Below, in pieces: positions 1 through 64,000 of a stretch of 64,000 nucleotides of DNA. A program made the position numbers and the translations under genes. How positions within the stretch are numbered: the first letter of the stretch is position 1; every line of letters begins with the position of its first letter. The DNA is from an uncultured bacterium (GTDB taxonomy: Bacteria > Chlamydiota > Chlamydiia > Chlamydiales > SM23-39), in NCBI GenBank assembly GCA_964630875.1, contig CAZVXF010000005.1, forward strand, positions 199 through 64,198, written 5' to 3'. The notes below the pieces were generated by a model. The model saw nothing but the letters and a program-made list of their open reading frames with translations, searched no databases and was not told the origin of the DNA.

Positions 1-265
1 CTGCAGCGATTTATGATATAAAAAACCCGAAAAAATCGATCCGAAAACAGACCGATAAATATTTTTTTAAAAATCTCAAAAACGATGTCGTATCTTTTTC
101 ACTTCCGCAGATCGCTCATGTCTTTGAAGGTTTTTGACGAATTTTTTCTTAAAACCAATCCACTTTGATCTATGAAAAAAAATTCCTTGCTAAGATTAAA
201 GAAAAAAAATTATTGTAGCGATCAAAAGCTTTATCTCAAATGAAGCCCGAAATAACAAACGGAGA

Positions 266-1420
266 ATGAATATGTATTTCGATTGGAAAAAGTTGGCGAT
301 AGCGTCTTCTATTGCCGCGCTGTCGATGGCAATAAATTTACACGCAATCCCCCCAGACCCTTGCGAACCAGAAGTTGAACCTGTGTGCTGCATTGATCCT
401 ATTCCAGGACCATTTGCTTTTGCTTACCCTTTAGATCTTGGGATCAATTGTCCTCGTGATTTCTATTTCCATATCGATGGTTTAGCTTTCCAAGCAAAAC
501 AAGACGGAATGGAGTTTGCGATTCAAGCAAGATCGGAGACTTCAGGTAGACCTATTGCTCCAATCACATATGGTAAAGTGATTGGTTTTGGTTTCTCCGA
601 TGGTTGTGGATCTTGGGACTATAATCCAGGAGCACGTGTTGGACTTGGATTTTATTTAGATCATGATGCATGGAATATTGACCTGAATTGGACATGGGTG
701 CATGTAACCAATTACAAATCTGTACATGCAGACCATGATTCTGTTTTGATCCCTTTATGGTTACTCGGATCTAGCGATGCAGCTCCTGGCGTTTTTGGTA
801 CAAGCGCAAGCGCTGCATGGAATGTGTGCTATAACGTATTTGATTTATCTTTAGCTAAGCCTTATTACGTAAGCCGTTATTTCATTTTGAATCCATTTTT
901 TGGGGCAAGAGTTGCTGACATTCATCAACATTTCTCCGTCCACTACGCTGGTTCTACTCCAGAATTCGAAGCGATTCATCATGGTGAAAAAAATGAATTC
1001 TATGGAGTTGGCGCTAGATTTGGTGTGAACTCTGATTGGATTCTTGGAAAAGGCTGGTGGCTTTTTGCGAATTTCTCCGCATCGCTACTTGCTGGAAAAT
1101 TTGAAGTCCATCAGAACTTAAATGTTCCTGCTAACGGAACAACGATCACACCTTCTGGTGTAGATGGTTTTGATATTCATTCAGATTATTTCCAAAATAC
1201 ACCAAACATGGAAATTGCTTTAGGTCTTGCTTGGAGCAAAGCCTTTGACTGCAATAGATACCGTGTTGGATTGAGAGCTGCATACGAATTCGTTGAATGG
1301 TGGGATCAACTCAATATGAGAAAATTCTTCTCAGGAAATCCTGGCTACGCAAACGATGTCGTATCAAGAGGAAACCTAACTTTCAATGGGTTCTCTCTCA
1401 AATTACAACTCGATCTCTAA
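266..1420 (+). CDS. Putative outer membrane beta-barrel protein (MOMP/porin-like)
   Basis: Signal-peptide-like N-terminus (MNMYFDWKKLAIASSIAALSMAINLHA) followed by a Cys-rich stretch (CEPEVEPVCC). The rest is Gly/aromatic-rich with alternating beta-strand-like segments up to the C-terminus. A strong terminator follows. The family name is from recall only. Confidence 0.6.
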   Translation: MNMYFDWKKLAIASSIAALSMAINLHAIPPDPCEPEVEPVCCIDPIPGPFAFAYPLDLGINCPRDFYFHIDGLAFQAKQDGMEFAIQARSETSGRPIAPITYGKVIGFGFSDGCGSWDYNPGARVGLGFYLDHDAWNIDLNWTWVHVTNYKSVHADHDSVLIPLWLLGSSDAAPGVFGTSASAAWNVCYNVFDLSLAKPYYVSRYFILNPFFGARVADIHQHFSVHYAGSTPEFEAIHHGEKNEFYGVGARFGVNSDWILGKGWWLFANFSASLLAGKFEVHQNLNVPANGTTITPSGVDGFDIHSDYFQNTPNMEIALGLAWSKAFDCNRYRVGLRAAYEFVEWWDQLNMRKFFSGNPGYANDVVSRGNLTFNGFSLKLQLDL

Positions 1421-1441
1421 AGTAAATACTATTCTTATCCG

Positions 1442-1473
1442 AAGGCCTCAGGATCACTTGAGGCCTTTTTTTT
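1442..1473 (+). terminator. Rho-independent terminator after the OMP gene
   Basis: Perfect 9-bp stem aaggcctca / tgaggcctt with an 8-nt loop, followed by a T-run. Confidence 0.75.
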
Positions 1474-1527
1474 GATCCATTTCGAGCGCTTCAAACGCTT
1501 CTTCACATACCCACGAGCAACGCAGCC

Positions 1528-2481
1528 CTATCGTACACTCCATAAGCCAACTTGAACAACATCATGCATCCTGAGCAATCCGACGACTTTTTCATTATCA
1601 GTCACAGGGAGAACTTGGATGGCTTTCATCTGTTCAGCTGCTTTTGAAACAAGCATTTCTTGGCTAATCGTAACAGGGGTCTTTGTCATCAGTTGCGAGA
1701 GAGTCATTTGAAGGGCGCCAGGGCCATTTGATTCGATAGCTCTTCGAAGGTCTCCGTCAGTGAAAATACCACATAGCTTTCTATTTTCATCGCAGACAAG
1801 CAGACATCCACACTTTTTAGCTGTGAGCTCATGGAGCGTATCGATCAACAGATCATCCATTTTACACAGAGGAATTGCCTCTTGCTTCAACATGAGATCG
1901 AACACTCTCATCGTGATCTTTCGGCCTAAAAATCCAGCTGGGTGATTGGCTGCGAAGTCACGCTCAGAAAACTTTCTGTCTTCCATTAATTGAATCGCAA
2001 GAGCGTCTCCGAATAAAAGCTGCACAGCAGTCGATGTCGTAGGCGCTAAATTCAGCGGGCATAATTCTTGATCGACTGGCAAAATCATGGTCATATCGAC
2101 AGCTTTTGCTAATCGCGATTGCGCTTGAGAAATAATTCCGATTGTAAATGCGCCTCTTTTTTTGATGAATGGGAGAAGATCGAGTAATTCTTGCGTCTCA
2201 CCGCTCTTGCTGAATAAAATGAATACATCATTGGAAGAAACAAATCCCAAATCTCCATGTAAAGCGTTCAATGGACAAAGAAAGACGGCACGGGTGCCTG
2301 TAGAGACCATCGTTGCTGCAATTTTCTGTGCAATATGACCACTTTTACCGACCCCGCAAAGAATGATACATCCTTTGCACTGTCGAATCTTTTCGAGTAT
2401 TTTTTCTGATGTCGCAATATCTAAATGAGAAAAGAAATAATCTAAAGAGGCATGCTGTCTTTCAAATAACGTTTTCATCAT
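1528..2481 (-). CDS. kdsD: Arabinose-5-phosphate isomerase (KpsF/GutQ family, SIS plus tandem CBS domains)
   Basis: SIS motif GVGKSGHIAQKIAATMVSTGT and C-terminal CBS-like halves. Length of 317 aa is typical. Confidence 0.85.
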   Translation of the reverse strand: MMKTLFERQHASLDYFFSHLDIATSEKILEKIRQCKGCIILCGVGKSGHIAQKIAATMVSTGTRAVFLCPLNALHGDLGFVSSNDVFILFSKSGETQELLDLLPFIKKRGAFTIGIISQAQSRLAKAVDMTMILPVDQELCPLNLAPTTSTAVQLLFGDALAIQLMEDRKFSERDFAANHPAGFLGRKITMRVFDLMLKQEAIPLCKMDDLLIDTLHELTAKKCGCLLVCDENRKLCGIFTDGDLRRAIESNGPGALQMTLSQLMTKTPVTISQEMLVSKAAEQMKAIQVLPVTDNEKVVGLLRMHDVVQVGLWSVR

Positions 2482-2511
2482 TTGAATGACTATAACAAAT
2501 TATGAAAAAAG

Positions 2512-3651
2512 TTAAACAGAACTTCCTTCGATATGTGCTTTTAGAGAATTTAAAAACCCGCAGCCATAAATACCATCTAAGACTCGGTGGTCAAAAGTAA
2601 GGGACATCCACATCACAGAGCGAATCGCTGTGGAGTCATCTGGCATTGCCATGACTTTTTTAGTGATCGCTCCTAAGCCTACAATTGCAACCTCTGGATG
2701 GCGAATAATAGGGATTCCAATCATGACACCGGTCATTCCAAAATTGGTCAGCGTAATTGTTCCCTCTTTTACATCTTGAGGATCTAAACGGTGTTCTCTT
2801 GTTTTTATAGCGAGTTCTGAAATTTGCTTTGCAATGTCTGGCAAGCTGAGATTTTGCACATTTCGAATGACAGGAACCATCACGCCTTGATCAACACTCA
2901 CAGCGATCCCTAAGTTCACAAATCGCTTCATGACGATCGTATCCACATCAAGAGAAGAATTTAGCAGAGGAAACTCTTTCACTGCAGCAGCAATCGCACG
3001 CGCAACAAAAGCCGTCACAGAGAGTTTGACGCCATGCTTTTCTTGAAACGATTGCTTTTGCTCTTGAATGATCTTTACGATATTTGTGACGTCGACTTCT
3101 GTCACAAGCGATGCGTGTGGTGCTTCATAAAACGATTTCACCATATTGTCTGCAATAGCCTTACGCAAGCTAGACATTTTTACGCGCTCTGTTCCGACTT
3201 CTTCTTTTTTTGGAGCTGCATAATCTTCGATGTCTTTTTTTGTGAGACGACCACCCTGTCCTGTACGAGGAATACGGTCGATGTCATGAAGTGGGATTGC
3301 TTTTTCTTTGAGGAGTCGAAGAACTGCGGGAGACAATAGATCCTCAGATCCAGTTCCACTTGTGGTTTGAGTGGGCGCCGCAGTTTCGGCAACTGTTGGA
3401 GTCACGTGAGTTGAAGTTGTGAGGATTGCAAGAGGCTCTCCAACTTGAACTTCTTGATCTACTTCTGCTAAAATTTCTTTTAAAATACCGACAGTCGGAG
3501 AGGGAATTTCGCTATTGACCTTATCCGTTGACACTTCAAGTAATGGCTCATCTAAAGCCACTTGATCTCCCACCTTTTTAAACCAACGAACAACCGTTGC
3601 AGAAACAATACTTTCGCCAAGTTTCGGTAAATTAATTTTTATTTCTTTCAT
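2512..3651 (-). CDS. 2-oxoacid dehydrogenase E2 component (dihydrolipoamide acyltransferase)
   Basis: N-terminal lipoyl domain (EVSTDKV), Pro/Ala/Thr linker, E3-binding segment (SPAVLRLLKE) and catalytic motif DHRVLDG near the C-terminus. Substrate class cannot be resolved from the sequence. Confidence 0.85.
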   Translation of the reverse strand: MKEIKINLPKLGESIVSATVVRWFKKVGDQVALDEPLLEVSTDKVNSEIPSPTVGILKEILAEVDQEVQVGEPLAILTTSTHVTPTVAETAAPTQTTSGTGSEDLLSPAVLRLLKEKAIPLHDIDRIPRTGQGGRLTKKDIEDYAAPKKEEVGTERVKMSSLRKAIADNMVKSFYEAPHASLVTEVDVTNIVKIIQEQKQSFQEKHGVKLSVTAFVARAIAAAVKEFPLLNSSLDVDTIVMKRFVNLGIAVSVDQGVMVPVIRNVQNLSLPDIAKQISELAIKTREHRLDPQDVKEGTITLTNFGMTGVMIGIPIIRHPEVAIVGLGAITKKVMAMPDDSTAIRSVMWMSLTFDHRVLDGIYGCGFLNSLKAHIEGSSV

Positions 3652-4598
3652 AACACGAGATTATCAATCTTTTGTGTGATTTTTGCAATCAGGTTTTCCC
3701 ATTGTTGTGCGTTCGAAGTCACGACCAAAGAAATTTTTATAAAATGAATGGGAAGCGCAAAATGCCCAGTTATTTTGACAAAATCTTTTTCTGTGCAAAT
3801 GAGAGAATCTGCACCCATTCTCTTTGCATGAATTGCAAATTCATGAAGTTTTTGCGGTTTTTCATGATCTGCTAAAATCCATTCATCGACAACAATAGCC
3901 CCCAAATTTTCCACTGTCCTCTTGAATAAATGCGGTTTTGCAATTCCACAGAAAATCGCTACCTTTTTTCCTTGAATTGAGTCGATTGTTTGCTCCCCAT
4001 TTGAGATTGACTCCACTTGAATGTCTAAGTGTATGTACGGTGTTTTTTGTTTTGATGAATTGATAAAAATCGCATCTGCTTGACTCAATCTGCGAGGGTG
4101 ATCGCGCAAAAATCCCCAAGGGAGATAGTGCCCTTTTCCAAAAGGATCGCTCCCGTGCAAAAGAACAAGATCGAAATCACGATATAATTGACGATGTTGA
4201 AAACCGTCGTCTAGAATGATGATTTTCGCACCTTCGTGACAAGCTTGTTGGGCTAATTTCACTCTATTTTTTCCAACATATACTCTTGCATTTTCAAGAC
4301 GATTAGCAATCAGTTTCGGCTCATCTTTTGTTTTATATCCGCGCGTTAATATCGCGACCTTTTTATCCTTGAATTTCGATGCGAGTAGAATGACCAAAGG
4401 AGTCTTCCCTGTTCCTCCAGCAACTAGATTGCCAACACTGACAACAGGGCATTGTACCTTTGTGACGCTTAACCATCTCAGATCGTATAGTTGATTTCTA
4501 ATCACTGAGACCAAACCCCAAATCAAACCGATCGGAGCAAACATCCAAGCGCCTTTTTCAATACGCCTTTGTCCCCAAAGTAGAATGCGATTTAACAT
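3648..4598 (-). CDS. lpxK: Tetraacyldisaccharide 4'-kinase
   Basis: N-terminal TM segment and P-loop GNLVAGGTGKTP, which is typical LpxK architecture. There is a 4-nt overlap with the downstream E2 gene. Confidence 0.85.
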   Translation of the reverse strand: MLNRILLWGQRRIEKGAWMFAPIGLIWGLVSVIRNQLYDLRWLSVTKVQCPVVSVGNLVAGGTGKTPLVILLASKFKDKKVAILTRGYKTKDEPKLIANRLENARVYVGKNRVKLAQQACHEGAKIIILDDGFQHRQLYRDFDLVLLHGSDPFGKGHYLPWGFLRDHPRRLSQADAIFINSSKQKTPYIHLDIQVESISNGEQTIDSIQGKKVAIFCGIAKPHLFKRTVENLGAIVVDEWILADHEKPQKLHEFAIHAKRMGADSLICTEKDFVKITGHFALPIHFIKISLVVTSNAQQWENLIAKITQKIDNLVL

Positions 4599-5167
4599 GT
4601 GACGGATGCGAACAGTTTAGCCTCGACAGCTTCGATCATGATGTGAATTGCGGCCATATGTGCTTCTTGAATACGATCAGAAAAAGAAAATCCAGAAACA
4701 ATCCACTCCAAATCTGCAATCCCTTTCATTTTTCCGCCGGTTTTGCCTAAAAAAGCAATTGTCTGCAATCCCATTTCCTTTGCCACTTGACATGCACGGT
4801 AAAGATTTTCTGAATTACCGCTTGTTGTCAGTGCGATAAAAATGTCCCCCGGTTTACCAAGAGCTTCTACACCACGAGAAAAGACAGATTCAAACCCCAT
4901 ATCATTGGATACACACGTGAGATGTCCTGGATCAGACAGTGCAATCGCACCAAGCGCTGCGCGTTTAGACCGAAATTGACCTGTTAATTCCTCAGCAAAA
5001 TGCATCGCATCACAAAGACTTCCTCCGTTGCCTGCAATGAGTATTTTTCCGCCTCTCTGATAACAATTCGCAATCATTTCAGACCCAGCTTCCATAAACG
5101 CAATGCTATCCCTTGTTTTTAGAAATAGTGCCGCTCGAATTGCCTCATCAACAGAATGGGAGATCAT
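4592..5167 (-). CDS. gmhA: Phosphoheptose isomerase (SIS domain; a DiaA-like protein is the alternative)
   Basis: GNGGSLCDAMHFAEEL and TTSGNSEN motifs characteristic of GmhA-type SIS proteins. 191 aa. Confidence 0.7.
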   Translation of the reverse strand: MISHSVDEAIRAALFLKTRDSIAFMEAGSEMIANCYQRGGKILIAGNGGSLCDAMHFAEELTGQFRSKRAALGAIALSDPGHLTCVSNDMGFESVFSRGVEALGKPGDIFIALTTSGNSENLYRACQVAKEMGLQTIAFLGKTGGKMKGIADLEWIVSGFSFSDRIQEAHMAAIHIMIEAVEAKLFASVTC

Positions 5168-5232
5168 AAGCTAATTTTCTATCCTTAAATTGTTATTTTT
5201 GCAATGATTTTCCGCAAAAAAAGGAGTTTTAT

Positions 5233-5859
5233 ATGATGCTAGAGTTATTTACCGCGATTGCTTTGATTGTTGACCGATCTGGTTCTATGCACTCCGTTGC
5301 AGACGACACTAAAGGAAGCGTTCAAAATCTCATTCAGACACAGAAAAAAGAAGCCGGAAGAGCTTCATTGACTCTTGTTCAGTTTGACCATGAATATGAC
5401 GTTGTTTACGATTTTGTTGACATTCAAGAGGTGGATGAAAATGCTTTCGCGGAGCAATATGAACCGAGAGGATCTACAGCTCTTGTTGATGCGATTGGCA
5501 GGACCATTATCGAGATGAGTCAAAAAATCGACAAAATGGAAGATGAAGCGCCGAATAAAATCGTTGTTGCAATTGTCACTGATGGCTATGAAAATGCGAG
5601 TCGTGAATTCACAACCGCAAAAGTCCGAAATCTCATCGAAGAAAAACAAAATCAGGGTTGGGAATTTATGTTTTTAGGCGCTGATATCAATGCAATCCAG
5701 TCTGCACAAGGCTATGGAATATCCCCCGATACTTGTGCCTATTATGACAATTCAAAAGTTGGAAGCGCGATGGATCTCATCAACGCAAAGATCACTGATT
5801 CTAGAGCTGGGAAACAAATCCAAATTACCGAAGAAGAAAGAGCAAAAATCGCAAACTAA
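5233..5859 (+). CDS. von Willebrand factor A (vWA) domain protein
   Basis: MIDAS-type motifs DRSGSM, GST and TDGYEN in the expected order. Confidence 0.7.
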   Translation: MMLELFTAIALIVDRSGSMHSVADDTKGSVQNLIQTQKKEAGRASLTLVQFDHEYDVVYDFVDIQEVDENAFAEQYEPRGSTALVDAIGRTIIEMSQKIDKMEDEAPNKIVVAIVTDGYENASREFTTAKVRNLIEEKQNQGWEFMFLGADINAIQSAQGYGISPDTCAYYDNSKVGSAMDLINAKITDSRAGKQIQITEEERAKIAN

Positions 5860-5871
5860 ATCTATCCCGTT

Positions 5872-5903
5872 GAGAGAATTGCAAAGCAGTTTGCAATTCT
5901 CTC
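5872..5903. terminator. Bidirectional hairpin between convergent genes (related to the GAATTGCAAA repeat family)
   Basis: Perfect 14-bp stem gagagaattgcaaa / tttgcaattctctc with a 4-nt loop, lying between the vWA gene (+) and the rluA-family gene (-). Confidence 0.6.
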
Positions 5904-5912
5904 GTTGGTTCT

Positions 5913-6566
5913 CTAACCAAATGGCGCTGAGGATTCAAATGTAAGGACTTCTTTCGTCACCGGATGTGCGAAGGACATTTTTGCACAATGAAGTAAAATC
6001 TCGCCTCCATCCCCACTGTTGCTACCATATTTTTTATCCCCTTTAATCGGATGGCCAATCGCACTAAATTGGGCTCGTATTTGATGATAGCGTCCTGTTT
6101 CCAATTCAATACGGACGATGGTTGAATCGGGCATGTAATGAAGCACTTGGAATGTTAAACGCGCATGTTTGGCTTCTTGATTGTCCTCTTTAGAAATGAG
6201 AGCGCGATGATCGCCGTGAATCAGGTAATGATCCAGTCGTCCGATCTTTTCTTTCATGATTCCTTCGACTTCAGCTTCATAAACACGCTGAATTTCAAAA
6301 TTGCGCGATTGTTCATTGAGACGGGAGAGCGCTTTGCTTGTGCGTGCGAACAGAACAAGGCCACTGACCGGACGATCAAGACGATGAATGCAATGGAGAA
6401 AAACGTCTCCCTCTTTATGGTATTCTTGTTTGACCCATTTTTTTGCAAAAGCTTCTAAAGATGGACTTCTAGACTGATCGGGTTGAGTCAGAAGACCTGC
6501 CGGCTTTAGAGCAATTAAGATATGATTATCGCTGAAGAGAATTTCTTCGTTGTCTAAGGACTTCAT
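5913..6566 (-). CDS. RluA-family pseudouridine synthase
   Basis: Catalytic motif HRLDRPVSGLV and downstream GRYHQIR motif. Confidence 0.8.
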   Translation of the reverse strand: MKSLDNEEILFSDNHILIALKPAGLLTQPDQSRSPSLEAFAKKWVKQEYHKEGDVFLHCIHRLDRPVSGLVLFARTSKALSRLNEQSRNFEIQRVYEAEVEGIMKEKIGRLDHYLIHGDHRALISKEDNQEAKHARLTFQVLHYMPDSTIVRIELETGRYHQIRAQFSAIGHPIKGDKKYGSNSGDGGEILLHCAKMSFAHPVTKEVLTFESSAPFG

Positions 6567-7335
6567 AAAGCATCAAGGTTGTAGCGGATGCAACGTTTAG
6601 CGAATCGGCAACGCCGCACATCGGAATGCGTACGAGGGTATCTGCTTGTTTCATCCAATTTTCTGATAACCCATATTGCTCAGTTCCCACAACAATTGCA
6701 AGAGGAACTGTAAGATCTACTTCGGTATATTCTTTTTCAGCATGTGGAGTTGCAGCAACGAGTGCAATATTCTGTTTTTTTAAGTACTGAAGAGTTTCTT
6801 CGCTGCCCGCTTCTAAAACAGGCAAGGTAAAAAGCGTTCCGATGCTCGATCGGACAACGTTTGGATTATGAATATCTGTTGTTGGATCGCAAACAATCAC
6901 TGCATCCACTCCAGCCGCATCAGATGAGCGCAAAATTGTACCGAGATTGCCAGGTTTTTCGATACTTTCAGCGACTAGAAAAAATGGATTTTTACTCAGT
7001 TTGAGCTCCTCTAGCCCTAAATGCAGTTGCGGCGCAAGAGCAAGCAGTCCATCCGGCCTATCACGGTATGAAATCTTTGCAAAAACCTCAGGAGTGCATT
7101 CTAAAACTTCTCCGCCACATTTTTTGATCAATTCTTCGTTTTTTTCGCCTAAGAATAATTCTGGACAGATCAAAAGAGTCTCGATTGTTCGTCCCGCATC
7201 GATTGCACGCGTAATTTCTCGATACCCTTCAATGAGAAATAAACCTGTATCTTTTCTCGAACGTCGATCACGCAAAGCGACGCATAGCTTGACGCGTGAA
7301 TTTTGCAAACTAGTAATCATAGCGAATTCTCCCAT
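6526..7335 (-). CDS. SpoU/TrmH-family RNA 2'-O-methyltransferase
   Basis: SpoU motifs PGNLGTILRSS, IVVGTEQYGL and SLNVASA. Confidence 0.8.
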   Translation of the reverse strand: MGEFAMITSLQNSRVKLCVALRDRRSRKDTGLFLIEGYREITRAIDAGRTIETLLICPELFLGEKNEELIKKCGGEVLECTPEVFAKISYRDRPDGLLALAPQLHLGLEELKLSKNPFFLVAESIEKPGNLGTILRSSDAAGVDAVIVCDPTTDIHNPNVVRSSIGTLFTLPVLEAGSEETLQYLKKQNIALVAATPHAEKEYTEVDLTVPLAIVVGTEQYGLSENWMKQADTLVRIPMCGVADSLNVASATTLMLYEVLRQRRNSLQR

Positions 7336-8119
7336 ATGATCCGCTCGGGATGGAAAAAGTATTCGGCGAAGTTAAGATCATCTCACCACTTTCCGCTTTT
7401 TTTCCAAAAATTTGAACAAGTAAATGATCTAAAACGATGGGAGTAAACCCTGGAGTGTGACATGTAAAAATGACAAATTTAGGACGATCGGAAAGCACTC
7501 TTTTGCAAAGATCAAGCAATGGCAAAATCTCATCTTCAATTTTAAAGACTTCTCCTTTGCCCCCTCTCCCAAAGGTCGGTGGATCTAAAATAATCCCCTC
7601 ATATCTTCGCCCACGCTTTTCCTCTCGCTGTAAAAACTTGATGGCATCATCGACGATCCAGCGGATCGGGGCTCCTTGCAAGTGATTTAAAGCGCTGTTT
7701 TCTCGTGCCCAGTCGACCATCCCTTTAGAGGCGTCCAAATGACACACATCAGCCCCTGTTTGTGCAGCGGCTAGAGTAGCCCCACCTGAGTAAGCAAATA
7801 AATTTAATACTTGATCTCCTTTGCCGATCAGAGGACGCATCCAATCCCAAAGTAAAGAGTGCTCGGGAAATACGCCTAGATGACCAAAGTCGGTTAAAGA
7901 AATTTTTAGACAAACCCCGCACAAGGTCATATCCCACTCGCGCGGCAACTGTTTTTTAAACGTCCATTGATTCCCACCTTCTCGAGAAAAGGTTGCATCT
8001 GCCTCCATTTTGCTGGAAGGGCGCCAAACGGCTTGTGGGCAGGGACGACACAGCACATAAGGGCCAAATTTCTCCCACTTTTGTCCATTGCCGCTATCAA
8101 TTAATTCATAAGTGTCCAT
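7310..8119 (-). CDS. Class I SAM-dependent (rRNA) methyltransferase
   Basis: SAM-binding motif VLNLFAYSGGATLAAA and DPPTF motif, resembling the RlmI/RlmK-like methyltransferase family. Confidence 0.7.
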   Translation of the reverse strand: MDTYELIDSGNGQKWEKFGPYVLCRPCPQAVWRPSSKMEADATFSREGGNQWTFKKQLPREWDMTLCGVCLKISLTDFGHLGVFPEHSLLWDWMRPLIGKGDQVLNLFAYSGGATLAAAQTGADVCHLDASKGMVDWARENSALNHLQGAPIRWIVDDAIKFLQREEKRGRRYEGIILDPPTFGRGGKGEVFKIEDEILPLLDLCKRVLSDRPKFVIFTCHTPGFTPIVLDHLLVQIFGKKAESGEMILTSPNTFSIPSGSYGRIRYDY

Positions 8120-8783
8120 GAGAAGATATATTAACCTGAACGCGAATATTTTGCTCGATTAACTGGGGATGAGAAGCAATCCATGATAAACATTTTTTTC
8201 CGATTCGGATCGACGAGTTGATCTTTTTCCCATCGACAATGAAAGGCGTTGCTCGCGTATGCTCGCGCATCCAAAGCTGAATTTTTCGGAATAATGCACC
8301 TTCTTTTACCGTATGAAATTCCATTGTTTTAGGATCTTGGTAAAGCTGCGGAAAAGAGAATTGCAAACCCCAAAAAATACTCTTAAGACCCATTGACATT
8401 GGACGAAAAACTCCTTCAGAATAGGCAAAATAATGGGATTGAACATGAACAACTGGCTGAGACATTTTTGTCAGATATTTTTCGGGCCCCACTTTTTGCA
8501 GCCAAAGAGCATCCAAGTCTTCCACGAATACAACCGCTTTTACACTCGGATTTGGAACAATTCCTTGTTTCAATGCTTCAATCCATTGACAGTATTCTGC
8601 CGCAAAAAAATCGTGATCAAAGGATTTTCCATCACCCACTCCTCCGATTGGAAAAATCGAGAAATTGCCTAAAGAAAGGATGAGCTTTTTCATCTCATCA
8701 CAATCGAGCAAAACTTGAATTTTCAACCATTTTGAAGCCTGAAAAACACCCTCAATCGAAGGCTCTGAAACGCGCAAATTCAT
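8106..8783 (-). CDS. Hypothetical protein
   Basis: Long ORF in an operon context, overlapping its neighbours by a few nucleotides. No motif recognised. Confidence 0.5.
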   Translation of the reverse strand: MNLRVSEPSIEGVFQASKWLKIQVLLDCDEMKKLILSLGNFSIFPIGGVGDGKSFDHDFFAAEYCQWIEALKQGIVPNPSVKAVVFVEDLDALWLQKVGPEKYLTKMSQPVVHVQSHYFAYSEGVFRPMSMGLKSIFWGLQFSFPQLYQDPKTMEFHTVKEGALFRKIQLWMREHTRATPFIVDGKKINSSIRIGKKCLSWIASHPQLIEQNIRVQVNISSHGHL

Positions 8784-9256
8784 ACGACTGGGAGAGATTT
8801 TGGGCGAGGAATCAACAACAAAGCAATGACGCCTAAAGTAATATAAGAATCAGCTAAATTAAAAATGGGAAAAGAATATCCCCAAAAAACAAAGTGAAGA
8901 AAATCAACTACATGCCCATAAAGCAAGTAATCGATTGCATTTCCCAGCGCTCCTATTGCTACAAGCCAAAGAGAGGCTCTTTGTAAAAATGCGCGCTGAA
9001 AAAAATAAAGATAAACGCCCAGAACAGTTAAGATGAGTACTCTGGAAGCAAAAAGCAAACCTGGGTTTCCAGAAAAAATTCCCCAAGCAGCGCCGGTATT
9101 AAAAATCGTATTTAGAGAAAAAGAAATCCCCAAGAAATTGAACATCGGAATCCCACCAAATGGATATCCTCCCCAAGATAAAGGAGGAATCCAGTGGAGA
9201 GCGATCATTTTCGACACGATATCTAAAAACAGTAGAAATGGGAGAAACCATCTCAT
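8780..9256 (-). CDS. lspA: Lipoprotein signal peptidase (signal peptidase II)
   Basis: Four TM segments with the conserved NTGAAWG and FNLADS motifs. Confidence 0.85.
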   Translation of the reverse strand: MRWFLPFLLFLDIVSKMIALHWIPPLSWGGYPFGGIPMFNFLGISFSLNTIFNTGAAWGIFSGNPGLLFASRVLILTVLGVYLYFFQRAFLQRASLWLVAIGALGNAIDYLLYGHVVDFLHFVFWGYSFPIFNLADSYITLGVIALLLIPRPKSLPVV

Positions 9257-9663
9257 ATTAACCCTTTTTCCAACTTCTCCTGAGATTGAACGGTCATCGA
9301 TGCGTAAGGGATCGCTTCAAGCCGACGGATGGGAATTTCATCTCCTGAAATATCGCAAATTCCGTACGTACCCTCTTCGATTTTTTCTAAGGCCCGATCG
9401 ATTTGTCTCAACACATTAAATTCTTTGCTGGTCACCTCAAGACTTACGTTTTTAACAAAATCGTCTGTCCCTTCATCCGCAGAATGCTGTGAATAGCCTT
9501 TCGACTCGTCAGGTGAGGCGACCTCTTTTTTTGCCCCCTCAAGCATCTTTGTCATCTGCGCCTTCATTTCAAGAAGACGGTTTTTAAAATGGGCGATCTC
9601 ACTTTTCTTCAGCGGCATGAATTTCCTCATTTTCTGTTTCGTTGAGAGAGCCAATGGGGGCAA
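9253..9663 (-). CDS. dksA: DksA/TraR-family RNA-polymerase-binding regulator (Cys-depleted zinc-finger variant)
   Basis: Coiled-coil region plus C-terminal GTYGICDISGDEIPIRRLEAIPYASMTVQSQ, which aligns to the DksA CxxC...CxxC finger but keeps only one Cys. The start may be an internal Met, because the 5' end overlaps nrdR. Confidence 0.75.
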   Translation of the reverse strand: MPPLALSTKQKMRKFMPLKKSEIAHFKNRLLEMKAQMTKMLEGAKKEVASPDESKGYSQHSADEGTDDFVKNVSLEVTSKEFNVLRQIDRALEKIEEGTYGICDISGDEIPIRRLEAIPYASMTVQSQEKLEKGLI

Positions 9664-10099
9664 TTAATTGGATCGCCTCTTGAAGCTCTCGTATATTTTT
9701 AAAACGCTTATACACACAAGCAAAACGTATATAAGCCACAACGTCGAGTTTTTGTAAATATTGAATGACTAAGTCGCCTAAATCCCGACTGGTAATTTCC
9801 CGAATCCCTTTCGCCATCAAATCGGCCTTCACTTTTGATGCCAATGCGCAGACCTGTTCATGGCTCACCAAAGTGTGACGACATGCAGCATCTAAACCAT
9901 TCACAATTTTCTCAGTCTTAAAATCTTCATATGTCCCATCCCTTTTTTTGACTTGCAAAGTCAAATCGATCGTCTCAAAAGTGGTAAATCTGCGCATACA
10001 TTGGCAGCATTCTCTTCTACGGCGAATCGCGTTCATTTCCACATGATCGCGCGAATCGGTCACTTTCGACTCTTCGTAATGACAAAAAGGACATTTCAT
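9599..10099 (-). CDS. nrdR: Transcriptional repressor NrdR
   Basis: N-terminal zinc ribbon MKCPFCHYEESKVTDSRD...CCQC followed by an ATP-cone. Confidence 0.9.
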   Translation of the reverse strand: MKCPFCHYEESKVTDSRDHVEMNAIRRRRECCQCMRRFTTFETIDLTLQVKKRDGTYEDFKTEKIVNGLDAACRHTLVSHEQVCALASKVKADLMAKGIREITSRDLGDLVIQYLQKLDVVAYIRFACVYKRFKNIRELQEAIQLIAPIGSLNETENEEIHAAEEK

Positions 10100-10202
10100 A
10101 AGGCGTTTGTATAAAGAATTTCAAGATTTTTGTGAACAAAAAGAAAAAATCATCAAATTTTGCGCACAGAGCAAGTGTGCAACTGCTTCGACTAAATAAG
10201 AA

Positions 10203-10289
10203 CGGAGGGAGTGGGATTCGAACCCACGAAACGCTTTCACGTTTACACGCTTTCCAAGCGTGCTCCTTCAGCCACTCGGACATCCCTCC
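10203..10289 (-). tRNA. tRNA-Ser (anticodon GGA), class II with a long variable arm
   Basis: The minus strand reads GGAGGGATGTCCGAGTGGCTGAAGGAGCACGCTTGGAAAGCGTG...GGTTCGAATCCCACTCCCTCCG. It has a 7-bp acceptor stem, a TPsiC arm GGTTCGAATCC and the anticodon loop TTGGAAA. CCA is not encoded. Confidence 0.9.
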
Positions 10290-10414
10290 ATAAGGAAGGG
10301 AATATCTTAATGCAATCGAGATAAAAGAAACAAGAGAATCTGTAAACGTTGCGCACAAAGCAAACGTTGCAATCCCCTCTTGATCTATATCTCCTAAAGA
10401 ACGATACTTACTCC

Positions 10415-11269
10415 ATGAAAAAAACCTGTTTTCTAATTTTGTCTTTACTCCTGTTTTTCTCCTGTGGGAAAAGGGATTTTTCATCCTCAAAACCGACCCT
10501 ACTTGTTAGCGTCGCCCCCTATCAGAAAATTGTAGAAAAAATTGCGGGAGATTCTTTCCAAGTACAAACGGTCGTCCCTCCCGGTTCGAACCCTCATGCT
10601 TACGAGCCAACGCTGAGACAGATTGGAGCCATTGGAAAGGGATTGATTTGGTTTCGCATTGGCGAATCTTTTGAAAAAAAAGTTTTTCCAGTTCTCCAAG
10701 AAAAAAATCCTCTTTTGACAGATTGTGATTTAAGGGAAGGACTGTCCCTCATCCGCGAATCGGCATGCCATTGTCATCATGAGGTTCAGGAAGACCGCCA
10801 TTTTTGGTTAAGTCCAAAAATTCTTATTCCGCAAGTCCATACGATTGCAAACGTTCTGGCAAGTCGCTTTCCTGAAAAGCAAGCAACTTTTCAAAAAAAT
10901 TCTGAAGAGCTGATTCGAGAGCTCGATTCTTTAGACATTGAAATCAAAACAATTCTTGAACATGCGCCAAGCAAATCGTTTCTTGTGTCCCATGCAGCCT
11001 TCGCCTATTTTTGCAAAGAATACGATCTTCATCAATTTTCGATCGAATATGGCGGGAAGGAGCCGACAGCAAAGCATTTAACGCAGCTCATGCATGAAAT
11101 GCAAGAATCAAAAGCAAAAGTTGCAATTGCGATGCCTCAACATTCAAATAAAGGAGTTGAACTCATTGCAAATAAAACAGGAATGCATCTTCACGAAATT
11201 GATCCATACGCTTCCGACTATGCAGAAACGATGCGCGCTTTAGCACAGTTAATGGTGCAAAATGATTAG
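10415..11269 (+). CDS. Metal ABC transporter substrate-binding lipoprotein (ZnuA/TroA family)
   Basis: Lipoprotein signal MKKTCFLILSLLLFFSCGK and a His/Cys-rich loop CHCHHEVQEDRH typical of Zn-binding ZnuA-like proteins. The start was moved from 10349, which lies in an intergenic repeat, to the Met preceding the lipobox. Confidence 0.8.
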   Translation: MKKTCFLILSLLLFFSCGKRDFSSSKPTLLVSVAPYQKIVEKIAGDSFQVQTVVPPGSNPHAYEPTLRQIGAIGKGLIWFRIGESFEKKVFPVLQEKNPLLTDCDLREGLSLIRESACHCHHEVQEDRHFWLSPKILIPQVHTIANVLASRFPEKQATFQKNSEELIRELDSLDIEIKTILEHAPSKSFLVSHAAFAYFCKEYDLHQFSIEYGGKEPTAKHLTQLMHEMQESKAKVAIAMPQHSNKGVELIANKTGMHLHEIDPYASDYAETMRALAQLMVQND

Positions 11270-11981
11270 CCTCTCGCAGCTCCAATTTGCTTATGATGAT
11301 CAGCTGATTTTGAAGCAGAATGCGCTTCAGATTGAGCAAGGAACTTTTGTTGGAATCATCGGACCTAATGGTGGTGGTAAAACAACTCTTCTCAAACTTC
11401 TCATGGGCTTTTTACAACCCACACAGGGTCAAATCCGCATTTTTGGAGAAACACCTGAAAAAGTTCGGACGAAAATCGGATATGTACCTCAAGTTCATAA
11501 ATGCGACCGAGAGTTTCCCATCACCGTTCATGAACTTGTTTTACTTGGAGCTCTCTCAAATCACTCCATTCGATATTCAAACGAAATGAAAGAAAGAGCC
11601 TTGCAGCTCATTGAAGAATTAGGTCTTTTAAATCACATGAAAAAATCCTTCGGATCTTTATCTGGTGGCTTAGCTCAAAGAGCCTTGCTAGCTCGTGCTC
11701 TTCTCTGCGATCCGCAACTTTTACTTCTCGATGAGCCCACTGCGAACGTAGATCCCATATCGACCACCCTCATTATTGATAAACTTGAATCTCTAAAAAA
11801 ACAAAAGACGATTTTAATTGTGACCCATGATTTGAGAACGATCGCTGAAAAAGTGGATCAAATCCTCTGCGTACAAGGCCAAATCATGACTTACAAACCC
11901 GAAGAAATTTGTGAACATTTTGCATATGGCCTTTATCACACCCCCTTATTAGGAAAATCACCTTATGTTTTTCAACGATAG
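11262..11981 (+). CDS. Metal ABC transporter ATP-binding protein (ZnuC-like)
   Basis: Walker A GPNGGGKTT, signature LSGGLAQR and Walker B LLLLDEP. Confidence 0.85.
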   Translation: MISLSQLQFAYDDQLILKQNALQIEQGTFVGIIGPNGGGKTTLLKLLMGFLQPTQGQIRIFGETPEKVRTKIGYVPQVHKCDREFPITVHELVLLGALSNHSIRYSNEMKERALQLIEELGLLNHMKKSFGSLSGGLAQRALLARALLCDPQLLLLDEPTANVDPISTTLIIDKLESLKKQKTILIVTHDLRTIAEKVDQILCVQGQIMTYKPEEICEHFAYGLYHTPLLGKSPYVFQR

Positions 11982-12798
11982 TTTTCTACAAATGGCCTTT
12001 TTTGCAAGTCTACTTGCCTCTTTTGCCAGCGGCACAATGGGCGCATTTGTTGTTGTAAAACGGATTGTCTTCATTGCAGGCAGTATTTCGCATTCGATTC
12101 TCGCGGGAACCAGTTTTTGTCTATGGCTGCAAAAAACACAAAACATTTCTTGGATCACACCGACATACGGAGCCTTTGCTGCAGCCGTTGGATCGGCCCT
12201 TCTTTTAGGCTGGATTCATCTTAAGTACCGCCAAAGAGAAGACGCTATTATCGCAGCGATTTGGTCCACAGGAATGGCTATAGGAATTATTTTTCTCTCT
12301 GTAACTCCCGGCAATAATGTGGAAATGATGAATTTTCTTTTCGGCAATATTCTTTGGATTACAAGTAAAGACCTTCTTTTACTAGGGTCTCTTGATCTCC
12401 TCATTATTCTTGCCGTCGTCTTCAATTACAAAAAATTTCTTGCGCTTTGCTTTGATGAAGAGCAGGCTCTTTTAAGAGGCATCCCTGTCAAAAAACTCTA
12501 TCTGCTTCTTTTGAGCATTATTGCAATTACCATCGTTCTCCTCGTGCAAATCATTGGAACTATTCTCGTGATCGCTCTTCTCACGATCCCTGCCACTTTT
12601 GCAAGCCTTTTCACACGAAATCTTCCAGCAATGATGATGGTTGCAACCCTTCTGAGTGCGCTTTTTAGCTTTGGAGGACTGGCTACTTCCTACTTTTTAA
12701 ATTGGCCAGCGGGGGCAACCATCGCACTCTTTTCAGCTGCCTGTTATCTCATCGCATTATTCGCTAAAAAGAAAAGGTTTGCATTGCTGAAAAAATGA
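11965..12798 (+). CDS. Metal ABC transporter permease (ZnuB/TroCD-like)
   Basis: Polytopic membrane protein in an operon with the two preceding genes, with the typical ABC-3 family hydrophobic pattern. Confidence 0.85.
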   Translation: MFFNDSFLQMAFFASLLASFASGTMGAFVVVKRIVFIAGSISHSILAGTSFCLWLQKTQNISWITPTYGAFAAAVGSALLLGWIHLKYRQREDAIIAAIWSTGMAIGIIFLSVTPGNNVEMMNFLFGNILWITSKDLLLLGSLDLLIILAVVFNYKKFLALCFDEEQALLRGIPVKKLYLLLLSIIAITIVLLVQIIGTILVIALLTIPATFASLFTRNLPAMMMVATLLSALFSFGGLATSYFLNWPAGATIALFSAACYLIALFAKKKRFALLKK

Positions 12799-13799
12799 AA
12801 AATGCAATTCTGAAATTTTTCTGCAAAATTCTGCCCATCCCCAAAAACCCTTTAAAAAACAGAATCCTTGTTGTATCTACGACAGCTCTAGGAGATACTT
12901 TATGGGCAACTCCGACTCTTGAATCATTGAGAAAAAGTTTTCCCGATGCCTATATTGGCGTACTCACACGCAGAATCGGGGAAGAAGTCTTAAAAACAAA
13001 TCCCTATATCGATCAAATTTTCGTTTTAAAAAAACCTCTCTTTTCTCTTTGGAGATCTCTTTACAAAAGGCATTTTGACACGGTTTTAATCCTGCACACC
13101 TCGCAAAGAATTGCTCTTCCCCTCTGCGCCCTCATAGGAGCCAGAAGAATCATTGGTACATGCGGAATGAATAAAGGTCTGGATTCTCTTCTTACCTGTG
13201 CAATCAAACCTGCCTACGAACATGAAATCCTAAGGCGTCTTCGAATGGTTGAGAAGATCGGCGGGCAGATACACACAGAAACTCTTAGCTTCTTTCCTGA
13301 AACTGATTCCTTTCAATTGCCTCCTGGGAAATGGATTGCCCTTCATCCAGGATCTAAAGACGGATTTAAGCGTTGGCCTGCACGTCATTTCGTCGCTGTT
13401 GGCAAAAGTCTACAAAACGTTGGTTACCAAATTCTCATTACAGGCACGGAAAAGGCCTTAATGGAGGAAATTTCACGCGAAATCTCCGGCTCTCGAATCC
13501 TCCCATCGACTGGACTCCATCACTTTGCAAACCAGTTAAAACAGGTCAAATTCTTGATTTGCAATGACACAGGTCCAGTTCACTTAGCCTGCGCTCTGAA
13601 TCTTCCCGTTATTGCCATTTATGGGCCTACAGATCCTCACCTTTGCGGGCCCCATCACGCAAAAAATGCCACCATCCTCAATGCACCCCCAACCTGCACT
13701 CCTTGCCTAAAACGACAATGCAGAGCTCCCTTCTGCCTACTTCAAATCAGCCCAACCCAAGTACTCGAACAAGTTCTTCTTCAAACAATTTCGACGTAA
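12795..13799 (+). CDS. Glycosyltransferase family 9 (LPS heptosyltransferase-like)
   Basis: N-terminal motif ILVVSTTALGDTLWATPTLESLRKSFP and C-terminal CNDTGPVHLA motif, characteristic of GT9. Confidence 0.8.
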   Translation: MKNAILKFFCKILPIPKNPLKNRILVVSTTALGDTLWATPTLESLRKSFPDAYIGVLTRRIGEEVLKTNPYIDQIFVLKKPLFSLWRSLYKRHFDTVLILHTSQRIALPLCALIGARRIIGTCGMNKGLDSLLTCAIKPAYEHEILRRLRMVEKIGGQIHTETLSFFPETDSFQLPPGKWIALHPGSKDGFKRWPARHFVAVGKSLQNVGYQILITGTEKALMEEISREISGSRILPSTGLHHFANQLKQVKFLICNDTGPVHLACALNLPVIAIYGPTDPHLCGPHHAKNATILNAPPTCTPCLKRQCRAPFCLLQISPTQVLEQVLLQTIST

Positions 13800-13904
13800 A
13801 TCACTGACATTCAATCTATTATATTAATACCGTAAATTTGATTAATAATTAACAATTATGTTATAATTAACTTTATAAAAGATAATAAAAATGAGGTTTG
13901 TTTT

Positions 13905-14729
<825 letters not shown>

Positions 14730-14873
14730 TAACCCTCTTTATTTTTTTAGTCATGAAATTAACATACGATTATCAATTAAAACAAAACATTTCATTTAAT
14801 ACTCACATAATTTATATCCAATCGAAAAATATTATTGACGGACAAGGATACTAAATTTTTAGTTTCGATAGAG

Positions 14874-15203
14874 CTATACCCCTATTTTTTCTATAATTTT
14901 TTTATCTTCTTTTGAAGATGAGACTAAAAGTGATCCATAAAGAGAAGCGACCATACCAACAAGAGTGACTCCGCTGCCAACGCAGGTAACTATTATATCT
15001 TTGTTTTGAATTCCTTCATAAACAACTTTGGCCCCTATGACAGAAATCGCTGTGCCTACAGATTGCATAGCTCTTCCATACTTTAAGTCATTGTAGGCTA
15101 CCTGCTGCTCGAAAAAATCTAAGGAGCCCTTCACTTCGGCCTCTTTATTTAACGCGTATTCCAACAATTGAGCCTTTTGCGTGTCGCTAGAAATCTTGCT
15201 CAT
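14874..15203 (-). CDS. Small membrane protein with a bilobed hydrophobic domain (Inc-like), paralogue 1
   Basis: Paralogue of 14367..14729. Two hydrophobic lobes are separated by the short loop EGIQNKDIIV. Confidence 0.6.
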   Translation of the reverse strand: MSKISSDTQKAQLLEYALNKEAEVKGSLDFFEQQVAYNDLKYGRAMQSVGTAISVIGAKVVYEGIQNKDIIVTCVGSGVTLVGMVASLYGSLLVSSSKEDKKIIEKIGV

Positions 15204-15268
15204 AAACTCTCATTATTTTTTTTAGTCATGAGATTAACATACAATTAGCAATTAAAACAAAACCTTTT

Positions 15269-15419
15269 AGAGGGAATTGCAAAACTTGCAATGTGTGCAA
15301 AATTTGATGATTGGTTCAATTTGTGCAAATTGACATAACCTATTGGGCTCTTCTGCAATTTGCAAAAAATTGAATCCAAGGGCAAATTTGGAGCCAAATG
15401 GAGTTTTGCAATTCCCTCT
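15269..15419. repeat. 151-bp MITE-like element with perfect 17-bp terminal inverted repeats
   Basis: agagggaattgcaaaac (15269..15285) and gttttgcaattccctct (15403..15419) are exact reverse complements. The interior is rich in TTGCAA/TGCAAA sub-repeats and is non-coding. Confidence 0.6.
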
Positions 15420-15423
15420 TTAT

Positions 15424-16608
15424 TTACGATTTTAAAAGACGAACAATTTCCGACAAAGCACGGATGAAATAATCGACTTCTTCTTCCGTATTATAGATTC
15501 CAAACGAAACGCGCATAGCAGACTTGAGTCCAAATTCTCGCAAGATCGGCTGCGCGCAAAGATGTCCGCTACGAATTGCAATATTTTGCAAATCCAACAT
15601 TGTTGTGACATCAAGTGGGTGGACCCCTTCAATTGTGAATGTAATGAGCGGTCCTTTTTCTGAAGAAGTTCCGATGATTCGCAATCCTGGAATCTGTAAA
15701 AGACCTTTCGTTGCTCTTTCGAGTAGCTTTTGCTCATGTTGCGCAATCTTATCCAGGCCAATACTTAAGATAAAGTCGATTGCGCTTTTTAGAGCTATTA
15801 CAGGGCCTATAATGGGTGTTCCTGCTTCAAAACGCAAAGGAGGCAACTGATATGTTGAATGGTCGAGCTCTACCGTCTGAATCATATCACCTCCTCCTTC
15901 GATGGGAGGCATTTTCTCGAGGAGTTCATATTTACCATAAAGAACGCCTACACCTGTGGGACCATAGCATTTATGCCCTGAAAATGCGAAAAAATCACAA
16001 TCTAAATCCTGTACATCGATTTTCATATGCGGAGCACTCTGCGCTCCGTCGACAAGAACTACGGCACCATGTTTATGGGCTTCTTTTGCGATTTCTTTCA
16101 TTGGATTCGTGGTTCCTGTCACATTCGAAACATGAGCGAGCGCCACAATTTTGGTTTTCGGTGTGATCGTGTTCTGCCAGAGAAGCTCGCCTTTTTCGTT
16201 CACTGAAATGTATTTAAGGATTGCGCCTGTTTCTTGTGCAATCATCTGCCAGGGAACAATATTGGAATGATGCTCCATGATCGAGATCAGAATTTCATCG
16301 CCAGGTTTTAAAACCATTTTGCCATAGCTTCGAGCGACAAGATTAATGGAACTGGTTGTGCCACGCGTAAAAATAATCTCCTCAGAACGTTTCGCATTGA
16401 GGAATTTCTGTACGGTTTCTCGAGTTGCGTTATAGCGATCTGTAGCAGAAAGCGATGAGCGATAAATCGCGCGGTGCACTGTTGCATTTTCTTGTTCGTA
16501 AACACAAGTCAATGCATCGATGACCACTTTTGGCTTATGAGTCGTTGCGGCGCTATCGAGATACACAAGATCTGGATGGTGAGCGAAATAGGGAAAAAGC
16601 TCCTTCAT
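15424..16608 (-). CDS. sufS: Cysteine desulfurase SufS (class V aminotransferase)
   Basis: PLP-lysine motif [12 protein letters not shown]-terminal active-site Cys region RSGHLCAQP, and suf operon context. Confidence 0.9.
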   Translation of the reverse strand: MKELFPYFAHHPDLVYLDSAATTHKPKVVIDALTCVYEQENATVHRAIYRSSLSATDRYNATRETVQKFLNAKRSEEIIFTRGTTSSINLVARSYGKMVLKPGDEILISIMEHHSNIVPWQMIAQETGAILKYISVNEKGELLWQNTITPKTKIVALAHVSNVTGTTNPMKEIAKEAHKHGAVVLVDGAQSAPHMKIDVQDLDCDFFAFSGHKCYGPTGVGVLYGKYELLEKMPPIEGGGDMIQTVELDHSTYQLPPLRFEAGTPIIGPVIALKSAIDFILSIGLDKIAQHEQKLLERATKGLLQIPGLRIIGTSSEKGPLITFTIEGVHPLDVTTMLDLQNIAIRSGHLCAQPILREFGLKSAMRVSFGIYNTEEEVDYFIRALSEIVRLLKS

Positions 16609-17579
16609 GGAAGACAGTCCGCAAGCTCTTGGACAAAGCCTCTGATTAGGTACTGCTTTGCATCATCCAAAGAAATTCCACGAGAGGTGAGATAGAACAG
16701 AGCTTCTTCATCCAGCTGTCCTAGTGTCGCGCCATGCGATGCTTTTACGTCGTCAGCAAAAATTTCAAGGTTTGGCTTCACATTCACTGTTGCTTGATCG
16801 CTCAATAGTAGATTGTTGCACAATTGATAGCCTTGCGTTTTTTGGGCATCGGAATGAACAAAAATCTTCCCTTCAAAATTTGTTTGGCTTTTCCCTTTCA
16901 GAAGCGCTTTAAAATGTTGCCGAGATTGCGTATGCGGAGCCAGGTGTTCGACAGTTGTATAAACATGACTGTGAGCTGCGTTGTCTAAACAGATCAAACC
17001 TTGTAAAAGTGCCTCGGAATTCTCTTCTAAAAGTTGCACTTTGACTGAATAGCGAGAATGCAGGGATCCTTCGTTGTACAATCGAAATGTTAAGTGAGCA
17101 TCTCTTTTGAGGCTTGCGCGAAGGTTATGAATCAGTTTTCCATCAGTCTCTTTTTGAACGTTTTTTAAAACCATTCGAGAGCCCGCGTCTAAAACAGCAT
17201 CAATATGCGCATTGACAGAATGTCCTTGCAAATCCCAATTTTGTTGCAGCTCAAGCTGAGCATTCTTGCCGAGAGAAAAAAGGATTCTAGGGGATGCTAA
17301 CTCGTTTTGTGTAAGCTCGTGTACAATGGATAATCTGACTTCAACCTTGGGCGGTATATAAATAAATACACCTTGATCGGCGAGAGGATTCTGAGTGCGC
17401 GCCATATAATTTTGAAGAAATACTCCATAGGTACGCATGGCCTCGTCCATCGGGAGACAAACGATTGAATCTGGGATGTGACTCTCTTGGAGAGAAAGAA
17501 ACCCATCCGTAAAGACGATCTGACAGCTCGTATCAAGCATAGCCTTTCTCTTCAAGTTCCAATGCAAGTGTAGCTCCAC
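16605..17579 (-). CDS. sufD: Fe-S cluster assembly protein SufD
   Basis: Located between sufC and sufS, with the SufBD-type C-terminal beta-helix motifs (PNLEIFADDVKASHGATLGQLDEEALFYLTSRGI). Confidence 0.85.
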   Translation of the reverse strand: MELHLHWNLKRKAMLDTSCQIVFTDGFLSLQESHIPDSIVCLPMDEAMRTYGVFLQNYMARTQNPLADQGVFIYIPPKVEVRLSIVHELTQNELASPRILFSLGKNAQLELQQNWDLQGHSVNAHIDAVLDAGSRMVLKNVQKETDGKLIHNLRASLKRDAHLTFRLYNEGSLHSRYSVKVQLLEENSEALLQGLICLDNAAHSHVYTTVEHLAPHTQSRQHFKALLKGKSQTNFEGKIFVHSDAQKTQGYQLCNNLLLSDQATVNVKPNLEIFADDVKASHGATLGQLDEEALFYLTSRGISLDDAKQYLIRGFVQELADCLP

Positions 17580-18255
17580 CGCTGCGAGTGATCACTCCAT
17601 TGGAAAGAACATGGACAAAGTCTGGGATGACGTAATCCAGAAGTCGTTGATAGTGGGTAATGAGAATGATCGCCCTTTTTTCGCAACGCATGTCATTGAT
17701 GCCCTTTGCAACCGTCCGAATCGCATCGATATCCAAACCCGAATCAGTCTCATCCAGAATACATAGATCAGGCTGAAAAAGAGCCATTTGAAGAATCTCA
17801 TTTTTCTTTTTCTCGCCGCCTGAGAATCCTTCATTGATATTTCTTTGCTTGAACTCTGATCGAATCTCCATCGTCTTCATTTGCTCATCTAACAACTCTT
17901 CAAACTGTTGCTTTGTGAGATCAGGCCTACGCGTTTTTAAAGCACCGTAGAGAAATTCGAAATTGGATACACCTGGAATTTCCAATGGGTATTGGAAGCT
18001 CATAAAAAGACCCGCGCGCGCTCTTTCTTCAACATCTAAATCAAGCAAATTTTGATCTTTAAAAAGAATTTCACCACTTGTCACTGTATACGCTGGATGG
18101 CCCGCAAGAACCTTTGCAAGCGTAGATTTGCCTGCACCATTGGGGCCCATAATTGCATGAACCTCTCCCGCTCGAACAGACAAGGATAGCCCTTTCAAAA
18201 TCCGGGTTTCCTCTGTATTTGCGTGAAGATCTTTGATCTCTAGTAACTTATCCAA
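17533..18255 (-). CDS. sufC: Fe-S cluster assembly ATPase SufC
   Basis: Walker [10 protein letters not shown], signature FSGGEKKK and Walker [11 protein letters not shown]. The ATG at 18345 would add about 30 aa overlapping the sufB 3' end. A TTG at 18255..18253 gives the canonical N-terminus (L)DKLLEIKDL and overlaps the sufB stop. Confidence 0.85.
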
Positions 18256-19675
18256 CGGAGTTCTCCAATTTAAGTGCGAGGAGCTTTTGCGCTTCTGCGG
18301 CAAATTCAAGTGGAAGCTCCTGAAAAACGTCCTTACAAAATCCATTCACGATCATATTGATCGCATCTTCTTTAGAAAGACCGCGTGTTTGTAAATAAAA
18401 AATCTGTTCTTCATTCATTTTCGAAGTAGAGGCTTCATGTTCAAGCTCAGATGTTTGATTGGCCCCTTCAATCGTCGGAAATGTATTTGCAGAACAACGA
18501 TTGCCAACTAACATCGAATCGCACTGTGTATAATTGCGGGCACCCAAGGCTTTTGGGAAAATTTTCACAAGTCCGCGATAGGTATTCATCGACTCATCCG
18601 CCGAAATCCCTTTCGAAATGATGGTCGACTTTGTATTTTTGCCAATGTGATACATTTTGGTCCCTGTATCGGCTTGCATTTTTCCATTCGTCAGCGCTAC
18701 AGAGTAAAATTCTCCAACGGAATGATCCCCTTTCAAGATACAGCTGGGGTACTTCCAAGTGATCGCAGCCCCAGCTTCCACCTGCGTCCAGGAAATTTTA
18801 GAGCGCTCTCCCTCGCATAAGCCACGTTTAGTGACAAAATTATAAATGCCACCTTTGCCTGTTTTTGGATCACCAGAATACCAATTCTGCACAGTTGAAT
18901 ACTTAATCTCTGCGCCCTTTTTTGCGACCAGCTCAACCACTGCTGCATGCAGCTGATTTGTATCGAAAGCCGGCGCAGTACAACCTTCTAAATAACTCAC
19001 ATATGAATCTTCTTCTGCAATGATGAGAGTTCTTTCAAATTGCCCTGTTTCTTTCTCATTGATTCGGAAGTAAGTCGATAATTCCATGGGAGATCGAACG
19101 CCTTTTGGAATATAGACAAAGGATCCATCCGAAAACACTGCAGAATTAAGAGCTGCAAAGTAGTTGTCTTGAATGGGAACAACTGAACCAAGATATTCTT
19201 CAATGAGGTCGGGAAACCGTTGAACCGCTTCCGAGAAAGAACAAAGAATCACACCCGCCTCTTCTAGCTTTTTGTAAAAAGTAGTTCCAATTGAAACGGA
19301 ATCAAAAACGACATCTACGGCTACATTCGCTAAACGCTTTTGCTCATCGAGAGGAATTCCAAGGCGCTCAAAAGTCTTTAAAATTTCTGGGTCTACTTGC
19401 TCCAAATTTTCAAGCCTCGGTTTTGACTTTGGCTCGGAAAAATAAGAGATATTTTGATAATCAATCGAAGAATAATGAACGCTTGACCAGTCCGGCTCTT
19501 TCATTGTGAGCCACTTACGATATGCTTTCAGTCTAAATTGGAGCAAAAATTCAGGCTCTTGCTTTCTGCGAGAAATCTCACGGATCACATTCTCATTCAA
19601 GCCTTTAGGAAAGACATCAGACTCAATATCCGTCACAAAACCGTATTTATACTCTTGCGCCTCTAAGATCGTCAT
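18248..19675 (-). CDS. sufB: Fe-S cluster assembly scaffold SufB
   Basis: 475 aa with highly conserved SufB motifs ([50 protein letters not shown]). Confidence 0.9.
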
Positions 19676-19767
19676 AATGAAGGATAATATACCAGCCGAT
19701 TCACTTAACAGTCAACTTTTTATATAATATAATTAAATAAAAATACAAAACTATTATAATAATATAT

Positions 19768-20043
19768 ATGAACAGAAACACAATTAAGCATTCTAAACTT
19801 GAGATGGAAGAAGATATTGCTAAAATTATTTTCCACCTTCACTATGGAAATCGAGTTTTAGGCGATGTGTTTCTCGATAATTTAAAAGCAAATGCCGTTC
19901 ATCTGTCCTCTAAAATTCAACAAGACGTTCTTATGTTCGCTGAGCAAGTCCATTTCCAGCATGATTATGACCCCTGGCACAAAGTGACCCCCGAAGTTCA
20001 AACAGCAGCAGATCAATTAATTAGCGATTTAAAGTTAATTTAG
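19768..20043 (+). CDS. Hypothetical protein (91 aa)
   Basis: ORF after a very AT-rich intergenic region. No recognisable motif. Confidence 0.4.
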   Translation: MNRNTIKHSKLEMEEDIAKIIFHLHYGNRVLGDVFLDNLKANAVHLSSKIQQDVLMFAEQVHFQHDYDPWHKVTPEVQTAADQLISDLKLI

Positions 20044-20063
20044 ATATAATTGCTCCGAAATCA

Positions 20064-20909
20064 ATGCTATTTAAAATAATTTTATTTCTATTTACCGCAA
20101 TTAGCAGTTTTGCCTATCAAAACAGCCATGTCTTTGCCGACGGAAGCCGGTATGAGGGAGAATGGGAAGGCAATGAAAGACACGGCTTTGGAATCCAGTT
20201 CTGGCCAAATGGCGCCTATTATAGCGGAACATGGTTCAATGACTTACGCCACGGCGAGGGACTTTTTGTTTGGGCAGATGGCACCTACTACCAAGGAATT
20301 TGGGTGAATAATTGGCCAGGCACCCATCTAGAAAATCCAGATATCTTTGCCATTCATAATTATGATGAAATCCAAAAGAACTTCCCCAACGTACAGATCA
20401 CAAAAAAAGGTCTTATCTTAGAATCAAATAACGATTATAACGATGCCTTTGCCGCAAAATATTCCGAATACGATCTCCTTTCAAAAGGCCTCTCTTTGAG
20501 AGGGATAGACGCTAAACCAATTCATTTTTCATCAAAGCACGATTTGCAACAAAAGATCCAAGATTCTGAAAAACTTGATCTGGTGTGGTTAAGAGCCCAT
20601 GGAAGCAATCAGGGCGCTACGTTCAATTGTGGATCAGATACAGGAACCGCCGAGTTCTTGGCTTTACTGTTAAAGGATCGACTCTCTGAGCAGGCGGTGA
20701 TTGTATTTGATTCATGTGAGACAGGAGCTCCTTTTGGCCTTGCAGAACAACTTCAGAATCTCTTTTCTCAATCAGGAGTTCATGCGACAATTATCGCACC
20801 CGTTGCAGGCATTGCGTATAGCGGTTTTGATGTAGCGACCTATGAAATCGTCGTATTCATGATCAACCCTTTCACAGGGAACAATGTTGCTAAAACCTTC
20901 ATTTGCTAA
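20064..20909 (+). CDS. Secreted MORN-repeat protein with a C-terminal caspase/CHAT-like domain
   Basis: Signal peptide MLFKIILFLFTAISSFA and three MORN repeats (YEGEWEGNERHGFG / YSGTWFNDLRHGEG / YQGIWVNN). The C-terminal region has LRAHGS, then about 40 aa, then VIVFDSCETGAP, resembling the clan CD His/Cys dyad. Confidence 0.65.
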   Translation: MLFKIILFLFTAISSFAYQNSHVFADGSRYEGEWEGNERHGFGIQFWPNGAYYSGTWFNDLRHGEGLFVWADGTYYQGIWVNNWPGTHLENPDIFAIHNYDEIQKNFPNVQITKKGLILESNNDYNDAFAAKYSEYDLLSKGLSLRGIDAKPIHFSSKHDLQQKIQDSEKLDLVWLRAHGSNQGATFNCGSDTGTAEFLALLLKDRLSEQAVIVFDSCETGAPFGLAEQLQNLFSQSGVHATIIAPVAGIAYSGFDVATYEIVVFMINPFTGNNVAKTFIC

Positions 20910-21111
20910 CAACCTGTTCAAAATCTCTTGATGTACTCAAGCAAACTCACAAGAACGAGATTGGAAACAGGAGTCGCTCTTTTTCTTTTTTTTCATCATG
21001 CGTATCAAGTATATCTTGCCCATCTTGTTTCTTTGTTGTTCACATTCAGACTCAATGGCACGTCGATCAAAAGGATTGCAAAAAATAAGTTTATCTAAGA
21101 TATTTTGATAC

Positions 21112-22404
21112 ATGAATCGAAATATTCTCATTCTCCTCATTCTTTATTTACCGCTACTTGCTAGCGATCATCGCCATTCACAAAGCGCACTAGAGCGTCA
21201 TACGATGCTCCTTGAATACTTTCAAGAAGAACATCCAACAGAAAATTGGTGGGATCGAAAATATTTCTTTGGCGACACTCATTTAAGACATCAGCTTGCC
21301 CATTATGGAATCACAATCGCTTCATCTTACGTTACGAATCTACTTGGGAACCCTGTAGGCGGAAAAGAGCAAGACTTTGCGTACGACGGATCTTTTGGAA
21401 TCTCTGCGAATATCGATTTTACTCACGCGGGTCTTACTGGTTTTAATTTATATAGTGCCATGGCGTGGCGGACAGGAGATAATCTATCCCGCGAAATTGA
21501 TAACCAATTTACCGTTTCACAAATTTATGGATCAGAAACCGTTCGCCTTGCTCAACTCTATATTTGGCAAACACTCTTTTGTAAACGACTCACTTTCAAA
21601 CTCGGGCGTCTTTGCGCAGGCGATGACTTCCTTTCATCTCCCCTTTATTGGCAATTTGTAAACAACGCTTTCGATGGGAATCCAGTCTCAATCTTCTTCA
21701 ACATTCCCTTCAGCGCGTACCCAGGTGCCACTTGGGGCGCCTATGTGGAAGGATTGCCCTGGGATTGGCTGTTGATTAAAGCAGGGGTTTTTAACGCAAA
21801 TACTGAGATCCAGAAGAATAAATATCATGGTGTGAATTTTACTTTCAAAAGCACAAACGGTGTTGTCTGGATTACTGAATGGTGTGTGCGTGTAAATCCT
21901 CATTGTAATGACGATGGATTGCCTGGGAACTATAAGGTTGGATTCTATTATCTTACTGGAAGCCGAGATCAATTTTCTGGCAACAGTGAGCGAGGAGACC
22001 CCGGCCTCTATGTTCTCCTAGATCAGACAATTTACCAACCCGACTGCTGTCGGAGCTTAACTCCCTTTATCTCATTTTTATGGCAGCCAGAAAATCGCAA
22101 TCTTTTCCCTTACTTTATCAACGGAGGATTAGTCTATCGGGGCCCCTTTGAAAGCAGACCAAAAGATGTGGCGGCATTTGGTGTTGTTTGGGGAAGATAC
22201 AGTCCTGATCTCGATCGAGTACAGCGAAAAAATCATATCGAGCCTCAAATCGCAGAGATTGTTCTCGAACTCAATTATTCCATCCAACTCAACCAATGGA
22301 TGTATGTAATGCCAGATATGCAATACATTATCCATCCAAAGGGCCGAGATCGTTATCCTAATGCTTGGGTACTCGGAGCACAAATCAGTATTGACGCTTG
22401 GTAA
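21112..22404 (+). CDS. Carbohydrate-selective porin (OprB family)
   Basis: Signal peptide, N-terminal conserved region (WWDRKYFFGD...LAHYGI) and a C-terminal aromatic end (...QISIDAW), all typical of OprB-like porins. Confidence 0.75.
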   Translation: MNRNILILLILYLPLLASDHRHSQSALERHTMLLEYFQEEHPTENWWDRKYFFGDTHLRHQLAHYGITIASSYVTNLLGNPVGGKEQDFAYDGSFGISANIDFTHAGLTGFNLYSAMAWRTGDNLSREIDNQFTVSQIYGSETVRLAQLYIWQTLFCKRLTFKLGRLCAGDDFLSSPLYWQFVNNAFDGNPVSIFFNIPFSAYPGATWGAYVEGLPWDWLLIKAGVFNANTEIQKNKYHGVNFTFKSTNGVVWITEWCVRVNPHCNDDGLPGNYKVGFYYLTGSRDQFSGNSERGDPGLYVLLDQTIYQPDCCRSLTPFISFLWQPENRNLFPYFINGGLVYRGPFESRPKDVAAFGVVWGRYSPDLDRVQRKNHIEPQIAEIVLELNYSIQLNQWMYVMPDMQYIIHPKGRDRYPNAWVLGAQISIDAW

Positions 22405-22405
22405 T

Positions 22406-22452
22406 TATACCCAAACAAACTCAAAAATCGGTTTTTGAGCTTGGTTATGGTA
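22406..22452. repeat. Palindromic extragenic element (TATACCCAAACAA family), copy 1, imperfect right arm
   Basis: tatacccaaacaaactcaaaaatcggtttttgagcttggttatggta, immediately after the oprB-like stop codon. It is homologous to 46961..47008. Confidence 0.7.
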
Positions 22453-22620
22453 GCCCTCAAAGATTCCCCATAAACGTGAATTCAGTCGCCTCTCTTGGAT
22501 CGGAGGCCGTTGCAGGAATTCGGCTTGCCGACGAGGCGCAATCAAGTACTGACCCACACGGTAACAAAGGAAGTTTTTTGGGACCCGTCAATAATAGCCC
22601 CTTCCGTAGAGAAGATTGTC

Positions 22621-22800
22621 TTATTTGATAAAATGCGAAATTACGGGATTAGACACTAACAATTCAGTACTTCTGACATTCTTATTTTTTACCCATTCGG
22701 AGGCTTTATCCCCATGGGTTTGCTCAAGCCAAAGATATGGGTCTTCAGCAAAAACTTTTCCTAAGAGATTCAAAGATTGAACTTTTTCAGTCGTTATATC
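22621..22800 (-). pseudogene. N-terminal remnant of a prolyl oligopeptidase (S9A) gene
   Basis: The minus-strand translation ...DITTEKVQSLNLLGKVFAEDPYLWLEQTHGDKASEWVKNKNVRSTELLVSNPVISHFIK* carries the DPY.WLE...WV...N signature of S9A N-termini. It has no start codon and stops after about 60 aa of homology. Confidence 0.45.
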
Positions 22801-22929
22801 AAAGGAGGATTCTATAGAACCGATAGACCTTGTAGTCGTGCAAGAAAGGTGTGCATTGTCGACAACCTGGTTTTGAAAGAGATCGCTTAAGCTTTTTTTG
22901 CGATCCAGAGATTCGAAACAGGTAGAATT

Positions 22930-24123
22930 CTAAATTAACTGTGATAAGAAAGTTTGAGCGGGAACAATAATGGGTTCGAAAAAAGAGAAGCAATCTTTTT
23001 GCACAAAATCTCGCTCAAAAGTTATTTGAAATGCATGAAGTGCACCGGTTGCTTTTTGATAATAGTAAAGAGAGGGAGAAATTCCTTTGTCTGAGGACTT
23101 CGTTTCAACTAAAAACCAAGGTTTGCCATTTTTGGTCACAAGAAAATCTACTTCTCTCTTTGATTTGTCTCTTAAGTAAAATAGGCCATATTCCGCAATC
23201 CCACTATCAGTCCAAAATTGGACAGCTTTTAATAGATGAGAAGCAACAAAGTTTTCAAGCCTTGCTCCTTTTTCTTTTACTAAAGACCAATCCCAAAGAT
23301 AAACCTTAGGCTGTTTAACCAAAGATTTAGAGATATTTTTGGACCAGGGCTGTATTGTAAAACAGTAATAAAGACTCGATAAAACTTTCATCCATCGTTG
23401 GATAGTCGGACTGGAAACTCTCACACTATTTGCTAAATTTGTATAATCAACGAGCTGACCTACTTGCGCAGTCAGAATTTTTGCTAAAACCTCAATCTGT
23501 CCCAAATCCTGAATTTTCGTTAAGTCCCTAAGATCCTCCTTAAAGAGAAGATCTAATCTTAACCGTCGCCATCGATTGGCAAAACGAACATTTCTTTGAA
23601 CAAATGGTTCCGGAAATCCGCCATATTCAACGAGTAGATCAAAATCTGGACACGCCTTTGGAGTAGAAATCTCCGTTTCTTTAAAAGAGGAATCCAGTAT
23701 TTCTCGGACAGATAAAGGATGAATTCGGTAGAGGAAATAACGACCCATCATGCTGTCGCCTCCTCTTTTATAAACATCAAGTCTTGCACTTCCAGTGACA
23801 ATGATTCTGACCTGTTTTTCATAAGTGTCAAAAAAACCCTTTAAAAAACGCTTCCAGTATCGGTATTTATGAATTTCGTCAAAGACAACTACTGGCAATG
23901 TTTCGCGTAAATTGTCGAGCCCCAAATGACGCGCAACAGCTGAAGGCCCTTCCAAAATCAACGTGCGATGCACATCATTGTCCCAATTCAAATAATAACC
24001 AGGGGAAGTCTCATTGAGAGAAGAAGTCGTCTTTCCTACCTGTCTTGGTCCTGACAGGAAAAGCATTTGTCGATTACGGGAAAAATGGTCTTGAATGACC
24101 TTTTGATAGATGCGCTCAATCAT
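22930..24123 (-). CDS. AAA-family ATPase with a C-terminal DUF4143-like domain
   Basis: Walker A GPRQVGKTT, Walker B VVFDEIH, and a length and C-terminal region typical of the widespread AAA plus DUF4143 ATPases (recall). Confidence 0.8.
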   Translation of the reverse strand: MIERIYQKVIQDHFSRNRQMLFLSGPRQVGKTTSSLNETSPGYYLNWDNDVHRTLILEGPSAVARHLGLDNLRETLPVVVFDEIHKYRYWKRFLKGFFDTYEKQVRIIVTGSARLDVYKRGGDSMMGRYFLYRIHPLSVREILDSSFKETEISTPKACPDFDLLVEYGGFPEPFVQRNVRFANRWRRLRLDLLFKEDLRDLTKIQDLGQIEVLAKILTAQVGQLVDYTNLANSVRVSSPTIQRWMKVLSSLYYCFTIQPWSKNISKSLVKQPKVYLWDWSLVKEKGARLENFVASHLLKAVQFWTDSGIAEYGLFYLRDKSKREVDFLVTKNGKPWFLVETKSSDKGISPSLYYYQKATGALHAFQITFERDFVQKDCFSFFEPIIVPAQTFLSQLI

Positions 24124-24125
24124 AA

Positions 24126-24187
24126 GACCATTTTAACATATATGTTAAAATGGTCAAGGCCATTTTAACGCGCATGTTATTTTGGTC
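24126..24187. repeat. Perfect 30-bp palindrome followed by a degenerate second copy
   Basis: gaccattttaacata|tatgttaaaatggtc (24126..24155) is exactly self-complementary. ggccattttaacgcgcatgttattttggtc (24158..24187) repeats the outer half-sites. The element begins 3 nt upstream of the ATPase start codon and overlaps the rfbB 3' end. Confidence 0.65.
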
Positions 24188-25152
24188 TTAGAAAGACATG
24201 AATGAATCGTTATCCCAAGTCCTTGACTTAGAGTAGTTTTTGGAATCCAACCAAGCTCTTTTCGGATTTTTGAGGCATCTATAGCATAACGAAAATCATG
24301 ACCTGGACGGTCTTCCACAAATTGGATTAACTTTCGAGACTCTAAAGGATTTGTGTCTGTCAATTTGGAAAAATGATCAATTAGACAATGAACCATTTCG
24401 AGATTCGATAACTCAAGCGCGCCACCAATATTGTATGTCTCTCCCCGCTTCCCGAAATTCAGAATGGTCCAGATGGCTTCAGCATGATCATCCACGTAAA
24501 GCCAATCACGAATATTGGTACCTTTTCCATAAATCGGAAGGACTTGCTTTGAGATCAGTCTCTCAATCATATGCGGAATCAGCTTTTCACTATTCTGCCC
24601 AGGTCCATAGTTATTGCTGCAGTGCGAGATCGTTGTGGATAGGTGATAGGTATTGGCAAACGCTCTTACTAAATGATCAGATGCAGCTTTTGATGCTGAA
24701 TAGGGGGAATTGGGCTGGTATTGCGATTGCTCGTTAAAATATCCATCTTTTGAAAGCGATCCAAACACTTCATCTGTAGATACATGATGAAAATGTATTT
24801 TTGGGAATTTGCGCACAGCCTCTAATAGAGAAAGAGTCCCTTTTACATTGGTTTCAATGAATGGGTAAGCCGATTGAATGCTCCGATCTACATGCGTTTC
24901 AGCGGCAAAATGAACAATCGCAGTAATTCCTTTCTGCAAAATTCCTTCAACAAGGGGCTGATCGCAAATATCCCCATGCACAAATTCGTATCTAAAATCA
25001 TTGACGAAATCTCTTAGATTTTCAGGGTTCGCTGCATAGGTCATCAGGTCTAAATTAACAACTTCACCTTGAAAAGTCGGATTTTGAAGAATCCATCGAA
25101 TGAATGCAGAGCCAATGAAGCCAAATCCTCCGGTCACAAGTATCTTCATCAC
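24154..25152 (-). CDS. rfbB: dTDP-glucose 4,6-dehydratase
   Basis: Rossmann motif TGGFGFIGS, catalytic YSASKAASD, and typical RfbB conservation throughout. Confidence 0.9.
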   Translation of the reverse strand: MMKILVTGGFGFIGSAFIRWILQNPTFQGEVVNLDLMTYAANPENLRDFVNDFRYEFVHGDICDQPLVEGILQKGITAIVHFAAETHVDRSIQSAYPFIETNVKGTLSLLEAVRKFPKIHFHHVSTDEVFGSLSKDGYFNEQSQYQPNSPYSASKAASDHLVRAFANTYHLSTTISHCSNNYGPGQNSEKLIPHMIERLISKQVLPIYGKGTNIRDWLYVDDHAEAIWTILNFGKRGETYNIGGALELSNLEMVHCLIDHFSKLTDTNPLESRKLIQFVEDRPGHDFRYAIDASKIRKELGWIPKTTLSQGLGITIHSCLSKTKITCALKWP

Positions 25153-25973
25153 ACAGACTCCAGAAAACTATGTAGCGCACTTCTCCAGTCGCGAATGGCA
25201 AAATCTTTTTGCATCTTACCTGTATCAAACACTGAATACACAGGTCTTTTACATGCACTTGGAAAGAGGGAACTCGGAACCGAATGAATGGACTTTGTTT
25301 TTAATTTTATCCCCTTACTTTTAGCAAATTGGTAGATTTCCTGACCAAAATCGAACTTTGTCGCTTCGCCTTGATTTGAAAAATGATAAATGCCTGAGTG
25401 ATTCAGTAGATGAAAAATTGCATCGCATAAGTCATTTGCAAAAGTCGGACTATTGACTTGGTCGTTCGCTAAGAAAATTTCTTCCTTTTCTTGAAACATC
25501 TGCAAAAGTTTCGCAATAAAATTTTTTCCACCTTTTCCAAAAAGAGCGGATGTTCGGATAACACAAGAATGGGGAGCAATAGACAATAATCTTTGCTCTC
25601 CTTCAAGTTTTGTTTCTCCATAATAATTCACAGGGCATGTCTGATCTTCTTCACTGAGTGGCCTAAAAATATTGCCAGGAAAGACGTAATCTGTCGAAAT
25701 ATGAATCACTTTCGCGCCAATTTCATTTGCGATACGACCCAAATTCTCAGGACCAAGTGCATTGACTTGAAAGGCAACATTTCGATTTGTTTCTGCTAAA
25801 TCAACAAGAGAATATGCAGAAGCATTCACAAGGTGTGTAATTCCCGGATTTTTTACAGCAAAGGATCTTAGAGATGCAATATTTGTAATATCTGCCTGTT
25901 CTTTATTGCTGCGAATATCGCCCGGAACTGTTTTCCCTAAAAGGCCATCTGCTCCGATTACCCAAATCAGCAT
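25149..25973 (-). CDS. rfbD: dTDP-4-dehydrorhamnose reductase
   Basis: Short-chain reductase fold with YGETKLEGE (YxxxK). Located between rfbC and rfbB. Confidence 0.85.
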   Translation of the reverse strand: MLIWVIGADGLLGKTVPGDIRSNKEQADITNIASLRSFAVKNPGITHLVNASAYSLVDLAETNRNVAFQVNALGPENLGRIANEIGAKVIHISTDYVFPGNIFRPLSEEDQTCPVNYYGETKLEGEQRLLSIAPHSCVIRTSALFGKGGKNFIAKLLQMFQEKEEIFLANDQVNSPTFANDLCDAIFHLLNHSGIYHFSNQGEATKFDFGQEIYQFAKSKGIKLKTKSIHSVPSSLFPSACKRPVYSVFDTGKMQKDFAIRDWRSALHSFLESV

Positions 25974-26482
25974 GCGAAAATCTCATTGAAAAATGGACTA
26001 TTTTGATCTTTCTGCGAAAGAATCGGTTGAGAGACCGGCCACTTGATTTTTAAATCTGGATCATTCCAACGGATCGCACATTCGGTTTTTGGATCATAAA
26101 AAGTGCTGACTTTATACCGAACAAACGCGGTTTCGCTTAAGACGCAATAACCGTGAGCAAACCCTGCTGGGATAAATAATTGGTGACGACTTTGATCATC
26201 AAGCTCAAAGGCAGCCCATTTGCCAAATGTCGGAGAATCGAATCGGATGTCCACTGCGACATCCCAAATTTTCCCTAGCTCACAGCTGACAAGCTTTGCT
26301 TGACCTGGGAAAGATTGATAATGAAGCCCACGAATGGTTCCGCTCTTAGAAAAGGCTGCATTATCTTGAACAAACGGGACATGAATTCCTAATTGTTCAT
26401 ACCTATTTTTGTGATAGCTCTCAAAGAAAAACCCTCTGTCGTCTTCGAATATCTTCGGAACTACCAGCTGAATTCCATCCAT
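25967..26482 (-). CDS. rfbC: dTDP-4-dehydrorhamnose 3,5-epimerase
   Basis: Cupin motifs DDRGFFFE, RGLHYQ and PAGFAHGY. Confidence 0.9.
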   Translation of the reverse strand: MDGIQLVVPKIFEDDRGFFFESYHKNRYEQLGIHVPFVQDNAAFSKSGTIRGLHYQSFPGQAKLVSCELGKIWDVAVDIRFDSPTFGKWAAFELDDQSRHQLFIPAGFAHGYCVLSETAFVRYKVSTFYDPKTECAIRWNDPDLKIKWPVSQPILSQKDQNSPFFNEIFAC

Positions 26483-26500
26483 ATGCTGATAGACTAACCT

Positions 26501-27256
26501 TCATGGAATATTCATTGCAATGACTGTTGCATGTCTTCCTGTATCTTTTTCTCTTCGGTGAGAAAAATAATCCTCTGGATTGCAATGCGTACAAACTTCG
26601 CTCATTTCGATATTTTTTTCTAAAATACCACAAGAAGTCAGTTGCTTTTTTGTAATTGCCCAAAAATTAAAATAATTTGGCTTTACTTGATAGCTCCAGA
26701 GTTCTTCTGGAAAGTCTTGTTTGTAATTTTTATACTCTGCATGATCGGGGCCAAGCGATGGTGAAACACATGCAATCAAATGATGCGGTTGTGTTCCAAT
26801 ATCTCTGTGCATTGCTTCAAAAAATCGCGCGTAAATATTTTGAGCGCTTCCTTTCCAGCCCGCATGTACAATCCCAATGGCTTCATGTACAGGATCATAA
26901 AAAACAGTCGCTTGGCAATCGGCATGCGTTACGGCTAAACCTAAATTTCTTTCAGTGGTAAAAAGACCATCGCATTGCAAAATTTTTGCCATATTCTTTG
27001 CTGTCACACGTTGCACATTCACACCATGATTCTGATGCGCATAAATCACTTGAGGAACATTGATTGCCTTACGAATCATTTCTCGATTCACTTTCACAGA
27101 ATTTGGATGATCGCCAACATTGTCTCCTGCATTCAGAGAGGAGAATTGTTTTTCACTCACTCCTCCATGACGTAAGAAAACACCATGCTTCACGTGAGGA
27201 TATTGCTCTAATAAATCAAATTCGAGCCACTCTACTTTATTTTTTTCAAATTCCAT
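26501..27256 (-). CDS. pgeF: Laccase-domain protein YfiH/PgeF (peptidoglycan editing factor family)
   Basis: DUF152-type motifs: HG...V, TADC-like THADCQA, HAGWKG and the C-terminal CT.C...FSHRR. Confidence 0.8.
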   Translation of the reverse strand: MEFEKNKVEWLEFDLLEQYPHVKHGVFLRHGGVSEKQFSSLNAGDNVGDHPNSVKVNREMIRKAINVPQVIYAHQNHGVNVQRVTAKNMAKILQCDGLFTTERNLGLAVTHADCQATVFYDPVHEAIGIVHAGWKGSAQNIYARFFEAMHRDIGTQPHHLIACVSPSLGPDHAEYKNYKQDFPEELWSYQVKPNYFNFWAITKKQLTSCGILEKNIEMSEVCTHCNPEDYFSHRREKDTGRHATVIAMNIP

Positions 27257-27357
27257 GATAACCTTTTTCGCACCCTAATGGTTATTTAGCAGATTATGAA
27301 TTGTTAAGTCAACGAAAGAAAAGCAAGACGTTTGGAAGTTATTTTTGATAATTGGTA

Positions 27358-28875
27358 TTAATTGACAGCTGTTTGCACAGCGACGTTTTTTTCGCCAATG
27401 AGTGCATCGAACTGCTTGCCGAGTGCTTTCGCTGAGACAATCCAAACAACGATCACACCGAAGAAAATTGCTGCGACAACAGGTGTGCTCCCTGCAATCG
27501 TTGCGAAGAGCAGAAGAAGCCCTTGATGAATGACAGATCCGCCAGATTTTCCAAGGCGTGATCCTACGCCGTCAATCGCTGCCTTCCCTTTCAATTTCGA
27601 TTCATCATTGAGCGGGATGAAAGACATTTCTTTCGTTGCATCAAAAAGGGTATGTTTGCAAGCCCTTGTTACACAATTATGGACAGCTCCTAAAATGACA
27701 CTGAGCACAAGTGGCGTAGCTCCAAAGATGTCTGCTAGCCATGTATATCCCCCTGCATCAAAAAGGACGAAAATAAAGAAAGCCATGCCTGCTACGAAGG
27801 TGACAATGGGAGTGACCAGTGCGCTTGCAGTCCAAGAAAAACGACGAATAAAGCTTCCTGAAACGAAGATCGAAATCAATGTCGCAATCACACCCAACCA
27901 CTTCATCACAGAACCTGTAAAGCCCATATAATCATGGGATTCAGGATACAGTAGTTTTGCCTGATTCTTCCAAACTACCTCTACTAAGTTCATGCAAAGA
28001 TTATAGGCTAATACAATCACTGCAATATATAATAAATAGCGAGACTTGAGGAGATAAGAAAAGCTCGTGCGAAGCGATGTCTTCACTTTTTCAACCGGCG
28101 CTGGACGGTGACTTGGAATCGATGCAAGGTTTTTATTCAAATAGCGGAAAAGAAAAATGGTTACAATTCCACAAGCAATCACGAGCGTGTTGACAAAGAG
28201 AACAGATTGATGCCAAGCTTCAGTCCCATATGGAAGCCAAGAAAAATGCATATTTTGAGATAAACTCTCAGCAATTTGCCCGGCGAAAATTCCGGTCATA
28301 TTCGCTCCAATGCTCCACAGCACATAAAAGCGCTTGGCCTCAGGAACCGTCGTGACCTCATTGGCAAATCCCCAAAATAAAACGGCCAATATAGCAGTTC
28401 CCCAGAGTTCAGACATGACATAGAAAAGTGTGAATGTCCAGTTTCTAAAAACTGCGATAAATCCTTTCAAACCTGTCGGCAATAATTCCTGCAAAGAATC
28501 TGCAAGTCCATGAGGGTGAAGCATTTCTTGAGCGGGAAATAACACAAAGGTAAATAGCGCAAAAAAAGCAAGAAACAGGCCCATCATGAGATAGAAAACT
28601 TTTTCTCGAGAATATCGATTCGACAGTTTCGTAAATAACATTGTTAAAAGAATTGCTGTCGGAAGAATCGCCCAAACTTTGATAAAAGGAATTGCCTCCG
28701 CTCCCGATTGAGAAGCAGTGATGACCATTGTGTCTTTACAACACCGCAGAACGCCATAGCAAAAAGCAATCAGGCAGTACATCAACAGCAAAGGAATAAA
28801 TTTTTTGAATTCGGAGCGATGAACCGGCCAGAAATAGGACCGCCATTTTCCAAATTCTTGGCGCTTACCGTCCAT
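27358..28875 (-). CDS. Nucleotide transport protein (ATP/ADP translocase, NTT/Tlc family), copy A
   Basis: About 12 TM segments with highly conserved Tlc motifs (GAEAIPFIKVWAILP, FWGFANEVT, KGKAAIDGVGSRLGKSGGS). Confidence 0.9.
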   Translation of the reverse strand: MDGKRQEFGKWRSYFWPVHRSEFKKFIPLLLMYCLIAFCYGVLRCCKDTMVITASQSGAEAIPFIKVWAILPTAILLTMLFTKLSNRYSREKVFYLMMGLFLAFFALFTFVLFPAQEMLHPHGLADSLQELLPTGLKGFIAVFRNWTFTLFYVMSELWGTAILAVLFWGFANEVTTVPEAKRFYVLWSIGANMTGIFAGQIAESLSQNMHFSWLPYGTEAWHQSVLFVNTLVIACGIVTIFLFRYLNKNLASIPSHRPAPVEKVKTSLRTSFSYLLKSRYLLYIAVIVLAYNLCMNLVEVVWKNQAKLLYPESHDYMGFTGSVMKWLGVIATLISIFVSGSFIRRFSWTASALVTPIVTFVAGMAFFIFVLFDAGGYTWLADIFGATPLVLSVILGAVHNCVTRACKHTLFDATKEMSFIPLNDESKLKGKAAIDGVGSRLGKSGGSVIHQGLLLLFATIAGSTPVVAAIFFGVIVVWIVSAKALGKQFDALIGEKNVAVQTAVN

Positions 28876-30424
28876 CGACTCCTACAGGGCGAAGTTCTGG
28901 AGTGTCAGGAATATCCAGTTTTGCTGATTCCGCCATCACTTGATCAAACTGTTTTCCAAGAGATATTGTTGCAAATATCCAAACAACTCCAACAATTAAG
29001 AAAATTCCTGCCACATATGGAGTACTTGCTGCTACGGTCGAAAAGAGAATCAATAAGCCTTGATGGACGACAGATCCGCCCGATTTGCCCAGTCGAGAAC
29101 CTACGCCATCAATTGCAGCTTTTCCTTTCAATCGAGACTCCGCACTTAATGGAATAAAGGAAATCTCTTTGGTCGCATCAAAAATTGTATACTTGCAGGA
29201 TCTGGTTGTACAGTTATGAACAGAGCCCAGAAAAACGCTCATTACAAGCGGCGACATGCTCGCCATGAAAGGAACCCAAGCAAGCGCATTTTGATTGAAG
29301 ACCGCAAAAAAGAAGAACCCAACGCCTGCAACTAAAGTGATGACAGGGGTCACAAGTGCGCTTGCTGTCCAAGAAAATTTACGAATCACATTCCCAGTAA
29401 TGAAAACGGAAATCACAGTGGCGATAATGCCCATCCAGGACATGACTTCGCCCATATAAACATTATAATCATTTGGATTTGGATATAATTGCTTAATCTG
29501 ATTTTTCCAAACAACTTCAACCAAATTAATCCCGATATTGTAACAAAGAACGATCAGAGCAATGCAAACTAAATATTTGGATTTTGCAAGATATGCAAAA
29601 TTCTTACGCATTGACATTTTGACTTTTTCTGGCTTAGATCCGTTCGCTATTGGTTCTTCTGAAGGATGGATTACATATTTATTGAGCCACCGGAAAATGC
29701 CCATTGTAATGAGTCCAGAAACAATGATTGAACAACACAAGAAAAGAACCGATTGTTCCCAAGCATCTTTCCCATATGGAAGCCATTTCAAGAAGACGCC
29801 TCCAGAGAAATAAATCGCCATTTGCCCCGCAAAAAATCCAGCAATATTGGCTCCGACACTCCATAAGATATAGAATCTCCGCGCTTCTCCGACTTTTGTC
29901 ACCTCATTGGCAAAGCCCCAGAACAGAACCGCCATGATCGCTGTACTCCAGAGTTCGCTCATCACATAGAAAAGAGTGAACGTCCAATTACGAAACATTG
30001 CGATCAAACCCTTAAATCCTTCAGGAAGAGAGGCTTGCACTTGATCGGCAAAGGCATGCGGGTGTAGAAATTCTTGTGCTGGAAATAAAACAAAAGCAAA
30101 TAAAAAGAAGAATGAGAGGAAAAGTCCCATCATAATATAAAAAACTTTCTCTCGTGAATAGCGATTTGCGAGCCGGGTAAATAAAAAAGTTAACAATAAA
30201 GCCGCAGGGAGAATTGCCCAAACCTTGATGAATGGAATTGCCTCGGCGCCCGAATTGGAAGCAGTGACAACCATTGAATCTTTGTATGCACGAAGAGAAT
30301 TGTAATTAAATGAGATCAAAAAGTAGATGAAGAACATAGGGAGAAATTTTTTCAATTCCCAACTATGAATCGGCCAAAAGAAAGAGCGCCAACCTTTGAA
30401 CTCTGACGTAGACTCTATCTTCAT
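28865..30424 (-). CDS. Nucleotide transport protein (ATP/ADP translocase, NTT/Tlc family), copy B
   Basis: Paralogue of 27358..28875 with the same motif set. Tandem arrangement with an 11-nt overlap. Confidence 0.9.
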   Translation of the reverse strand: MKIESTSEFKGWRSFFWPIHSWELKKFLPMFFIYFLISFNYNSLRAYKDSMVVTASNSGAEAIPFIKVWAILPAALLLTFLFTRLANRYSREKVFYIMMGLFLSFFFLFAFVLFPAQEFLHPHAFADQVQASLPEGFKGLIAMFRNWTFTLFYVMSELWSTAIMAVLFWGFANEVTKVGEARRFYILWSVGANIAGFFAGQMAIYFSGGVFLKWLPYGKDAWEQSVLFLCCSIIVSGLITMGIFRWLNKYVIHPSEEPIANGSKPEKVKMSMRKNFAYLAKSKYLVCIALIVLCYNIGINLVEVVWKNQIKQLYPNPNDYNVYMGEVMSWMGIIATVISVFITGNVIRKFSWTASALVTPVITLVAGVGFFFFAVFNQNALAWVPFMASMSPLVMSVFLGSVHNCTTRSCKYTIFDATKEISFIPLSAESRLKGKAAIDGVGSRLGKSGGSVVHQGLLILFSTVAASTPYVAGIFLIVGVVWIFATISLGKQFDQVMAESAKLDIPDTPELRPVGVDGR

Positions 30425-30464
30425 AAGCCTTCTTGTTTCTTTTGTACCCTCAGCATGCCATATT

Positions 30465-31622
30465 TTAGGATTTTTTGTTAGATAATAACGCGTCTATTCC
30501 TGGTAAATGGCCAAATTCTAAAAATTCTAATGACGCCCCACCACCTGTTGACAAATGAAAAAATTGATTTGATAATCCCATTTGCTGAATGGCTCCGACA
30601 GAATCCCCTCCGCCAATGATCACTTTTGCTTTAGATTTTGCCAAATTCTCAGCAATGGCTCGAGTTCCAACATCGAATGGCTTCTTCTCTACGATCCCAA
30701 GAGGGCCATTCCAAAATATTGTCTTTGCTACATTTAATTTCTCGGACCAGGCAAGGACTGTTTGAGGACCAATATCGGACACATGCCAAGATTCTGGCAC
30801 ACCCTCTTTTGTAAGAATTGTTTTCACATCATTTTCTTTCGCAATGACCAGATCGACTGGGAGATAAATACATTTACCCGAATTTAAAATATCTTTTGCA
30901 ATCTTGATATCATCATGAGAGACGACGTAGTCTCCCATGGGAATTCCTTGCGCTTTAAAAAAAGGAATGGCCATTGCCCCTCCAATGTAAAGAGCATCTA
31001 CTTTGAGATTCTGAATGACCCCAGCCTTTGTCGATATTTTTGCACCCCCTATGATTGCATGGAAAGGATGTTGAGGATTTTCAATTAAGGGCTTCAATGC
31101 TTGAATTTCTTTTTCCATTAAAAAGCCTGCGGCTTTCTTTCCTGGGAAATAGCGCGCAATCAAAGCGGTTGATGCGTGCGCTCGATGAGCCGTACCAAAT
31201 GCATCATTGACATATACATCCCCTAAAGATGCAAGTTGCGAAACAAACTCTTGTGTGGGTATTTCTTCCTCTTGATGAAATCGGAGGTTCTCCAACATGA
31301 GGATTTCTCCTCTTTTTAGAGCATGCGCCATTTTCTCTACTTCAGGTCCGATACAATCAGGCGCTAGGAGAACAGGTTTTTTTAAGATTTCGGAAAGTCT
31401 CTTTGCAACCGACGCAAGCGAAAGTTTTGGATCTTTTCCTTTCGGTCTGCCTAAGTGACTCATCAAAATCAGTGAACCATTTTTTTGTAAAATATACTCG
31501 ATTGTTGGAAGGCTTGCTTGAATGCGTGAATCATCGGTGATTCGACCATTTTCCATAGGAACATTGTAATCAACACGAACAAGTACACGCTTTGATTCGA
31601 CTGGAAGATCAATGAGTTTCAT
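30465..31622 (-). CDS. pgk: Phosphoglycerate kinase
   Basis: Canonical PGK motifs (RVDYNVP, SHLGRPKG, GGGDS, STGGGASLEFLEG-like). Confidence 0.95.
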   Translation of the reverse strand: MKLIDLPVESKRVLVRVDYNVPMENGRITDDSRIQASLPTIEYILQKNGSLILMSHLGRPKGKDPKLSLASVAKRLSEILKKPVLLAPDCIGPEVEKMAHALKRGEILMLENLRFHQEEEIPTQEFVSQLASLGDVYVNDAFGTAHRAHASTALIARYFPGKKAAGFLMEKEIQALKPLIENPQHPFHAIIGGAKISTKAGVIQNLKVDALYIGGAMAIPFFKAQGIPMGDYVVSHDDIKIAKDILNSGKCIYLPVDLVIAKENDVKTILTKEGVPESWHVSDIGPQTVLAWSEKLNVAKTIFWNGPLGIVEKKPFDVGTRAIAENLAKSKAKVIIGGGDSVGAIQQMGLSNQFFHLSTGGGASLEFLEFGHLPGIDALLSNKKS

Positions 31623-32368
31623 AGATTTGAAAAAGGATTGGATGCGACACCAAATCCTCCGCCCTTTTTTCGATTCTTTATTTCACATCGTATCGAATAA
31701 AGGAGATCTAGATCAAAGTCTTTTTTTTCTGCCCAATAAAGATACTCAATTGGAATTTCTTCAAATTTACGTCCTTTATGTTTTCCAAGAGGCATCACTT
31801 TTAAACGAATGGGTTTAAGTAATAAATCGTGTAAAGCTTCAACCGTATCATATGGTTTGCCGAGCTGCTTAAACACTTCAATATTCACAATGACATCGCT
31901 CATCGCTCTATGAGCGCCTTCGGGCTCTATGTTGAAGTGTTGTCTGAGATGCTGTAATGAATTGACCGGGCTTTCTCCATAAATTCTCGCCATGCGAAGC
32001 GTATCAAAATAGGGCTGTTTTTCAATGGTTGTCGGTATTTGATGACGTTGCGCTTCAGCCGCAATCAATGCAATATCAAAGCCTATACCGTGACCCACAA
32101 GGATCCGACCTTCAATCATTTTTAAAAAACCTGGAAGAACTTCAGATATTTTCGGTTTCCCTTCAACCATCTCTTGATTAATTTTATGAATTTCCTGTGA
32201 TGATTCAGGGATTTGCGATTGAGGATCAATCAATGTTTCAAATCTCTGTAGAACTTCATCATATGTGAAAAGTGCCGCTGCAATTTCAATGACACGATCA
32301 TTTTTTGGATCAAGTCCTGTTGACTCACAATCTAAACAAACAAAGACTTCTTTACGCATCGGTCTCAT
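31619..32368 (-). CDS. DEDD 3'-5' exonuclease (DnaQ/epsilon-like) with a C-terminal DUF3820-like extension
   Basis: ExoI motif CLDCESTGL, ExoIII HRAMSDV, and a C-terminal KHKGRKFEEIPIEYLYW segment. Confidence 0.8.
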   Translation of the reverse strand: MRPMRKEVFVCLDCESTGLDPKNDRVIEIAAALFTYDEVLQRFETLIDPQSQIPESSQEIHKINQEMVEGKPKISEVLPGFLKMIEGRILVGHGIGFDIALIAAEAQRHQIPTTIEKQPYFDTLRMARIYGESPVNSLQHLRQHFNIEPEGAHRAMSDVIVNIEVFKQLGKPYDTVEALHDLLLKPIRLKVMPLGKHKGRKFEEIPIEYLYWAEKKDFDLDLLYSIRCEIKNRKKGGGFGVASNPFSNL

Positions 32369-32778
32369 GAAATGATGACTTCCCTACTTTTCCCAAGGTA
32401 AGAAAAAGTAATATATTGAGTATGTTCCGGTAACAATGAATCGATTCTCTCAGGCCACTCAATCACACATATATTCGTTGGCATGAAATACTCATCAAAA
32501 CCAAGGCCAATAAAATCATCCTTCCCTTTCAAACGATATAAATCAAAATGAAAAAGAGGAAATTTCCCGATGTATGCATTCATGTAGACGAATGTAGGAC
32601 TTTGAATCGGGTCAAAAATCCCTAAACCCTGAGCAAGTCCTTGCACAAATGTGGTTTTCCCCGCTCCCAAATCCCCAGAAAGGGCCAAAATGGTCCCGGG
32701 GGTCATCTGCGAACCCAGCTTTTTTCCATACGCAACCATCTCTTCCTCAGAAGAAATGATTATTCTGTCTCTATCCAT
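32365..32778 (-). CDS. tsaE: tRNA t6A biosynthesis ATPase TsaE (YjeE)
   Basis: P-loop GDLGAGKTTF and SPTF motif. 137 aa. Confidence 0.85.
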   Translation of the reverse strand: MDRDRIIISSEEEMVAYGKKLGSQMTPGTILALSGDLGAGKTTFVQGLAQGLGIFDPIQSPTFVYMNAYIGKFPLFHFDLYRLKGKDDFIGLGFDEYFMPTNICVIEWPERIDSLLPEHTQYITFSYLGKSREVIIS

Positions 32779-33485
32779 TTCTTTAAATAAGAGTCGAATT
32801 CTGGATAGGCGGCTAATGCCTCAACAAACTTAGAGATCTTCTCTTCCGAAAGATGTTTTTGGATAAATCCAAGGAATTTCTCATCAATCTCGTAGCGATT
32901 TTGATTTTGAACTTCGTATAATGAAAGAGGCTTCACGTAATTTTTCTTAAACGATTCTATGACCGAAGCTTTGCTATTAAACAATTTTCCAGTAATCGCC
33001 GAGGAGTAAACGACTTTCTTTGCAGTCGCCTTTCGTGGTGTAATATAATTTTTAATGACTTCAGGGTCTTCTGATACGAAAAATCTTTTTGCAGGCAAGC
33101 CACCTACGCGCTCTTTATTCTCTGGGCATTTAGAGACCCAATCGTAAATCGCATCTTGCGGATTTGGACAGGTGTTGTCGCCATAAACTTTTCCTGTGAA
33201 GGGACAGATATAAATTTTCTTTGTCTCTTCATTGACGTTTTGCTGACCAAACTGGATCGTAATTTCTGTCTCTCTCCACAACTTCCCTTCTTCCTCGAGT
33301 TTTTGAACAAGATCTTCTACGCTCTGAAAAACAATCTTATCGCGCGGAAAGAGAACTGGTTTTAACTTAAATTTTTCTTGCAGGTAATGCAGGTAAATCA
33401 TCACGAGATCAGCAGTGCGATTTTTTTTCAAAAATTTAAGGAGCTCTTCTTTTTGATCGGAAGAAATGGAAATAGTAGTTGTCAT
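32760..33485 (-). CDS. Conserved hypothetical protein
   Basis: 241-aa ORF heading the tsaE-exonuclease-pgk operon. It contains the Cys cluster CPFTGKVYGDNTCPNP...CPEN. Family not recognised. Confidence 0.5.
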   Translation of the reverse strand: MTTTISISSDQKEELLKFLKKNRTADLVMIYLHYLQEKFKLKPVLFPRDKIVFQSVEDLVQKLEEEGKLWRETEITIQFGQQNVNEETKKIYICPFTGKVYGDNTCPNPQDAIYDWVSKCPENKERVGGLPAKRFFVSEDPEVIKNYITPRKATAKKVVYSSAITGKLFNSKASVIESFKKNYVKPLSLYEVQNQNRYEIDEKFLGFIQKHLSEEKISKFVEALAAYPEFDSYLKKWIETE

Positions 33486-33625
33486 AAATTCTCTTATTTA
33501 GCTGACGTAGGATATCAGAAAAATAGAATTCTATTCAAGAAGGATTTGATCCTTTCCGGAATTGCAAAACATGAGAAGCATTGAATTCGTGTTCCAAATG
33601 TGATATGCTTTGTTCTTTAAATTAG

Positions 33626-34669
33626 GTGCTTATGGACTATCCCCCTCGTGAATCGCTCATTGCTTCTGCCATTCGAGCCTTTCTAAAAATGTTTTTTGGC
33701 TTAATGGGAATTCTCATTGCTTTTTTTGTTTTTGCAATGCTGTATTCCAGCGTTACTATTTCTACACCAATCACGATTGAGGAGAAAACAACTCTCAATA
33801 TTCTCAATGACGCAGAAGGGAGAAGAGAGGTCCTGCCAAGTACGACTCCTGCAATTTTGGAAATTAATCTGCACGGGAAAATTGGAGATGCAAGAGGAAC
33901 TGATGCGCAGATTTTTAGAAATATTTTAAACGATTCAAGAACAGGTCACTTAGCGGGCAATCGAGTGAAAGGGATCTTGCTCAATTTCAACACACCTGGT
34001 GGCACTGTCGTTGATTCTGAAGCAATTTATGAGATGATTAACGAGTATAAAGCGCGTTACAATGTCCCGGTCTATGCGTTCGTTGAAGGACTTTGCGCGT
34101 CCGGTGGAATGTACATAGCAGCGTCAAGTGACAAGATCTTTGCAGGTCCATCTAGCATCATTGGATCGATTGGTGTTGTTATTGGACCTTTTTTCAACGT
34201 GTATGAAACCATGGAAAAATGGGGTGTCCATGCGAAAACAATTACTGAAGGCCTTGATAAAGACACATTAAACCCAACACGTCCATGGAGAGAAGGAGAA
34301 GGAGCATCGATTCAAGCTGTGACTGCATTTATGTATCATCGATTTGTCGATATTGTGACTAAAGCGCGGCCAAGACTTGATAAGGCAAAGCTCATTGAAG
34401 ATTATGGCGCTCATGTATTTGATTGCGTCACTGCTGAAAAACTGGGCTTTATCGATGTTGCCATGAGCTCGCGCAATGAAGCATTACGAGAGCTATTGAT
34501 TGCGTCAAAAATTGACAGCACAAAATCGTATCAAGTGGTCAGCCTGTCACCGAAAAATGCATGGATCTCAGAATTTGTTTCGAGCGAATCCCCTCTCTTT
34601 TCCGGTAAAATCAAACATACTTTAGAGACAGATAAGATTCGAGAGCAACCATGTTTTCTGTATGAATAA
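33626..34669 (+). CDS. sppA: Signal peptide peptidase SppA (36K type, S49 family)
   Basis: N-terminal TM segment and S49 motifs (GLCASGGMYIA, GSIGV). Confidence 0.8.
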   Translation: MLMDYPPRESLIASAIRAFLKMFFGLMGILIAFFVFAMLYSSVTISTPITIEEKTTLNILNDAEGRREVLPSTTPAILEINLHGKIGDARGTDAQIFRNILNDSRTGHLAGNRVKGILLNFNTPGGTVVDSEAIYEMINEYKARYNVPVYAFVEGLCASGGMYIAASSDKIFAGPSSIIGSIGVVIGPFFNVYETMEKWGVHAKTITEGLDKDTLNPTRPWREGEGASIQAVTAFMYHRFVDIVTKARPRLDKAKLIEDYGAHVFDCVTAEKLGFIDVAMSSRNEALRELLIASKIDSTKSYQVVSLSPKNAWISEFVSSESPLFSGKIKHTLETDKIREQPCFLYE

Positions 34670-37268
34670 ACTCTATATCGTCGACGCTGTCAACTACCTG
34701 TTTCGTTCGTATTACGCAATCAGTCCAATGACGAACGCATCAGGTGGCTCGACAAGCGCGCTCTATGGATTTATTCGATCCTTACAAAAATTAATCAGGC
34801 AAGTGAAACCAGAACATCTTGTTTGCGTTTTCGATGGTCCTGATAACAAGCAATCTCGTCAAAGTATTTACGCAGAATACAAAGGCCATCGAAAAGAAGG
34901 CCCCGCTGATCTTTACCCACAAATTGAATGGGCATATGAATATTGTGCGCTCGCTGGCATTCCCCTTTTATGCGTGAAGGGCGTTGAAGCAGATGATGTA
35001 ATGGCAGCCGTTGCTTTGTGGACAAAAAAACAAGGAGCGACCAGTTTTCTTTGCACAAGTGACAAAGATATGGCGCAACTCGTCGACGATCACATTTTTA
35101 TGCTGTTGCCGCAAAAAGAGTATCAACTTGTCGATGCTGCTAAAGTGTTCGAAATTTATGGCGTCCGGCCTGATCAGATTCTCGATTATTTAGCCATCAT
35201 GGGAGACTCTTCTGACAATATTCCTGGAATTCCTGGATTTGGTCCGAAAACAGCTTCCTCTTTACTTGCCGAATTCGGCACTCTAGATGAGCTTCTTGCA
35301 AATCCCGAAAAAGTAAAGGGCGAAAAAAAACAGCAGCTTTTAAGAGAACATAAAGAGATCGCTTTAATGAGTCGTCGCCTTGCGACACTTCACATCGATG
35401 TAGAAATTCCACAAAATGAAACTTTCTACACGATCAAGGCACCAGACAACCATTGTCTTTCAGAATTTTATCATCGCATGCAGTTTTCCTCTCTTCTTCG
35501 TGAAATTGAAGAGGTAAAGATTGAAATTCCAGCAATTGCAAACCAATACGCACGCATTGATCGAGCAGATCAACTCCAGACACTGTTGCATCGATTCGCA
35601 ATTCAAACAGAAGTTGCCATCCATGTGGAGCCTGTTGGAATCGCTTTTGCAATCGAACCTCATGTTGCTTGGTATGTTCCCGATACTCTGTTTGAACAGC
35701 TCATTCCTTTTTTTGCAAATTGCAAATGTGCTTTTTATGGCCATGATGTAAAAAAAGATCAACACGTGCTGGATCGCCTTGGAATCACGCTGTCGAAAAT
35801 CAGCTTTGATACAATGCTCGCATCCTATCTTTTAGAGCCTCAAGCAAGAAGGCATAGCCTTGATGATTTAGTGCTGGATCAATTTAAAGTCGTAAAACTC
35901 TCAATTGAGACCCTTTTAGGAAAAGGCAAAAATAAGATCTCTCTGCGAGATGTCCCTCTAGAGCAATTACAGCAGTGTGCATGCGAATCGGCAGACTATA
36001 TTGTTCGATTAAAACGCTTATTTGAAAAGGAACTAAAGAATAGAGGGTTAGATACAGTTTTCAATGATCTTGAATTGCCCCTTCTTCCAGTATTAGCGAA
36101 AATGGAAAACACAGGGATTTACTTAGATACAGATTGTCTGCAAAAAATAGGTCATACACTGTTGCAAGAGCTGCAAACTGTTGAAAAAAAAATATATGAT
36201 GAAGTGGGAACTCCATTCAATCTCAATTCTCCCAAACAACTCAGTGACATATTATTTATTAATCTTGGATTGAAAAAACCTCTTACCGCAAAGACCGCTT
36301 ACGCTACAGGAGCAGATGTTTTAGAAACACTGGCTGCTGAAAATCCAATTGCGAATGATATTCTTCAATATCGAGGCCTTGAAAAATTAAGAACAACCTA
36401 TATTGAAGCGCTTCCCACATCGGTCGATCATGAAACAAAACGAATTCACTGCACGTTCAATCAAAGCGGGACTGCAACAGGTCGTCTTTCTTGCCAAGAT
36501 CCAAATCTACAAAATATCCCAACACGGACAAAGCAAGGGAATTCCATCCGCTCTTGTTTTAAACCAGAATTTGAAGGCTGGAGCTACATCGGAAGCGACT
36601 ATTCGCAAATTGAGCTAAGATTACTGGCTCACTTTAGTGAAGATCCCGATCTCATTAAAGCATTTCGAGATCAAGAGGATATTCACCAACACACGGCTTC
36701 TCGCATTTTCAACTTGCCCATCACTATGATCACTCCAGACATGAGAAATGCAGCAAAAACAGTGAATTTTGGGATCATCTATGGACAAGGTCCTTTTGGA
36801 TTATCGCAGCAACTCGGAATCTCTACAAAAGAGGCGGCGGACTTTATCAAAAAATACTTTGAGCGCTATCCCCGAATTTTAGACTTTTTAGAAACTTGCA
36901 AGAAAATCGCACGAGAAAAAGGGTTTTCTACAACCCTTACTGGAAGACAACGTCCGATTCCCGAATTAAGCAATAAAAATCAAATGATTCGTTCTGCAGC
37001 AGAAAGATTAGCAGTGAATACGCCTTTACAAGGAACCGCTGCAGACCTCATCAAGCTTGCCATGATTGCCATTGATCGCGAGATTCAAACAAAGAATTTA
37101 CAAGGGAAAATGATTCTACAAATTCACGATGAATTGATTTTTGAAGTTCCCGACCATGAAATAAATATCTTTAAAGAATTCATCAAACGTAAAATGGAAC
37201 ACATTTTCAAGCTACGAGTGCCGATTTTAGTAAATATCTCTGTTGGCAAAAATTGGGCAGAATGTTAA
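34662..37268 (+). CDS. polA: DNA polymerase I
   Basis: 5' nuclease domain (GDSSDNIPGIPGFGPKTA) and polymerase motifs A (DYSQIELR), B (RNAAKTVNFGIIYG) and C (QIHDEL). Confidence 0.95.
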   Translation: MNKLYIVDAVNYLFRSYYAISPMTNASGGSTSALYGFIRSLQKLIRQVKPEHLVCVFDGPDNKQSRQSIYAEYKGHRKEGPADLYPQIEWAYEYCALAGIPLLCVKGVEADDVMAAVALWTKKQGATSFLCTSDKDMAQLVDDHIFMLLPQKEYQLVDAAKVFEIYGVRPDQILDYLAIMGDSSDNIPGIPGFGPKTASSLLAEFGTLDELLANPEKVKGEKKQQLLREHKEIALMSRRLATLHIDVEIPQNETFYTIKAPDNHCLSEFYHRMQFSSLLREIEEVKIEIPAIANQYARIDRADQLQTLLHRFAIQTEVAIHVEPVGIAFAIEPHVAWYVPDTLFEQLIPFFANCKCAFYGHDVKKDQHVLDRLGITLSKISFDTMLASYLLEPQARRHSLDDLVLDQFKVVKLSIETLLGKGKNKISLRDVPLEQLQQCACESADYIVRLKRLFEKELKNRGLDTVFNDLELPLLPVLAKMENTGIYLDTDCLQKIGHTLLQELQTVEKKIYDEVGTPFNLNSPKQLSDILFINLGLKKPLTAKTAYATGADVLETLAAENPIANDILQYRGLEKLRTTYIEALPTSVDHETKRIHCTFNQSGTATGRLSCQDPNLQNIPTRTKQGNSIRSCFKPEFEGWSYIGSDYSQIELRLLAHFSEDPDLIKAFRDQEDIHQHTASRIFNLPITMITPDMRNAAKTVNFGIIYGQGPFGLSQQLGISTKEAADFIKKYFERYPRILDFLETCKKIAREKGFSTTLTGRQRPIPELSNKNQMIRSAAERLAVNTPLQGTAADLIKLAMIAIDREIQTKNLQGKMILQIHDELIFEVPDHEINIFKEFIKRKMEHIFKLRVPILVNISVGKNWAEC

Positions 37269-37870
37269 ATTCGTACTTACTAAAAATTGCTATTACAGGC
37301 GGGATCGCAAGCGGGAAAAGTTCCGTTTGCCAAATTTTCAAAAAACTGGGAGCTTATGTAGTCAATGCTGACGCAATTGTCCATGAGCAACTTCTGCCTA
37401 GCACAGATCTTGGAAAGAAAATTTGTCAACTTTTAGGAATCACAAGTTCCATAAGCGATGCAGATTTTCGGAAGATCATTGCTGAAATTGTATTTAAGGA
37501 CTCTGAATTACTGAATCGGCTTGAAAAGATTCTTCATCCGGTAGTGCTTAAGAAAATAGAAAAGCTCTACAATAGTGTCTTGAAAACAGGAACTTATACT
37601 TTCTTTGTTGTTGAAATTCCCCTTCTTTTCGAGATTCAGAATGAAGACTCTTACGATGTAGTAATGACAGTTTTAGCTGATGAGAAAATAGCAAAAAAGA
37701 GATTTGGTGAGCAGTACGATGCTCGTATGAAACGACAATTGAACCCAGAACTAAAAGCCGAAAAATCGCATTTCGTCATTCACAATAATGGAACTCTCGA
37801 AGAGTTAGAAAAACAAGTCATTCAAATCAATCAAACCCTTAGGAATTATGAATCAAGATCAACAGACTGA
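37253..37870 (+). CDS. coaE: Dephospho-CoA kinase
   Basis: P-loop [11 protein letters not shown], about 200 aa, in the conserved polA-coaE context. Confidence 0.85.
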
Positions 37871-39158
37871 TGTGAGCACACCACAAGATATCCCTTTTGA
37901 AGCCGTAACAAAAGTGGCAGATCTTCAAAGAATGAATATTGCTCAACTCCAATCTTATGCAAGAAATATTGGATTACGTCACACAGGCTCATTAACAAAA
38001 TCAGGTGTTGTTTTTGAAATCGTAAAAACAATCTCCGAACGCCCAAATGAAATGCTTTATGGAGAAGGGGTTTTAGAAATTCTTCCAGATGGATTTGGGT
38101 TTCTACGCTCTCCGAACTACAACTTTTTACCGTCAGCCGAAGATATTTATGTCTCGCCGGCTCAAATCCGTAAATTCGATCTTCGTAGAGGCGATACACT
38201 TGTGGGAGCGATCCGCGCCCCAAAAGATAAAGAAAAATATTTTGCCCTTCTCAAAGTCGATCGTATCAACGGCAAAACATTTGACGAAACGCGCGATCGT
38301 CTTCTCTTTGAAAACTTAACGCCGACCTATCCAAATAAGCGTCTTGTCATGGAGACAACAAAAGAGAAACTCTCTACAAGAATCATCGATTTAGCAGCCC
38401 CAATTGGGAAAGGTCAACGCGCTCTGATCGTAGCTCCTCCAAAATCAGGAAAAACGATTCTCATGCAAAACATTGCGAATGCGATCGAAACAAACAGCCC
38501 TGAAGTGACTCTCCTCGTTCTACTGATCGATGAGCGACCAGAAGAGGTCACTGACATGATTCGTACAGTCAAAGGCGAAGTCATCGCATCTACGTTTGAT
38601 GAACCTCCGGAAAGACACGTGCAGATTGCAGATATGGTGATTGACAAAGCCAGACGCCTTGTAGAATGCGGAAATGATGTTGTCATTCTTCTCGATAACA
38701 TCACTCGCCTGGCTCGTGCCTACAATACTGTACAGCCTCATTCAGGGAAAATCTTGAGTGGTGGTGTGGATGCAAACGCACTTCATAAGCCAAAGAGATT
38801 CTTTGGTGCAGCGCGGAATGTTGAGCAAGGAGGATCGCTCACAATCATCGCAACAGCCCTCATTGATACTGGTTCTCGTATGGACGAGGTGATCTTTGAA
38901 GAGTTCAAAGGAACAGGGAACATGGAACTTGTTCTCGATCGTCGCTTAGCGGATCGCAGAATTTGGCCAGCAATAGACATCATTAAGAGCGGAACTCGAA
39001 AAGAAGAGCTTCTCTTTCACCCAGCAGAACTTGAAAAGATCTATCTTCTCCGCCAAGGCGTCGCAGATCTGACTCCAGTTGACGCAATGAATCTCCTTAC
39101 AGGCAGATTGAAAAAAACTTCTACGAATGCCGAATTCCTTCTCTCAATGAAGGACTAA
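37848..39158 (+). CDS. rho: Transcription termination factor Rho
   Basis: RNA-binding domain (GFGFLR), Walker A PPKSGKT and ITRLARAYN motif. Confidence 0.95.
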
Positions 39159-39291
39159 AACCGTGAATGATTCAAGAATTGGGAAATGATTTTCTAAGGA
39201 GATCCGACGAGGTCAGAACCGATTCTTGAATTTGTTTGGGTATATAATCCATTGCAGAAAATAGTCTCATCATGTAAAAAGATTTTTAGAT

Positions 39292-40128
39292 ATGAGACGT
39301 CTTCTTCTGATTTCTGTTTTTTTTATTTTCTGTACGGGTGCCTATCTTTCCTCAAACCGTGTGCCGCAGATTCGTTCAAAAATTGAAGAATTGCTTAGCG
39401 GAACAACTTTTCAAACTCTTGAAGTGAGATATAGCGCTGAAAGCATTATGGAAGCGCACCGGAAAGATCTCCTCAAAGATAGTGATCATGTGTTCGTTGA
39501 GCCGACTTTGAAATTTATTCCTTATCTCTTGATGGATGTTAAATATACAAGAAGTCAGGAAAAAACGGGTGAAGGCGCGATTCTTTGGGGTCTTGTCGAT
39601 GGCGAAATGGTCATTAATACGAGCACTTGGGAAAAAACACACGGTTTTACCGATTGCATCACCTCAAACGCAACAAGACAAGAGTTTAAGATCATCAACG
39701 CCCTTGCTTCGCGTGGCGGAACTTGGGATCGTGAAGGACTTTCAAAATTTTTGAATCTTGAAAATCATATCTTGGATACTTGGGTTGAAAGTTGCAGAAA
39801 AAAAAGTCTCATTGTTCAAACAGGAAATTCCTATCGACTCCATTTGCAAAATCCAAGGCTACAGGTGATTCCAGAAACAAGGTTTGAACATTGGCTCGTC
39901 ACAAAGCCATCAAAACATGCGCAACGCATCAAACGACGTTATCGCCCAGCTCAAATTGAAGTGACAGCAAGAGCTGCTTTTGGAAATGATTTTGCAATCC
40001 GAAAAACAACAGAAATTTTTCTTCCAGTTTATAGCATTGTGGTTCAAAATCCAGATGGATCACAAATGACCTCTTATTGGAATGCATTAAATGGTAAAAG
40101 ATTCGTCCCACCATACGACTTCGAATAA
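39292..40128 (+). CDS. Hypothetical protein with an N-terminal signal/anchor
   Basis: Hydrophobic N-terminus MRRLLLISVFFIFCTGAYL. No recognised domain. Confidence 0.5.
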   Translation: MRRLLLISVFFIFCTGAYLSSNRVPQIRSKIEELLSGTTFQTLEVRYSAESIMEAHRKDLLKDSDHVFVEPTLKFIPYLLMDVKYTRSQEKTGEGAILWGLVDGEMVINTSTWEKTHGFTDCITSNATRQEFKIINALASRGGTWDREGLSKFLNLENHILDTWVESCRKKSLIVQTGNSYRLHLQNPRLQVIPETRFEHWLVTKPSKHAQRIKRRYRPAQIEVTARAAFGNDFAIRKTTEIFLPVYSIVVQNPDGSQMTSYWNALNGKRFVPPYDFE

Positions 40129-41068
40129 AATTCTCATTGTTCTGGTAAACTGGAATGGCAAAAAAGATACTCTCGAATGCTTAGCTTCCTTAAGACAAGT
40201 CCAATATTCTAATTTTACAACAGTCATTGTCGATAATGGTTCGAGCGACGATTCCGTTATGTGTATTCGTGAAAAATATCCCAGCGTTCCGATCTTTGAA
40301 ACAAAAGAGAATTTAGGATTTGCAGGAGGCAATAATGTAGCAATTGTTTGGGCTTTAAAAAAAGACTTCGATTGGATCCTTTTGCTCAACAATGACACGA
40401 TTGTAGACCCTTATTTTCTACATGAGTTCATGGCGGCTGCGAAGCTAAAGCCAAAAGCCAAAATCCTCGGGGCCAAAATCTACCGTTATCATGATCCTTT
40501 GCGCATCGATCATTTGGGAGGCACATGGAATGCGCAAATCGGAGAATTTGAATCTCATTGTTTTGCACAAGTCGATGATCGCCAATCGTATGAAGAAATG
40601 AGACAAGTTGACTATGTATGTGGAGCGGCTCTTCTGATGCATCGAAGTGTCCCGGAAACCATAGGAACCCTTGAAAAAGATTTCTTCTTATTTTGGGAAG
40701 AAACAGATTTTTGTTGCCGAGCAAGACGCGCAGGGCTAGAAGTGTGGACAGCGCCAAAAGCGAAGATATGGCATAAAGTTTCTTCTTCTTTCACAGGAGG
40801 AAAACCCCAAATGCACTATTTTTGGTGGAGAAGCAGGCTTCTTTGGATTCAAAGAAACTGTCTTTCCTATGAAAAGCAAATCCTCTACAAAGAAGTGATT
40901 TATCCAGATCTTTGGAAAACATTCCGCCATTTTTTCCTGCTGAGTTGCTTTCGAAAAAAAACACCAGAGAACAGACAAAAAGCAAACAGAAATAAGGCCG
41001 GTTTGATCGGCGCACTTCATTATTGTTTCGGCAGATTCGGAAATTGTCCTGACTGGTTAAGAAAATAG
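40091..41068 (+). CDS. Glycosyltransferase family 2
   Basis: GT-A motifs: VLVNWNGKKDT, VDNGSSD, and a DxD-like LLNNDT. Confidence 0.8.
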   Translation: MVKDSSHHTTSNKILIVLVNWNGKKDTLECLASLRQVQYSNFTTVIVDNGSSDDSVMCIREKYPSVPIFETKENLGFAGGNNVAIVWALKKDFDWILLLNNDTIVDPYFLHEFMAAAKLKPKAKILGAKIYRYHDPLRIDHLGGTWNAQIGEFESHCFAQVDDRQSYEEMRQVDYVCGAALLMHRSVPETIGTLEKDFFLFWEETDFCCRARRAGLEVWTAPKAKIWHKVSSSFTGGKPQMHYFWWRSRLLWIQRNCLSYEKQILYKEVIYPDLWKTFRHFFLLSCFRKKTPENRQKANRNKAGLIGALHYCFGRFGNCPDWLRK

Positions 41069-41133
41069 TAGAACTTATTTTCAGCCTGTTCTATATAAGA
41101 ATTATACTAATAGTAAAAAAATTTGGAGAAAAT

Positions 41134-43842
41134 GTGCGTATTAGTGTTTTAATTTTTTCTTATTCTATTTCAGCATTTGCAGCAGATAGTTTTTGGAATG
41201 ATGCTGTCAACGGAAGTTCATGGAACTTTGCAAATCATTGGTCTCCTTCGGGGGTTCCAGGAGCTGCTAATACTGCGATCTTTAATACAATCGCAACCAA
41301 TCTGTCTGATCAATTCAAGATTTCAATCATTGCACCAGTCACTGTTGGCTCAATGGAATTCAACAATGAAAATCCCGCAACAGGCTACTGGATTTTTGGA
41401 ATGACTCCACTGCAACTCAATGCAAACATTGGCAATTCCTTTATTTCTGTGAAAGCAAATAACCACTCGCAAGTGCTGATTGACGTTCCAATCATTCTGG
41501 GAAAAGATTTAGAGATCATCAATGGAAGCGCAAATCCGATTATTTTGAACCAAAAGTTATCCGGAGCCAGCCGCAATGTGAGAGTGGCAGGTCTTACTGA
41601 GTTTTCAGGTTCCGAACCAAATTCATATACAGGAATGACAAAGGTCAAAAACGGAACACTTTTTTTGAATAAATCAAAAGGTGTGAACGCAATTTCCGGA
41701 AACCTCATCATAGATTCTGGAAGCGTCGAGTATTTGAGCGACTTGCAAGTTGCAAATTCAAGTATTGTTACCTTGCAGGATAACGCAGTCTTCAATCTTA
41801 ACTCTCACCAGGAAACCATTCGAACCCTTCAACTTAAAAAAAGCTCTTCACCAAACACTGTAAAAATCGGTGTCGATGGTGCCCTTTCGATCTCTGATAC
41901 TCTAGAACTTGCAGATCACTCAAGCATTGAAGGTTTAGGTTCCTTATTTCTTTCAGGTGATCATGCAAAAATCTCCTTCATCGGTTCAACACATTATGGT
42001 CAGATCAATACTGCGCTTCATTTAGGCAACCAAATGAGAACCATCGAGGTCAATGCAAATCCTCCCTTATCTTTAAATGGCCCTATCTTAGATGGCGGAA
42101 TCATTAAAACAGGCGCTGGGATTCTGGAGATCGCAACCCATGCGAATCTTTCAGGCTTTGTCATCGAAGAAGGCGGTGTCCATCTCAATGGAAGACTTGC
42201 AAGTGTAAGCCCTGTTCAAATTTATCCAGATGCGTTTTTATATGGGAAAGGTTCAATTGATGGGAATTTAGTGATTCACGGAACGGTGTCTGTCGGAGAA
42301 ATCATTCCCGACAATACCTCTTATGACAAAACAGAGTATTTCTCATTTGATAAAGTTTCAGACATTGAAAATTCTAAATCCCAACTTCTGTTTTTGACTG
42401 GAGATTTCCAATCCGCGCATGTTTCAGAAGGGATTCATGTCAATGGGGATATCACTTTCTCGCCTCAATCAACTCTTGTGATTAAGTTTAGTCCAAATCT
42501 GTTAAGCCGCATTGATACGACTGGGAAAATCATTCTTGATTCGACAAATATTTTATTAAGCCCAACAGAAGGAATTTACAACCTCAATCAGAAATATGAC
42601 ATTCTTTATGCGGGATCAATTTCAGGACAAATCGGAACCGTGTCGAGCCGATTTGCACTCATTAATCCAATCATTTCATACATTACAGAGGACTCTTATA
42701 CAGCCGTCTCTTTTACTTTATCTCTCAATCACTTCTCAGATTTATTTACCTCTGGGAACGCATCACTTGTAGCTGCCTATTTAGATTCACTTGCTTTAGA
42801 TCCGCACGATAATTCGCCAATTATTATCGAGGCTTTGATCAATACACCCACCCTCAAAGAAATTAGCGATTCACTCTCGCAATTGCAACCCTCTGCTTTT
42901 ACCTCTCTTCCAGTCTCTTTAGAGAACGATCTTTTTTATATCCGTAATTCGATTTATAGTCGGTTGTATCAAGAACAACAAAATTGTCTATGCATTATTG
43001 AAAATGAATGCCCCATTCATGTTTGGGGAGGGGCCTTTGGCGGTATTGCAAACCAAATCAATCAAAGTGGCGAGCCAGGTTTTCGAGCCTCGTCTCCTGG
43101 CGCAATTTTAGCAGTGGATGCAAACATCAAGGAAAATGTTGTTTTGGGTGGCGCTGTTGGTTACCTATACACTTTTCATGAGTGGAAACGACATCGTGGC
43201 GATGCAAACATTCATACAATTTCTGGATCTATCTACTCACAATATGCAAAACCAACAAGCTTCTTTGTTGGAAATATCACAGGAGGTTATAGCTTCTATG
43301 ATGTGGACCGCAAAATCAATTTAGGCCCAGGAAATGTTTTACACGCTAATGCAAATAGCCGCTTTGGAGGATTCGAAGGTTCTATTGATCTAAAATTTGG
43401 AGCCCATTTTCCTGTGCGATCAACAATTATTACTCCATTTCTTGGTTTTGATTACATGGTCGTTCATCAAAATGAAGCACATGAACATGGCGCGCGTGTT
43501 TTGAATCTTAATATTGAAAGTCATATTGCCGATCTTCTTACAAGCGAAGGCGGATTTGAATTTAGCTTTTGTCATTGGAAAGATCAGACCTTCTTAAAAG
43601 CGCTCCTGCGATTGAGTGCGATCGCAGAAAGCCGTTTCTTTGGCAAAACGGTAGAAGCCTCTTTCCACACAGGCGGAAAGTTTAAAGCAAGAGGGCTTTA
43701 CCCATCACGCGTTCTTGGCGCCTTTGGAGCAGGCCTTAGTGCTTCCTTTGACAGAAGCACAATCTTCATATCCTATCAAGCGAAGACAAATTGGAATTTT
43801 ACTGACCAATTCTTAACGCTTGAATACCTCTGGAGATTTTAA
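41134..43842 (+). CDS. Autotransporter outer membrane protein (Pmp-like passenger plus C-terminal beta-barrel)
   Basis: GTG start with signal peptide MRISVLIFSYSISAFA. The passenger carries autotransporter-associated beta-strand repeats (YTGMTKVKNGTLFLN, GGIIKTGAGILEI). The C-terminal roughly 280 aa form a beta-barrel-like region ending in ...LEYLWRF. Confidence 0.8.
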   Translation: MRISVLIFSYSISAFAADSFWNDAVNGSSWNFANHWSPSGVPGAANTAIFNTIATNLSDQFKISIIAPVTVGSMEFNNENPATGYWIFGMTPLQLNANIGNSFISVKANNHSQVLIDVPIILGKDLEIINGSANPIILNQKLSGASRNVRVAGLTEFSGSEPNSYTGMTKVKNGTLFLNKSKGVNAISGNLIIDSGSVEYLSDLQVANSSIVTLQDNAVFNLNSHQETIRTLQLKKSSSPNTVKIGVDGALSISDTLELADHSSIEGLGSLFLSGDHAKISFIGSTHYGQINTALHLGNQMRTIEVNANPPLSLNGPILDGGIIKTGAGILEIATHANLSGFVIEEGGVHLNGRLASVSPVQIYPDAFLYGKGSIDGNLVIHGTVSVGEIIPDNTSYDKTEYFSFDKVSDIENSKSQLLFLTGDFQSAHVSEGIHVNGDITFSPQSTLVIKFSPNLLSRIDTTGKIILDSTNILLSPTEGIYNLNQKYDILYAGSISGQIGTVSSRFALINPIISYITEDSYTAVSFTLSLNHFSDLFTSGNASLVAAYLDSLALDPHDNSPIIIEALINTPTLKEISDSLSQLQPSAFTSLPVSLENDLFYIRNSIYSRLYQEQQNCLCIIENECPIHVWGGAFGGIANQINQSGEPGFRASSPGAILAVDANIKENVVLGGAVGYLYTFHEWKRHRGDANIHTISGSIYSQYAKPTSFFVGNITGGYSFYDVDRKINLGPGNVLHANANSRFGGFEGSIDLKFGAHFPVRSTIITPFLGFDYMVVHQNEAHEHGARVLNLNIESHIADLLTSEGGFEFSFCHWKDQTFLKALLRLSAIAESRFFGKTVEASFHTGGKFKARGLYPSRVLGAFGAGLSASFDRSTIFISYQAKTNWNFTDQFLTLEYLWRF

Positions 43843-43851
43843 TCTCCAGAG
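43828..43851. terminator. Hairpin spanning the autotransporter stop codon, between convergent genes
   Basis: Inverted repeat ctctggagatt / aatctccagag. The loop is very short, so the effective stem is smaller. Confidence 0.35.
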
Positions 43852-43856
43852 TCGCT

Positions 43857-44285
43857 TTATTTAACTAATTTTAACAGCTTGTCGAATCGAGAAAATACAA
43901 ATGCGCTTCCGGATAAACTAACAATTCCTGTTACAAGAGGAATAATACTTTTATTGAAAACCATCTTAATTCTTCCCAATAAATGAATTGGATTCATAAT
44001 TGTTTCCTTCAGCCTTTTAATTTCTGGTTGTAAGGAAGGAAAAGAAGGAATTTCAATCTCTTTTCGATAGCTCTCGCTTGCAGCCCAAGCTTTTCCAACT
44101 AAACTTGCGCCCGTTACAATCCCTGCTATCCCAAGAAAAGCAATCCCCACTTTCGTCGCAGTTACTTTTTGCGCTGGTGTTAAGGAAAATTTGCTTATCT
44201 CATTTACACCAAACATTGGCTTGCCAAGATTTGTACAAAAATTGCCAATGCCCTCCATCAATGTGTCTAATAGTTCCATATTCAT
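43857..44285 (-). CDS. Hypothetical membrane protein (142 aa)
   Basis: Two hydrophobic segments (VGIAFLGIAGIVTGASLVG and IIPLVTGIVSLSGSAFVF). No homology recognised. Confidence 0.45.
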   Translation of the reverse strand: MNMELLDTLMEGIGNFCTNLGKPMFGVNEISKFSLTPAQKVTATKVGIAFLGIAGIVTGASLVGKAWAASESYRKEIEIPSFPSLQPEIKRLKETIMNPIHLLGRIKMVFNKSIIPLVTGIVSLSGSAFVFSRFDKLLKLVK

Positions 44286-44390
44286 CTCCTATTTTTTTCA
44301 AGAAAATACTATTACGAAGGTTTGCCTAGTTTTTTGTCAATAAATTATTTAGATCATACCAAGACTTTGTAAAGACAAAATAAATATTTT

Positions 44391-44420
44391 TTGACAAAAA
44401 AAAGCATATTTCTGTACTAT
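44391..44420 (+). promoter_or_regulatory. Sigma-70-like promoter for the 87-aa ORF
   Basis: TTGACA (44391..44396), an 18-nt spacer, then TACTAT (44415..44420). AGGAGG at 44439..44444 lies 7 nt before the ATG. Confidence 0.5.
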
Positions 44421-44451
44421 GAACCTCATTTTTTAAACAGGAGGAAAAATT

Positions 44452-44715
44452 ATGACAGTAATCACAAACGCTTTGAATACAATCAATCCAAAGAATTGGA
44501 TGCCTGCGGACTCATCAAACAAAAGTACATCATTGACAAATTTAGCTTTAAGAACCGCTACAGGGGTTGCCGGCGCTAACTTACTCTGTAATGGTATAAA
44601 TTCGGCACGTGAAATGAAAATGCCAAGTAAAGATAACTGGCAAGCCACACAGATTGCAAAAACACTCGCACAACTTATCTTCGGCGGCGGTGCATTAGTA
44701 GCCTCCGTTAAATAA
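44452..44715 (+). CDS. Hypothetical small protein (87 aa)
   Basis: Near-consensus promoter, strong RBS and its own terminator. Ends in the Gly/Ala-rich hydrophobic segment LIFGGGALVASVK. Confidence 0.55.
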   Translation: MTVITNALNTINPKNWMPADSSNKSTSLTNLALRTATGVAGANLLCNGINSAREMKMPSKDNWQATQIAKTLAQLIFGGGALVASVK

Positions 44716-44726
44716 TTCAGTATTTT

Positions 44727-44762
44727 GATAGAGGCTCTTCTAAAGACGCCTCTATCTTTTTT
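44727..44762 (+). terminator. Rho-independent terminator of the 87-aa ORF
   Basis: Stem gatagaggc / gcctctatc with a 12-nt loop, followed by a T-run. Confidence 0.7.
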
Positions 44763-44802
44763 ACGGAAATAAATCACTTTTTCCGTGTATACTCCCCTCA
44801 AT

Positions 44803-46383
44803 ATGATTACGCTAGAAAATATCTCTAAACGCATTGGAAGCAGAACCTTATTTGAGAATGTTACCTTCACCTTCAATGAAGGTTGTCGTTACGGTCTGAC
44901 AGGGCCCAACGGTTCAGGAAAATCGACCCTTTTAAAAATCATTATGGGTGTTGAGCCGCAAACAACTGGCATCGTTTCTTTACCTCGAAAAGTAGGTTTT
45001 TTAAAACAAAGAATTGAAGATTTCAAAGACCTTCTCGTCATAGATACAGTCATTATGGGAAATGATCGATTATGGCGTGCAATGCAAGAAAGAGATCGTC
45101 TCTACGAAGAAGAAATGACTGATGCGATCGGAATTCGTCTTGGTGAAATTGAAGAGATCATCGCTGAAGAGGACGGATATTCAGCCGAATCTGAAGCAGA
45201 AGTACTTCTAATTGGAATGGGCATTCCAGAAGAGCTACATCGCAAAAAAATGCACGAAATTCCAACGGATCGACAATTCCGCGCTCTCCTTTGCCAAGCC
45301 TTATTTGGAAATCCCGATGCTCTTTTACTCGATGAGCCGACCAACCACTTGGACCTTGAATCGATTTCCTGGCTTGAAGAATTTCTACATCGATATAAGG
45401 GAACGTTAGTTGTCGTTAGCCATGACAGACACTTTTTAAATTCCGTTTGTACCGACATTGCAGATCTCGACTACGAAACGATCATTACCTATCCAGGTAA
45501 CTATGATGCAATGCTCACAACGAAAACAGCTGTTCGTTCTCGCGCCGAAGACGAAAACAAAGCAAAAGAAAAGAAGATTTCGCAGCTCAAAGAATTTGTT
45601 GCTAAATTCGGCGCAGGCACTCGTGCGAGCCAGGTTCAATCCAGAGTGCGGGAGATTGATCGTCTCGAGCCAATGGAATTAAAAAAATCAAATATTCAAC
45701 GTCCCTATATCCGATTTCCAGAACCAAAGCAGGCAGGCCAAGTTGTTTTTAAGATCGACTCTTTGACGAAAGGTTATGGTGATCAGCCTGTAATTCGCAA
45801 TTTTAATTGTGAAATTCATCGAGGAGACAAAATCGCAATTATCGGGAATAACGGAAAAGGAAAGACGACGCTTTGTAAGCTACTTGCAAAAGCCCTTCTT
45901 CCTGATTCTGGAACGATCACTCCGGGGCACGGCCTTGATGTGGGATATTTCCCTCAAAACCACGGAGAAGTTCTCAATAAGCACTCAGATGAAACGGCTT
46001 TTGATTGGTTAAAAAATCGCAAAAGCGGTTCGTTTGATCAAGATGTTCGCGGGGTTCTCGGTAGAATGCTTTTTGCGGGAGATGACGCTTTCAAACCACT
46101 TCGCAATCTTTCCGGAGGAGAAGCGGCAAGGCTCATTATCGGCTCGCTCTTACTGACAGGTCCAAACATTTTGATCATGGACGAACCGAACAACCACCTA
46201 GACCTCGAAGCGGTATCTGCACTTGCGTGGGGACTTGAAAACTTTAAAGGGACAGCGCTCGTCGCAACTCATGACCGAGAACTGATTAATGGATTTGCAA
46301 CAAAGATCATCGCATTTGAAGAAAATTCCATTCGGTTCTTCCAAGGAACACTGGAAGAGTATCTGAAAGTCGTCAAAAAATGA
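44803..46383 (+). CDS. ABC-F family ATPase (two ABC domains, no TM domain)
   Basis: Two Walker A motifs (GPNGSGKST and GNNGKGKTT), two signature/Walker B pairs, and a charged inter-domain linker. The start was chosen at MITLENISKR, and an ATG 18 nt upstream is also possible. Confidence 0.85.
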   Translation: MITLENISKRIGSRTLFENVTFTFNEGCRYGLTGPNGSGKSTLLKIIMGVEPQTTGIVSLPRKVGFLKQRIEDFKDLLVIDTVIMGNDRLWRAMQERDRLYEEEMTDAIGIRLGEIEEIIAEEDGYSAESEAEVLLIGMGIPEELHRKKMHEIPTDRQFRALLCQALFGNPDALLLDEPTNHLDLESISWLEEFLHRYKGTLVVVSHDRHFLNSVCTDIADLDYETIITYPGNYDAMLTTKTAVRSRAEDENKAKEKKISQLKEFVAKFGAGTRASQVQSRVREIDRLEPMELKKSNIQRPYIRFPEPKQAGQVVFKIDSLTKGYGDQPVIRNFNCEIHRGDKIAIIGNNGKGKTTLCKLLAKALLPDSGTITPGHGLDVGYFPQNHGEVLNKHSDETAFDWLKNRKSGSFDQDVRGVLGRMLFAGDDAFKPLRNLSGGEAARLIIGSLLLTGPNILIMDEPNNHLDLEAVSALAWGLENFKGTALVATHDRELINGFATKIIAFEENSIRFFQGTLEEYLKVVKK

Positions 46384-46916
46384 GCCTCCTCAAAAAGCTA
46401 CGTGAATACCTTCCAACTTTCGAGGAAGCCTCAGTTCATCAGCAAACGATTGCTTTTATCCAGATGCATCCAAATTGCTTTGATCGCTCTCTAGAGATCG
46501 GACACATAACCGCCTCAGCTTGGCTATTAGACAATACAGGCACAAAGGCTCTTCTCTTGCATCACGCAAAGCTCGATTGTTGGGTACAACCTGGCGGGCA
46601 TTGTGACGGCGACACAGACGTTTTACGAGTCGCAATCAAGGAAGCTCAGGAAGAGTCTGGTATCTCTCAAATTGAAGCTGTATCAAAAAACATTTTCGAT
46701 CTCGACATCCATCAAATTCCTGAAAAAGGGCCTGTGAAAGCGCATCTACATTACGACATTCGCTTCTTGCTGCAAGTCAAAAGTGATGAGATCGCAAGAA
46801 AAAACCATGAATCTCGCGAACTTCGCTGGATTGATGAGATACTACCAACTAATAGTCGCTCTGTTGTTCGAATGTTCGAAAAATGGAAAGCCAAGTCGAG
46901 TTTGTTGCAAAAATAA
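46380..46916 (+). CDS. NUDIX hydrolase
   Basis: Nudix box GGHCDGDTDVLRVAIKEAQEESGI. Confidence 0.8.
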   Translation: MSLLKKLREYLPTFEEASVHQQTIAFIQMHPNCFDRSLEIGHITASAWLLDNTGTKALLLHHAKLDCWVQPGGHCDGDTDVLRVAIKEAQEESGISQIEAVSKNIFDLDIHQIPEKGPVKAHLHYDIRFLLQVKSDEIARKNHESRELRWIDEILPTNSRSVVRMFEKWKAKSSLLQK

Positions 46917-46960
46917 CGATCGAAAATCGGCTCAAAAGAACCTGAAATTTGACTGAATCT

Positions 46961-47008
46961 TATACCCAAACAAGCTCAAAAATCGGTTTTTGAGTTTGTT
47001 TGGGTATA
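46961..47008. repeat. Palindromic extragenic element (TATACCCAAACAA family), copy 2, near-perfect hairpin
   Basis: tatacccaaacaagctcaaaaa-tcgg-tttttgagtttgtttgggtata forms a stem of about 22 bp with one mismatch. It lies between the NUDIX gene and sctJ. Confidence 0.75.
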
Positions 47009-47074
47009 ATTTCGAATAAGGGTTATTCTAAATCTCATCTTGCAATGAGAATTCGTTCGTGATATAAGAAAGAC

Positions 47075-47935
47075 ATGCCTATCATCAAACGATTCTGTTC
47101 TTTCCTTGTAGTCCTCATTCTCCTCTCTAGTTGCGAAGGAAATCAGGCAATCGTATCAAATATTGAAGAACGCGAAGCGAACGAGATTGTTGTCTATCTT
47201 GCTTCAAAAGGCATTGCTGCACAAAAAATTCAGGTACCAGCAGCAGAAACAGCAACCATGCTTTTGTATAATATTAACGTGGATGCAAATCGCGCTGTCG
47301 ATGCGATGTCGATTTTGAATAAAGTTGGCCTTCCCCGCAGACCTGGAACAAACTTACTTACGCTCTTTGCGAAATCGGGGTTGATGTCTTCCGACAAAGA
47401 GGAGACAATTCGTTATCAGGCAGGACTTGCCGAAGAATTAAAAAATACCATTCGAAAAATTGATGGAGTCCTTGAGGCAGATGTACAACTCTCCTTCCCA
47501 ACATCTGAAACAATAGGACCCAATGGCGTTGCTCCTAAAATTACGGCAGCAGTTTACGTAAAACATCAAGGCGTCCTTGACGATCCAAATTCACATATGG
47601 AAACAAAAATCAAGCGATTATTGGCAGGAAGTGTCAATGGTTTGTCCTATGAGAATGTGATTGTCGTTTCGGACCGATCCCGTTTTACCGATATTCAATT
47701 GACTCCTGAAGGCGAACCCATTAGTAGCAGTTCAATGCAAGAAGCGTATGTCAGTATTTGGGGTCTTGTTTTAACAAAAAGTTCACTCACTCGATTTAGA
47801 TTCATTTTCTTTATTTTTATATTGTTGATTGCTCTTTTGAGCGGCACATTTGGTTGGGCAATATGGAAATATTATCCGCAAATCCGAAAAGGACAAAAAC
47901 CGCCTGAGGCCTTAGAAGAACCTCCTGCAACATAG
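47075..47935 (+). CDS. sctJ: Type III secretion inner-membrane ring lipoprotein SctJ (YscJ/CdsJ)
   Basis: Lipobox LLSSC, the conserved N-terminal EEREANEIVVYLASKGIAAQK motif and a C-terminal TM anchor. Confidence 0.85.
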   Translation: MPIIKRFCSFLVVLILLSSCEGNQAIVSNIEEREANEIVVYLASKGIAAQKIQVPAAETATMLLYNINVDANRAVDAMSILNKVGLPRRPGTNLLTLFAKSGLMSSDKEETIRYQAGLAEELKNTIRKIDGVLEADVQLSFPTSETIGPNGVAPKITAAVYVKHQGVLDDPNSHMETKIKRLLAGSVNGLSYENVIVVSDRSRFTDIQLTPEGEPISSSSMQEAYVSIWGLVLTKSSLTRFRFIFFIFILLIALLSGTFGWAIWKYYPQIRKGQKPPEALEEPPAT

Positions 47936-47942
47936 GGTTTAA

Positions 47943-48770
47943 ATGGGCAGACAGCAAGAGATTGTTCTCAAGGCGATTTTAAAAACTCTAGATTCTGAAA
48001 AAAGCGATCGCCTCCTCTCCTTTCTTCCTGATCAAGAAAAAGATTTTTTACTTCATCTTCCTGATATTCATTTAACTGCACAGGCAGCAGCTGTACCAAC
48101 ACTGGATCAAATCCATTGGTCTTGGTTTATTCCCGTTTTTGAAGCTTCGGCTCCAAAAGATCAGAAAGTGCTTTTAAAAGTATTTCCTGTGAGTGCGCAA
48201 AAATCTTTAAGTAAAGTTCTACAAATCACGCCTGCGACTGAAAAAATGAGTCGAATGGCATTATCCTACTTAAGACAAACTTTACTTCAAGCAGTGATGC
48301 CTCAGAACCTTCTTCCGATCGGTCTTCTTCCTCCGTCGCCGCTCAATCTCATCTTACAAATTGAGAAAAAAAAACTCACAAAGCTCATCGACTATTTATC
48401 TTTGTACGATCTTTCTCGAGAGTTACGTCAAATTGTAGAGACAAAAATCCTTCAAAAAATCTACAGTTTCCTTACAGATGATGAAAAGCAGTTCCTGAAA
48501 ATTGCGGCCACGCAAAAAGAACCATATACAACGGCGCAAATTCATCTTGAAAAGTGGGATGGAGCAAAGGAAAGTTTCAGGCTGACTCTTCACCGTGTCG
48601 GTCTTGCGAGACTTGGAAGTGCATTATCCGGACAAGATCCAGATTTGATCTGGTATATTTGTCATCAATTGGATAGCGGTAGAGGCAAAGCCCTTGAAAA
48701 GCTATGCAAGAAAGAACCGATACCAGGCGTAGCGGAATGGTTAGCTGAGCAAATGAAAGAGCTTTTATGA
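47943..48770 (+). CDS. T3SS-associated protein at the SctK position (counterpart of the chlamydial ORF between cdsJ and cdsL)
   Basis: Assigned by position only: it sits between sctJ and sctL and overlaps sctL by 4 nt. No motif recognised. Confidence 0.45.
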   Translation: MGRQQEIVLKAILKTLDSEKSDRLLSFLPDQEKDFLLHLPDIHLTAQAAAVPTLDQIHWSWFIPVFEASAPKDQKVLLKVFPVSAQKSLSKVLQITPATEKMSRMALSYLRQTLLQAVMPQNLLPIGLLPPSPLNLILQIEKKKLTKLIDYLSLYDLSRELRQIVETKILQKIYSFLTDDEKQFLKIAATQKEPYTTAQIHLEKWDGAKESFRLTLHRVGLARLGSALSGQDPDLIWYICHQLDSGRGKALEKLCKKEPIPGVAEWLAEQMKELL

Positions 48771-49399
48771 CAAAATTCTTCTCCCTTCATAACGCAAAAG
48801 AAGTCCATCTAGCTTCTGGAAAAAAAGTCATCCCAGCAAAAGAATTTTCAAAATTAATGACGTCCCAAGAAATTGTCAAAATGGCAAAAGAAGATGCAGA
48901 GCAGTTAAAACAAGAGATTGCGGCGGATGCTGAAAAAATTAAAGAAGATGCTTTCCAACAAGGATTCCAAGAGGGCCTTGTTTCATTAAACAAGCATATC
49001 CTAAGTCTAGATCACGAATTGAAAACACTTCGTAGCGATATCCAAAAAAAGATTCTTCCTCTTGCAATTACAGCGGCTCGAAAAATTTTGGGAGAAGAGC
49101 TCAAAATGCACCCTGATCGCATTGTCGATATCGTTTTGAACTCGTTAAAACCAGTCACGCAACATCGCAGAATTGTGATCTATGTCAATCGTGCAGATCT
49201 TCAGACGCTCGAAGACAACCGTCCTAAAATAAAAAAAATATTCGAACACGTAGAAAATTTATCCATCCAGGAACGAGACGATATAGAACCTGGAGGGTGC
49301 ATGATTGAAACGGAAGCAGGAATTATCAATGCGCAGCTCGAAAATCAGTGGCGCGCACTGGAATCTGCATTTGAGTCTTTCAAAGGAAATTTCTCATGA
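48767..49399 (+). CDS. sctL: Type III secretion stator protein SctL (YscL/CdsL, FliH-like)
   Basis: Coiled-coil N-terminal half and the FliH/SctL C-terminal pattern (...GGCMIETEAGIINAQLENQWRAL). Confidence 0.7.
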   Translation: MTKFFSLHNAKEVHLASGKKVIPAKEFSKLMTSQEIVKMAKEDAEQLKQEIAADAEKIKEDAFQQGFQEGLVSLNKHILSLDHELKTLRSDIQKKILPLAITAARKILGEELKMHPDRIVDIVLNSLKPVTQHRRIVIYVNRADLQTLEDNRPKIKKIFEHVENLSIQERDDIEPGGCMIETEAGIINAQLENQWRALESAFESFKGNFS

Positions 49400-50166
49400 A
49401 ATTCCTCATTGCCTTTCTTCTCTTGTTTTCAACTTCGCAAATGATGGCGCAAACAACGCCTGCACCTTTGCAGACCGAAGTCCAATCTCCAGGAAGCTTA
49501 AACCCAAGCATGGTCACAAAGCTTGCCGTTTTGGCAGGGCTTTCCCTTCTGCCTTTTGCGATCATGCTTCTCACCTCATTTATGAAGATCGTTGTTGTTT
49601 TGTCGTTGCTTCGACAAGCGCTCGGCGTGCAACAAACACCGCCCAATCAGGTCTTAAACGGAATTGCCTTACTCATTACAATTTATGTGATGTTTCCTAC
49701 AGGCCTTGCAATGTATAAAGCTGCAGAACCGATTATTCAAACGCAAGCTCCTCAAACTGTGATTTCGGATCAAAGCGCTACATTTATCCTCAACGTCGTG
49801 GATAAAGCCAAAGAACCGCTCAAAGGCTTTTTAGAGCGCAACTGTTCCCCAAAACATATCTCCAGTTTTTATAAATTGGCCTACAGACTTTTCCCTGAGC
49901 CTTATAAAAGCCAACTGAAACAAAACGATTTCATTATCCTTGTTCCCTCATTCATCACAAGTCAGCTGAAAACAGCCTTTGAAATCGGTGTATTGATTTA
50001 CTTGCCCTTTTTTGTGATCGATCTGGTGGTTTCGAACATTCTTCTTGCGATGGGTATGATGATGCTATCCCCTTTGACAATTGCGTTACCAATCAAACTC
50101 CTTCTTCTGGTCGTTGTGGATGGATGGACCGTTCTCATTCAAGGGCTTGCAATTTCATTTAAGTGA
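49396..50166 (+). CDS. sctR: Type III secretion export-gate protein SctR (YscR/CdsR, FliP-like)
   Basis: FliP-family motifs (SFMKIVVVLSLLRQALG.QQTPPNQVL and FEIGVLIYLPFFVIDLVV). Confidence 0.9.
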   Translation: MKFLIAFLLLFSTSQMMAQTTPAPLQTEVQSPGSLNPSMVTKLAVLAGLSLLPFAIMLLTSFMKIVVVLSLLRQALGVQQTPPNQVLNGIALLITIYVMFPTGLAMYKAAEPIIQTQAPQTVISDQSATFILNVVDKAKEPLKGFLERNCSPKHISSFYKLAYRLFPEPYKSQLKQNDFIILVPSFITSQLKTAFEIGVLIYLPFFVIDLVVSNILLAMGMMMLSPLTIALPIKLLLLVVVDGWTVLIQGLAISFK

Positions 50167-50172
50167 TAAACT

Positions 50173-50445
50173 ATGTTTGCAAATGAAATCTATCAACTCA
50201 CTTATCAAGCGCTGATCCTGATTTTGATCTTATCGGGTCCGCCGATCATTGTGAGTATGATTCTGGGTTTACTCGTTGCTATTTTCCAGGCAGCCACCCA
50301 AATTCAAGAACAAACCCTTTCCTTTACTGTAAAACTTTTCGCTGTTGTTTTTACAATCATTGCCCTGAGTGGCTGGCTTGGTGGACAAGTGATTCAATAT
50401 ACCAACACGATCTTCACAGCGATTCAGAAATATAGCGCAGCATGA
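50173..50445 (+). CDS. sctS: Type III secretion export-gate protein SctS (YscS/CdsS, FliQ-like)
   Basis: 90 aa, two TM segments, conserved FQAATQIQEQTLSF motif. Confidence 0.9.
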   Translation: MFANEIYQLTYQALILILILSGPPIIVSMILGLLVAIFQAATQIQEQTLSFTVKLFAVVFTIIALSGWLGGQVIQYTNTIFTAIQKYSAA

Positions 50446-51290
50446 ATACGCTACATGCAACGGAAAGCTACCTTTCTCTTCTCCTAAGCCTTCCAAATCT
50501 TGATCCATATACGGTTTTATCGGTTTTTTTCTTAACGCTAGCAAGACTACTCCCCGTTCTTGCTCTGGCTCCCTTTTTGGGGTCCCAAAACGTTCCGATG
50601 ACGATTAGAGTCATGTTTGGCGTTGCTCTCACCGCTATTTTTCTGCCGCAAAATTTATTGACTGTTCATCACAGTATTCCCTTTGGAATGGGTTTTGTTT
50701 TTTTGTGCATCAAGGAACTTGTATTTGGTGCGGTTCTAGGGTTTTTAAGTTCTGTTCCCTTTTATATCGCGCAAATGTCTGGAAGCTTAATCGATTTTCA
50801 ACGAGGCGCCTCTTCTCTTCAAGTCACAGATCCAACAACAAAATCTCAAACAGGTTCTATTGGTATTCTGTATAACCTCGTTTTGATCGCAGTTTTTTAT
50901 TCTCTGGGGGGGCCTTTTTTTTTCTTTGATGGAGTGGCTACTTCTTATCAAATGATCCCCGTCGATTCATTTACCAACCCAGATTTCTTTCACGCATCGA
51001 ATCCATTCTGGAAAATGACCTTTCAAATTGCGCAAACGATGTTTACTCTTTGCGTTCAATTAGCTGCCCCTTCTCTCATCGGCATTCTCCTCATGGACAT
51101 GTTCCTTGGAATTGCCAATCGCCTCGCTCCACAAGTACAAATCGTTTTCCTTGGCATCCCTCTCAAATCTTGGGTTGGACTTGCTCTGCTGACTGCTGCC
51201 TGGGCCTTAATTATTCAAGTGATGGGCAAACAAACACTTGACTGGTTTAAGTCGATTAATAAACTAATCCAAACCGTAAAATTTATTTGA
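50442..51290 (+). CDS. sctT: Type III secretion export-gate protein SctT (YscT/CdsT, FliR-like)
   Basis: Polytopic FliR-like protein directly following sctS with a 4-nt overlap. Confidence 0.85.
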   Translation: MNTLHATESYLSLLLSLPNLDPYTVLSVFFLTLARLLPVLALAPFLGSQNVPMTIRVMFGVALTAIFLPQNLLTVHHSIPFGMGFVFLCIKELVFGAVLGFLSSVPFYIAQMSGSLIDFQRGASSLQVTDPTTKSQTGSIGILYNLVLIAVFYSLGGPFFFFDGVATSYQMIPVDSFTNPDFFHASNPFWKMTFQIAQTMFTLCVQLAAPSLIGILLMDMFLGIANRLAPQVQIVFLGIPLKSWVGLALLTAAWALIIQVMGKQTLDWFKSINKLIQTVKFI

Positions 51291-51315
51291 CAAGACGAAT
51301 TATCTGTTGTATAAA
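51287..51315 (+). promoter_or_regulatory. Possible sigma-70-like promoter for the MFS gene
   Basis: TTGACA (overlapping the sctT stop), a 17-nt spacer, then TATAAA. The -10 lies only 11 nt before the ATG, so the mRNA would be nearly leaderless. Confidence 0.3.
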
Positions 51316-51326
51316 CACCTAGGCAT

Positions 51327-52616
51327 ATGGAAACAAAACCGCTTAGACTATCCCACCCTTGGAAAGCATGGATTATATGGCTGCTGAGCGCCATATTCAT
51401 GTTCTATAAATATGCTTTGGAAGTTTCTCCAAGCGTGATGACCGGAACATTGATGAGTACTTTTCAGATTTCGGGCGCCCAATTAGGAGTTTTAGCTGCG
51501 ACTTACTTTTACGCATATCTCCTTTTGCAAATTCCAGCAGGTTTTTTAATCGATCGTTTTGGCCCCAGAAAAATGACAACGATTGCGATCGCCGTTTGCG
51601 GCGCTGGAAGCCTTGTTTTTTCAAGCGCCAATACCCTCTTTATTGCTGAAGTGGGTCGATTTTTTATCGGGGCGGGTGCTGCGTTCGCAGCTGTAAACTG
51701 TTTAAAGCTCACTGCAAATTGGTTTCCCTATAGACAATTTGCCTTCATGGCAGGTCTGATGATGACGATTGCAATGCTCGGCGCAGTTGGTGGTCAGGCC
51801 CCTCTTGCAAGTTTTATTGAAGTAGCCCAATGGCGCCCAGCCATGAGATATATTGCGTTTGCAGGCCTTATTCTCGCGCTTGTTTTTTGGGTGATTGTTC
51901 GCGATAAAGCGCCTGATCATACCAAAGAAAAAATGTTTTGCTCTACTCGAGTTTCTCTTTTAAATGGCCTTAAACAAATTCTCAGCTCCTCTCAATCATT
52001 GTGGTTATCGATTTATAGTGGCTTTGCTTTTGCACCTGTAATGGTTTTTGGTGGCCTTTGGGGAGTCGCATTTTTACAAGAAGCGTATCAGTTATCCGAG
52101 ACAATCGCAGCCCGACAAGTCTCTTTAATCTTCATTGGATTTGCAGTTGGCGCTCCGATTTTTGGATACTTATCAGATCGTGTTGGGAAAAGAAAAGGAG
52201 TGATGTTTTGGGGGACTCTTTGCTCGTTATTCATGATCTCCGCTGTCATTTACGTTCCAGGATGGTCTGTTGCTCTCATTTCGACGCTCTTATTCCTCTT
52301 TGGTTTTTGCATCAGTAGTTTTCTCTTATGCTTCACAATGATCCGCGAAGTGAATGCACCGCTACTTGCTGCAACAGCCATCGGTTTTATGAATGCATTT
52401 GATGCATTGTTTGGAGCCGTCTCAGATCCATTGACAGGGAAAATCCTCGATTCCCAATGGTCTGGAGAAACCCTAGCTGGAGCGCGCGTTTTCACAGTTG
52501 CTGCTTATAAGTTGGCCTTCATCACCCTTCCAATTTTCTTAATCATTGCTTTGATTTCTCTTTGGAAAATCAAAGAAACTTACTGTAAACCCTCTTATCC
52601 GAATCAACTTCCATAA
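51327..52616 (+). CDS. MFS transporter
   Basis: About 12 TM segments and an MFS loop 2-3 motif (GFLIDRFGPRK). Confidence 0.8.
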   Translation: METKPLRLSHPWKAWIIWLLSAIFMFYKYALEVSPSVMTGTLMSTFQISGAQLGVLAATYFYAYLLLQIPAGFLIDRFGPRKMTTIAIAVCGAGSLVFSSANTLFIAEVGRFFIGAGAAFAAVNCLKLTANWFPYRQFAFMAGLMMTIAMLGAVGGQAPLASFIEVAQWRPAMRYIAFAGLILALVFWVIVRDKAPDHTKEKMFCSTRVSLLNGLKQILSSSQSLWLSIYSGFAFAPVMVFGGLWGVAFLQEAYQLSETIAARQVSLIFIGFAVGAPIFGYLSDRVGKRKGVMFWGTLCSLFMISAVIYVPGWSVALISTLLFLFGFCISSFLLCFTMIREVNAPLLAATAIGFMNAFDALFGAVSDPLTGKILDSQWSGETLAGARVFTVAAYKLAFITLPIFLIIALISLWKIKETYCKPSYPNQLP

Positions 52617-52632
52617 ATTTAGGTTTAAATTT

Positions 52633-53616
52633 ATGCGAGCGATGGTCTTAGAAGCTCTTCATAGCCCTCTAATTTTAAGAGAAGTTCCTCGCCCCACTCC
52701 AAATCCAAACGAAGCGCTGATACAAGTAAAAACATGCGGTGTTTGCAGAACTGATCTTCACATCGTTGATGGTGAACTTCCCACACCCACACTTCCTCTC
52801 ATATTAGGTCATCAAGTAGTAGGGATCATCAAAGAATTGGGTAAAAATGTCTCTAAATACAAAGTTGGTGATCGAGTAGGTGTCCCATGGCTTGGAGGCA
52901 CTTGCCACACTTGCGAATTTTGTCTATCCAACAGAGAAAACCTGTGCGATCAAGCAATCTACACTGGATACACACGAAACGGTGGATATGCCGACTTTTG
53001 TACAGCGCATGAAGATTATATGATCCCTCTCTATCACGACCATGACGATCTACATACTGCACCCCTACTCTGCGCAGGTCTGATTGGCTATCGGGCTTTT
53101 CGATTAGCAAGTCCTTCTAAAACAATTGGCTTTTATGGTTTTGGATCCTCCGCTCATATATTGATTCAAGTGGCGATTGCTTTGGGCTCGGAAGTCTATG
53201 TATTCACTCGAAAAGGCGATCTAGAAACGCAAAACTTTGCCTACTCATTAGGGGCAAAATGGGCCGGAGGATCGGACGAACTTTCCCCCATTCCCCTAGA
53301 CGCTGCAATTATTTTTGCACCCGTCGGCGCGCTTTATCCACAAGCCTTAAAAACAATTAAAAAAGGCGGGAAAGTGATCAGCGCTGGCATTCATATGAGC
53401 GATATTCCCTCATTTCCGTATCGTCTATTGTGGGAAGAGCGATCCATCTCCTCCGTTGCCAACCTCACGCGTCAAGATGGACTTGATTTTATGCAGCTCA
53501 TTCAACAAATTCCCATTCAGGTTAAAGCAACCCCCTATTCATTAACAGACGTCAATCAAGCTCTTTCAGCGATCCGTAACGGATCCCTCGACGGTTCTGC
53601 AGTCATTACCATCTAG
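52633..53616 (+). CDS. Zinc-dependent alcohol dehydrogenase (MDR family)
   Basis: Catalytic Zn motif GVCRTDLH, structural Zn cluster CHTCEFCLSNRENLC and the Rossmann motif GFGSSAH. Confidence 0.85.
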   Translation: MRAMVLEALHSPLILREVPRPTPNPNEALIQVKTCGVCRTDLHIVDGELPTPTLPLILGHQVVGIIKELGKNVSKYKVGDRVGVPWLGGTCHTCEFCLSNRENLCDQAIYTGYTRNGGYADFCTAHEDYMIPLYHDHDDLHTAPLLCAGLIGYRAFRLASPSKTIGFYGFGSSAHILIQVAIALGSEVYVFTRKGDLETQNFAYSLGAKWAGGSDELSPIPLDAAIIFAPVGALYPQALKTIKKGGKVISAGIHMSDIPSFPYRLLWEERSISSVANLTRQDGLDFMQLIQQIPIQVKATPYSLTDVNQALSAIRNGSLDGSAVITI

Positions 53617-54167
53617 GGAATTGCAAAACAAGCATCCGATTTTTGAGTTTGTTTGGGTATAATATGCTTACAAATCTTCGTAGCCTTTTCAAAAGGCTCT
53701 TCAAGAATTGTTCGTCCTATAACGGTTGAATCACTTACTTTGTATTTAATATTACCTTTATCAACGGATACAATAATCAAATCACTTACATCGTTTCCCA
53801 TATTGTCCTGAAAGAAAATAACCATTTCGATATTGTCAGGAGTGAAAGGATACTTTGCTAAATAAGGCCTAATTTTTTCATTTTCATTAATTGCAGTAAC
53901 AAGAATATTGACGCAATCGATAATCATAGGTCTCGTTTCATCTATTGTAAGAGGCCTTCTGCATTCAAAAGCTAAATATAACATTTTGATTTCATCCATC
54001 ATTTGTCCTCCATTACCAAAAGGACTTAATCCATATTTCTTTGTGATGGCTTTAGCAGTATTTACAAGGACTGAATTCGCTAGTTTTTCTTTTTCGCTGA
54101 CTGGGTATGATGTTTGGGTGCTACAGCTACAAAATAAAAATAAAAAAATTAAGCACACCTTAATCAT
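53613..54167 (-). CDS. Hypothetical lipoprotein (candidate immunity partner of the upstream hydrolase)
   Basis: Lipobox LFLFCSCS. There is an 8-nt overlap with the upstream gene. The C-terminal roughly 10 codons run into the repeat junction. Confidence 0.5.
   Translation of the reverse strand: MIKVCLIFLFLFCSCSTQTSYPVSEKEKLANSVLVNTAKAITKKYGLSPFGNGGQMMDEIKMLYLAFECRRPLTIDETRPMIIDCVNILVTAINENEKIRPYLAKYPFTPDNIEMVIFFQDNMGNDVSDLIIVSVDKGNIKYKVSDSTVIGRTILEEPFEKATKICKHIIPKQTQKSDACFAIP
53615..53662. repeat. Composite repeat junction: GGAATTGCAAAAC motif fused to the right half of the TATACCCAAACAA palindrome
   Basis: agggaattgcaaaac (identical to the MITE terminal repeat at 15271..15285) is followed by ccgatttttgagtttgtttgggtataat (identical to 46983..47010). 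This marks the core/island boundary. Confidence 0.65.
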
Positions 54168-55401
54168 TGTAAATCCCTTTTCTTAATAAATAATCATCAA
54201 TATGCTGAAATAACACTTTAAAATATGTGCGACTTCGATAATTATGATCCATTCCTTCTGCTTCAGGATGAGGTTCCAAAATAATTAATTCTCCACGATT
54301 GGCTATCGCTTTTTGCAGTCGCTCATCTAAGAGTCTGCCTTTGTATCCTGTTAAAGAATTTACTATGGCTGTTTCTGCTGAGCATAAATATATTTCAGCA
54401 TTAGGAACAATATCGGCCTTACTCGCGTAATTATAAGATTTATAACACAGATTAGTTGGGATAAGAGTTGCCGGCGCTATAGCTATTACTATAATCCTTT
54501 CACGAACCTCTTTTGGGAGTCCTTCCAATGCATTTTTCACATGAATAGTACCTTGACTATGACAATTCTGCAAATATTTTGCATGAGGGTTATTTTTATT
54601 TTCTTCATGAAATACAAGCCAGTTCTCTCTCAGCAATTTCTCAGTGATCGGAGAATATCCAGACATATTCACTAAACCTGCTTCAATTCCATCTAAAATC
54701 GGATTATTCGAACAATTATATACCCACTCTACTGCTAATTCCTTCGTAAACTTTTTTAAGTACTCTGAGTTTAAAACCGCATCACAAAGAGAATTCCCTA
54801 TCCCGTTTATACCACCGATTCTCATTGTAGGCTGCTGATTACCCGTAGTTCTAAATGTCATAGAAGTATTGTATTGCGGTTTTAGAGGTAAAACTTCAGG
54901 ATCCGCAATGTAATCCATGTATTGTGATTCAAATAGCCAATGACCCCAATTTTGTTGCAAGGGCATCATTTCCGATGAAAAAACAGGTAAATTCCTATCT
55001 AACTTAGGGATTTCGGTGTATGTGTTGCTTGGAACGCTTGAAACTTGAGAATCACTATTCAGACCTTCCGCAAGAGCAGCAACACCCGAACAAAGAGCTG
55101 AATCTGCTACTAGAGCGGCCACGCCGGCAGTCAGAATAATCGCTGCCGTCACAGCAGCACCATCGAGAATTACTCCTCCCGTAATCAAGATAATTTTTTT
55201 ATGTTTTTGCCAAAAAGATTTTTTCTCCTTCGTCGACTTATGAGAAAAAAGCTGTGTGTTTTGTGCAACTTTCGCAATCTTTTCAACGCCAGACTGATCA
55301 CTCCATACGAACTTTTTATGAAATTTTTCTCCATCTAAATATGTGCTATTTTCAGAAAAGAGAACGGAATTGAATTCACAAGAATCAATAGTAGCCATCA
55401 C
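54160..55401 (-). CDS. Membrane-anchored alpha/beta-hydrolase-like protein (lipase-type nucleophile elbow)
   Basis: Bilobed Gly/Ala-rich hydrophobic region (IILITGGVILDGAAVTAAIILTAGVAALVADSALCSGVAALA), an oxyanion-like IGGINGIGNS, a nucleophile elbow CHSQG, and later Asp/His candidates (ASKADIV and GMDHNY). Confidence 0.55.
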   Translation of the reverse strand: MMATIDSCEFNSVLFSENSTYLDGEKFHKKFVWSDQSGVEKIAKVAQNTQLFSHKSTKEKKSFWQKHKKIILITGGVILDGAAVTAAIILTAGVAALVADSALCSGVAALAEGLNSDSQVSSVPSNTYTEIPKLDRNLPVFSSEMMPLQQNWGHWLFESQYMDYIADPEVLPLKPQYNTSMTFRTTGNQQPTMRIGGINGIGNSLCDAVLNSEYLKKFTKELAVEWVYNCSNNPILDGIEAGLVNMSGYSPITEKLLRENWLVFHEENKNNPHAKYLQNCHSQGTIHVKNALEGLPKEVRERIIVIAIAPATLIPTNLCYKSYNYASKADIVPNAEIYLCSAETAIVNSLTGYKGRLLDERLQKAIANRGELIILEPHPEAEGMDHNYRSRTYFKVLFQHIDDYLLRKGIYND

Positions 55402-55654
55402 AATCTCCAGAGAAAATTTTAATGGCGAATTCTAAAAAAATATGTTGATATTTTCAACAACACTTTTGACGAGAGGGCTCTCAACAAAGAGCTCCTAATT
55501 TTAAAAATTGTACTAATAAAATACTCTGTACTACAGCGTTTCATTAATTTTGACAATTGTTGGGTAAAGCTTTTTTAGTTTGATTCTTGCATCCTCAACA
55601 GTGAATCGCCAATCAACAACATGTGCATCTTTGTTTCTGTTCTCCCCGACGTAG

Positions 55655-55910
55655 CATAGTATAGCCAGAAAGCATTGGTCGATAGAGAACGGGCTACATC
55701 GATCTTTAGATATGGTGTTTAAGGAAGATTCAGCACAGGAACATGATCGAAATGCAGCCGCTAATTTATCTGTGTTACGCAAAATTGCTCTCTCGCTTCT
55801 GAAAGCAATAGATCCTCATAAGAAGTTAAAAATTAAAATGAAAGAATGTGCTTACTCACCAGTTTTTCGCAGTCGTTCTTTATTGGGAGAATTTTAATGC
55901 GTCAGTTCTG
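55655..55910 (+). mobile_element. 3' remnant of an ISAs1-family IS (transposase C-terminal 81 codons plus the IS end)
   Basis: The in-frame translation HSIARKHWSIENGLHRSLDMVFKEDSAQEHDRNAAANLSVLRKIALSLLKAID... matches the conserved HW.IEN.LHW.LDV.F.ED..R.R..NA..NLA.LR..ALNLL C-terminus of ISAs1 (H-repeat) transposases (recall). It has no N-terminal roughly 290 aa. Its last roughly 110 nt are repeated in inverse orientation at 60166..60275. Confidence 0.75.
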
Positions 55911-56027
55911 GCTGACATCAAGGATACGCTTCAAAGTATTGAGAAAAGCAATGACAAAAAAAGAGATGATTTTTCTTGCTTGTAAAATGTATTTTCCTCA
56001 AAGTGCGTTTCCATTTGAAGGTGAAAC

Positions 56028-57875
56028 GTGCGATATTTTCTGTTCCTATTATGCATAAGTTTTTCTCTTTTTCCTAATGATGATTGGGAAGATAAAGAAA
56101 CTTTCCAGTATGGATCTTTTGTAACATATGCTGGTTTGGAGTTGCGATGCGACAGAGGTTGTGGGGATCCTGAATACGATCGAAATGCAGATAAAATAAA
56201 TTACCTATGTTGTGAATGGTTGCGGAAGCCAATTAATCCTGACTTCTATTCTCGGTTGCGGTGGAGGCATGCGGAAAATGTAAATCTACAACCTTGGGAA
56301 TCTTCTACACTGAGTCGTTCCGACTGGGAAGGCAGTTTTGAAAGATTTGAGGAATATGAAGATGAAGGCATGTCTCATGGAGAATTTCTAAAAACTTCTT
56401 CTGAATTTTTAGAAGAGATAAGCAATCTTGCTTTCGTTTCACAAGAAGATCTCCAGCATCATAAAAAAAATATTCAAAAAATCCAGGAATTACAAACCCT
56501 TGGAGCTCGTTTCATTGAGTGGAATGACGAAGACGAAGTAGAGGGATATGAACGAGGATCGTTCAATTCTTCTACTATTCGAAATGCAATGGATTCAGAA
56601 ACAAGAGCCGTTTCTCGGTGTGAAAGAGAACTGGAATGTTATGAGCAATATCGGGATTATGCAGAAGATACTTTTCGACTTGTAGATGCAACATTCAAAA
56701 AAATATTCATCAATTGTCTGGAGAAACACCAGTCTGAGGGGATTACTTTTCGCGCCGCTCTAAATGATCTAATGCAGAATAACTTAGACGATGCTCTTGA
56801 ACGACTTGAGTTTTTAGTAAAGCTCGCAGAAACAAAAAATTGGGACGGAAAATTGATTGCTAAACTGCAATTACTCCAAGGAGAAGTGGAGAATGAGCTT
56901 TGCCTTTACGCTGATGCGATTGTAACTCTAACTTCTTCCATACAGCGCGATCCTAGTTGTAAAGAAACTTATCTCGAACGAGCGAGAGCTTACTTTGAAA
57001 CTGGCGAATTTGAATCGGCTTTTCAAGATTTCTTATCTTCAGGCATCAAAAGTACTCCAATTGATCCCCAAAATAAATCCCTTATCGCTTTTGCTTCTGG
57101 CATTATGTCTGGAACTCTGCGCGGAGGTCAAGAGGGGCTAACAGAGTTCATTCCTTCATTGATTACTTCTTTAAAAATGCTTGGATCAGGGGTTTGGGCT
57201 TTTGTTCAAAATCCAGTAGAAATTTCTTCCGAATTTGCTAACGCGGTATACGATATAGTTGAATCTGTGCAATCGTTTGAGGATTTCTCTTCTATCTTAA
57301 TCCCGGAATTAAAGGATCTAGTTTCCAATTGGGAAGAAATGTCCTCTTTTCAAAAGGGAGGGTCTTGTGGTCACATTATAGGAAAATATGGGATCGATAT
57401 TCTTTTACCTTTGGGTGTTGCAAAAGGAGGAAAAGCATTTGTTAAATTGAGACAAGCTTCTGCAGTTCATGTATTTGAATCATATGTAAAAACGGAAACA
57501 AACGCATTGCAACTTCAGAAAAAAGCTCAATTAGCGCTAGCGCGCAGAACTGGTCAATTAAAAAATGCTGCCTACGCAGAAATTGAGGATAGAAAAATTA
57601 CTAAATATGCATTGGAAAAAAGTGGCAAATCTAATGGTTTCAGAGAGATTTTAGGTTATAATGAATCAAACTGGGAAGAACTGCAAGATAGCATTAAAAA
57701 AGGTATTTTGAAAAATAAGGCTAAGTTCCATAAGATTGATCAGTATGGCGTTAAATTTTCAGTAGATATGTTAATTGAAGGGCCTAAGGGTAAAGCTAAC
57801 GTTAGAACAGGATGGATATACGATCTGGGAAGCGATAAGCCACGCCTTACTACACTGTTTGTATGCACGAAGTAG
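56028..57875 (+). CDS. Polymorphic-toxin-like secreted protein A1 (conserved N-terminal and TPR regions, Gly-rich hydrophobic module, DUF6883-like C-terminal tip)
   Basis: GTG start with a hydrophobic N-terminus MRYFLFLLCISFSLF. It shares CD.GCGDP.YD and EGYER motifs and a TPR-like segment with the 61304 paralogue. The C-terminal segment KITKYALEKSGKSNGFREILGY...W..L...DQYGVKFSVDMLIEGPKGKANVRTGWIY...PRLTTLFV fits my recollection of the DUF6883 pattern. Confidence 0.7.
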   Translation: MRYFLFLLCISFSLFPNDDWEDKETFQYGSFVTYAGLELRCDRGCGDPEYDRNADKINYLCCEWLRKPINPDFYSRLRWRHAENVNLQPWESSTLSRSDWEGSFERFEEYEDEGMSHGEFLKTSSEFLEEISNLAFVSQEDLQHHKKNIQKIQELQTLGARFIEWNDEDEVEGYERGSFNSSTIRNAMDSETRAVSRCERELECYEQYRDYAEDTFRLVDATFKKIFINCLEKHQSEGITFRAALNDLMQNNLDDALERLEFLVKLAETKNWDGKLIAKLQLLQGEVENELCLYADAIVTLTSSIQRDPSCKETYLERARAYFETGEFESAFQDFLSSGIKSTPIDPQNKSLIAFASGIMSGTLRGGQEGLTEFIPSLITSLKMLGSGVWAFVQNPVEISSEFANAVYDIVESVQSFEDFSSILIPELKDLVSNWEEMSSFQKGGSCGHIIGKYGIDILLPLGVAKGGKAFVKLRQASAVHVFESYVKTETNALQLQKKAQLALARRTGQLKNAAYAEIEDRKITKYALEKSGKSNGFREILGYNESNWEELQDSIKKGILKNKAKFHKIDQYGVKFSVDMLIEGPKGKANVRTGWIYDLGSDKPRLTTLFVCTK

Positions 57876-57882
57876 AAAATCT

Positions 57883-58446
57883 ATGAACGTCGGCGATAAA
57901 ATTTTAATTACTTATAATATTTCTCTAAGAAATTTAAAAGGCTTTATCGTGTCTTCTCTTCCCCCAGTCAATTCAAAAACGTACTTGGTTAAAATTTCTT
58001 TTAAAAAGCCGCTTTTTGTCACAGTAAAAGAATCTGAATTTATTCGAGTGGGTAAGAAAGAAGTACGTTTATCTGCTCCTTCTTTTTTCCATGAAACAGG
58101 ATGTGATGGAACGATCGTCGGCGTGCTACCTCGCAGCCACTATCTTTGCGAATTTGATGAGCCTTTCTGTAATATTATCCTTAAAGAAAAGGAAATTATG
58201 AAATGGGAGCCAGAGAAAGGGGTTTTTGCTCTTTTAGATGTTGTCCGGCTCACAGAAGATTTTCCTGAATATAACTTAAAAAAGGGCGCTGAAGGAACTA
58301 TTGTCCTTGTATTCTTTAAGCCATCCCTTGCGTATGATGTTGAATTTCATTTTGGAGAAGATGCAGATCCACCATGGGATAACTTCACATTTTCGCCACA
58401 TCATCTCGAATTTGTTCGGAGTCTTTCAAGCTCACTTCAGAATTGA
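57883..58446 (+). CDS. Immunity-like protein I1 (three tandem small beta-rich modules, the last DUF4926-like)
   Basis: The ATG lies 7 nt after the A1 stop, at the same relative position as in the I2 copy. The C-terminal segment LDVVRLTEDFPEYNLKKGAEGTIVLVF...AYDVEF fits the DUF4926 pattern (recall). The ORF-track start at 57775 would overlap A1 by 100 nt and is not conserved between the two copies. Confidence 0.65.
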   Translation: MNVGDKILITYNISLRNLKGFIVSSLPPVNSKTYLVKISFKKPLFVTVKESEFIRVGKKEVRLSAPSFFHETGCDGTIVGVLPRSHYLCEFDEPFCNIILKEKEIMKWEPEKGVFALLDVVRLTEDFPEYNLKKGAEGTIVLVFFKPSLAYDVEFHFGEDADPPWDNFTFSPHHLEFVRSLSSSLQN

Positions 58447-58753
58447 TACAGGGTGTCGTAGAACAAACCACGACAAAAAACTTTTTTTATAGTAGAATTA
58501 CTTTTAGAGTTTATCCGAAAATAAGTCCGAGGAAATAGCTGCAAAATCTCGGACGCAAAAATTATTTAAGAAAGCCTTATAAATGAGCAATTATCGAAGC
58601 CATCAAGACTTAGTCACAAAATATGAAGAATGTGAAAAAAAGTTACGCTCTTTGAAATGTATGGATTTTCAGCACAACTCATTGTTACTATTTTGTTATT
58701 CTGTTTAAATAACCTACATATAAATCATTTCTATTCATGCTTTGCACTTCTTG

Positions 58754-59578
58754 ATTGATCCCCAAAATAAATCCCTTATCGCTTTTGCTTCTGGCATTAT
58801 GTCTGGAACTCTGCGCGGAGGTCAAGAGGGGCTAACAGAGTTCATTCCTTCATTGATTACTTCTTTAAAAATGCTTGGATCAGGGGTTTGGGCTTTTGTT
58901 CAAAATCCAGTAGAAATTTCTTCCGAATTTGCTAACGCGGTATACGATATAGTTGAATCTGTGCAATCGTTTGAGGATTTCTCTTCTATCTTAATCCCGG
59001 AATTAAAGGATCTAGTTTCCAATTGGGAAGAAATGTCCTCTTTTCAAAAGGGAGGGTCTTGTGGTCACATTATAGGAAAATATGGGATCGATATTCTTTT
59101 ACCTTTGGGTGTTGCAAAAGGAGGAAAAGCATTTGTTAAATTGAGACAAGCTTCTGCAGTTCATGTATTTGAAGCTTACGTTAAATCAGAAACAAACGCT
59201 TTGCAACTTCAGAAAAATGCTCAATTAGCACTTGTCGACAAAGTGAAGAAAACAGGTCAATTGAAAAATGCCAAGTCGGCTATTCTTTATGATGACAAAT
59301 TCACAAAATATGCATTGAAAAACGACGGAAAAGTTAAAGGATTTAGAGAAATATTAGGCTTTAATGAAACAAATTGGACAGAGCTGCAAGATAAAATTAA
59401 AAAAGGAATTTTGGAAAATATGGCAAAATTCCATAAGATAGACAAGCATGGAGCTAAATTTACAATTGACATGATAATTGAAGGCCCAAAAGGCAAGTCA
59501 AATGTTAGAACTGGATGGATATACAAACCTGGAAAAGAGCAGCCCGAGCTTACGACTTTATTCGTTTGCACAGAGTAA
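58754..59578 (+). pseudogene. Orphan C-terminal cassette A2' (start-less duplicate of A1 residues from about 345 onward, with a diverged DUF6883-like tip)
   Basis: 58754..59173 showed no mismatch to 57060..57479 in a manual comparison, and the sequence then diverges. There is no N-terminal domain and no ATG at the homology boundary, only a TTG at 58742. The frame is open to 59578. Confidence 0.7.
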
Positions 59579-59585
59579 AAAATTA

Positions 59586-60149
59586 ATGAAAAATGGCGAT
59601 AAAATCCTTATCAAGGATAGCTTTGTATTGAATGAAGCAAAGGGAACAATTTTGGCTTCGTTACCACCAGTTAATTCTAAGAAACTTCTTGTAGAAGTTT
59701 CTTATAAAAAACCATTGATCCTTGAGCTTGATGAATCAGAAGTAACAAGATCTGATAAGAATAAACATGTTCGAATTTCCAAATACTACTGTCAAGAAGA
59801 AGGAAGTGCTGGAACAATTGTGCAAGTTTTGCGCCGTGGTAAGTATCTTTGCGAGTTTGATGGCCCTTTTTGTAATATGATTTTAAAGGAAAAAGAAATT
59901 ATGAAATGGGAGCCAGAGAAAGGGGTTTTTGCTCTTTTAGATGTTGTCCGGCTCACAGAAGATTTTCCTGAATATAACTTAAAAAAGGGCGCTGAAGGAA
60001 CTATTGTCCTTGTATTCTTTAAGCCATCCCTTGCGTATGATGTTGAATTTCATTTTGGAGAAGATGCAGATCCGCCATGGGATAGCTTCACATTTTCTCC
60101 ACATCATCTCGAATTTGTTCGGAGTCTTTCAAGCACACTTCAGAATTGA
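59586..60149 (+). CDS. Immunity-like protein I2 (paralogue of I1, diverged N-terminal two modules, near-identical C-terminal module)
   Basis: Same length (187 aa) and spacing as I1. The final roughly 85 codons are nearly identical to I1, and the first roughly 100 are clearly diverged. Confidence 0.65.
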   Translation: MKNGDKILIKDSFVLNEAKGTILASLPPVNSKKLLVEVSYKKPLILELDESEVTRSDKNKHVRISKYYCQEEGSAGTIVQVLRRGKYLCEFDGPFCNMILKEKEIMKWEPEKGVFALLDVVRLTEDFPEYNLKKGAEGTIVLVFFKPSLAYDVEFHFGEDADPPWDSFTFSPHHLEFVRSLSSTLQN

Positions 60150-60165
60150 TATAAGGGTGTCGTAG

Positions 60166-60275
60166 CAGAACTGACGCATTATAATTCTCCCAATAAAGAC
60201 AGGCTACGAAAAACAGGCGAGTAAGCACACTCTTTCATTTTGATTTTTAACTTCTTATGAAAATCTATTGCTTTC
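60166..60275 (-). mobile_element. Short 3' remnant of the same ISAs1-family IS, in inverted orientation
   Basis: The reverse complement aligns to 55801..55910 with scattered mismatches and encodes LKAIDFHKKLKIKMKECAYSPVFRSLSLLGEL*. Homology stops at the same terminal sequence ...taatgcgtcagttctg. Confidence 0.75.
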
Positions 60276-60634
60276 AAATCACCCACCTTGAAGTGGACCC
60301 CAAAACTGGACAGGTCAATACGGCTGTAGAAATTCTAAACGATTCACGAGGGCCCTCTTAGGATACCCAAACAATTTACCCCTCCATAAAGAACCAAGTC
60401 AATAGGTTTTGCTGAGGTGTTGTCAATTCACTGCCCTCCCCTTCTCATTGAAAGGTAAAAAATGACCATCCCAATTTCTCTTAATTATTGTGCAAGTGGG
60501 GAGAAAAATCGTATCACGTAAAAAAATAAATCATTCCCATGAGTGGATACTTGGTGCAGAAAAATTCGCCGGTACGCTAAGTGTAGGTTTAAAAAGTGCT
60601 TTTTGAAAACAATATGGAGATCCTCCCCTGACAT

Positions 60635-61021
60635 ATGACCACTAAAAAGAAAGAATCCATTCTAAAGGAAGCGTTTTCCCTCAAAAGTCTAAAAAGGGAT
60701 TGGGAAAGAGCAATGATGACAAAAAGAGAAGAACCTTTCCTTTTCTGGTCATTTGGATCTTTAGGTGTTGCTCTTTTACTACTAGGAGGCCTGAGCTTGG
60801 CAGCAAACATTCTGTTTGTATATCGGAATGCGGCCAGCACAAAGATTCAGGTTGTTATTAGTGTTTTTACATTCTTAACCGGATTGCTTGGAATTTATCT
60901 TGTATCAAAGGGAATGATTTTATTTAGATCTCCAATGAATGATCGATTCAATCGTAGCCAGGGACTTGGTTTTGTTTTAATGATTTTCACTATTGTTTTA
61001 TGGATTTTAGCCAACATTTGA
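60635..61021 (+). CDS. Hypothetical membrane protein (128 aa, three TM segments)
   Basis: Charged N-terminus followed by three hydrophobic segments. No recognised motif. Confidence 0.4.
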   Translation: MTTKKKESILKEAFSLKSLKRDWERAMMTKREEPFLFWSFGSLGVALLLLGGLSLAANILFVYRNAASTKIQVVISVFTFLTGLLGIYLVSKGMILFRSPMNDRFNRSQGLGFVLMIFTIVLWILANI

Positions 61022-61303
61022 GGGTTTTAACCGACATTGAGCAGTTCCAAAAACCACTTTCCTGATTTATTCCAAGGCCATCCTATTCCTCTTCTGCCAC
61101 CTGCCATTCTTAAGAACTTTTCTGAGCTCTTTCAAAAGAGCTTCAAATGCTTTATTTAGAGGAAATTTCCAATATTCTTGGTTTGATCAGGTACATATAT
61201 TAGATAGCTGGTCTTTCAGTTTCTGAGAATCTCTGTCCATTGAAATCTATCATAGAGAAAACTCTTGATGTTTTTGTAGATTTTCTCCAGATTCTGAAGG
61301 ATT

Positions 61304-63169
61304 ATGTTGCATTTTCTTCTTTTTTTCTTATTTGGTGCTTTAAGCTCATTATTTTCATCTTCCGATTGGGATGAGGATAATAACTATTCCAGGTCTCTTG
61401 TCTCCTATGGAGGGATAAGTTTTTATTGTGATAATGGATGCGGAGATCCTAAATATGATTCTGAAGAAGCAGCTATCGAGTGGCTGTATACATGTTGGTT
61501 AGATAAACCATTGTATGCTTCACAACCCTTCTCGAGAAAAGACAATCATTTTATAGAGAAATTTGGGCTTTGCTCATGGACTGGCAATCAATTTTTTGAT
61601 ACGAGCATGCGCAGTTTCTTTTGGGAGGATGAGTTAAATGAAACTCATACTGGATTTCTTAAAATTTCTTCTGATTTTTTAGCAGGACTCCTTGAGATCA
61701 GGAATGAATGCGAAAAAAACATTGAAGAGTCTAAACAAAACATAAAGACTATCGAAGATCTTCAGTCTCAGGGGGCTCGCTTCATCGAAATCAACGGGGA
61801 TGAAATTGAGGGCTATGAACGCTGCTCGTGGAAAAGCACACCAATCGCGGAGGCTATTCAAGACGAAATTCGGGCGATTGCTTTTCAGCAATCCGATCTA
61901 GAAGAATGTGATCAATATCAAAAATATGCCGAAAATACTTTTGATCTGATCGATTCTCTCTACAGAAATATTTTTGTGTGGTGTTTAGAACACCACCAAC
62001 CTGAAGGGATTATTTTTAAAGAAGCGGTGGAAAATTTTATCGCTGCGGATTATGACAAAGCAATCGAGCAGATCAGGTTTTTGATCTCTCTTTCAGAAAA
62101 ACGTGCCTTTAATCCTGAATTAATCTCAAAACTCTACCTTCTTAAAGGGCAGTTCCAATCAGAGTTTTGTCAATATTCAGATGCTATTATCGCATTGACA
62201 ATAGCAATTGAGAAGGATCCAACGCAAAAAGAGACTTATTTCGAAAGAGCTGTCGCATATTTCGAGCTGGGACAATTTGAAAAATCTCTAGAGGATTATC
62301 TCTTATCAGACTTTGAAAATATTTCACCTAAAAACAAATTACAACGAGGTTTTTTTTCTTCCATCAGCTCCGGCGTTGTAATGGGGATCCTGGAAGGGGC
62401 CGCCAATTCTGCTACCGAATTTGTCCCCGAGACTTTGAGTTCTCTACGAGGAATAGGAAATGGACTATGGGCTTTTTCCAAAGATCCAATAGGAGCTTCA
62501 GTCGCTTTTGTGGAAGCCGCGACTCAATGCATAGAATACCTTGTAGAAAACTCGTCTGTCCAGATTGCCCAAGATTTGGTACCGGAACTCAAAAAATTAA
62601 TTCAGAACTATGACGATCTCGCTGACTTCGAGAAGGGCAAACTTATCGGTTATATTATTGGGAAATATGGAGCAGATATTTTGATGTGTCAATACTCTGT
62701 CAAAGCAGTAAAGGCTTATCGAAATCTCAAAAAAGCTAATCAACTTATGACCCTGGAAGCTTTAGCTTCACCCAAAAATGTTGAAAAAACATTGCAGGAA
62801 GCAAGTCAAAAATTTTGGGCTCAGAGAACTGCTATTTTGAAACAGAATAATCTCAAGATTCACCAAGGAAGACAAGGGAAGCATCTAGAGGATCATATAA
62901 ATTACCAAGAGCTTAAAAAGAGAAAGAAAAACCCCAGTATTTTCCAACATCCAGATCCACAACGATTACTTCAGACGTACGCTGGAACAGGAAGAAAAGT
63001 TTCAAGAGAACTACCTGGAACCACAGGGTATAGAGAAATTGTAGATTTTGAAGAATTTATAGGATATGCTGTTAACGAAATAACAGGAGAAAAAACGGCT
63101 ACCACCTTTGGGAAAATTCATTATGCCAAAGATGGAGTTCATATTGTCCCCTGTATCGGAAAAAACTAA
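61304..63169 (+). CDS. Polymorphic-toxin-like secreted protein A3 (same N-terminal architecture as A1, Ntox50-like C-terminal tip)
   Basis: Collinear with A1 through the N-terminal Cys motif (CDNGCGDPKYD), EGYER, the TPR-like block and the Gly-rich module (FSSISSGVVMGILEGAANSATEFVPETLSSLRGIGNGLWAF). The C-terminal segment HQGRQGKHLEDHINY...REIVDFEEFIGYAV...TGEKTATTFGKIHYAKDGVHIVPC matches my recollection of the polymorphic toxin type 50 domain (GKQ.KH...V.F...IG......T..G.IHYSK.G.HIVP). Confidence 0.7.
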   Translation: MLHFLLFFLFGALSSLFSSSDWDEDNNYSRSLVSYGGISFYCDNGCGDPKYDSEEAAIEWLYTCWLDKPLYASQPFSRKDNHFIEKFGLCSWTGNQFFDTSMRSFFWEDELNETHTGFLKISSDFLAGLLEIRNECEKNIEESKQNIKTIEDLQSQGARFIEINGDEIEGYERCSWKSTPIAEAIQDEIRAIAFQQSDLEECDQYQKYAENTFDLIDSLYRNIFVWCLEHHQPEGIIFKEAVENFIAADYDKAIEQIRFLISLSEKRAFNPELISKLYLLKGQFQSEFCQYSDAIIALTIAIEKDPTQKETYFERAVAYFELGQFEKSLEDYLLSDFENISPKNKLQRGFFSSISSGVVMGILEGAANSATEFVPETLSSLRGIGNGLWAFSKDPIGASVAFVEAATQCIEYLVENSSVQIAQDLVPELKKLIQNYDDLADFEKGKLIGYIIGKYGADILMCQYSVKAVKAYRNLKKANQLMTLEALASPKNVEKTLQEASQKFWAQRTAILKQNNLKIHQGRQGKHLEDHINYQELKKRKKNPSIFQHPDPQRLLQTYAGTGRKVSRELPGTTGYREIVDFEEFIGYAVNEITGEKTATTFGKIHYAKDGVHIVPCIGKN

Positions 63170-63816
63170 TGCAATTCCCCATATATTATGTTCTCTTAAG
63201 TGTACAGACTGCTCTAGAGAATGCCATCACTCCTCAATTACGTGCTGTAACGGTTGATCTTGATGAAAAAAAACGTGAGCTGCTTGTGTGTTTTTTCTAT
63301 CACGGAGAGATTACGGAGGAATTACGCACTTTGTCAAGCGTTGTCATGGCAGAAGTAGATGTAAATGCAAAAGAACATTACTCAATGTATGAAAACTCTG
63401 TTCAGGTGGATTTTCCAAAGAAAATTCCAATTCAGGGACGATTGGTTTTTTTGCGAAATGAACCAAATCTTCCTCAAATAGAAAAAGAAAATAGAAACTT
63501 TCTTCTTAAAGAATGGCCTCCTATAGCTGTTTTTCGGCTGAATATGCAGGAAGCTCTCTTGGGAAGAATATCTCCGTCTTTACGGCTTGTTAGCGTAGGA
63601 ATAAATGAAGATCAGAAACAACTCATATCGCATTTCATCTACGATGGAGAAATCTCAGAAGAGGACATGAACATGGCTTCTTCTGCAATTAATGAAGCTA
63701 GTTCCTTTTTCCCTCAATATAAAATCAATTCCTCCATTGAGAGAATTGATTTCCCAAATCAGATGCTTCCTCGTGGAACATGGGCTGTTTACTTAAGGCA
63801 AGAATGGAAATACTAA
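63169..63816 (+). CDS. Immunity candidate I3 (two tandem repeats of about 100 aa)
   Basis: The ATG overlaps the A3 stop (TAATG), which suggests translational coupling. The two halves are internally repeated (L.NAITPQLRAVTVDLDEKKRELLVCFFYHGEITEE versus LLGRISPSLRLVSVGINEDQKQLISHFIYDGEISEE). Confidence 0.6.
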   Translation: MQFPIYYVLLSVQTALENAITPQLRAVTVDLDEKKRELLVCFFYHGEITEELRTLSSVVMAEVDVNAKEHYSMYENSVQVDFPKKIPIQGRLVFLRNEPNLPQIEKENRNFLLKEWPPIAVFRLNMQEALLGRISPSLRLVSVGINEDQKQLISHFIYDGEISEEDMNMASSAINEASSFFPQYKINSSIERIDFPNQMLPRGTWAVYLRQEWKY

Positions 63817-64000
63817 ATCTATCGATATGAAAAGAGTTTTTCTCCTCCTGTTTTTCGTCACTTCTCTCTGCGCAAAAAGACCATTACAAGATGAGTCTGG
63901 TACTCTTTACACACCCATTTTTGCAGGCTCTCTTCTTTCATTCACGCCTCTTAATTCTCCCCCAGGCAACTGACTCTTAGAACCTTATCTTTTTGTGGGG

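Follow-up and report, generated by a model that had tools for sequence, protein, structure and literature searches.

Neisseria MafB/MafI polymorphic toxins, in the account of Jamet et al. from 2015, reportedly have orphan MafB-CT/MafI cassettes downstream. The chlamydial locus analysed here resembles them in its Sec signal peptide, its lineage-specific conserved N-terminal domain followed by an exchangeable C-terminal toxin, its putative immunity gene directly downstream and its start-less alternative tip/immunity cassette farther on. Moreover, the tip of a paralogue within the same stretch of DNA, A3, is homologous to MafB2-CT (Ntox50; MafB2 toxin structure 8hhj). However, the N-terminal domain of the full-length toxin A1 is unrelated to that of MafB: no DUF1020/MafB match was obtained in A1 (Pfam, E<=1) or in 31 members of its family (E<=0.01), and the chlamydial scaffold combines a Cys motif with a TPR block and a helical pre-toxin module of ~155 aa. 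Again unlike the Neisseria system, no MafA-like gene was seen, and the host bacterium appears to be obligately intracellular.

Other polymorphic toxins share parts of this plan. As in CdiA-CT/CdiI and Rhs-CT/RhsI, a variable tip and its cognate immunity gene follow a conserved region, and a retained piece of conserved upstream coding sequence provides a recombination arm, as in CdiA/Rhs orphan modules; the chlamydial cassettes differ in that the immunity gene holds a second arm of homology as well. With just 615 aa, A1 lacks, unlike CdiA and Rhs proteins, haemagglutinin repeats, DUF637, VENN, YD/RHS repeats, PAAR and HINT, and neither CdiB nor type VI genes lie nearby. Like nuclease colicins, A1 would be a soluble secreted protein with N-terminal and central uptake domains, a C-terminal nuclease and a tightly linked immunity gene, and the tip of one family member (L025) is of the colicin/pyocin DNase type; unlike in colicins, the uptake domains have no sequence relation, a Sec leader stands in place of lysis-protein release, and the locus is chromosomal with orphan cassettes.

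We consider it probable (about 0.78) that the locus is a polymorphic toxin-immunity system of a Chlamydiota-restricted family. The kind of system is known; the phylum-specific, Sec-dependent scaffold is new. Table 1 lists the features in the window, i.e. the whole stretch of 64,000 nucleotides that was analysed. The order originally predicted from the sequence (A1, I1, spacer, start-less A2', I2) was recovered with all elements present and the cassette organisation stands, although the spacer measures 307 nt rather than 292 bp and some coordinates were slightly corrected.

Table 1. Features of the toxin-immunity locus and its surroundings (nucleotide positions in the window, or residues of A1 where marked res).
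Feature	Position	Strand	Size	Basis or remark
ISAs1 transposase remnant ORF	55712-55897			NF033564 transpos_ISAs1 positions 286-314 of 314, E 2.4e-4
Inverted repeat, left arm	55800..55910	+	111 nt	3' end of decayed ISAs1-family transposase gene
A1, full-length toxin	56028..57875	+	615 aa	ORF; Pfam; homologue alignment
A1 Sec-type leader	res 1-15			visible in sequence
A1 C-x2-GCGDP motif	res 42-51
A1 TPR block	about res 280-340			Pfam TPR matches at res 294-337
A1 helical pre-toxin module	res 345-~500; 57060-57527			Gly/Ala/Ser-rich
A1 DUF6883 tip	res 511-613			Pfam E 2.7e-18, 66.7 bits, cut-off 27
I1, putative cognate immunity protein	57883..58446	+	187 aa	Pfam DUF4926 at C-terminal end (res ~116-154), E 4.7e-15, 55 bits, cut-off 29.1
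Spacer, unique	58447..58753	.	307 nt	no long ORF; in-frame stops ahead of A2'
A2' orphan cassette, pre-toxin module + second DUF6883 tip	58754..59578	+		Pfam DUF6883 E 1.5e-17
I2, putative immunity protein for A2' tip	59586..60149	+	187 aa	Pfam DUF4926 E 2.3e-17
Inverted repeat, right arm	60166..60276	-	111 nt	same IS end, pointing inward
A3, paralogous full-length toxin, Ntox50 tip	61304..63169	+	621 aa	Pfam Ntox50 E 4.9e-24; alignment
I3, putative immunity protein for Ntox50 tip	63169..63816	+	215 aa	start overlaps A3 stop

The A1 reading frame bore out the predicted 615-aa protein upstream of I1; it starts with GTG, with GAAGGTGA upstream. Its scaffold is common to 30 homologous proteins, whose alignment shows conservation of leader, C-x2-GCG motif, TPR block and Gly/Ala/Ser-rich helical module. 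These elements, named in the original prediction, are all visible; a further helical region sits between the Cys motif and the TPR block. Direct inspection of the N-termini shows Sec-type leaders in A1, A3 and most homologues. Pfam detected no Rhs, haemagglutinin, LXG, HINT, PAAR or PT-TG domain in A1, in agreement with the earlier description of a protein free of recognisable trafficking modules.

The scaffold was found in 79 genomic loci, most from MAGs labelled Chlamydiota, where it carries at least seven classes of tip: Ntox50 (45), two unnamed classes (13 and 12), DUF6883, LHH/colicin-DNase and two more, at least four of the classes being unnamed. A survey for alternative tips on the N-terminal domain, as originally proposed, thus clearly favours polymorphism over a constant C-terminus. 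The scaffold defines a family, restricted to Chlamydiota and not described before, whose members exchange putative C-terminal toxin domains. For the three populous classes, the class of the downstream gene (matched at E<=1e-5) agrees with that of the tip in 41/45, 13/13 and 11/12 loci. Orphan tip/partner cassettes past the first partner gene, as had been predicted here, recur in about 11 of the 79 loci, including one with three cassettes (L014) and a complete Simkaniaceae genome (L072, CP073762); an orphan retaining the pre-toxin module was seen in no other locus.

The window itself holds a second full-length member, A3/I3 (61304-63816), which the original prediction overlooked. A3 has the same scaffold as A1 (35-38% identical), and the profile of its type of Ntox50 tip matches YxiD-CTD (PDB 9v8i_B, 7.5e-19) and the MafB2 toxin (8hhj_B, 3.3e-14); experiments have shown YxiD to be a BECR tRNase that is neutralised by its cognate immunity protein (PMC12700104). 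I3 is built from two copies of an 'ALLxxVxPxLRAVxV...FxYDGEIxEE' module, has no relatives in Pfam, NCBIfam or PDB, and belongs to a different partner class from I1 and I2; its family accounts for the downstream genes of 41 of the 45 Ntox50-tipped homologues.

These pairings bear on whether the toxins are instead host-directed effectors, whose RNase tips would act in the cytosol of an amoeba or animal host. The partner genes would then protect the producer only before export, and the downstream cassette would be a by-product of duplication rather than a reserve of weapons. The organism does look obligately intracellular, since the window encodes two ATP/ADP translocases of the TLC type along with a type III export gene, and TPR blocks are frequent in eukaryote-aimed effectors; RNase targets are universal, so self-protection would be needed whatever the target. 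Zhang et al. 2012 argue that the host is the target of most toxin domains in intracellular bacteria (PMC3482391), but that argument rests on missing immunity genes, whereas here each populous tip class has a partner class. Orphan partner genes are also kept in arrays, which selection for immunity to the toxins of rivals would predict, the leader is of Sec type rather than a type III signal, and old balanced alleles between conserved arms are the pattern of interbacterial arms races. We therefore regard host targeting as unlikely.

The resemblance of tip and partner to the DUF6883/DUF4926 gene pair, part of the original prediction, was confirmed by Pfam, where the two tips and the two partners all exceed the gathering scores. 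The pair can no longer be called wholly uncharacterised: a 2026 preprint places DUF6883 among colicin-like BECR RNases ('BECR-Tox3'), names DUF4926 as the probable immunity protein and likewise reports their association, with the same families, order and strand as here (bioRxiv 10.64898/2026.08.28.747851). We re-found the DUF6883 to DUF4926 adjacency in 5 of 10 unrelated metagenomic loci, four of them above the Pfam cut-off. DUF6883 has 991 representative clusters, and among the best 150 listed the domain is found at the C-terminal end or close to it; in 40 sampled proteins it follows RHS repeats, DUF637/haemagglutinin repeats, LXG, the eCIS core, Phage_Mu_F, portal or PT-TG, i.e. it occurs on Rhs and CdiA-like proteins too. 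From its placement, DUF6883 appears to behave as a toxin tip. MuF-fused phage polymorphic toxins are known (PMC5576092); the chlamydial carrier differs in being a Sec/TPR scaffold, and tblastn of the tip against 50,697 phage records gave no match.

Structural and profile comparisons did not confirm a BECR fold for the tip. The tip region of an AlphaFold2 model had a pLDDT of 34-64. Neither Foldseek with the tip nor a profile search of PDB sequences returned a match, and hhalign of the tip against Ntox50 gave 0.5% probability. About 85% of DUF6883 domains have a conserved His within a 5-residue 'HPvGG' loop; this loop is missing from the chlamydial tips, in which His568 also replaces a conserved Gly. 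With the loop and its His missing, the catalytic set may differ, or activity may have been lost.

The ATG of I1 lies 7 nt past the A1 stop, and I2 starts at the same spacing after A2'. Typical DUF4926 partners are single domains of 60-80 aa, whereas I1 and I2 have a highly variable N-terminal part of ~110 aa ahead of the conserved C-terminal DUF4926 domain; only 5 proteins like I1 were found among 5.8 billion searched. I1 and I2 are 57-61% identical over the N-terminal 100-110 aa and 97-99% over the C-terminal remainder. Since the DUF4926 domains are nearly identical and the tips share only 70%, DUF4926 alone cannot explain allele specificity. Tip distance and partner distance correlate weakly (r 0.42, n 10).

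The repeat between the two cassettes is far beyond chance and has three parts. Homology of A2' to A1 begins exactly at 58754, which corresponds to A1 nt 57060 (codon 345, 'IDPQNK'), and this 5' arm, coding for the helical pre-toxin, is identical at 420/420 positions (57060-57479 vs 58754-59173; dS 0). A core of ~715 nt covering the tip and the N-terminal ~100 aa of the partner is about 50-75% identical; the tips are 69-70% identical in amino acids (dS 1.6, dN/dS 0.13), and dS is saturated for the partner N-terminal part. The 3' arm at the DUF4926 end is identical at 253/257 positions (98%; 58192-58448 vs 59895-60151), leaving four differences between I1 and I2, and dS over I codons 101-187 is 0.08. 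The cassettes are thus mosaic, with an old, divergent core between near-identical arms. The closer counterparts of the A2' tip and of the N-terminal part of I2 are not A1/I1 but P0002/P0034, from a related contig (dS 0.96 and 0.64), and by this measure the orphan allele appears as the full-length allele in a relative; no recombinant joining this exact scaffold to the A2' tip was found.

A2' lacks the leader, N-terminal domain and TPR block; stops occur in its frame within the spacer (58706-58708 and 58721-58723), and the sole start codon in frame, a TTG at 58742, lacks a Shine-Dalgarno-like sequence. No promoter or terminator signal at the locus exceeds chance, which leaves the expression of I2 uncertain. 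The missing ATG or GTG start and ribosome-binding site, together with the lack of promoter-like signals, could indicate that A2'-I2 is a decaying, functionless remnant of a partial tandem duplication, unexchanged with A1 and with I2 silent. The flanking IS remnants and low GC suggest a rearranged island, and the tips of several related loci (L035, L070, L074) hold in-frame stops. However, a simple duplication would diverge evenly, which conflicts with dS of 0 and 0.08 in the arms against 1.6 or saturation in the core. The A2' frame is intact over 278 codons in 63% A+T DNA with a dN/dS of 0.13, I2 is intact at the I1 spacing, and the same allele would serve as the active tip in a relative. Decay is therefore distinctly unlikely.

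An assembly artefact, in which two strain alleles with identical flanks were joined serially, is highly improbable. The source is apparently an assembled contig of about 69 kb, and the 420-nt perfect repeat and a 179-nt perfect run can mislead short-read assemblers, but mis-traversal of the graph would not make a joining sequence of 307 nt that is unique in the window. The four differences in the 3' arm and the similar orphan arrays in other assemblies, including the complete genome, also argue against it. Compared with the sequence that follows I2, the spacer showed no similarity.

For a polymorphic toxin-immunity system, the toxicity, RNase activity, export route and target of A1 can be predicted as follows. 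A1 would reach the periplasm by Sec and leave the cell through a type II pathway or in vesicles, and its helical pre-toxin/TPR scaffold would mediate entry into neighbouring bacteria in the same host cell or inclusion, where the tip would act as a BECR-fold RNase that arrests translation. Within the producer, I1 would bind and neutralise the tip, with allele specificity set by its variable N-terminal ~100 aa and the DUF4926 domain as a constant contact. A2'-I2 would be a displaced ancestral allele, recombinable back onto the full-length gene through the homology arms; meanwhile, I2 may give immunity against competitors with the A2' tip. This suggests obligate intracellular chlamydia-like bacteria fighting each other.

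The IS-remnant inverted repeats flanking the locus were absent from the original prediction, although its interval of 55911-60165 is exactly that between them. Being a fragment, the remnant ORF matches NF033564 with a score under the family cut-off, and the two arms are complementary at 100 of 111 positions.

Four frames are present on the forward strand between 56028 and 60149, in the order given by the original prediction: the full-length toxin gene A1, its putative immunity partner I1, an orphan C-terminal cassette consisting of a pre-toxin module and a tip (A2'), and the A2' partner I2. The only in-frame start available to A2' is a TTG at 58742 without a Shine-Dalgarno-like sequence, in-frame stops lie upstream of it, and the leader, N-terminal domain and TPR block of A1 are missing; the label of a start-less C-terminal cassette is thus accurate. 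Sec-type leaders are visible at the N-termini of A1, of A3 (a third paralogue in the window) and of most homologues (MRYFLFLLCISFSLF/PNDDW, MLHFLLFFLFGALSSLFS/SSDW). Pfam identified TPR families and the tip in A1 and nothing else; no Rhs, haemagglutinin, LXG, HINT, PAAR, PT-TG or MafB domain was detected, which upholds the earlier observation that A1 lacks Rhs/YD, haemagglutinin, LXG, HINT and PAAR modules. NCBIfam provided no family for A1, I1 or I3 (the partner of A3), the PADLOC defence models gave zero matches, and a scan for promoters and terminators yielded no signal above shuffled expectation.

Positions of the toxin, partner, cassette and neighbouring features in the window.
Feature	Position	Strand	Description
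TLC ATP/ADP translocase genes	27358-30424	-	two in tandem
Type III export-apparatus gene	50442-51290	+	Bac_export_1
184-aa protein gene	53613-54167	-	lipoprotein-like leader (MIKVCLIFLFLFCSC); overlaps the 413-aa gene by 8 nt
413-aa protein gene	54160-55401	-	long hydrophobic segment (residues ~70-110)
Inverted repeat, first arm	55800-55910 (also 55531-55897)		111 nt, inward-facing; 100/111 complementary to second arm
A1	56028-57875	+	615 aa; GTG start, GAAGGTGA ahead
Cassette 5' arm (pre-toxin)	57060-57479 = 58754-59173	+	identity 420/420 nt
Loop deletion and His568 in A1 tip	~57615-57732		A1 residues 530-534 and 568
Cassette core		+	~712 vs 721 nt; identity about 50-75%
I1	57883-58446	+	187 aa; ATG 7 nt past A1 stop
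Cassette 3' arm (partner 3' end)	58192-58448 = 59895-60151	+	identity 253/257; perfect run 179 nt
Spacer I1/A2'	58447-58753	.	307 nt, unique; A2'-frame stops at 58706 and 58721
A2'	58754 (start of homology to A1) to 59578 (stop)	+	58754 corresponds to A1 nt 57060 (codon 345, 'IDPQNK')
I2	59586-60149	+	187 aa; begins 7 nt past A2' stop
Inverted repeat, second arm	60166-60276		111 nt, inward-facing
128-aa protein gene	60635-61021	+	predicted membrane protein
A3	61304-63169	+	621 aa
I3	63169-63816	+	two-repeat protein directly after A3

The resemblance of tip and partner to the DUF6883/DUF4926 pair, noted in the original prediction, was borne out by above-cut-off Pfam matches for both tips and both partners. 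The tips match DUF6883 (PF21814) with 66.7 bits (A1) and 64.3 bits (A2') against a cut-off of 27, and the C-terminal third of the partners matches DUF4926 (PF16277) with 55.2 bits (I1) and 62.6 bits (I2) against a cut-off of 29.1. When 1.84 billion representatives were searched exhaustively with HMMER, 991 clusters contained DUF6883 at E<=1e-3. In the best 150 of these 991 clusters the match was C-terminal or nearly so, in proteins spanning 85-1378 aa, and the domains found upstream of it in 40 longer proteins included RHS repeats, DUF637/haemagglutinin repeats (CdiA-like), LXG, eCIS core, Phage_Mu_F, phage portal, PT-TG and DUF6861. Judged from these comparisons, DUF6883 behaves as a putative polymorphic-toxin tip. 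[quoted passage not shown] An AlphaFold2 model of A2' built from 30 sequences (pLDDT 62.8) contains an all-helical, moderately confident pre-toxin module followed by a tip of three helices and then four strands at poor pLDDT (34-64). Foldseek against the PDB returned nothing below E 0.3, the DUF6883 profile matched no PDB sequence, hhalign detected no relation between DUF6883 and Ntox50, and tblastn with the tip found no match in phage genomes.

The conserved polar DUF6883 residues K523, Y527, K534, N548, D571, D580, R593, T594, W596 and T609 are kept. A five-residue loop that includes a histidine ('HPvGG') is deleted from the A1 tip and likewise from A2' and from the homologous proteins P0002 and P0003; this loop-less state is common to all chlamydial DUF6883 tips, whereas about 85% of 149 representatives have the loop histidine. 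At the site where 125 of the 149 have glycine, the chlamydial tips have His568, and the loop histidine is missing from six of the seven sequences with a histidine at position 568. The pattern seems to fit a functional sub-type better than decay, and it suggests that a candidate catalytic histidine may have been relocated.

The gene directly following the tip encodes a DUF4926 protein for both window tips and for three other known DUF6883 tips. Among ten unrelated metagenomic DUF6883 loci, the same was true of five (four of them above cut-off), and in three more the downstream gene encodes a 60-aa protein of similar look. The position of the chlamydial partner is typical, whereas its size is not: at 187 aa it has ~110 extra N-terminal residues compared with the typical single-domain protein of 60-80 aa. 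The motif 'G.(D/E)GTIV.V...Y..EF' is repeated in the central and C-terminal portions of I1 and I2, and the middle part (module 2) of I2 gives a sub-threshold DUF4926 match (E 0.004). With an hhalign probability of <=14% for the three putative modules of I1 against one another, the partner might just conceivably be a tandem of small beta-rich modules ('three DUF4926-like repeats'). An AlphaFold2 model of I1 from five sequences was discarded (mean pLDDT 52.5). Across five tip/partner pairs, mean identity was 55% for the N-terminal 100 aa of the partner, 70% for the tip and 81% for the DUF4926 domain. Because identity is lowest in the N-terminal part of the partner, we infer that allele specificity would sit there. 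Tip and partner distances correlate weakly, at a level below proof of co-evolution (r 0.42, n 10 from the five pairs).

The two cassettes form a mosaic, with near-identical arms on either side of a diverged core, and their homology stops 2 nt beyond the partner stop codon. Codon-based comparison of A1 with A2' gave dS 0 over 136 codons of the pre-toxin module and dS 1.6 (dN/dS 0.13) over 105 codons of the tip; comparison of I1 with I2 gave a saturated dS for codons 1-100 and dS 0.08 (dN/dS 0.13) for the last 87 codons. Such a pattern would not be expected from a simple tandem duplication and indicates what appear to be two old, selectively maintained tip/partner alleles lying between arms held identical, by either recent shared ancestry or gene conversion. 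That A2'-I2 could be a functionless remnant of duplication is unlikely, because the dS values are mosaic and the frames are intact.

The original prediction was silent on A3, which shares with A1 the leader, the 'CDNGCGDPKYD' motif, the TPR block and the pre-toxin module at 35-38% identity. Its tip is Ntox50 (PF15542; 85.3 bits, Pfam cut-off 22.2) and shows 'GKH...IHY...HIVP', with the HxVP motif and conserved histidines. A profile of the chlamydial Ntox50 tips detected two relatives of solved structure, the C-terminal domain of B. subtilis YxiD (9v8i_B, E 7.5e-19) and the Neisseria MafB2 toxin (8hhj_B, E 3.3e-14). The YxiD domain has been shown experimentally to be a metal-dependent tRNase with a BECR fold, sterically blocked by its cognate immunity protein (PMC12700104). 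Behind 41 of 45 chlamydial homologues with an Ntox50 tip lies a member of the I3 family ('ALLxxVxPxLRAVxV...FYYDGEISEE', single or in tandem). As I3 has no relative in Pfam, NCBIfam or, by single-sequence search, the PDB, this family may represent a new immunity family for Ntox50. A 2012 survey listed Ntox50 in chlamydiae and did not give an immunity family (Zhang et al. 2012, PMC3482391).

A1 and A3 belong to a wider family built on one scaffold (leader, Cys motif, helical, TPR and helical pre-toxin parts). The N-terminal 500 aa of A1 retrieved 30 proteins among 5.8 billion, the named ones all from Chlamydiales-type MAGs, and a scan of one genome per species identified 79 scaffold loci with 26-40% identity to A1. 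MAGs with a Chlamydiota label account for most of these (Rhabdochlamydia, Simkaniaceae, Parachlamydiaceae and others); the exceptions are several labelled Verrucomicrobia or unclassified and one 2.2-kb contig labelled 'archaeon'. As far as seen in these searches, the family appears restricted to Chlamydiota. All members have the TPR block and the helical pre-toxin module, with motifs 'EFxPS...GLWAF' and 'IIGKYG'. In 31 members Pfam identified TPR and tip families only, and none of the hallmarks of CdiA, Rhs, LXG or PAAR-HINT proteins (haemagglutinin or YD repeats, VENN, PT-TG, HINT, LXG, PAAR) was found.

Past the pre-toxin module, at least seven unrelated tip classes occur on this scaffold, so that the N-terminal domain is not always joined to the same C-terminus, the outcome on which the proposed polymorphism depended. 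The three populous classes are Ntox50 (45 members), an unnamed class with 'HVMQxKHAW...DAWVxTK' (also 'DAWVITK'; 13 members) and an unnamed class of 130-190 aa with 'VRVMPGxPxSP' (12 members). The others are DUF6883 (A1, A2', P0002, P0003 and L081), an LHH/colicin-pyocin DNase class above Pfam cut-offs (L025), a class with 'RFDFxRPxPHExPHxH' (L003, P0005 and P0011) and a singleton (L007). When the genes immediately downstream were clustered independently of the tips (E<=1e-5), the downstream class corresponded to the tip class in 41/45, 13/13 and 11/12 loci of the three populous classes, respectively. Covariation of this kind, between tip and putative immunity class, is the defining feature of polymorphic toxin systems. 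In the sense of Zhang et al. (2012, PMC3482391), the family combines one scaffold carrying unrelated tips, a downstream immunity gene that changes with the tip, and stand-alone tip cassettes; the tips would be toxic and neutralized only by their cognate partners. At least four tip classes are without a Pfam family, and each has its own unnamed downstream gene family (L026, L030, L003, L007, P0005, P0011 and P0012-P0030).

Extra tips that are start-less or truncated, each followed by another partner gene, were detected by tblastn with tips alone past the first partner gene in about 11 of the 79 loci (L010, L011, L013, L014, L026, L035, L042, L058, L071, L072 and L074). One locus contains three cassettes, in the order A(737 aa)-I-half-tip-I-tip-I-half-tip-I (L014; 7200-9600), and a complete Simkaniaceae genome has A(735 aa)-I(124)-orphan tip(90 aa)-I(124) (L072; 7250-8270). 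The tandem arrangement in the window could in principle have been created during assembly, which is very improbable because its copies are joined by a unique 307-nt junction and similar arrays exist in other assemblies, including the complete genome. Orphan tips in arrays are often just the C-terminal half of Ntox50, each then followed by an intact partner gene, and in-frame stops were seen within tips of L035, L070 and L074. No second copy of the pre-toxin module was found in the other loci of the 79; among the orphans seen, A2' alone retains the whole module, at 100% identity.

A related contig encoding P0002 (L080) has a 182-aa DUF4926 protein after the toxin gene and no orphan. P0002 is 63% identical to A1 over the N-terminal 344 aa, with a scaffold dS of 1.33. 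For its tip and for the N-terminal part of its partner, A2'/I2 are the nearer relatives (76% and 70% aa identity; dS 0.96 and 0.64) and A1/I1 the more distant ones (70% and 54%; dS 2.25 and 1.69). Thus, the allele carried as an orphan in the window appears to be the active allele in this relative. The simplest reading is that A2'-I2 would be the ancestral allele of the lineage, displaced by an incoming A1-tip/I1 cassette, as proposed for Rhs and CDI orphans. Metagenomes screened for near relatives of the cassette of pre-toxin module plus DUF6883 yielded distant non-chlamydial DUF6883 tips only, with no population evidence of tip switching.

The Neisseria MafB/MafI system is the closest functional parallel: it, too, has a leader for Sec export and an N-terminal domain specific to its lineage, with tips that can be exchanged (Ntox50 among them) and orphan cassettes lying downstream. 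The window locus is not a member of the Maf family because the N-terminal domains are unrelated; the DUF1020/MafB N-terminal domain was not detected by Pfam in A1 at E<=1 or in 31 family members at E<=0.01. CDI and Rhs orphans follow the same working principle with entirely different delivery machinery. Several toxin domains have been recorded in Chlamydiae, as have immunity-linked URI toxins in Simkania, and the same 2012 survey stressed that immunity genes are mostly missing from intracellular bacteria and pathogens (Zhang et al. 2012, PMC3482391). Neither the scaffold, nor its tip/immunity repertoire, nor the presence of orphan cassettes in Chlamydiota was found described in the literature searched. 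The window system seems ordinary in logic, and what appears new is the delivery scaffold and the ecological setting.

On a more far-reaching reading, with a probability of roughly 0.3, the scaffold would be a self-contained, Chlamydiota-specific device that carries nuclease tips between chlamydial cells sharing a host cell or inclusion, and two-armed cassettes (one arm in the pre-toxin part, one in the immunity gene) would let strains switch the toxin/immunity type by homologous recombination during co-infection. As the most likely mode of action, A1 would be exported by Sec to the periplasm, released through a type II pathway or in vesicles, and taken up into a neighbouring bacterium via the TPR/helical scaffold. 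Classical membrane-spanning pre-toxin helices were ruled out because the Kyte-Doolittle maximum of 1.3 lies below the transmembrane threshold; the helices would be amphipathic. The tip would cleave RNA, with I neutralizing it in the producer, and tip and partner N-terminal part would be exchanged together by a double crossover within the two arms (420 nt and 257 nt). I2, if expressed, may also shield the cell against rivals bearing an A2'-type tip. A role of the toxins directed at the host is unlikely.

Interbacterial weapons are generally regarded as hardly needed by obligate intracellular bacteria. A phylum-wide chlamydial toxin family with matched putative immunity genes and spare cassettes argues for real competition in host cells, either among chlamydiae or with other endosymbionts. 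If delivery between chlamydial cells does take place, the system would give obligate intracellular bacteria a means of kin discrimination or superinfection exclusion and may add to the symbiont-mediated protection of amoebae from other intracellular bacteria. The new delivery scaffold, a first context for the DUF6883/DUF4926 pair and a candidate immunity family for Ntox50 tRNases become directly testable, as do possible molecular players in symbiont-mediated amoeba defence (PMC6520448).

The window is chromosomal and chlamydia-like, with PolA, Rho, SufB and an autotransporter, and its TLC translocases and type III export gene are characteristic of obligate intracellular, chlamydia-like genomes. 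G+C falls to 0.35-0.39 across 54000-64000 from about 0.40-0.44 (about 0.41) over the 50 kb before it, as would fit an island acquired horizontally that includes both toxin loci. The inverted repeats bracket the A1-I2 block exactly, and each arm corresponds to the 3' end of a decayed ISAs1-family transposase gene; the pair resembles the remnant of a composite transposon. This IS-end repeat was sought in related loci and found in none; the P0002 locus is also flanked by DDE transposase genes. Because of the G+C drop, the IS-end repeats and the DDE transposases at the P0002 locus, the toxin loci are placed in a rearranged island, probably of horizontal origin. A small predicted membrane protein (128 aa) without an assigned family is encoded between the two toxin loci. 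The 413-aa and 184-aa proteins, the former with an 'HSQG' motif read as alpha/beta-hydrolase-like, have no match in Pfam, NCBIfam, PADLOC or the PDB (the last by single-sequence search with the 413-aa protein), and the two genes could constitute another putative effector/partner pair at the edge of the low-GC island.

Follow-up and report, generated by a model that had tools for sequence, protein, structure and literature searches.

Old toxin-tip and predicted immunity alleles between near-identical flanks in a main-plus-orphan polymorphic toxin locus of a chlamydia-like bacterium

Orphan cdiA-CT/cdiI modules of contact-dependent inhibition (CDI) loci were reportedly described by Poole et al. 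in 2011. Such modules also feature in PMC3967940 and PMC4927057. In Salmonella Typhimurium, Koskiniemi et al. (2014, PMC3967940) found 522 bp of 95% identity in common between the main and orphan genes of an Rhs locus, and demonstrated that recombination between these stretches joins the scaffold to the tip of the orphan. In pathogenic Neisseria, silent mafB-CT cassettes without a start codon are present in islands that have truncated IS elements at their borders (Jamet et al. 2015, PMC4287609). Two further papers describe homologous recombination among immunity paralogues arranged in tandem (EsaG/TsaI, T7SS; PMC9484751) and arrays in which older effector-immunity modules were displaced one after another (Vibrio cholerae T6SS; PMC5361080). 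A 2026 preprint (bioRxiv 10.64898/2026.08.28.747851) assigns DUF6883 (BECR-Tox3) to the predicted BECR-fold RNases, with DUF4926 as the partner, and places such pairs on phage MuF or minor-capsid carriers. The locus described here, which is located in a window of 64,000 nucleotides, is a polymorphic toxin system and shows the main-plus-orphan architecture of CdiA, Rhs and MafB in a toxin family of chlamydial bacteria that was previously uncharacterised. Its features are as follows.

55640..55910, plus strand: truncated 3' end of an ISAs1-family transposase gene with IS end (NCBIfam NF033564; inverted repeat)
56028..57875, plus strand: full-length polymorphic toxin, 615 aa, GTG start (ORF list, Pfam)
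57060..57479, plus strand: left homology arm, copy 1; pretoxin domain, codons I345-E484; perfect 420-nt repeat
57480..57875, plus strand: variable toxin part, allele A; linker, DUF6883 (57558-57866) and stop codon
57883..58446, plus strand: putative immunity gene A, 187 aa; Pfam DUF4926, E 4.8e-15, 55.1 bits (cutoff 29.1)
58192..58461, plus strand: right homology arm, copy 1; 179 perfect nt and a 91-nt tail (mismatch list)
58462..58753, no strand: unique inter-cassette spacer, 292 nt, AT-rich, 29.8% GC
58754..59578, plus strand: orphan toxin fragment, 274 aa; pretoxin (58754-59173) and allele B tip; Pfam DUF6883, E 1.5e-17
59586..60149, plus strand: putative immunity gene B, 187 aa; Pfam DUF4926, E 2.3e-17, 62.6 bits
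60166..60276, minus strand: second truncated ISAs1-type end, inverted, directly abutting copy 2 (inverted repeat)
61304..63169, plus strand: third toxin family member, 621 aa, Ntox50 tip; Pfam Ntox50, E 4.9e-24
63169..63816, plus strand: gene downstream of the Ntox50 toxin, 215 aa, probably its immunity gene

As in the Rhs locus, a full-length toxin gene and its putative immunity gene are followed by a 5'-truncated CT fragment with an immunity gene of its own, and the conserved stretch retained by the orphan, which in Salmonella Rhs is of the length and identity noted above, is 420 bp at 100% here. However, YD/Rhs repeats, PAAR and a T6SS context are absent, and the scaffold consists of a signal-like N-terminus, TPR and a Gly-zipper pretoxin domain. 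Because the toxin and immunity families are identical in both cassettes here, homology is also present downstream, in the last module of the immunity gene. The resemblance to MafB/MafI extends to a Sec signal-peptide-dependent toxin, to start-less CT cassettes which keep the motif region and are each followed by an immunity gene, and to the truncated IS flanks; the boundary motif closing the conserved N-terminal domain is DWVKN or VSGDF in MafB and L[KR]xAN...TLE here. However, no DUF1020 domain was found here in a Pfam search, only one orphan is present, and the phylum and lifestyle differ, the organism here being obligate intracellular and chlamydia-like. With the orphan cdiA-CT/cdiI modules the locus shares tandem displaced pairs of tip and immunity gene downstream of the main gene, whose conserved upstream remnants permit homologous recombination, but the TPS domain, FHA repeats, VENN motif and CdiB partner of CDI loci are absent. 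The EsaG/TsaI and Vibrio arrays, as described, consist for the most part of immunity genes without a tip and are linked to T7SS or T6SS, whereas a complete tip-plus-immunity unit with homology arms on both sides is seen here. The BECR-Tox3 pairs combine these toxin and immunity families in the gene order seen here, as tested on 9 metagenomic loci. In those loci, however, the immunity protein has one module only, of 56-79 aa, and the toxin is carried by a phage head protein or has no carrier, whereas here the immunity protein is 187 aa long, its canonical module is C-terminal, and a chlamydial TPR scaffold serves as the carrier.

The main toxin has a signal-like N-terminus (MRYFLFLLCISFSLF), whose MRYF start is shared by the homologue P0002, and a Cys-rich region, followed by TPR (aa 294-337; weak Pfam matches), the pretoxin domain (aa 345-484) and the allele A DUF6883 tip (aa 511-613; Pfam E 2.7e-18, 66.7 bits for a cutoff of 27). 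In family alignments, the motifs GxxxGxxxG (G358/G362/G366) and GKYG (452-455) of the pretoxin domain are nearly invariant, and the left arm stops precisely at E484, the final residue that is conserved in the family; the breakpoint coincides with the family boundary motif ending at this residue. The pretoxin domain is matched by 478 cluster representatives (E<=1e-3), and the tips of the 81 that were scanned are Ntox50 (41), DUF6883 (2), colicin/pyocin DNase (1) or unrecognised (the rest). The scaffold of the neighbouring paralogue at 61304 is 38% identical to that of the main toxin over 512 aa, and the Ntox50 toxin and its downstream ORF recur as a pair in another locus (L012; 55% and 51% identity). 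An AlphaFold model of the DUF6883 tip contains helices and a 4-stranded sheet (pLDDT 74.6), and a fold search with it gave no significant PDB match (best E 0.02). From its family membership, the tip is a predicted BECR-fold RNase and would be toxic as such, and the DUF4926 protein encoded just downstream is likewise its predicted neutralising partner. A DUF4926 gene lies directly 3' of DUF6883 in the 4 related loci holding both (L001, L013, L014, L016); in the distant metagenomic loci a small ORF follows DUF6883 in 9 of 9, and 4 of the 7 scanned match DUF4926 at E<=1e-4, 3 of them above the Pfam cut-off. The initial annotation had described a three-module immunity protein, and this description is weakly supported: module 3 is a clear DUF4926 (58231-58347 in gene A, within the conserved C-terminal module; 59934-60050 in gene B), but module 2 is marginal and module 1 was not detected. 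The structure model of the immunity protein is poor (pLDDT 52.5).

The second copy is a 5'-truncated orphan, and its being a second gene is ruled out. The fragment aligns with an intact reading frame to residues 345-614 of the main toxin and has its DUF6883 at 59258-59569, but it has no ATG or GTG start and no signal peptide, and its frame closes upstream 12 codons before 58754, with only TTG codons on offer. It shows the known orphan-cassette layout of polymorphic toxin loci, and the orphan tip with its antidote is a candidate silent spare of the active toxin gene. In a promoter scan, sites were no more numerous than in shuffled sequence. Because an orphan was not found in any other available locus of this toxin family, the recurrence of the layout is undocumented.

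Global alignment of the two units and BLASTN bear out the duplicated units of 57060-58461 and 58754-60165 that were initially proposed, with an abrupt onset of homology at 57060/58754, its end at 58461/60165, and a direct-repeat spacing of 1694 nt start to start that is constant on the left side. The first 420 nt, which had been read as free of mismatches, are indeed so (57060-57479 = 58754-59173) and form the longest perfect run. The diverged middle, estimated earlier at about 700 nt, is a core of 712 nt (57480-58191 versus 59174-59894) with about 66% identity overall, 45-88% per 60-nt window and one 9-nt indel. The last stretch of about 270 nt (59895-60165 in copy 2), which had been called near-identical, comprises 179 nt without mismatch (58192-58370 = 59895-60073) and a 91-nt tail (58371-58461 versus 60074-60165) with 5 substitutions and one 1-nt indel; in copy 1 this arm extends 15 nt beyond the stop codon of immunity gene A. 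The clustering of differences between the units is far beyond chance, the observed value being reached in 0 of 200 permutations of a two-breakpoint maximum chi-square test. The spacer between the units contains a 41-aa ORF (58583-58708) and has no match in the rest of the window, in the fetched loci or in Rfam. On the left, the translation of 55640..55910 matches positions 268-314 of 314 of the ISAs1 transposase profile NF033564 (E 5.2e-15), and an inverted repeat of 111 nt, 90% complementary, connects 55800-55910 with 60166-60276, whose minus-strand translation KAIDFHKKLKIKMKECAYSPVFRSLSLLGEL* parallels the left remnant; this second remnant marks the right limit of the repeat.

The coding sequences show the same mosaic. 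The C-terminal 105 aa of the toxin are 70% identical between alleles A and B (pS 0.63 over the whole variable part and 0.66-0.67 for the tip; dN/dS 0.13-0.14). The immunity proteins are 75% identical overall, with 55% for residues 1-109 (57883-58191 in gene A) and 97% for residues 110-187. At synonymous sites, divergence of the copies amounts to 0 for the pretoxin flank and 0.04 for the C-terminal immunity module, whereas it is saturated in the core (pS 0.63-0.85). This immunity module reaches pS 0.5-0.74 when genomes are compared, so that constraint by itself does not account for the flanks; an overlapping functional RNA constraining the flank codons was not found. A related metagenomic locus, L001, was used as the third sequence in a topology test on informative sites. 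The flank sites give (copy1,copy2)|L001 (94:0:0 and 27:0:0), but the core sites favour (copy2,L001)|copy1 (58:32:23 and 80:19:35). Because L001 groups with the core of the orphan only, but equally with both copies' flanks, the cores are old alleles. In agreement with this, the tip of allele B is 76% identical to that of L001, and the N-terminal part of immunity B is closest to the L001 protein (72% amino acid identity; all other pairs 44-57%). The flanks, in contrast, were recently made identical, by gene conversion or duplication. Uniform drift after a duplication, which the initial annotation had rejected, is excluded by the synonymous divergence and by the switch in topology, and the suggested sliding-window identities display the mosaic. 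Its two proposed explanations, gene conversion and cassette exchange at conserved flanks, are possible and not mutually exclusive. The idea of specificity co-evolution is compatible with the data; however, dN/dS is 0.09-0.31 in all segments that allowed an estimate of dS, hence nothing at the locus shows fast adaptive divergence, and the divergence is old rather than fast.

The history that we consider likely is that of a two-cassette array in a Sec-dependent polymorphic toxin system of a chlamydia-like obligate intracellular bacterium, in which the cores are old and the flanks were homogenised by recombination. The orphan would be an old, different allele (B) of tip and immunity which kept 420 nt of the pretoxin-coding region and lost its start codon, signal peptide and scaffold. 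Allele B was probably resident in the lineage, because in the one outgroup locus on which this is judged, L001, a related locus with a complete cassette, it is B that is present on the main gene; as allele A is now on the main gene, B would have been displaced downstream. The two cores (tip and N-terminal part of the immunity protein) would have diverged anciently and been kept apart, and the flanks would have become identical recently through intragenomic homologous recombination. At least two gene conversion tracts are favoured, which would end where divergence becomes too high, viz. at the E484 codon and in the linker before the third immunity module.

However, if a recent tandem duplication of the 1694-nt B unit (57060-58753) occurred, and the core of copy 1 was then replaced by a foreign allele A through a double crossover inside the conserved flanks, i.e. 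by cassette exchange, then the identity of the flanks will be a leftover of duplication and not a result of gene conversion. A variant of this is the Campbell-type insertion of a circular A-cassette fragment via the 420-nt homology. The constant left spacing with its abrupt boundary and the sharp breakpoints on either side of the core fit such a course of events, as do the grouping of the B core with L001 and the equal distance of the A core to every relative, and the IS remnant at 60166 could have removed a second copy of the spacer. However, the 91-nt tail is about 6% diverged, whereas no mismatch is present in the neighbouring 179 nt or in the 420 nt (599 nt in all; Fisher p = 3.6e-5). Thus more than one event lies behind the flanks, and one recent duplication cannot explain all of them without a further event. 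Further, neither a second spacer copy nor a donor of allele A was found, and although the crossover needs identity in the flanks, no donor-type patch is seen beside the core. The composition of alleles A and B does not differ. We regard this explanation as unlikely, though it deserves serious consideration.

It is very improbable that the array is an assembly artefact, in which two strain haplotypes (A-type and B-type) were joined in tandem or the repeats were homogenised by polishing. The sequence appears to be from a metagenome-assembled contig, the only one in its cluster (69,115 nt), identical immunity proteins are not recorded anywhere else, and short-read assemblers have difficulty with perfect 420-nt repeats. 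However, the repeat is not a collapsed or duplicated contig end, as the initial annotation had envisaged for an artefact, but lies within the contig, at 4-7 kb from the end of the window, and the unique 292-nt spacer connects unit 1 with unit 2. Neither reading frame is interrupted, and unit 2 starts abruptly within a codon series, with no scaffold upstream and an IS remnant on its right, which are junctions that a haplotype bubble would not create. Lastly, a plain duplication after which diversifying selection made the tip and the immunity N-terminus diverge faster, with flanks conserved only by purifying selection and no recombination, has next to no probability, for although the diverged stretch is the part expected to set toxin-immunity recognition, and the divergence of the two parts is correlated (r = 0.76 across ten non-independent pairs), it is refuted by synonymous sites that are saturated in the core, unchanged in the flanks and not frozen between genomes, as well as by the low dN/dS and the topology switch.

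Under the history preferred here, of old cores between homogenised flanks, the 420-nt direct repeat would be a ready substrate for RecA-type recombination. Such recombination would delete 1694 nt, viz. tip A, immunity A and the spacer, and would fuse the scaffold in frame to tip B, thereby switching the deployed toxin. The orphan's putative immunity gene may meanwhile guard against neighbours deploying B. However, as the canonical DUF4926 module is almost identical in immunity A and B, the two may not be distinct specificities, and cross-protection between them may occur. A layout suited to such a toxin swap is well known in other bacteria, but apparently has not yet been described in chlamydia-like bacteria.

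The cassette for a putative toxin tip and its immunity protein occurs twice in the window, and the two copies are related in a mosaic manner, with two identical or nearly identical arms enclosing a strongly diverged core. Copy 1 (57060-58461) belongs to the main toxin and carries allele A of the core; copy 2 (58754-60165) is an orphan cassette carrying allele B. The toxin, immunity and other functions named in the following list are putative, as they are assigned from family membership and synteny.

Features of the locus and its surroundings (positions in the window)
27358-30424, minus strand: two tandem TLC ATP/ADP translocase genes (E about 1e-182 and 1e-187)
55640-55910, plus strand: truncated 3' end of an ISAs1-family transposase (last 47 profile positions, E 5e-15)
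56028-57875, plus strand: main toxin, 615 aa, with signal-peptide-like N-terminus MRYFLFLLCISFSLF, Cys-rich region, TPR, pretoxin domain and DUF6883
57883-58446, plus strand: immunity A, 187 aa, DUF4926 at residues 117-155 (55.1 bits versus a cutoff of 29.1)
58754-59578, plus strand: orphan toxin fragment, 274 open codons, aligned to main toxin residues 345-614
59586-60149, plus strand: immunity B, 187 aa, DUF4926 likewise at residues 117-155 (62.6 bits versus a cutoff of 29.1)
60166-60276, minus strand: truncated ISAs1-type end, a shorter piece than the left remnant
61304-63169, plus strand: paralogue with an Ntox50 tip, 621 aa, the first 512 residues 38% identical to the main toxin
63169-63816, plus strand: 215-aa ORF following the Ntox50 paralogue, no Pfam match

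The limits of both units given in the initial annotation were recovered by repeat finding, BLASTN and global alignment, and the three-part structure that it had read by eye is now defined to the nucleotide. The left arm, a 420-nt pretoxin repeat (57060-57479 and 58754-59173), is free of mismatches as had been claimed, both in the searches and in the mismatch list of the global alignment. The middle part, initially put at about 700 nt, is a core of 712 nt (57480-58191 versus 59174-59894) showing 45-88% identity per 60-nt window and one 9-nt indel. The last part, described as roughly 270 nearly identical nucleotides, consists of 179 nt that are perfectly matched in the global alignment (58192-58370 and 59895-60073), followed by a tail of 91 nt (58371-58461 versus 60074-60165) with 5 substitutions and one 1-nt indel; this tail differs significantly from the 599 perfect nucleotides (Fisher p = 3.6e-5). 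Both breakpoints are sharp, with 6 mismatches within the 15 nt past 57479 and 23 mismatches in the 72 nt preceding 58192, and in a two-breakpoint maximum chi-square test the observed clustering of differences was matched in none of 200 permutations. The layout of both cassettes is taken from one assembly, in which the two units are linked by a spacer of 292 nt (58462-58753) that has no match elsewhere in the window or in the fetched loci; because this spacer is unique, the repeat is not an artefact of a contig end, a possibility that the initial annotation had raised. The spacer has a GC content of 29.8% and contains a 41-aa ORF (58583-58708), and an Rfam search of the region 54-64 kb, inclusive of the spacer, gave no match.

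The position of the left breakpoint acquires its significance from the architecture of the toxin. In the main toxin, weak TPR matches at aa 294-337 (Pfam) are followed by a pretoxin domain without a Pfam model (aa 345-484, encoded by 57060-57479) and by a C-terminal DUF6883 tip (E 2.7e-18, 66.7 bits; the orphan tip scores 64.3 bits, and the curated Pfam cutoff is 27). A search with the 140-aa pretoxin domain alone retrieved 478 cluster representatives at E<=1e-3, in almost all of which it is located 100-250 residues ahead of the C-terminus, and all named relatives are from Chlamydiales, Parachlamydiaceae, Waddliaceae or Chlamydiota MAGs. Among 81 family members that were scanned, the tip was Ntox50 in 41, DUF6883 in 2 and a colicin/pyocin DNase in 1, the rest being unrecognised; within the window, likewise, a common scaffold carries DUF6883 in the main toxin and Ntox50 in the paralogue (38% identity). 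In family alignments G358, G362 and G366 are nearly invariant, forming a GxxxGxxxG zipper, a GKYG motif is present at 452-455, and L474, A477, N478, T482 and E484, each at least 90% conserved in the 81 sequences, form a boundary motif of the type L[KR]xAN...TLE, past which (i.e. after E484) similarity is lost. The pretoxin domain has the appearance of a domain for delivery or translocation that has not yet been described. The last codon of the perfect 420-nt block is that of E484 (57477-57479), so that the boundary of recombination falls at the point where the constant part of the toxin gives way to the variable part.

The orphan (58754-59578) lacks a signal peptide and scaffold, and retains a part of the conserved region together with its own downstream immunity gene. 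Neither ATG nor GTG is available as its start codon; its frame closes 12 codons upstream, and only TTG codons are found in that stretch. No orphan cassette was seen in the other available loci of the pretoxin family; one family protein, P0072, is short and orphan-like, and its gene is at a contig edge. In related loci from three Logan samples (L016:7148-9639, L017 and L018) a frameshift near residue 442 divides the toxin into two ORFs, of 470 aa (scaffold) and 150 aa (pretoxin/tip), downstream of which a DUF4926 protein of 202 aa with an insertion of 15 aa is encoded; this split toxin could be either a pseudogene or a programmed split.

Divergence between the two copies was estimated for each segment by the method of Nei and Gojobori. 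In these estimates the immunity protein is divided into an N-terminal part (modules 1-2) and the C-terminal, canonical DUF4926 part (module 3).

Divergence of copy 1 and copy 2 by segment
Pretoxin arm: dS 0; dN/dS not applicable
Immunity module 3: dS 0.04; dN/dS 0.27
Tip: pS 0.66-0.67; dN/dS 0.13
Immunity modules 1-2: pS 0.81-0.85, saturated; dN/dS not estimable

The calculation of dN/dS per segment, which had been suggested as a check, thus places dS of 0 and 0.04 in the arms beside pS of 0.66-0.85 in the core, and in every comparison with estimable dS the value of dN/dS was 0.09-0.31, so that the pairwise data show no sign of positive selection. As a third sequence we have used L001, an ENA metagenome contig with a single cassette, the toxin of which shares 68% identity with the main toxin. 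In the left arm, and similarly in the right perfect block, all informative sites group the two copies to the exclusion of L001 (94:0:0 and 27:0:0, respectively). In the tip and in the N-terminal part of the immunity gene, the sites favour the grouping of copy 2 with L001 to the exclusion of copy 1 (58:32:23 and 80:19:35, respectively). When five cassettes were compared, allele B was nearest to L001 (72% in immunity modules 1-2, every other pair showing 44-57%), and allele A was about equidistant from all others.

By this switch in topology and the dS pattern, a plain duplication with drift (the uniform process that the initial annotation had already excluded), conservation of the arms by constraint only, and divergence driven by positive selection are all ruled out; constraint, in particular, cannot explain the arms because module 3 shows pS of 0.5-0.74 between genomes and the pretoxin arm a dS of about 1.06 versus L001. 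Based on the topology switch and the distances between alleles, we infer that the cores represent old alleles predating the split from the L001 organism and that the arms were homogenised recently; allele B is probably the one resident here, which has since been displaced to a downstream position, the polarity being taken from one outgroup locus (L001). If a duplication was followed by an exchange of the core, a mosaic of this kind would also result, and this is a serious rival, although on the whole we consider it unlikely, as the tail, which is diverged by about 6% beside perfect tracts, speaks against a single recent duplication. The same tail requires two or more events that differ in age, and due to this, gene conversion tracts are favoured over a single recent duplication. 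The base composition of alleles A and B does not separate them and hence provides no clue to a foreign origin.

With regard to the pairing of toxin and immunity, the DUF4926 genes start 7-10 nt past both DUF6883 tips, and a DUF4926 gene follows directly after the tip in each of four related loci (L001, L013, L014 and L016). A metagenome scan with the pretoxin-plus-tip alignment retrieved only distant DUF6883 proteins (28-37% identity), which inform the pairing but not the history of the locus; in nine of these distant loci an ORF of 56-79 aa either overlaps the stop codon of the toxin or lies directly against it. Seven such ORFs were scanned, of which four match DUF4926 at E<=1e-4, and three of these four exceed the Pfam cutoff. 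In at least three distant loci (among L003, L004, L006, L007 and L010) DUF6883 is found at the C-terminus of phage MuF/minor-capsid-protein-2 carriers, and these loci, with their tiny immunity ORFs, agree with the MuF class of polymorphic toxins. In a 2026 preprint (bioRxiv 10.64898/2026.08.28.747851) DUF6883 is placed in the BECR RNase superfamily as "BECR-Tox3", with a conserved downstream DUF4926 partner and phage MuF fusions. An AlphaFold model of the tip, built from an alignment of 5 sequences (pLDDT 74.6), has helices followed by a four-stranded sheet and is compatible with the predicted BECR fold of an RNase, in which a helix is packed on an antiparallel sheet of four strands; its best match in a fold search against the PDB was not significant (E 0.02), and the match of highest probability was the TA toxin 7vd7_A (probability 0.94, E 0.045). 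Sequence and profile searches of the PDB with the tip and with the immunity protein gave no match, and the structure model of the immunity protein was too poor for use.

At 187 aa, the immunity proteins of the window are three times longer than the distant partners of 56-79 aa. Their module 3 is a clear DUF4926, module 2 is a marginal match (E 0.004, below cutoff), and in module 1 DUF4926 was undetected by profile comparison; a test for internal repeats by hhalign was likewise marginal (E 0.008-0.03, low probability). Nowhere in the cassette is variability higher than in the additional 110 N-terminal residues, and the canonical C-terminal module is conserved; divergence of the tip and of the immunity N-terminal part is correlated at r = 0.76, computed over non-independent pairs. 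A more far-reaching interpretation, which we regard as quite improbable, is that this chlamydial family possesses a special two-armed exchange unit, in which immunity would have grown from a single DUF4926 to three modules, the canonical C-terminal module serving as the constant part and as the downstream arm of DNA homology and the lineage-specific modules 1-2 as the determinants of specificity, so that the tip and the specificity modules, enclosed by the pretoxin arm on one side and the immunity arm on the other, would be exchanged as a unit. If this were true, then obligately intracellular chlamydiae would wage allele-specific warfare on co-infecting relatives within one host cell.

In the mechanism that we propose, the main toxin would be exported by Sec and delivered by its scaffold, with the glycine-zipper domain possibly acting in membrane passage, and the tip would cleave RNA in cells without the cognate DUF4926 protein. 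The orphan as it stands would not be exportable. However, the frames of the main gene and the orphan are in register (codon 345 begins at 57060 and at 58754), and if a RecA-type recombination occurred over the 420-nt direct repeat, then 1694 nt would be deleted and the scaffold fused in frame to tip B; the right arm would permit loss of the orphan or the formation of chimeric immunity genes. Recombination between main and orphan genes has been demonstrated in Salmonella Rhs, where the arm is 522 bp at 95% identity (PMC3967940), and is inferred for the silent mafB-CT cassettes of Neisseria (PMC4287609); chimeric immunity genes are described for tandem T7SS immunity paralogues (PMC9484751).

To judge from its sequence, the locus has every feature by which polymorphic toxin systems with orphan cassettes are recognised (sensu Zhang et al. 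2012, PMC3482391). It belongs to a well-described class, and a mosaic of this kind is expected under the orphan model. It is not a member of the CDI, Rhs or MafB systems, because their defining domains are absent. Of CDI, the TPS domain, FHA repeats, VENN motif and CdiB gene are all missing from the toxin and its neighbours (Pfam), although by analogy the locus would behave like an orphan CDI module. Rhs toxins are defined by a shell of RHS/YD repeats and a boundary of the type PxxxxDPxGL, whereas the scaffold here lacks RHS repeats and consists of TPR and an unclassified pretoxin domain (Pfam). The N-terminal DUF1020 of MafB is also absent (Pfam), the likeness to MafB being functional only (viz. 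a signal peptide, silent cassettes and an IS-flanked island). The boundary motifs VENN of CdiA and DWVKN of MafB are comparable to the motif ending at E484. What is less ordinary is the phylum of the host, a scaffold that is unclassified, the presence of homology arms at either side of the exchanged block, and an immunity protein of three modules, among which it is the canonical one that is conserved.

The array of two cassettes is bracketed by inverted ISAs1-type ends (55800-55910 and 60166-60276) that are 90% complementary. The left match scores 55.4 bits, under the 70-bit cutoff for the whole protein, and neither a full transposase nor the terminal inverted repeats of ISAs1 were found at the flanks; these pieces are remnants and not active elements, and may be what is left of a composite element or the trace of a deletion mediated by an IS. 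The right remnant begins one base after unit 2 ends, so that on this side the repeat is limited by the IS and not by the original event. Maf islands of Neisseria are likewise bordered by truncated IS elements (PMC4287609). Over 54-64 kb the GC content is 36-38%, compared with about 41% for the 54 kb before it; this low GC, together with a third toxin gene, gives the region the look of a toxin island. The sign of the GC skew changes around 56 kb, which with the low GC is consistent with an acquired island holding three toxin tips, and just upstream of the island two adjoining ORFs of 184 and 413 aa (53613-55401, minus strand) have no match in Pfam or NCBIfam. The Ntox50 paralogue and the 215-aa ORF recur as a pair in the fetched locus L012 (55% and 51% identity), and because of this the 215-aa ORF is probably an unclassified Ntox50 immunity gene.

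Exact look-ups of the main toxin and both immunity proteins gave no match, and no second assembly of the locus is present in the collection. A scan of species-representative genomes retrieved one Ntox50-type locus and no close relatives, a protein search with the tip alone gave a single match, the plasmid collection contained no match, and a promoter and terminator scan showed no enrichment over shuffled sequence.

Tandem TLC ATP/ADP translocases are a hallmark of energy-parasitic intracellular bacteria, and the remainder of the window, which contains polA, rho, sufB, an autotransporter gene (41134-43842) and the two TLC translocase genes, indicates that it derives from the chromosome of an obligately intracellular bacterium. 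Earlier comparative work suggested that conflict within species is mostly absent from intracellular bacteria, and Zhang et al. (PMC3482391) concluded that such bacteria seldom compete with conspecifics. However, the presence of a complete toxin-immunity pair and of an orphan pair that has been kept argues that at least this lineage competes, or recently did so. Full-text literature searches yielded no account of orphan toxin cassettes in Chlamydiae. The locus offers a clean natural case of where gene conversion tracts end beside selected, diverged cores, and it points to an uncharacterised scaffold for toxin delivery, with a nearly invariant glycine zipper, a motif ending in TLE and no Pfam model. 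It places the standard machinery of toxin diversification, viz. a main gene and a silent orphan with recombination arms, in an environmental, chlamydia-like and obligately intracellular bacterium.

Follow-up and report, generated by a model that had tools for sequence, protein, structure and literature searches.

Two Ntox50 toxins with solved structures are the closest described relatives of the system discussed here. In Neisseria meningitidis B16B6, a free-living mucosal beta-proteobacterium, the C-terminal domain of the toxin MafB2 (MafB2-CT) is paired with the immunity protein MafI2 (PDB 8HHJ; PMC9970974). MafB2 is Sec-dependent and polymorphic, and orphan cassettes occur in its system. The gene directly after that of the toxin encodes the immunity protein, an acidic single unit of 108 aa. 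MafB2 itself is basic, and its toxicity depends on three histidines (PMC9970974). In the Gram-positive bacterium Bacillus subtilis 6633, the LXG toxin YxiD leaves the cell through the type VII system. Its C-terminal domain (YxiD-CTD, PDB 9V8I) is neutralised 1:1 by YxxD, which is encoded downstream and occludes the substrate site (PMC12700104). YxiD-CTD is a metal-dependent tRNase and MafB2-CT a ribonuclease (PMC12700104, PMC9970974); mutating any of five YxiD residues (K446, H447, H521, K524, H528) abolishes the tRNase activity (PMC12700104).

The comparative survey of Zhang et al. 2012 (PMC3482391) recorded Ntox50 in chlamydiae and counted TPR-repeat toxins with a signal peptide ("T2SS") among its trafficking classes; it also covers Sec-dependent polymorphic toxins with TPR, Sel1 or ankyrin repeats in amoeba symbionts. 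No immunity family was named for Ntox50 there, and intracellular bacteria were held to be mostly without immunity genes and not to compete with conspecifics. A literature search on polymorphic toxins of chlamydiae or on MafI2 proteins in tandem returned nothing beyond the comparative papers of 2011-2012.

Here, we describe a toxin locus in a 64,000-nucleotide stretch of chlamydial DNA (the window, meaning the whole stretch that was analysed). Its third toxin gene, A3, and the gene that follows, I3, probably encode a toxin and its immunity protein, as parts of a polymorphic toxin locus of a chlamydia. The pair is like MafB2/MafI2 in its Ntox50 tip and PF26541 immunity fold, in the position of the immunity gene, and in the basic toxin and acidic immunity protein; polymorphism and orphan cassettes are shared as well, and the Sec dependence of MafB2 is predicted for A3 too. 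It differs from that system in its chlamydial host, in the two units (215 aa) of I3, and in the absence from A3 of the MafB N-terminal domain (DUF1020; no Pfam match at E <= 1). A3 is not a MafB; by analogy, it is the tip that would work like that of a MafB toxin. The solved domain closest to this tip is YxiD-CTD, whereas the LXG domain of YxiD is not found in A3. A3 resembles the Sec-dependent toxins of amoeba symbionts (PMC3482391) in its TPR-like module, and Sec export is predicted for it.

Three toxin modules and their tips

The three modules and the A3/I3 junction are as follows.

56028..58446, + strand: A1 (scaffold as in A3, DUF6883 tip) and downstream I1 (DUF4926), from open reading frames (ORFs), Pfam and alignment with A3
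58742..60149, + strand: A2 (5'-truncated scaffold, DUF6883 tip) and I2 (DUF4926), from ORFs, Pfam, tblastn and blastn
61304..63169, + strand: A3 ORF, 621 aa, stop codon included
63167..63171, + strand: TAATG stop/start overlap of A3 and I3, from the sequence
63169..63816, + strand: I3, predicted tandem MafI2-type immunity protein, 215 aa, stop codon included, from the ORF, PF26541, AlphaFold2 (AF2) and Foldseek

A3 and A1 share a scaffold and then part. In BLAST, residues 1-513 of A3 align with residues 1-512 of A1 at 38% identity (E 8e-118), and no alignment is found beyond these positions. A preliminary description of the DNA had proposed that A3 is collinear with A1 and then switches to an unrelated C-terminus. 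The switch is borne out; the collinear part, given there as ~480 aa, extends to 513 aa. All the motifs quoted in that description are located in A3: the Cys motif CDNGCGDP at residues 42-49, EGYER at 169-173, GRQGKH at 522-527, VDFEEFIGY at 580-588, and GKIHYAKDGVHIVP at 603-616.

About 97 homologues of A3 were found, mostly in metagenome-assembled genomes of Chlamydiae. Across 98 family members, BLAST clusters separate at least 10 unrelated tip classes on the scaffold, with the tips of A1 and A3 in separate clusters. This diversity, together with the DUF6883 tips of A1 and A2 as against the Ntox50 tip of A3, supports the earlier reading of A3 as a polymorphic toxin.

A candidate immunity gene follows every module, I1, I2 and I3 standing behind A1, A2 and A3. 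With such a gene in 3 of 3 modules, the locus is unlike what was stated for intracellular bacteria in 2012, and the A3 scaffold is not described in that survey (PMC3482391). A2/I2 is an orphan tip/immunity cassette, with 87-95% DNA identity to module 1 (tblastn, blastn). No second copy of Ntox50 or MafI2 was found within the window. The ORFs at 55531-55897, suspected transposase remnants, gave no Pfam match, and a search for promoters and terminators at 60100-64000 found no more sites than in shuffled sequences.

The Ntox50 tip and the tandem MafI2-type protein

The tip of A3 carries two annotated features.

62858..63151, + strand: Ntox50 toxin domain, residues 519-616, from Pfam PF15542, PDB sequence matches and Foldseek
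62879-62884, 63119-63121, 63128-63130 and 63140-63151, + strand: predicted catalytic/RNA-binding residues K526 and H527, H606, K609, and H613-I-V-P616, mapped onto YxiD

The resemblance of the tip to Ntox50, first put forward in the preliminary description, is upheld by a full-length Pfam match, by similarity in sequence to two Ntox50 toxins of solved structure, and by the model. PF15542 matches residues 519-616 over profile positions 1-92 of 92 (E 4.9e-24; 85.3 bits, cut-off 22.2), and the PDB sequence matches are YxiD-CTD (E 1.7e-10) and MafB2-CT (E 9.6e-9). In Foldseek, the AF2 model of the tip (pLDDT 94-98) superposes on YxiD-CTD (9v8i_B) with a TM of 0.81 and an rmsd of 1.6 Å at 40% identity over 103 columns; model and match give the tip a BECR / RNase A-like fold. 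The active site is also retained. K526, H527, H606, K609 and H613 of A3 align with K446, H447, H521, K524 and H528 of YxiD, the HxVP motif is kept, and the conserved H, K, H, K, HxVP signature of Ntox50 (Zhang 2012) is present. H527, H606 and H613 also correspond to the three histidines on which MafB2 toxicity depends. Sequence and model together place the A3 tip in the Ntox50 family, and RNase or tRNase activity and toxicity are predicted for it; a killing role through the cutting of RNA is suggested by the homology and the intact active site.

I3 begins within the stop codon of A3 and consists of two similar units.

63169..63474, + strand: unit 1, residues 1-102, alpha-beta-beta-alpha-beta-beta, repeat-unit profile 132 bits
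63514..63813, + strand: unit 2, residues 116-215, fold as in unit 1, repeat-unit profile 133 bits, 33% identical to unit 1

The stop codon TAA of A3 (63167-63169) and the ATG of I3 (63169-63171) share one A ("aactaatgcaa"), and the TAATG overlap pointed out earlier can be read directly in the sequence. Coupled translation is favoured because the start of I3 overlaps the stop of A3. The description of I3 as an internal duplication of a roughly 100-aa unit is likewise correct: its N and C halves are 33% identical over 96 aa (E 3e-15), and each matches the repeat-unit profile at the score listed above. The scores of the A3/A1 alignment, the Ntox50 match and the I3 duplication are all far beyond chance.

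The family of the unit was sought among known immunity families and is MafI2, by structure, profile and PF26541. The AlphaFold model of I3 (pLDDT 93.7) has the MafI2 fold, with helices packed on a four-stranded sheet, and its best Foldseek match is MafI2 itself (8hhj_A: E 2.1e-6, Foldseek probability 1.00, target-normalised TM 0.73, 99 columns, 26% identity). Matches after it have an rmsd >13 Å, leaving MafI2 as the sole convincing relative in the PDB. YxxD is not among the structural matches of I3 and probably represents a different immunity fold. The precomputed Pfam family PF26541.1 (MafI2) covers I3 (P0101) and 36 of its 36 homologues. Among 177,635 PDB sequences, MafI2 ranks first for the repeat-unit profile, albeit weakly (E 0.1). 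I3 gave no match in a Pfam release predating the MafI2 model or in NCBIfam, phmmer of I3 against the PDB found nothing, and a full-length I3 profile found a chance match only. The immunity family of I3 is thus one already known, and its repeat unit is not new. The earlier proposal of I3 as the immunity candidate gains support from this, since MafI2 is the immunity protein of an Ntox50 toxin, MafB2.

By analogy with MafI2, I3 is predicted to bind and neutralise the A3 tip. The charges of the two are complementary (pI 9.5, +6 for the tip; pI 5.1, -7 for I3), a pattern also seen at the MafB2-MafI2 interface. Sequence comparison finds the interface residues of MafI2 conserved in neither I3 unit, and the binding mode proposed for I3 is for this reason an analogy only. 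The same pairing occurs elsewhere: in 7 loci (the window, L001, L003, L006, L007, L008 and L010), the gene that comes straight after an Ntox50 toxin gene is of the MafI2 type. L001 and L003 also have the TAATG overlap, and L007 and L008 have an ATGA overlap. The pairing is not obligatory, because the gene downstream of the related Ntox50 toxin of L002 encodes a 233-aa protein of a non-MafI2 type.

Two-unit orthologues of I3 (41-58% identity) persist in many chlamydial lineages. In them, an N unit resembles other N units more closely than it does C units, which indicates that the duplication is old and has been kept. This bears on the view that the tip of A3 or I3 has decayed, the module being an evolutionary relic and the duplication drift in a dispensable gene. 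Such a view could appeal to the clear truncation of the adjoining A2 module and to an organism known from metagenomic assemblies only. However, neither the A3 ORF nor the I3 ORF is disrupted, and their lengths are typical of their families. No catalytic residue has been lost, the two I3 units match the family profile equally well, and the model of I3 is of high confidence. Along with the long retention of the duplication, these make decay very improbable.

The scaffold of A3

The part of A3 that precedes the tip is composed of the following elements.

61304..61360, + strand: predicted Sec signal peptide, approximately residues 1-19 MLHFLLFFLFGALSSLFSS, then an acidic DWDED run; hydropathy peak at residues 1-19
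61394..61450, + strand: N-terminal beta-hairpin with CxxxC motif, residues 31-49, CDNGCGDP; AF2 strands 31-35 and 38-42
61646..61993, + strand: long helical hairpin capped by the EGYER beta-hairpin, residues 115-230; AF2 helices 115-155 and 181-230, strands 160-171, pLDDT 85-98
62000..62308, + strand: TPR-like helical module, residues 233-335; sub-threshold Pfam TPR at 290-333 and Foldseek
62327..62767, + strand: Gly-rich helical module, residues 342-488, ending in the conserved KAYRNLKKANQLMTLE motif; conserved columns and alignment across tip classes
62768..62857, + strand: helical linker and domain-swap junction, residues 489-518; A1 similarity ends at 513 and the multi-class alignment diverges here

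A hydrophobic N-terminus with an acidic run is seen in 73 of 83 full-length family members, as judged by a hydropathy heuristic and not a dedicated signal-peptide predictor. C42 is nearly invariant in the family, as are C227 and H231 of the long helix, and these residues may form a Zn or disulfide site. The TPR-like module matches 3-repeat TPR modules at a TM of ~0.7-0.8 (Foldseek). The Gly-rich module is modelled at lower pLDDT (54-79) and contains nearly invariant GxxxGxxxG (G357/G361/G365) and GxxxG (G383/G387) motifs; it could play a role in membrane insertion or translocation. Pfam and NCBIfam scans detected no known trafficking domain on the scaffold (Rhs, PAAR, LXG, TPS or other). The Foldseek matches of full-length A3, tip aside, are generic TPR modules only, with no known translocation or receptor domain among them. 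The scaffold appears to be hitherto undescribed, and it is predicted to be Sec-exported.

These properties weigh against reading A3/I3 as an intracellular toxin-antitoxin module of the addiction or abortive-infection kind, in which there would be no delivery and the RNase, freed from I3 under stress or phage attack, would arrest its own producer. Ntox50/BECR RNases are structurally akin to RelE/MqsR-type toxins, and the genes of A3 and I3 are tightly coupled, as such a module would have it. But a non-catalytic scaffold of ~510 aa, preceded in most of the family by a hydrophobic signal, and interchangeable tips are not features of type II toxin-antitoxin systems. The gene order is toxin, then immunity, and the solved relatives are exported, MafB being secreted and YxiD being a type VII LXG toxin. 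An addiction module is accordingly a highly unlikely explanation.

Proposed mechanism and use

In the mechanism that we propose for a toxin-immunity pair, A3 would carry a Sec signal peptide that is cleaved off, and would reach the periplasm or the cell surface. The scaffold, common to A1, A2 and ~100 proteins in other Chlamydiae, would act as the carrier. On reaching the cytoplasm of the target, the Ntox50 tip would cut tRNA or other RNA and kill the cell. I3, which lacks a signal peptide and would be made from the same transcript as A3, is expected to stay in the cytoplasm of the producer. There, the acidic face of at least one I3 unit may cover the basic RNA-binding groove of the tip and block the substrate, as the MafB2-MafI2 crystal structure suggests by analogy. 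Swapping of tip and immunity cassettes behind the conserved KAYRNLKKANQLMTLE junction would yield the differing paralogues. The locus most likely serves antagonism among related bacteria living in one host cell or niche, and this is also the least certain step.

A different use would be that of a host-directed effector. The Ntox50 RNase would be exported to the inclusion or the host cytoplasm, where it would cleave eukaryotic tRNA or other RNA and manipulate or kill the amoebal host, while I3 would serve solely to protect the producer before export, like barstar for barnase. The window encodes two TLC/NTT ATP/ADP translocases in tandem, as well as an autotransporter; with its two NTT nucleotide transporters, the genome resembles that of a chlamydia with an obligate intracellular life, which fits this use. 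RNase toxins have conserved substrates. In the argument of Zhang et al. (PMC3482391), many toxin domains of intracellular bacteria are aimed at the host. Nevertheless, the locus shows the complete inter-bacterial signature: its paralogues have swapped their tips, each is followed by an immunity gene, and one tip/immunity cassette is an orphan truncated at its 5' end. An adjacent immunity gene is regarded by Zhang et al. as a sign of intra-specific conflict (PMC3482391). MafI2-type proteins with 3-5 diverged units are easier to understand as a defence against variant toxins arriving from outside than as self-protection only. We therefore consider a host-directed role unlikely.

A bolder and less likely reading of inter-bacterial antagonism is that the ~510-aa scaffold is an undescribed delivery module, which would carry nuclease tips from one chlamydial cell across the envelope of another. 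Its elements would be the Sec signal, the Cys/His motif, the long helical hairpin, the TPR module and the nearly invariant glycine zippers. Tandem MafI2 units would at the same time be a built-in poly-immunity, one unit acting against the cell's own tip and others against the Ntox50 variants of competitors. The fused poly-immunity proteins of Zhang et al. 2012 mostly join different families (PMC3482391), whereas proteins of the I3 type join diverged units of one family. If the scaffold is indeed a delivery module, environmental chlamydiae sharing an amoebal host would fight one another within it.

Taken alone, the A3/I3 pair is a result at the level of annotation: one more Ntox50/MafI2 module, in families for which crystal structures and Pfam models exist already. 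Less ordinary are the chlamydial host, the undescribed scaffold with predicted Sec export, and the copy number of MafI2 units, which ranges from 1 to 5 per protein (2, 3, 4 or 5 in the tandem forms). A presumably obligate intracellular chlamydia keeps a full polymorphic toxin locus, with three paralogues, swapped tips, immunity genes and an orphan cassette, in contrast to the 2012 survey. The immunity fold of Neisseria MafI2 is now connected with a large family of 1249 cluster representatives, most of it unannotated, in which the unit is repeated, and A3/I3 offers a concrete pair for studying how a tandem immunity protein engages its toxin. Elsewhere in the window, Rfam identifies one tRNA only, which is unrelated to the A3/I3 locus.

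The A3/I3 gene pair and its toxin tip

A3 and I3 are new members of two known families, Ntox50 (toxin) and MafI2 (immunity), the toxin being carried by a Chlamydiae-specific polymorphic-toxin scaffold. The observation stands, and the interpretation offered in the preliminary description is correct. The two genes in the ORF list are:

61304..63169, + strand: A3, scaffold protein with a C-terminal toxin domain (tip), 621 aa
63169..63816, + strand: I3, the gene directly downstream, 215 aa

The stop codon of A3 (63167-63169) and the ATG of I3 (63169-63171) have one base in common (...aaa aac taa tgc...), and the TAATG overlap is thus borne out by the window sequence. Every motif quoted earlier is found in A3: the Cys motif CDNGCGDP (residues 42-49), EGYER (169-173), GRQGKH (522-527), VDFEEFIGY (580-588), and GKIHYAKDGVHIVP (603-616). 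The tip, previously likened to Ntox50, matches the entire Pfam profile (PF15542) over residues 519-616 (E 4.9e-24, 85 bits vs a cut-off of 22) and belongs to that family.

The tip has sequence matches in the PDB to YxiD-CTD (9v8i_B, E 1.7e-10) and to the MafB2 toxin (8hhj_B, E 9.6e-9). YxiD-CTD is a metal-dependent tRNase with a BECR fold, whose activity is lost in each of H447A, H521A, H528A, K446A, and K524A (PMC12700104). MafB2-CT is a ribonuclease that requires His335, His402, and His409 (PMC9970974). In the alignment with these PDB sequences, A3 residues K526, H527, H606, K609, and H613 fall on the essential positions, all conserved, and the HxVP motif is kept as H613-I-V-P616; the active site is intact. 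In the AlphaFold model of full-length A3, made from an alignment of 60 sequences, the tip has a pLDDT of 94-98, and the top PDB match is YxiD-CTD (TM 0.81, rmsd 1.6 Å, 40% identity, 103 columns).

With the Maf system A3 has only its tip and immunity fold in common; it lacks the DUF1020 domain and is therefore not a MafB. Nor is it an LXG toxin; with YxiD it has only the tip in common. Structures and biochemistry are available for MafB2/MafI2 (2023) and YxiD/YxxD (2025). Zhang et al. 2012 listed Ntox50 in chlamydiae, counted signal-peptide toxins that carry TPR repeats as one of their classes, gave no immunity family for Ntox50, and stated that immunity genes are mostly missing from intracellular bacteria. 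No description of the chlamydial scaffold or of tandem MafI2 proteins was found in the literature searched. A current Pfam release would annotate the A3/I3 pair automatically; what merits follow-up is that the pair occurs in a chlamydia, that its carrier is undescribed, and that the immunity domain varies in repeat number.

One scaffold with unrelated tips

The scaffold is shared with A1, a paralogue in the same window:

56028..57875: A1, DUF6883 tip (Pfam)

Residues 1-513 of A3 align with 1-512 of A1 (38% identity, E 8e-118), and nothing beyond is similar. The reported collinearity of the two proteins therefore holds, over about 513 aa, slightly more than the 480 aa first claimed. The view that one scaffold is joined to unrelated tips extends beyond this pair: by BLAST, the tips of 98 scaffold-bearing proteins form at least 10 unrelated clusters, in a sample biased to Ntox50 because the search query contained that domain. 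The conserved part of the scaffold takes in the nearly invariant ...KAYRNLKKANQLMTLE... motif and then a ~30-aa helical linker, past which the classes differ.

The window holds three scaffold copies, only one Ntox50 tip, and only one MafI2 gene. The tips of A1 and of the truncated paralogue A2 are DUF6883, and the genes downstream of them (I1 and I2) are DUF4926 (Pfam). A2/I2 is a 5'-truncated cassette with DNA 87-95% identical to parts of A1/I1; A1/I1 and A2/I2 together span 56028-60149. This locus predicts that DUF6883 and DUF4926, both 'domains of unknown function', are a toxin-immunity pair. As listed, the ORFs of I1 and I2 begin at a TTG ~100 nt within the toxin gene; their true start is probably the ATG right after the toxin stop codon.

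Nearly invariant scaffold positions among 60 homologues include C42, C227, H231, and the glycine zippers G357/G361/G365 and G383/G387. The Cys/His sites lie at 61427-61441 (C42..C46) and 61982-61996 (C227..H231), with the consensus CxxGCG ... CLxxHQ. Judged from sequence, C42, C227, and H231 could form a Zn site or a disulfide between the N-terminal hairpin and the long helix. The glycine zippers, GxxxGxxxG (62372-62398) and GxxxG (62450-62464), lie in a helical region of lower model confidence, a candidate membrane-inserting or translocation segment. A hydrophobic N-terminus followed by an acidic run is present in 73 of 83 full-length scaffold proteins, a sequence pattern consistent with a Sec signal peptide. 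Pfam, NCBIfam, and structural searches revealed no known trafficking domain in A3.

I3 as a tandem MafI2 protein

Searches of I3 against local copies of Pfam and NCBIfam and against the PDB sequences yielded no match. Of the 36 homologues found in a protein database (about 210-235 aa long), every one has a precomputed match to Pfam PF26541, by name MafI2. This assignment is backed independently by the fold and by a unit profile. AlphaFold, given 33 sequences, models I3 with very high confidence (pLDDT 93.7, pTM 0.91) as two alpha-beta-beta-alpha-beta-beta units. Its sole convincing structural relative is the MafI2 immunity protein (8HHJ chain A; E 2.1e-6, probability 1.00, target-normalised TM 0.73, 26% identity over 99 columns); all remaining matches have an rmsd >13 Å. 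A single-unit profile built from 40 units scores 132 bits on I3 residues 1-102 and 133 bits on 116-215, and ranks MafI2 first among 177,635 PDB sequences, weakly (E 0.1), via a common LLGxxxPxLRxVTVDxDE segment. I3 is thus a MafI2 protein, which places the proposed repeat unit in a known immunity family.

The internal duplication noted at the outset is evident: across 96 aa, the two halves share 33% identity (E 3e-15). In other species, N units are 41-56% and C units 28-36% identical to the I3 N unit, so the duplication is older than the divergence of these lineages. The unit profile detects 1249 cluster representatives at E <= 1e-3. Among the best 150, ordered by total score and thus favouring multi-unit proteins, two units are commonest, and 1, 3, 4, and 5 are also present. 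A five-unit protein of 638 aa is encoded in L009 (317-2233).

The Ntox50 and MafI2 genes are coupled, and their synteny recurs in comparison loci from other assemblies:

L001, L003: MafI2-type gene after Ntox50 toxin, TAATG overlap as in the window
L007, L008: MafI2-type gene after Ntox50 toxin, ATGA overlap
L006, 6001-7443: four-unit MafI2 protein, 480 aa, 11 nt downstream of a 610-aa Ntox50 toxin, Rhabdochlamydiaceae
L010, 2921-3235: single-unit MafI2 protein, 104 aa, downstream of and adjoining a 70-aa orphan Ntox50 fragment

Contigs of equal length in the lists of toxin and immunity homologues suggest about nine further pairs. The one exception is L002 (5092-7952), where the gene after a 707-aa scaffold and Ntox50 toxin, its tip 57% identical to that of A3, encodes a 233-aa protein. 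That protein shows no similarity by BLAST, Pfam, or the MafI2 profile, and no ORF resembling MafI2 occurs within 6 kb; the 233-aa gene may be an immunity-family replacement.

In the proposed mechanism, A3 would be exported via Sec and its tip would act as an RNase within the target cell. In the producer, I3 would neutralise the toxin by covering its basic RNA-binding groove, and cassettes would be exchanged at the conserved scaffold junction. The tip (pI 9.5, +6) and I3 (pI 5.1, -7) have complementary charge, as at the MafB2-MafI2 interface. The translated I3 N-terminus is without a hydrophobic stretch like that of the A3 family. Family-wide, the N unit of I3-type proteins is more acidic than the C unit (-6.7 vs -2.8) and more variable in the parts that build the MafI2 interface (helix-2 and strand-3), which hints weakly that the N unit binds the toxin. 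The locus architecture favours a bacterium rather than the host as target.

Organism and neighbouring genes

27358-30424, - strand: two adjacent TLC/NTT ATP/ADP transporter genes
41134-43842, + strand: autotransporter
53613-55401, - strand: 413-aa protein and 184-aa ORF with an 8-nt overlap, beside the toxin island
60635-61021, + strand: 128-aa protein between module 2 and A3, hydrophobic in appearance from its translation alone
63828-63974, + strand: short ORF beginning 12 nt past I3 and ending after ~48 codons

The transporters and the autotransporter, together with the named homologues, which come from MAGs of Chlamydiae, Parachlamydiales, or Rhabdochlamydiaceae, or from ones labelled 'Verrucomicrobia', indicate that the organism is an environmental chlamydia. 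The 413-aa protein contains a hydrophobic segment and a 'CHSQGT' motif that resembles GHSxG, and the N-terminus of the 184-aa ORF looks like that of a lipoprotein. Pfam and NCBIfam gave no significant match for either, and the two may be another effector/partner pair. The 128-aa gene is also upstream of A3 in L005, where the same sequence was assembled independently; upstream of the toxin, L003, L006, and L007 showed no counterpart. The short ORF after I3 has a signal-peptide-like start (MKRVFLLLFFVTSLCA...); it may encode a small secreted protein, or it may be a gene with a frameshift at the edge of the window.
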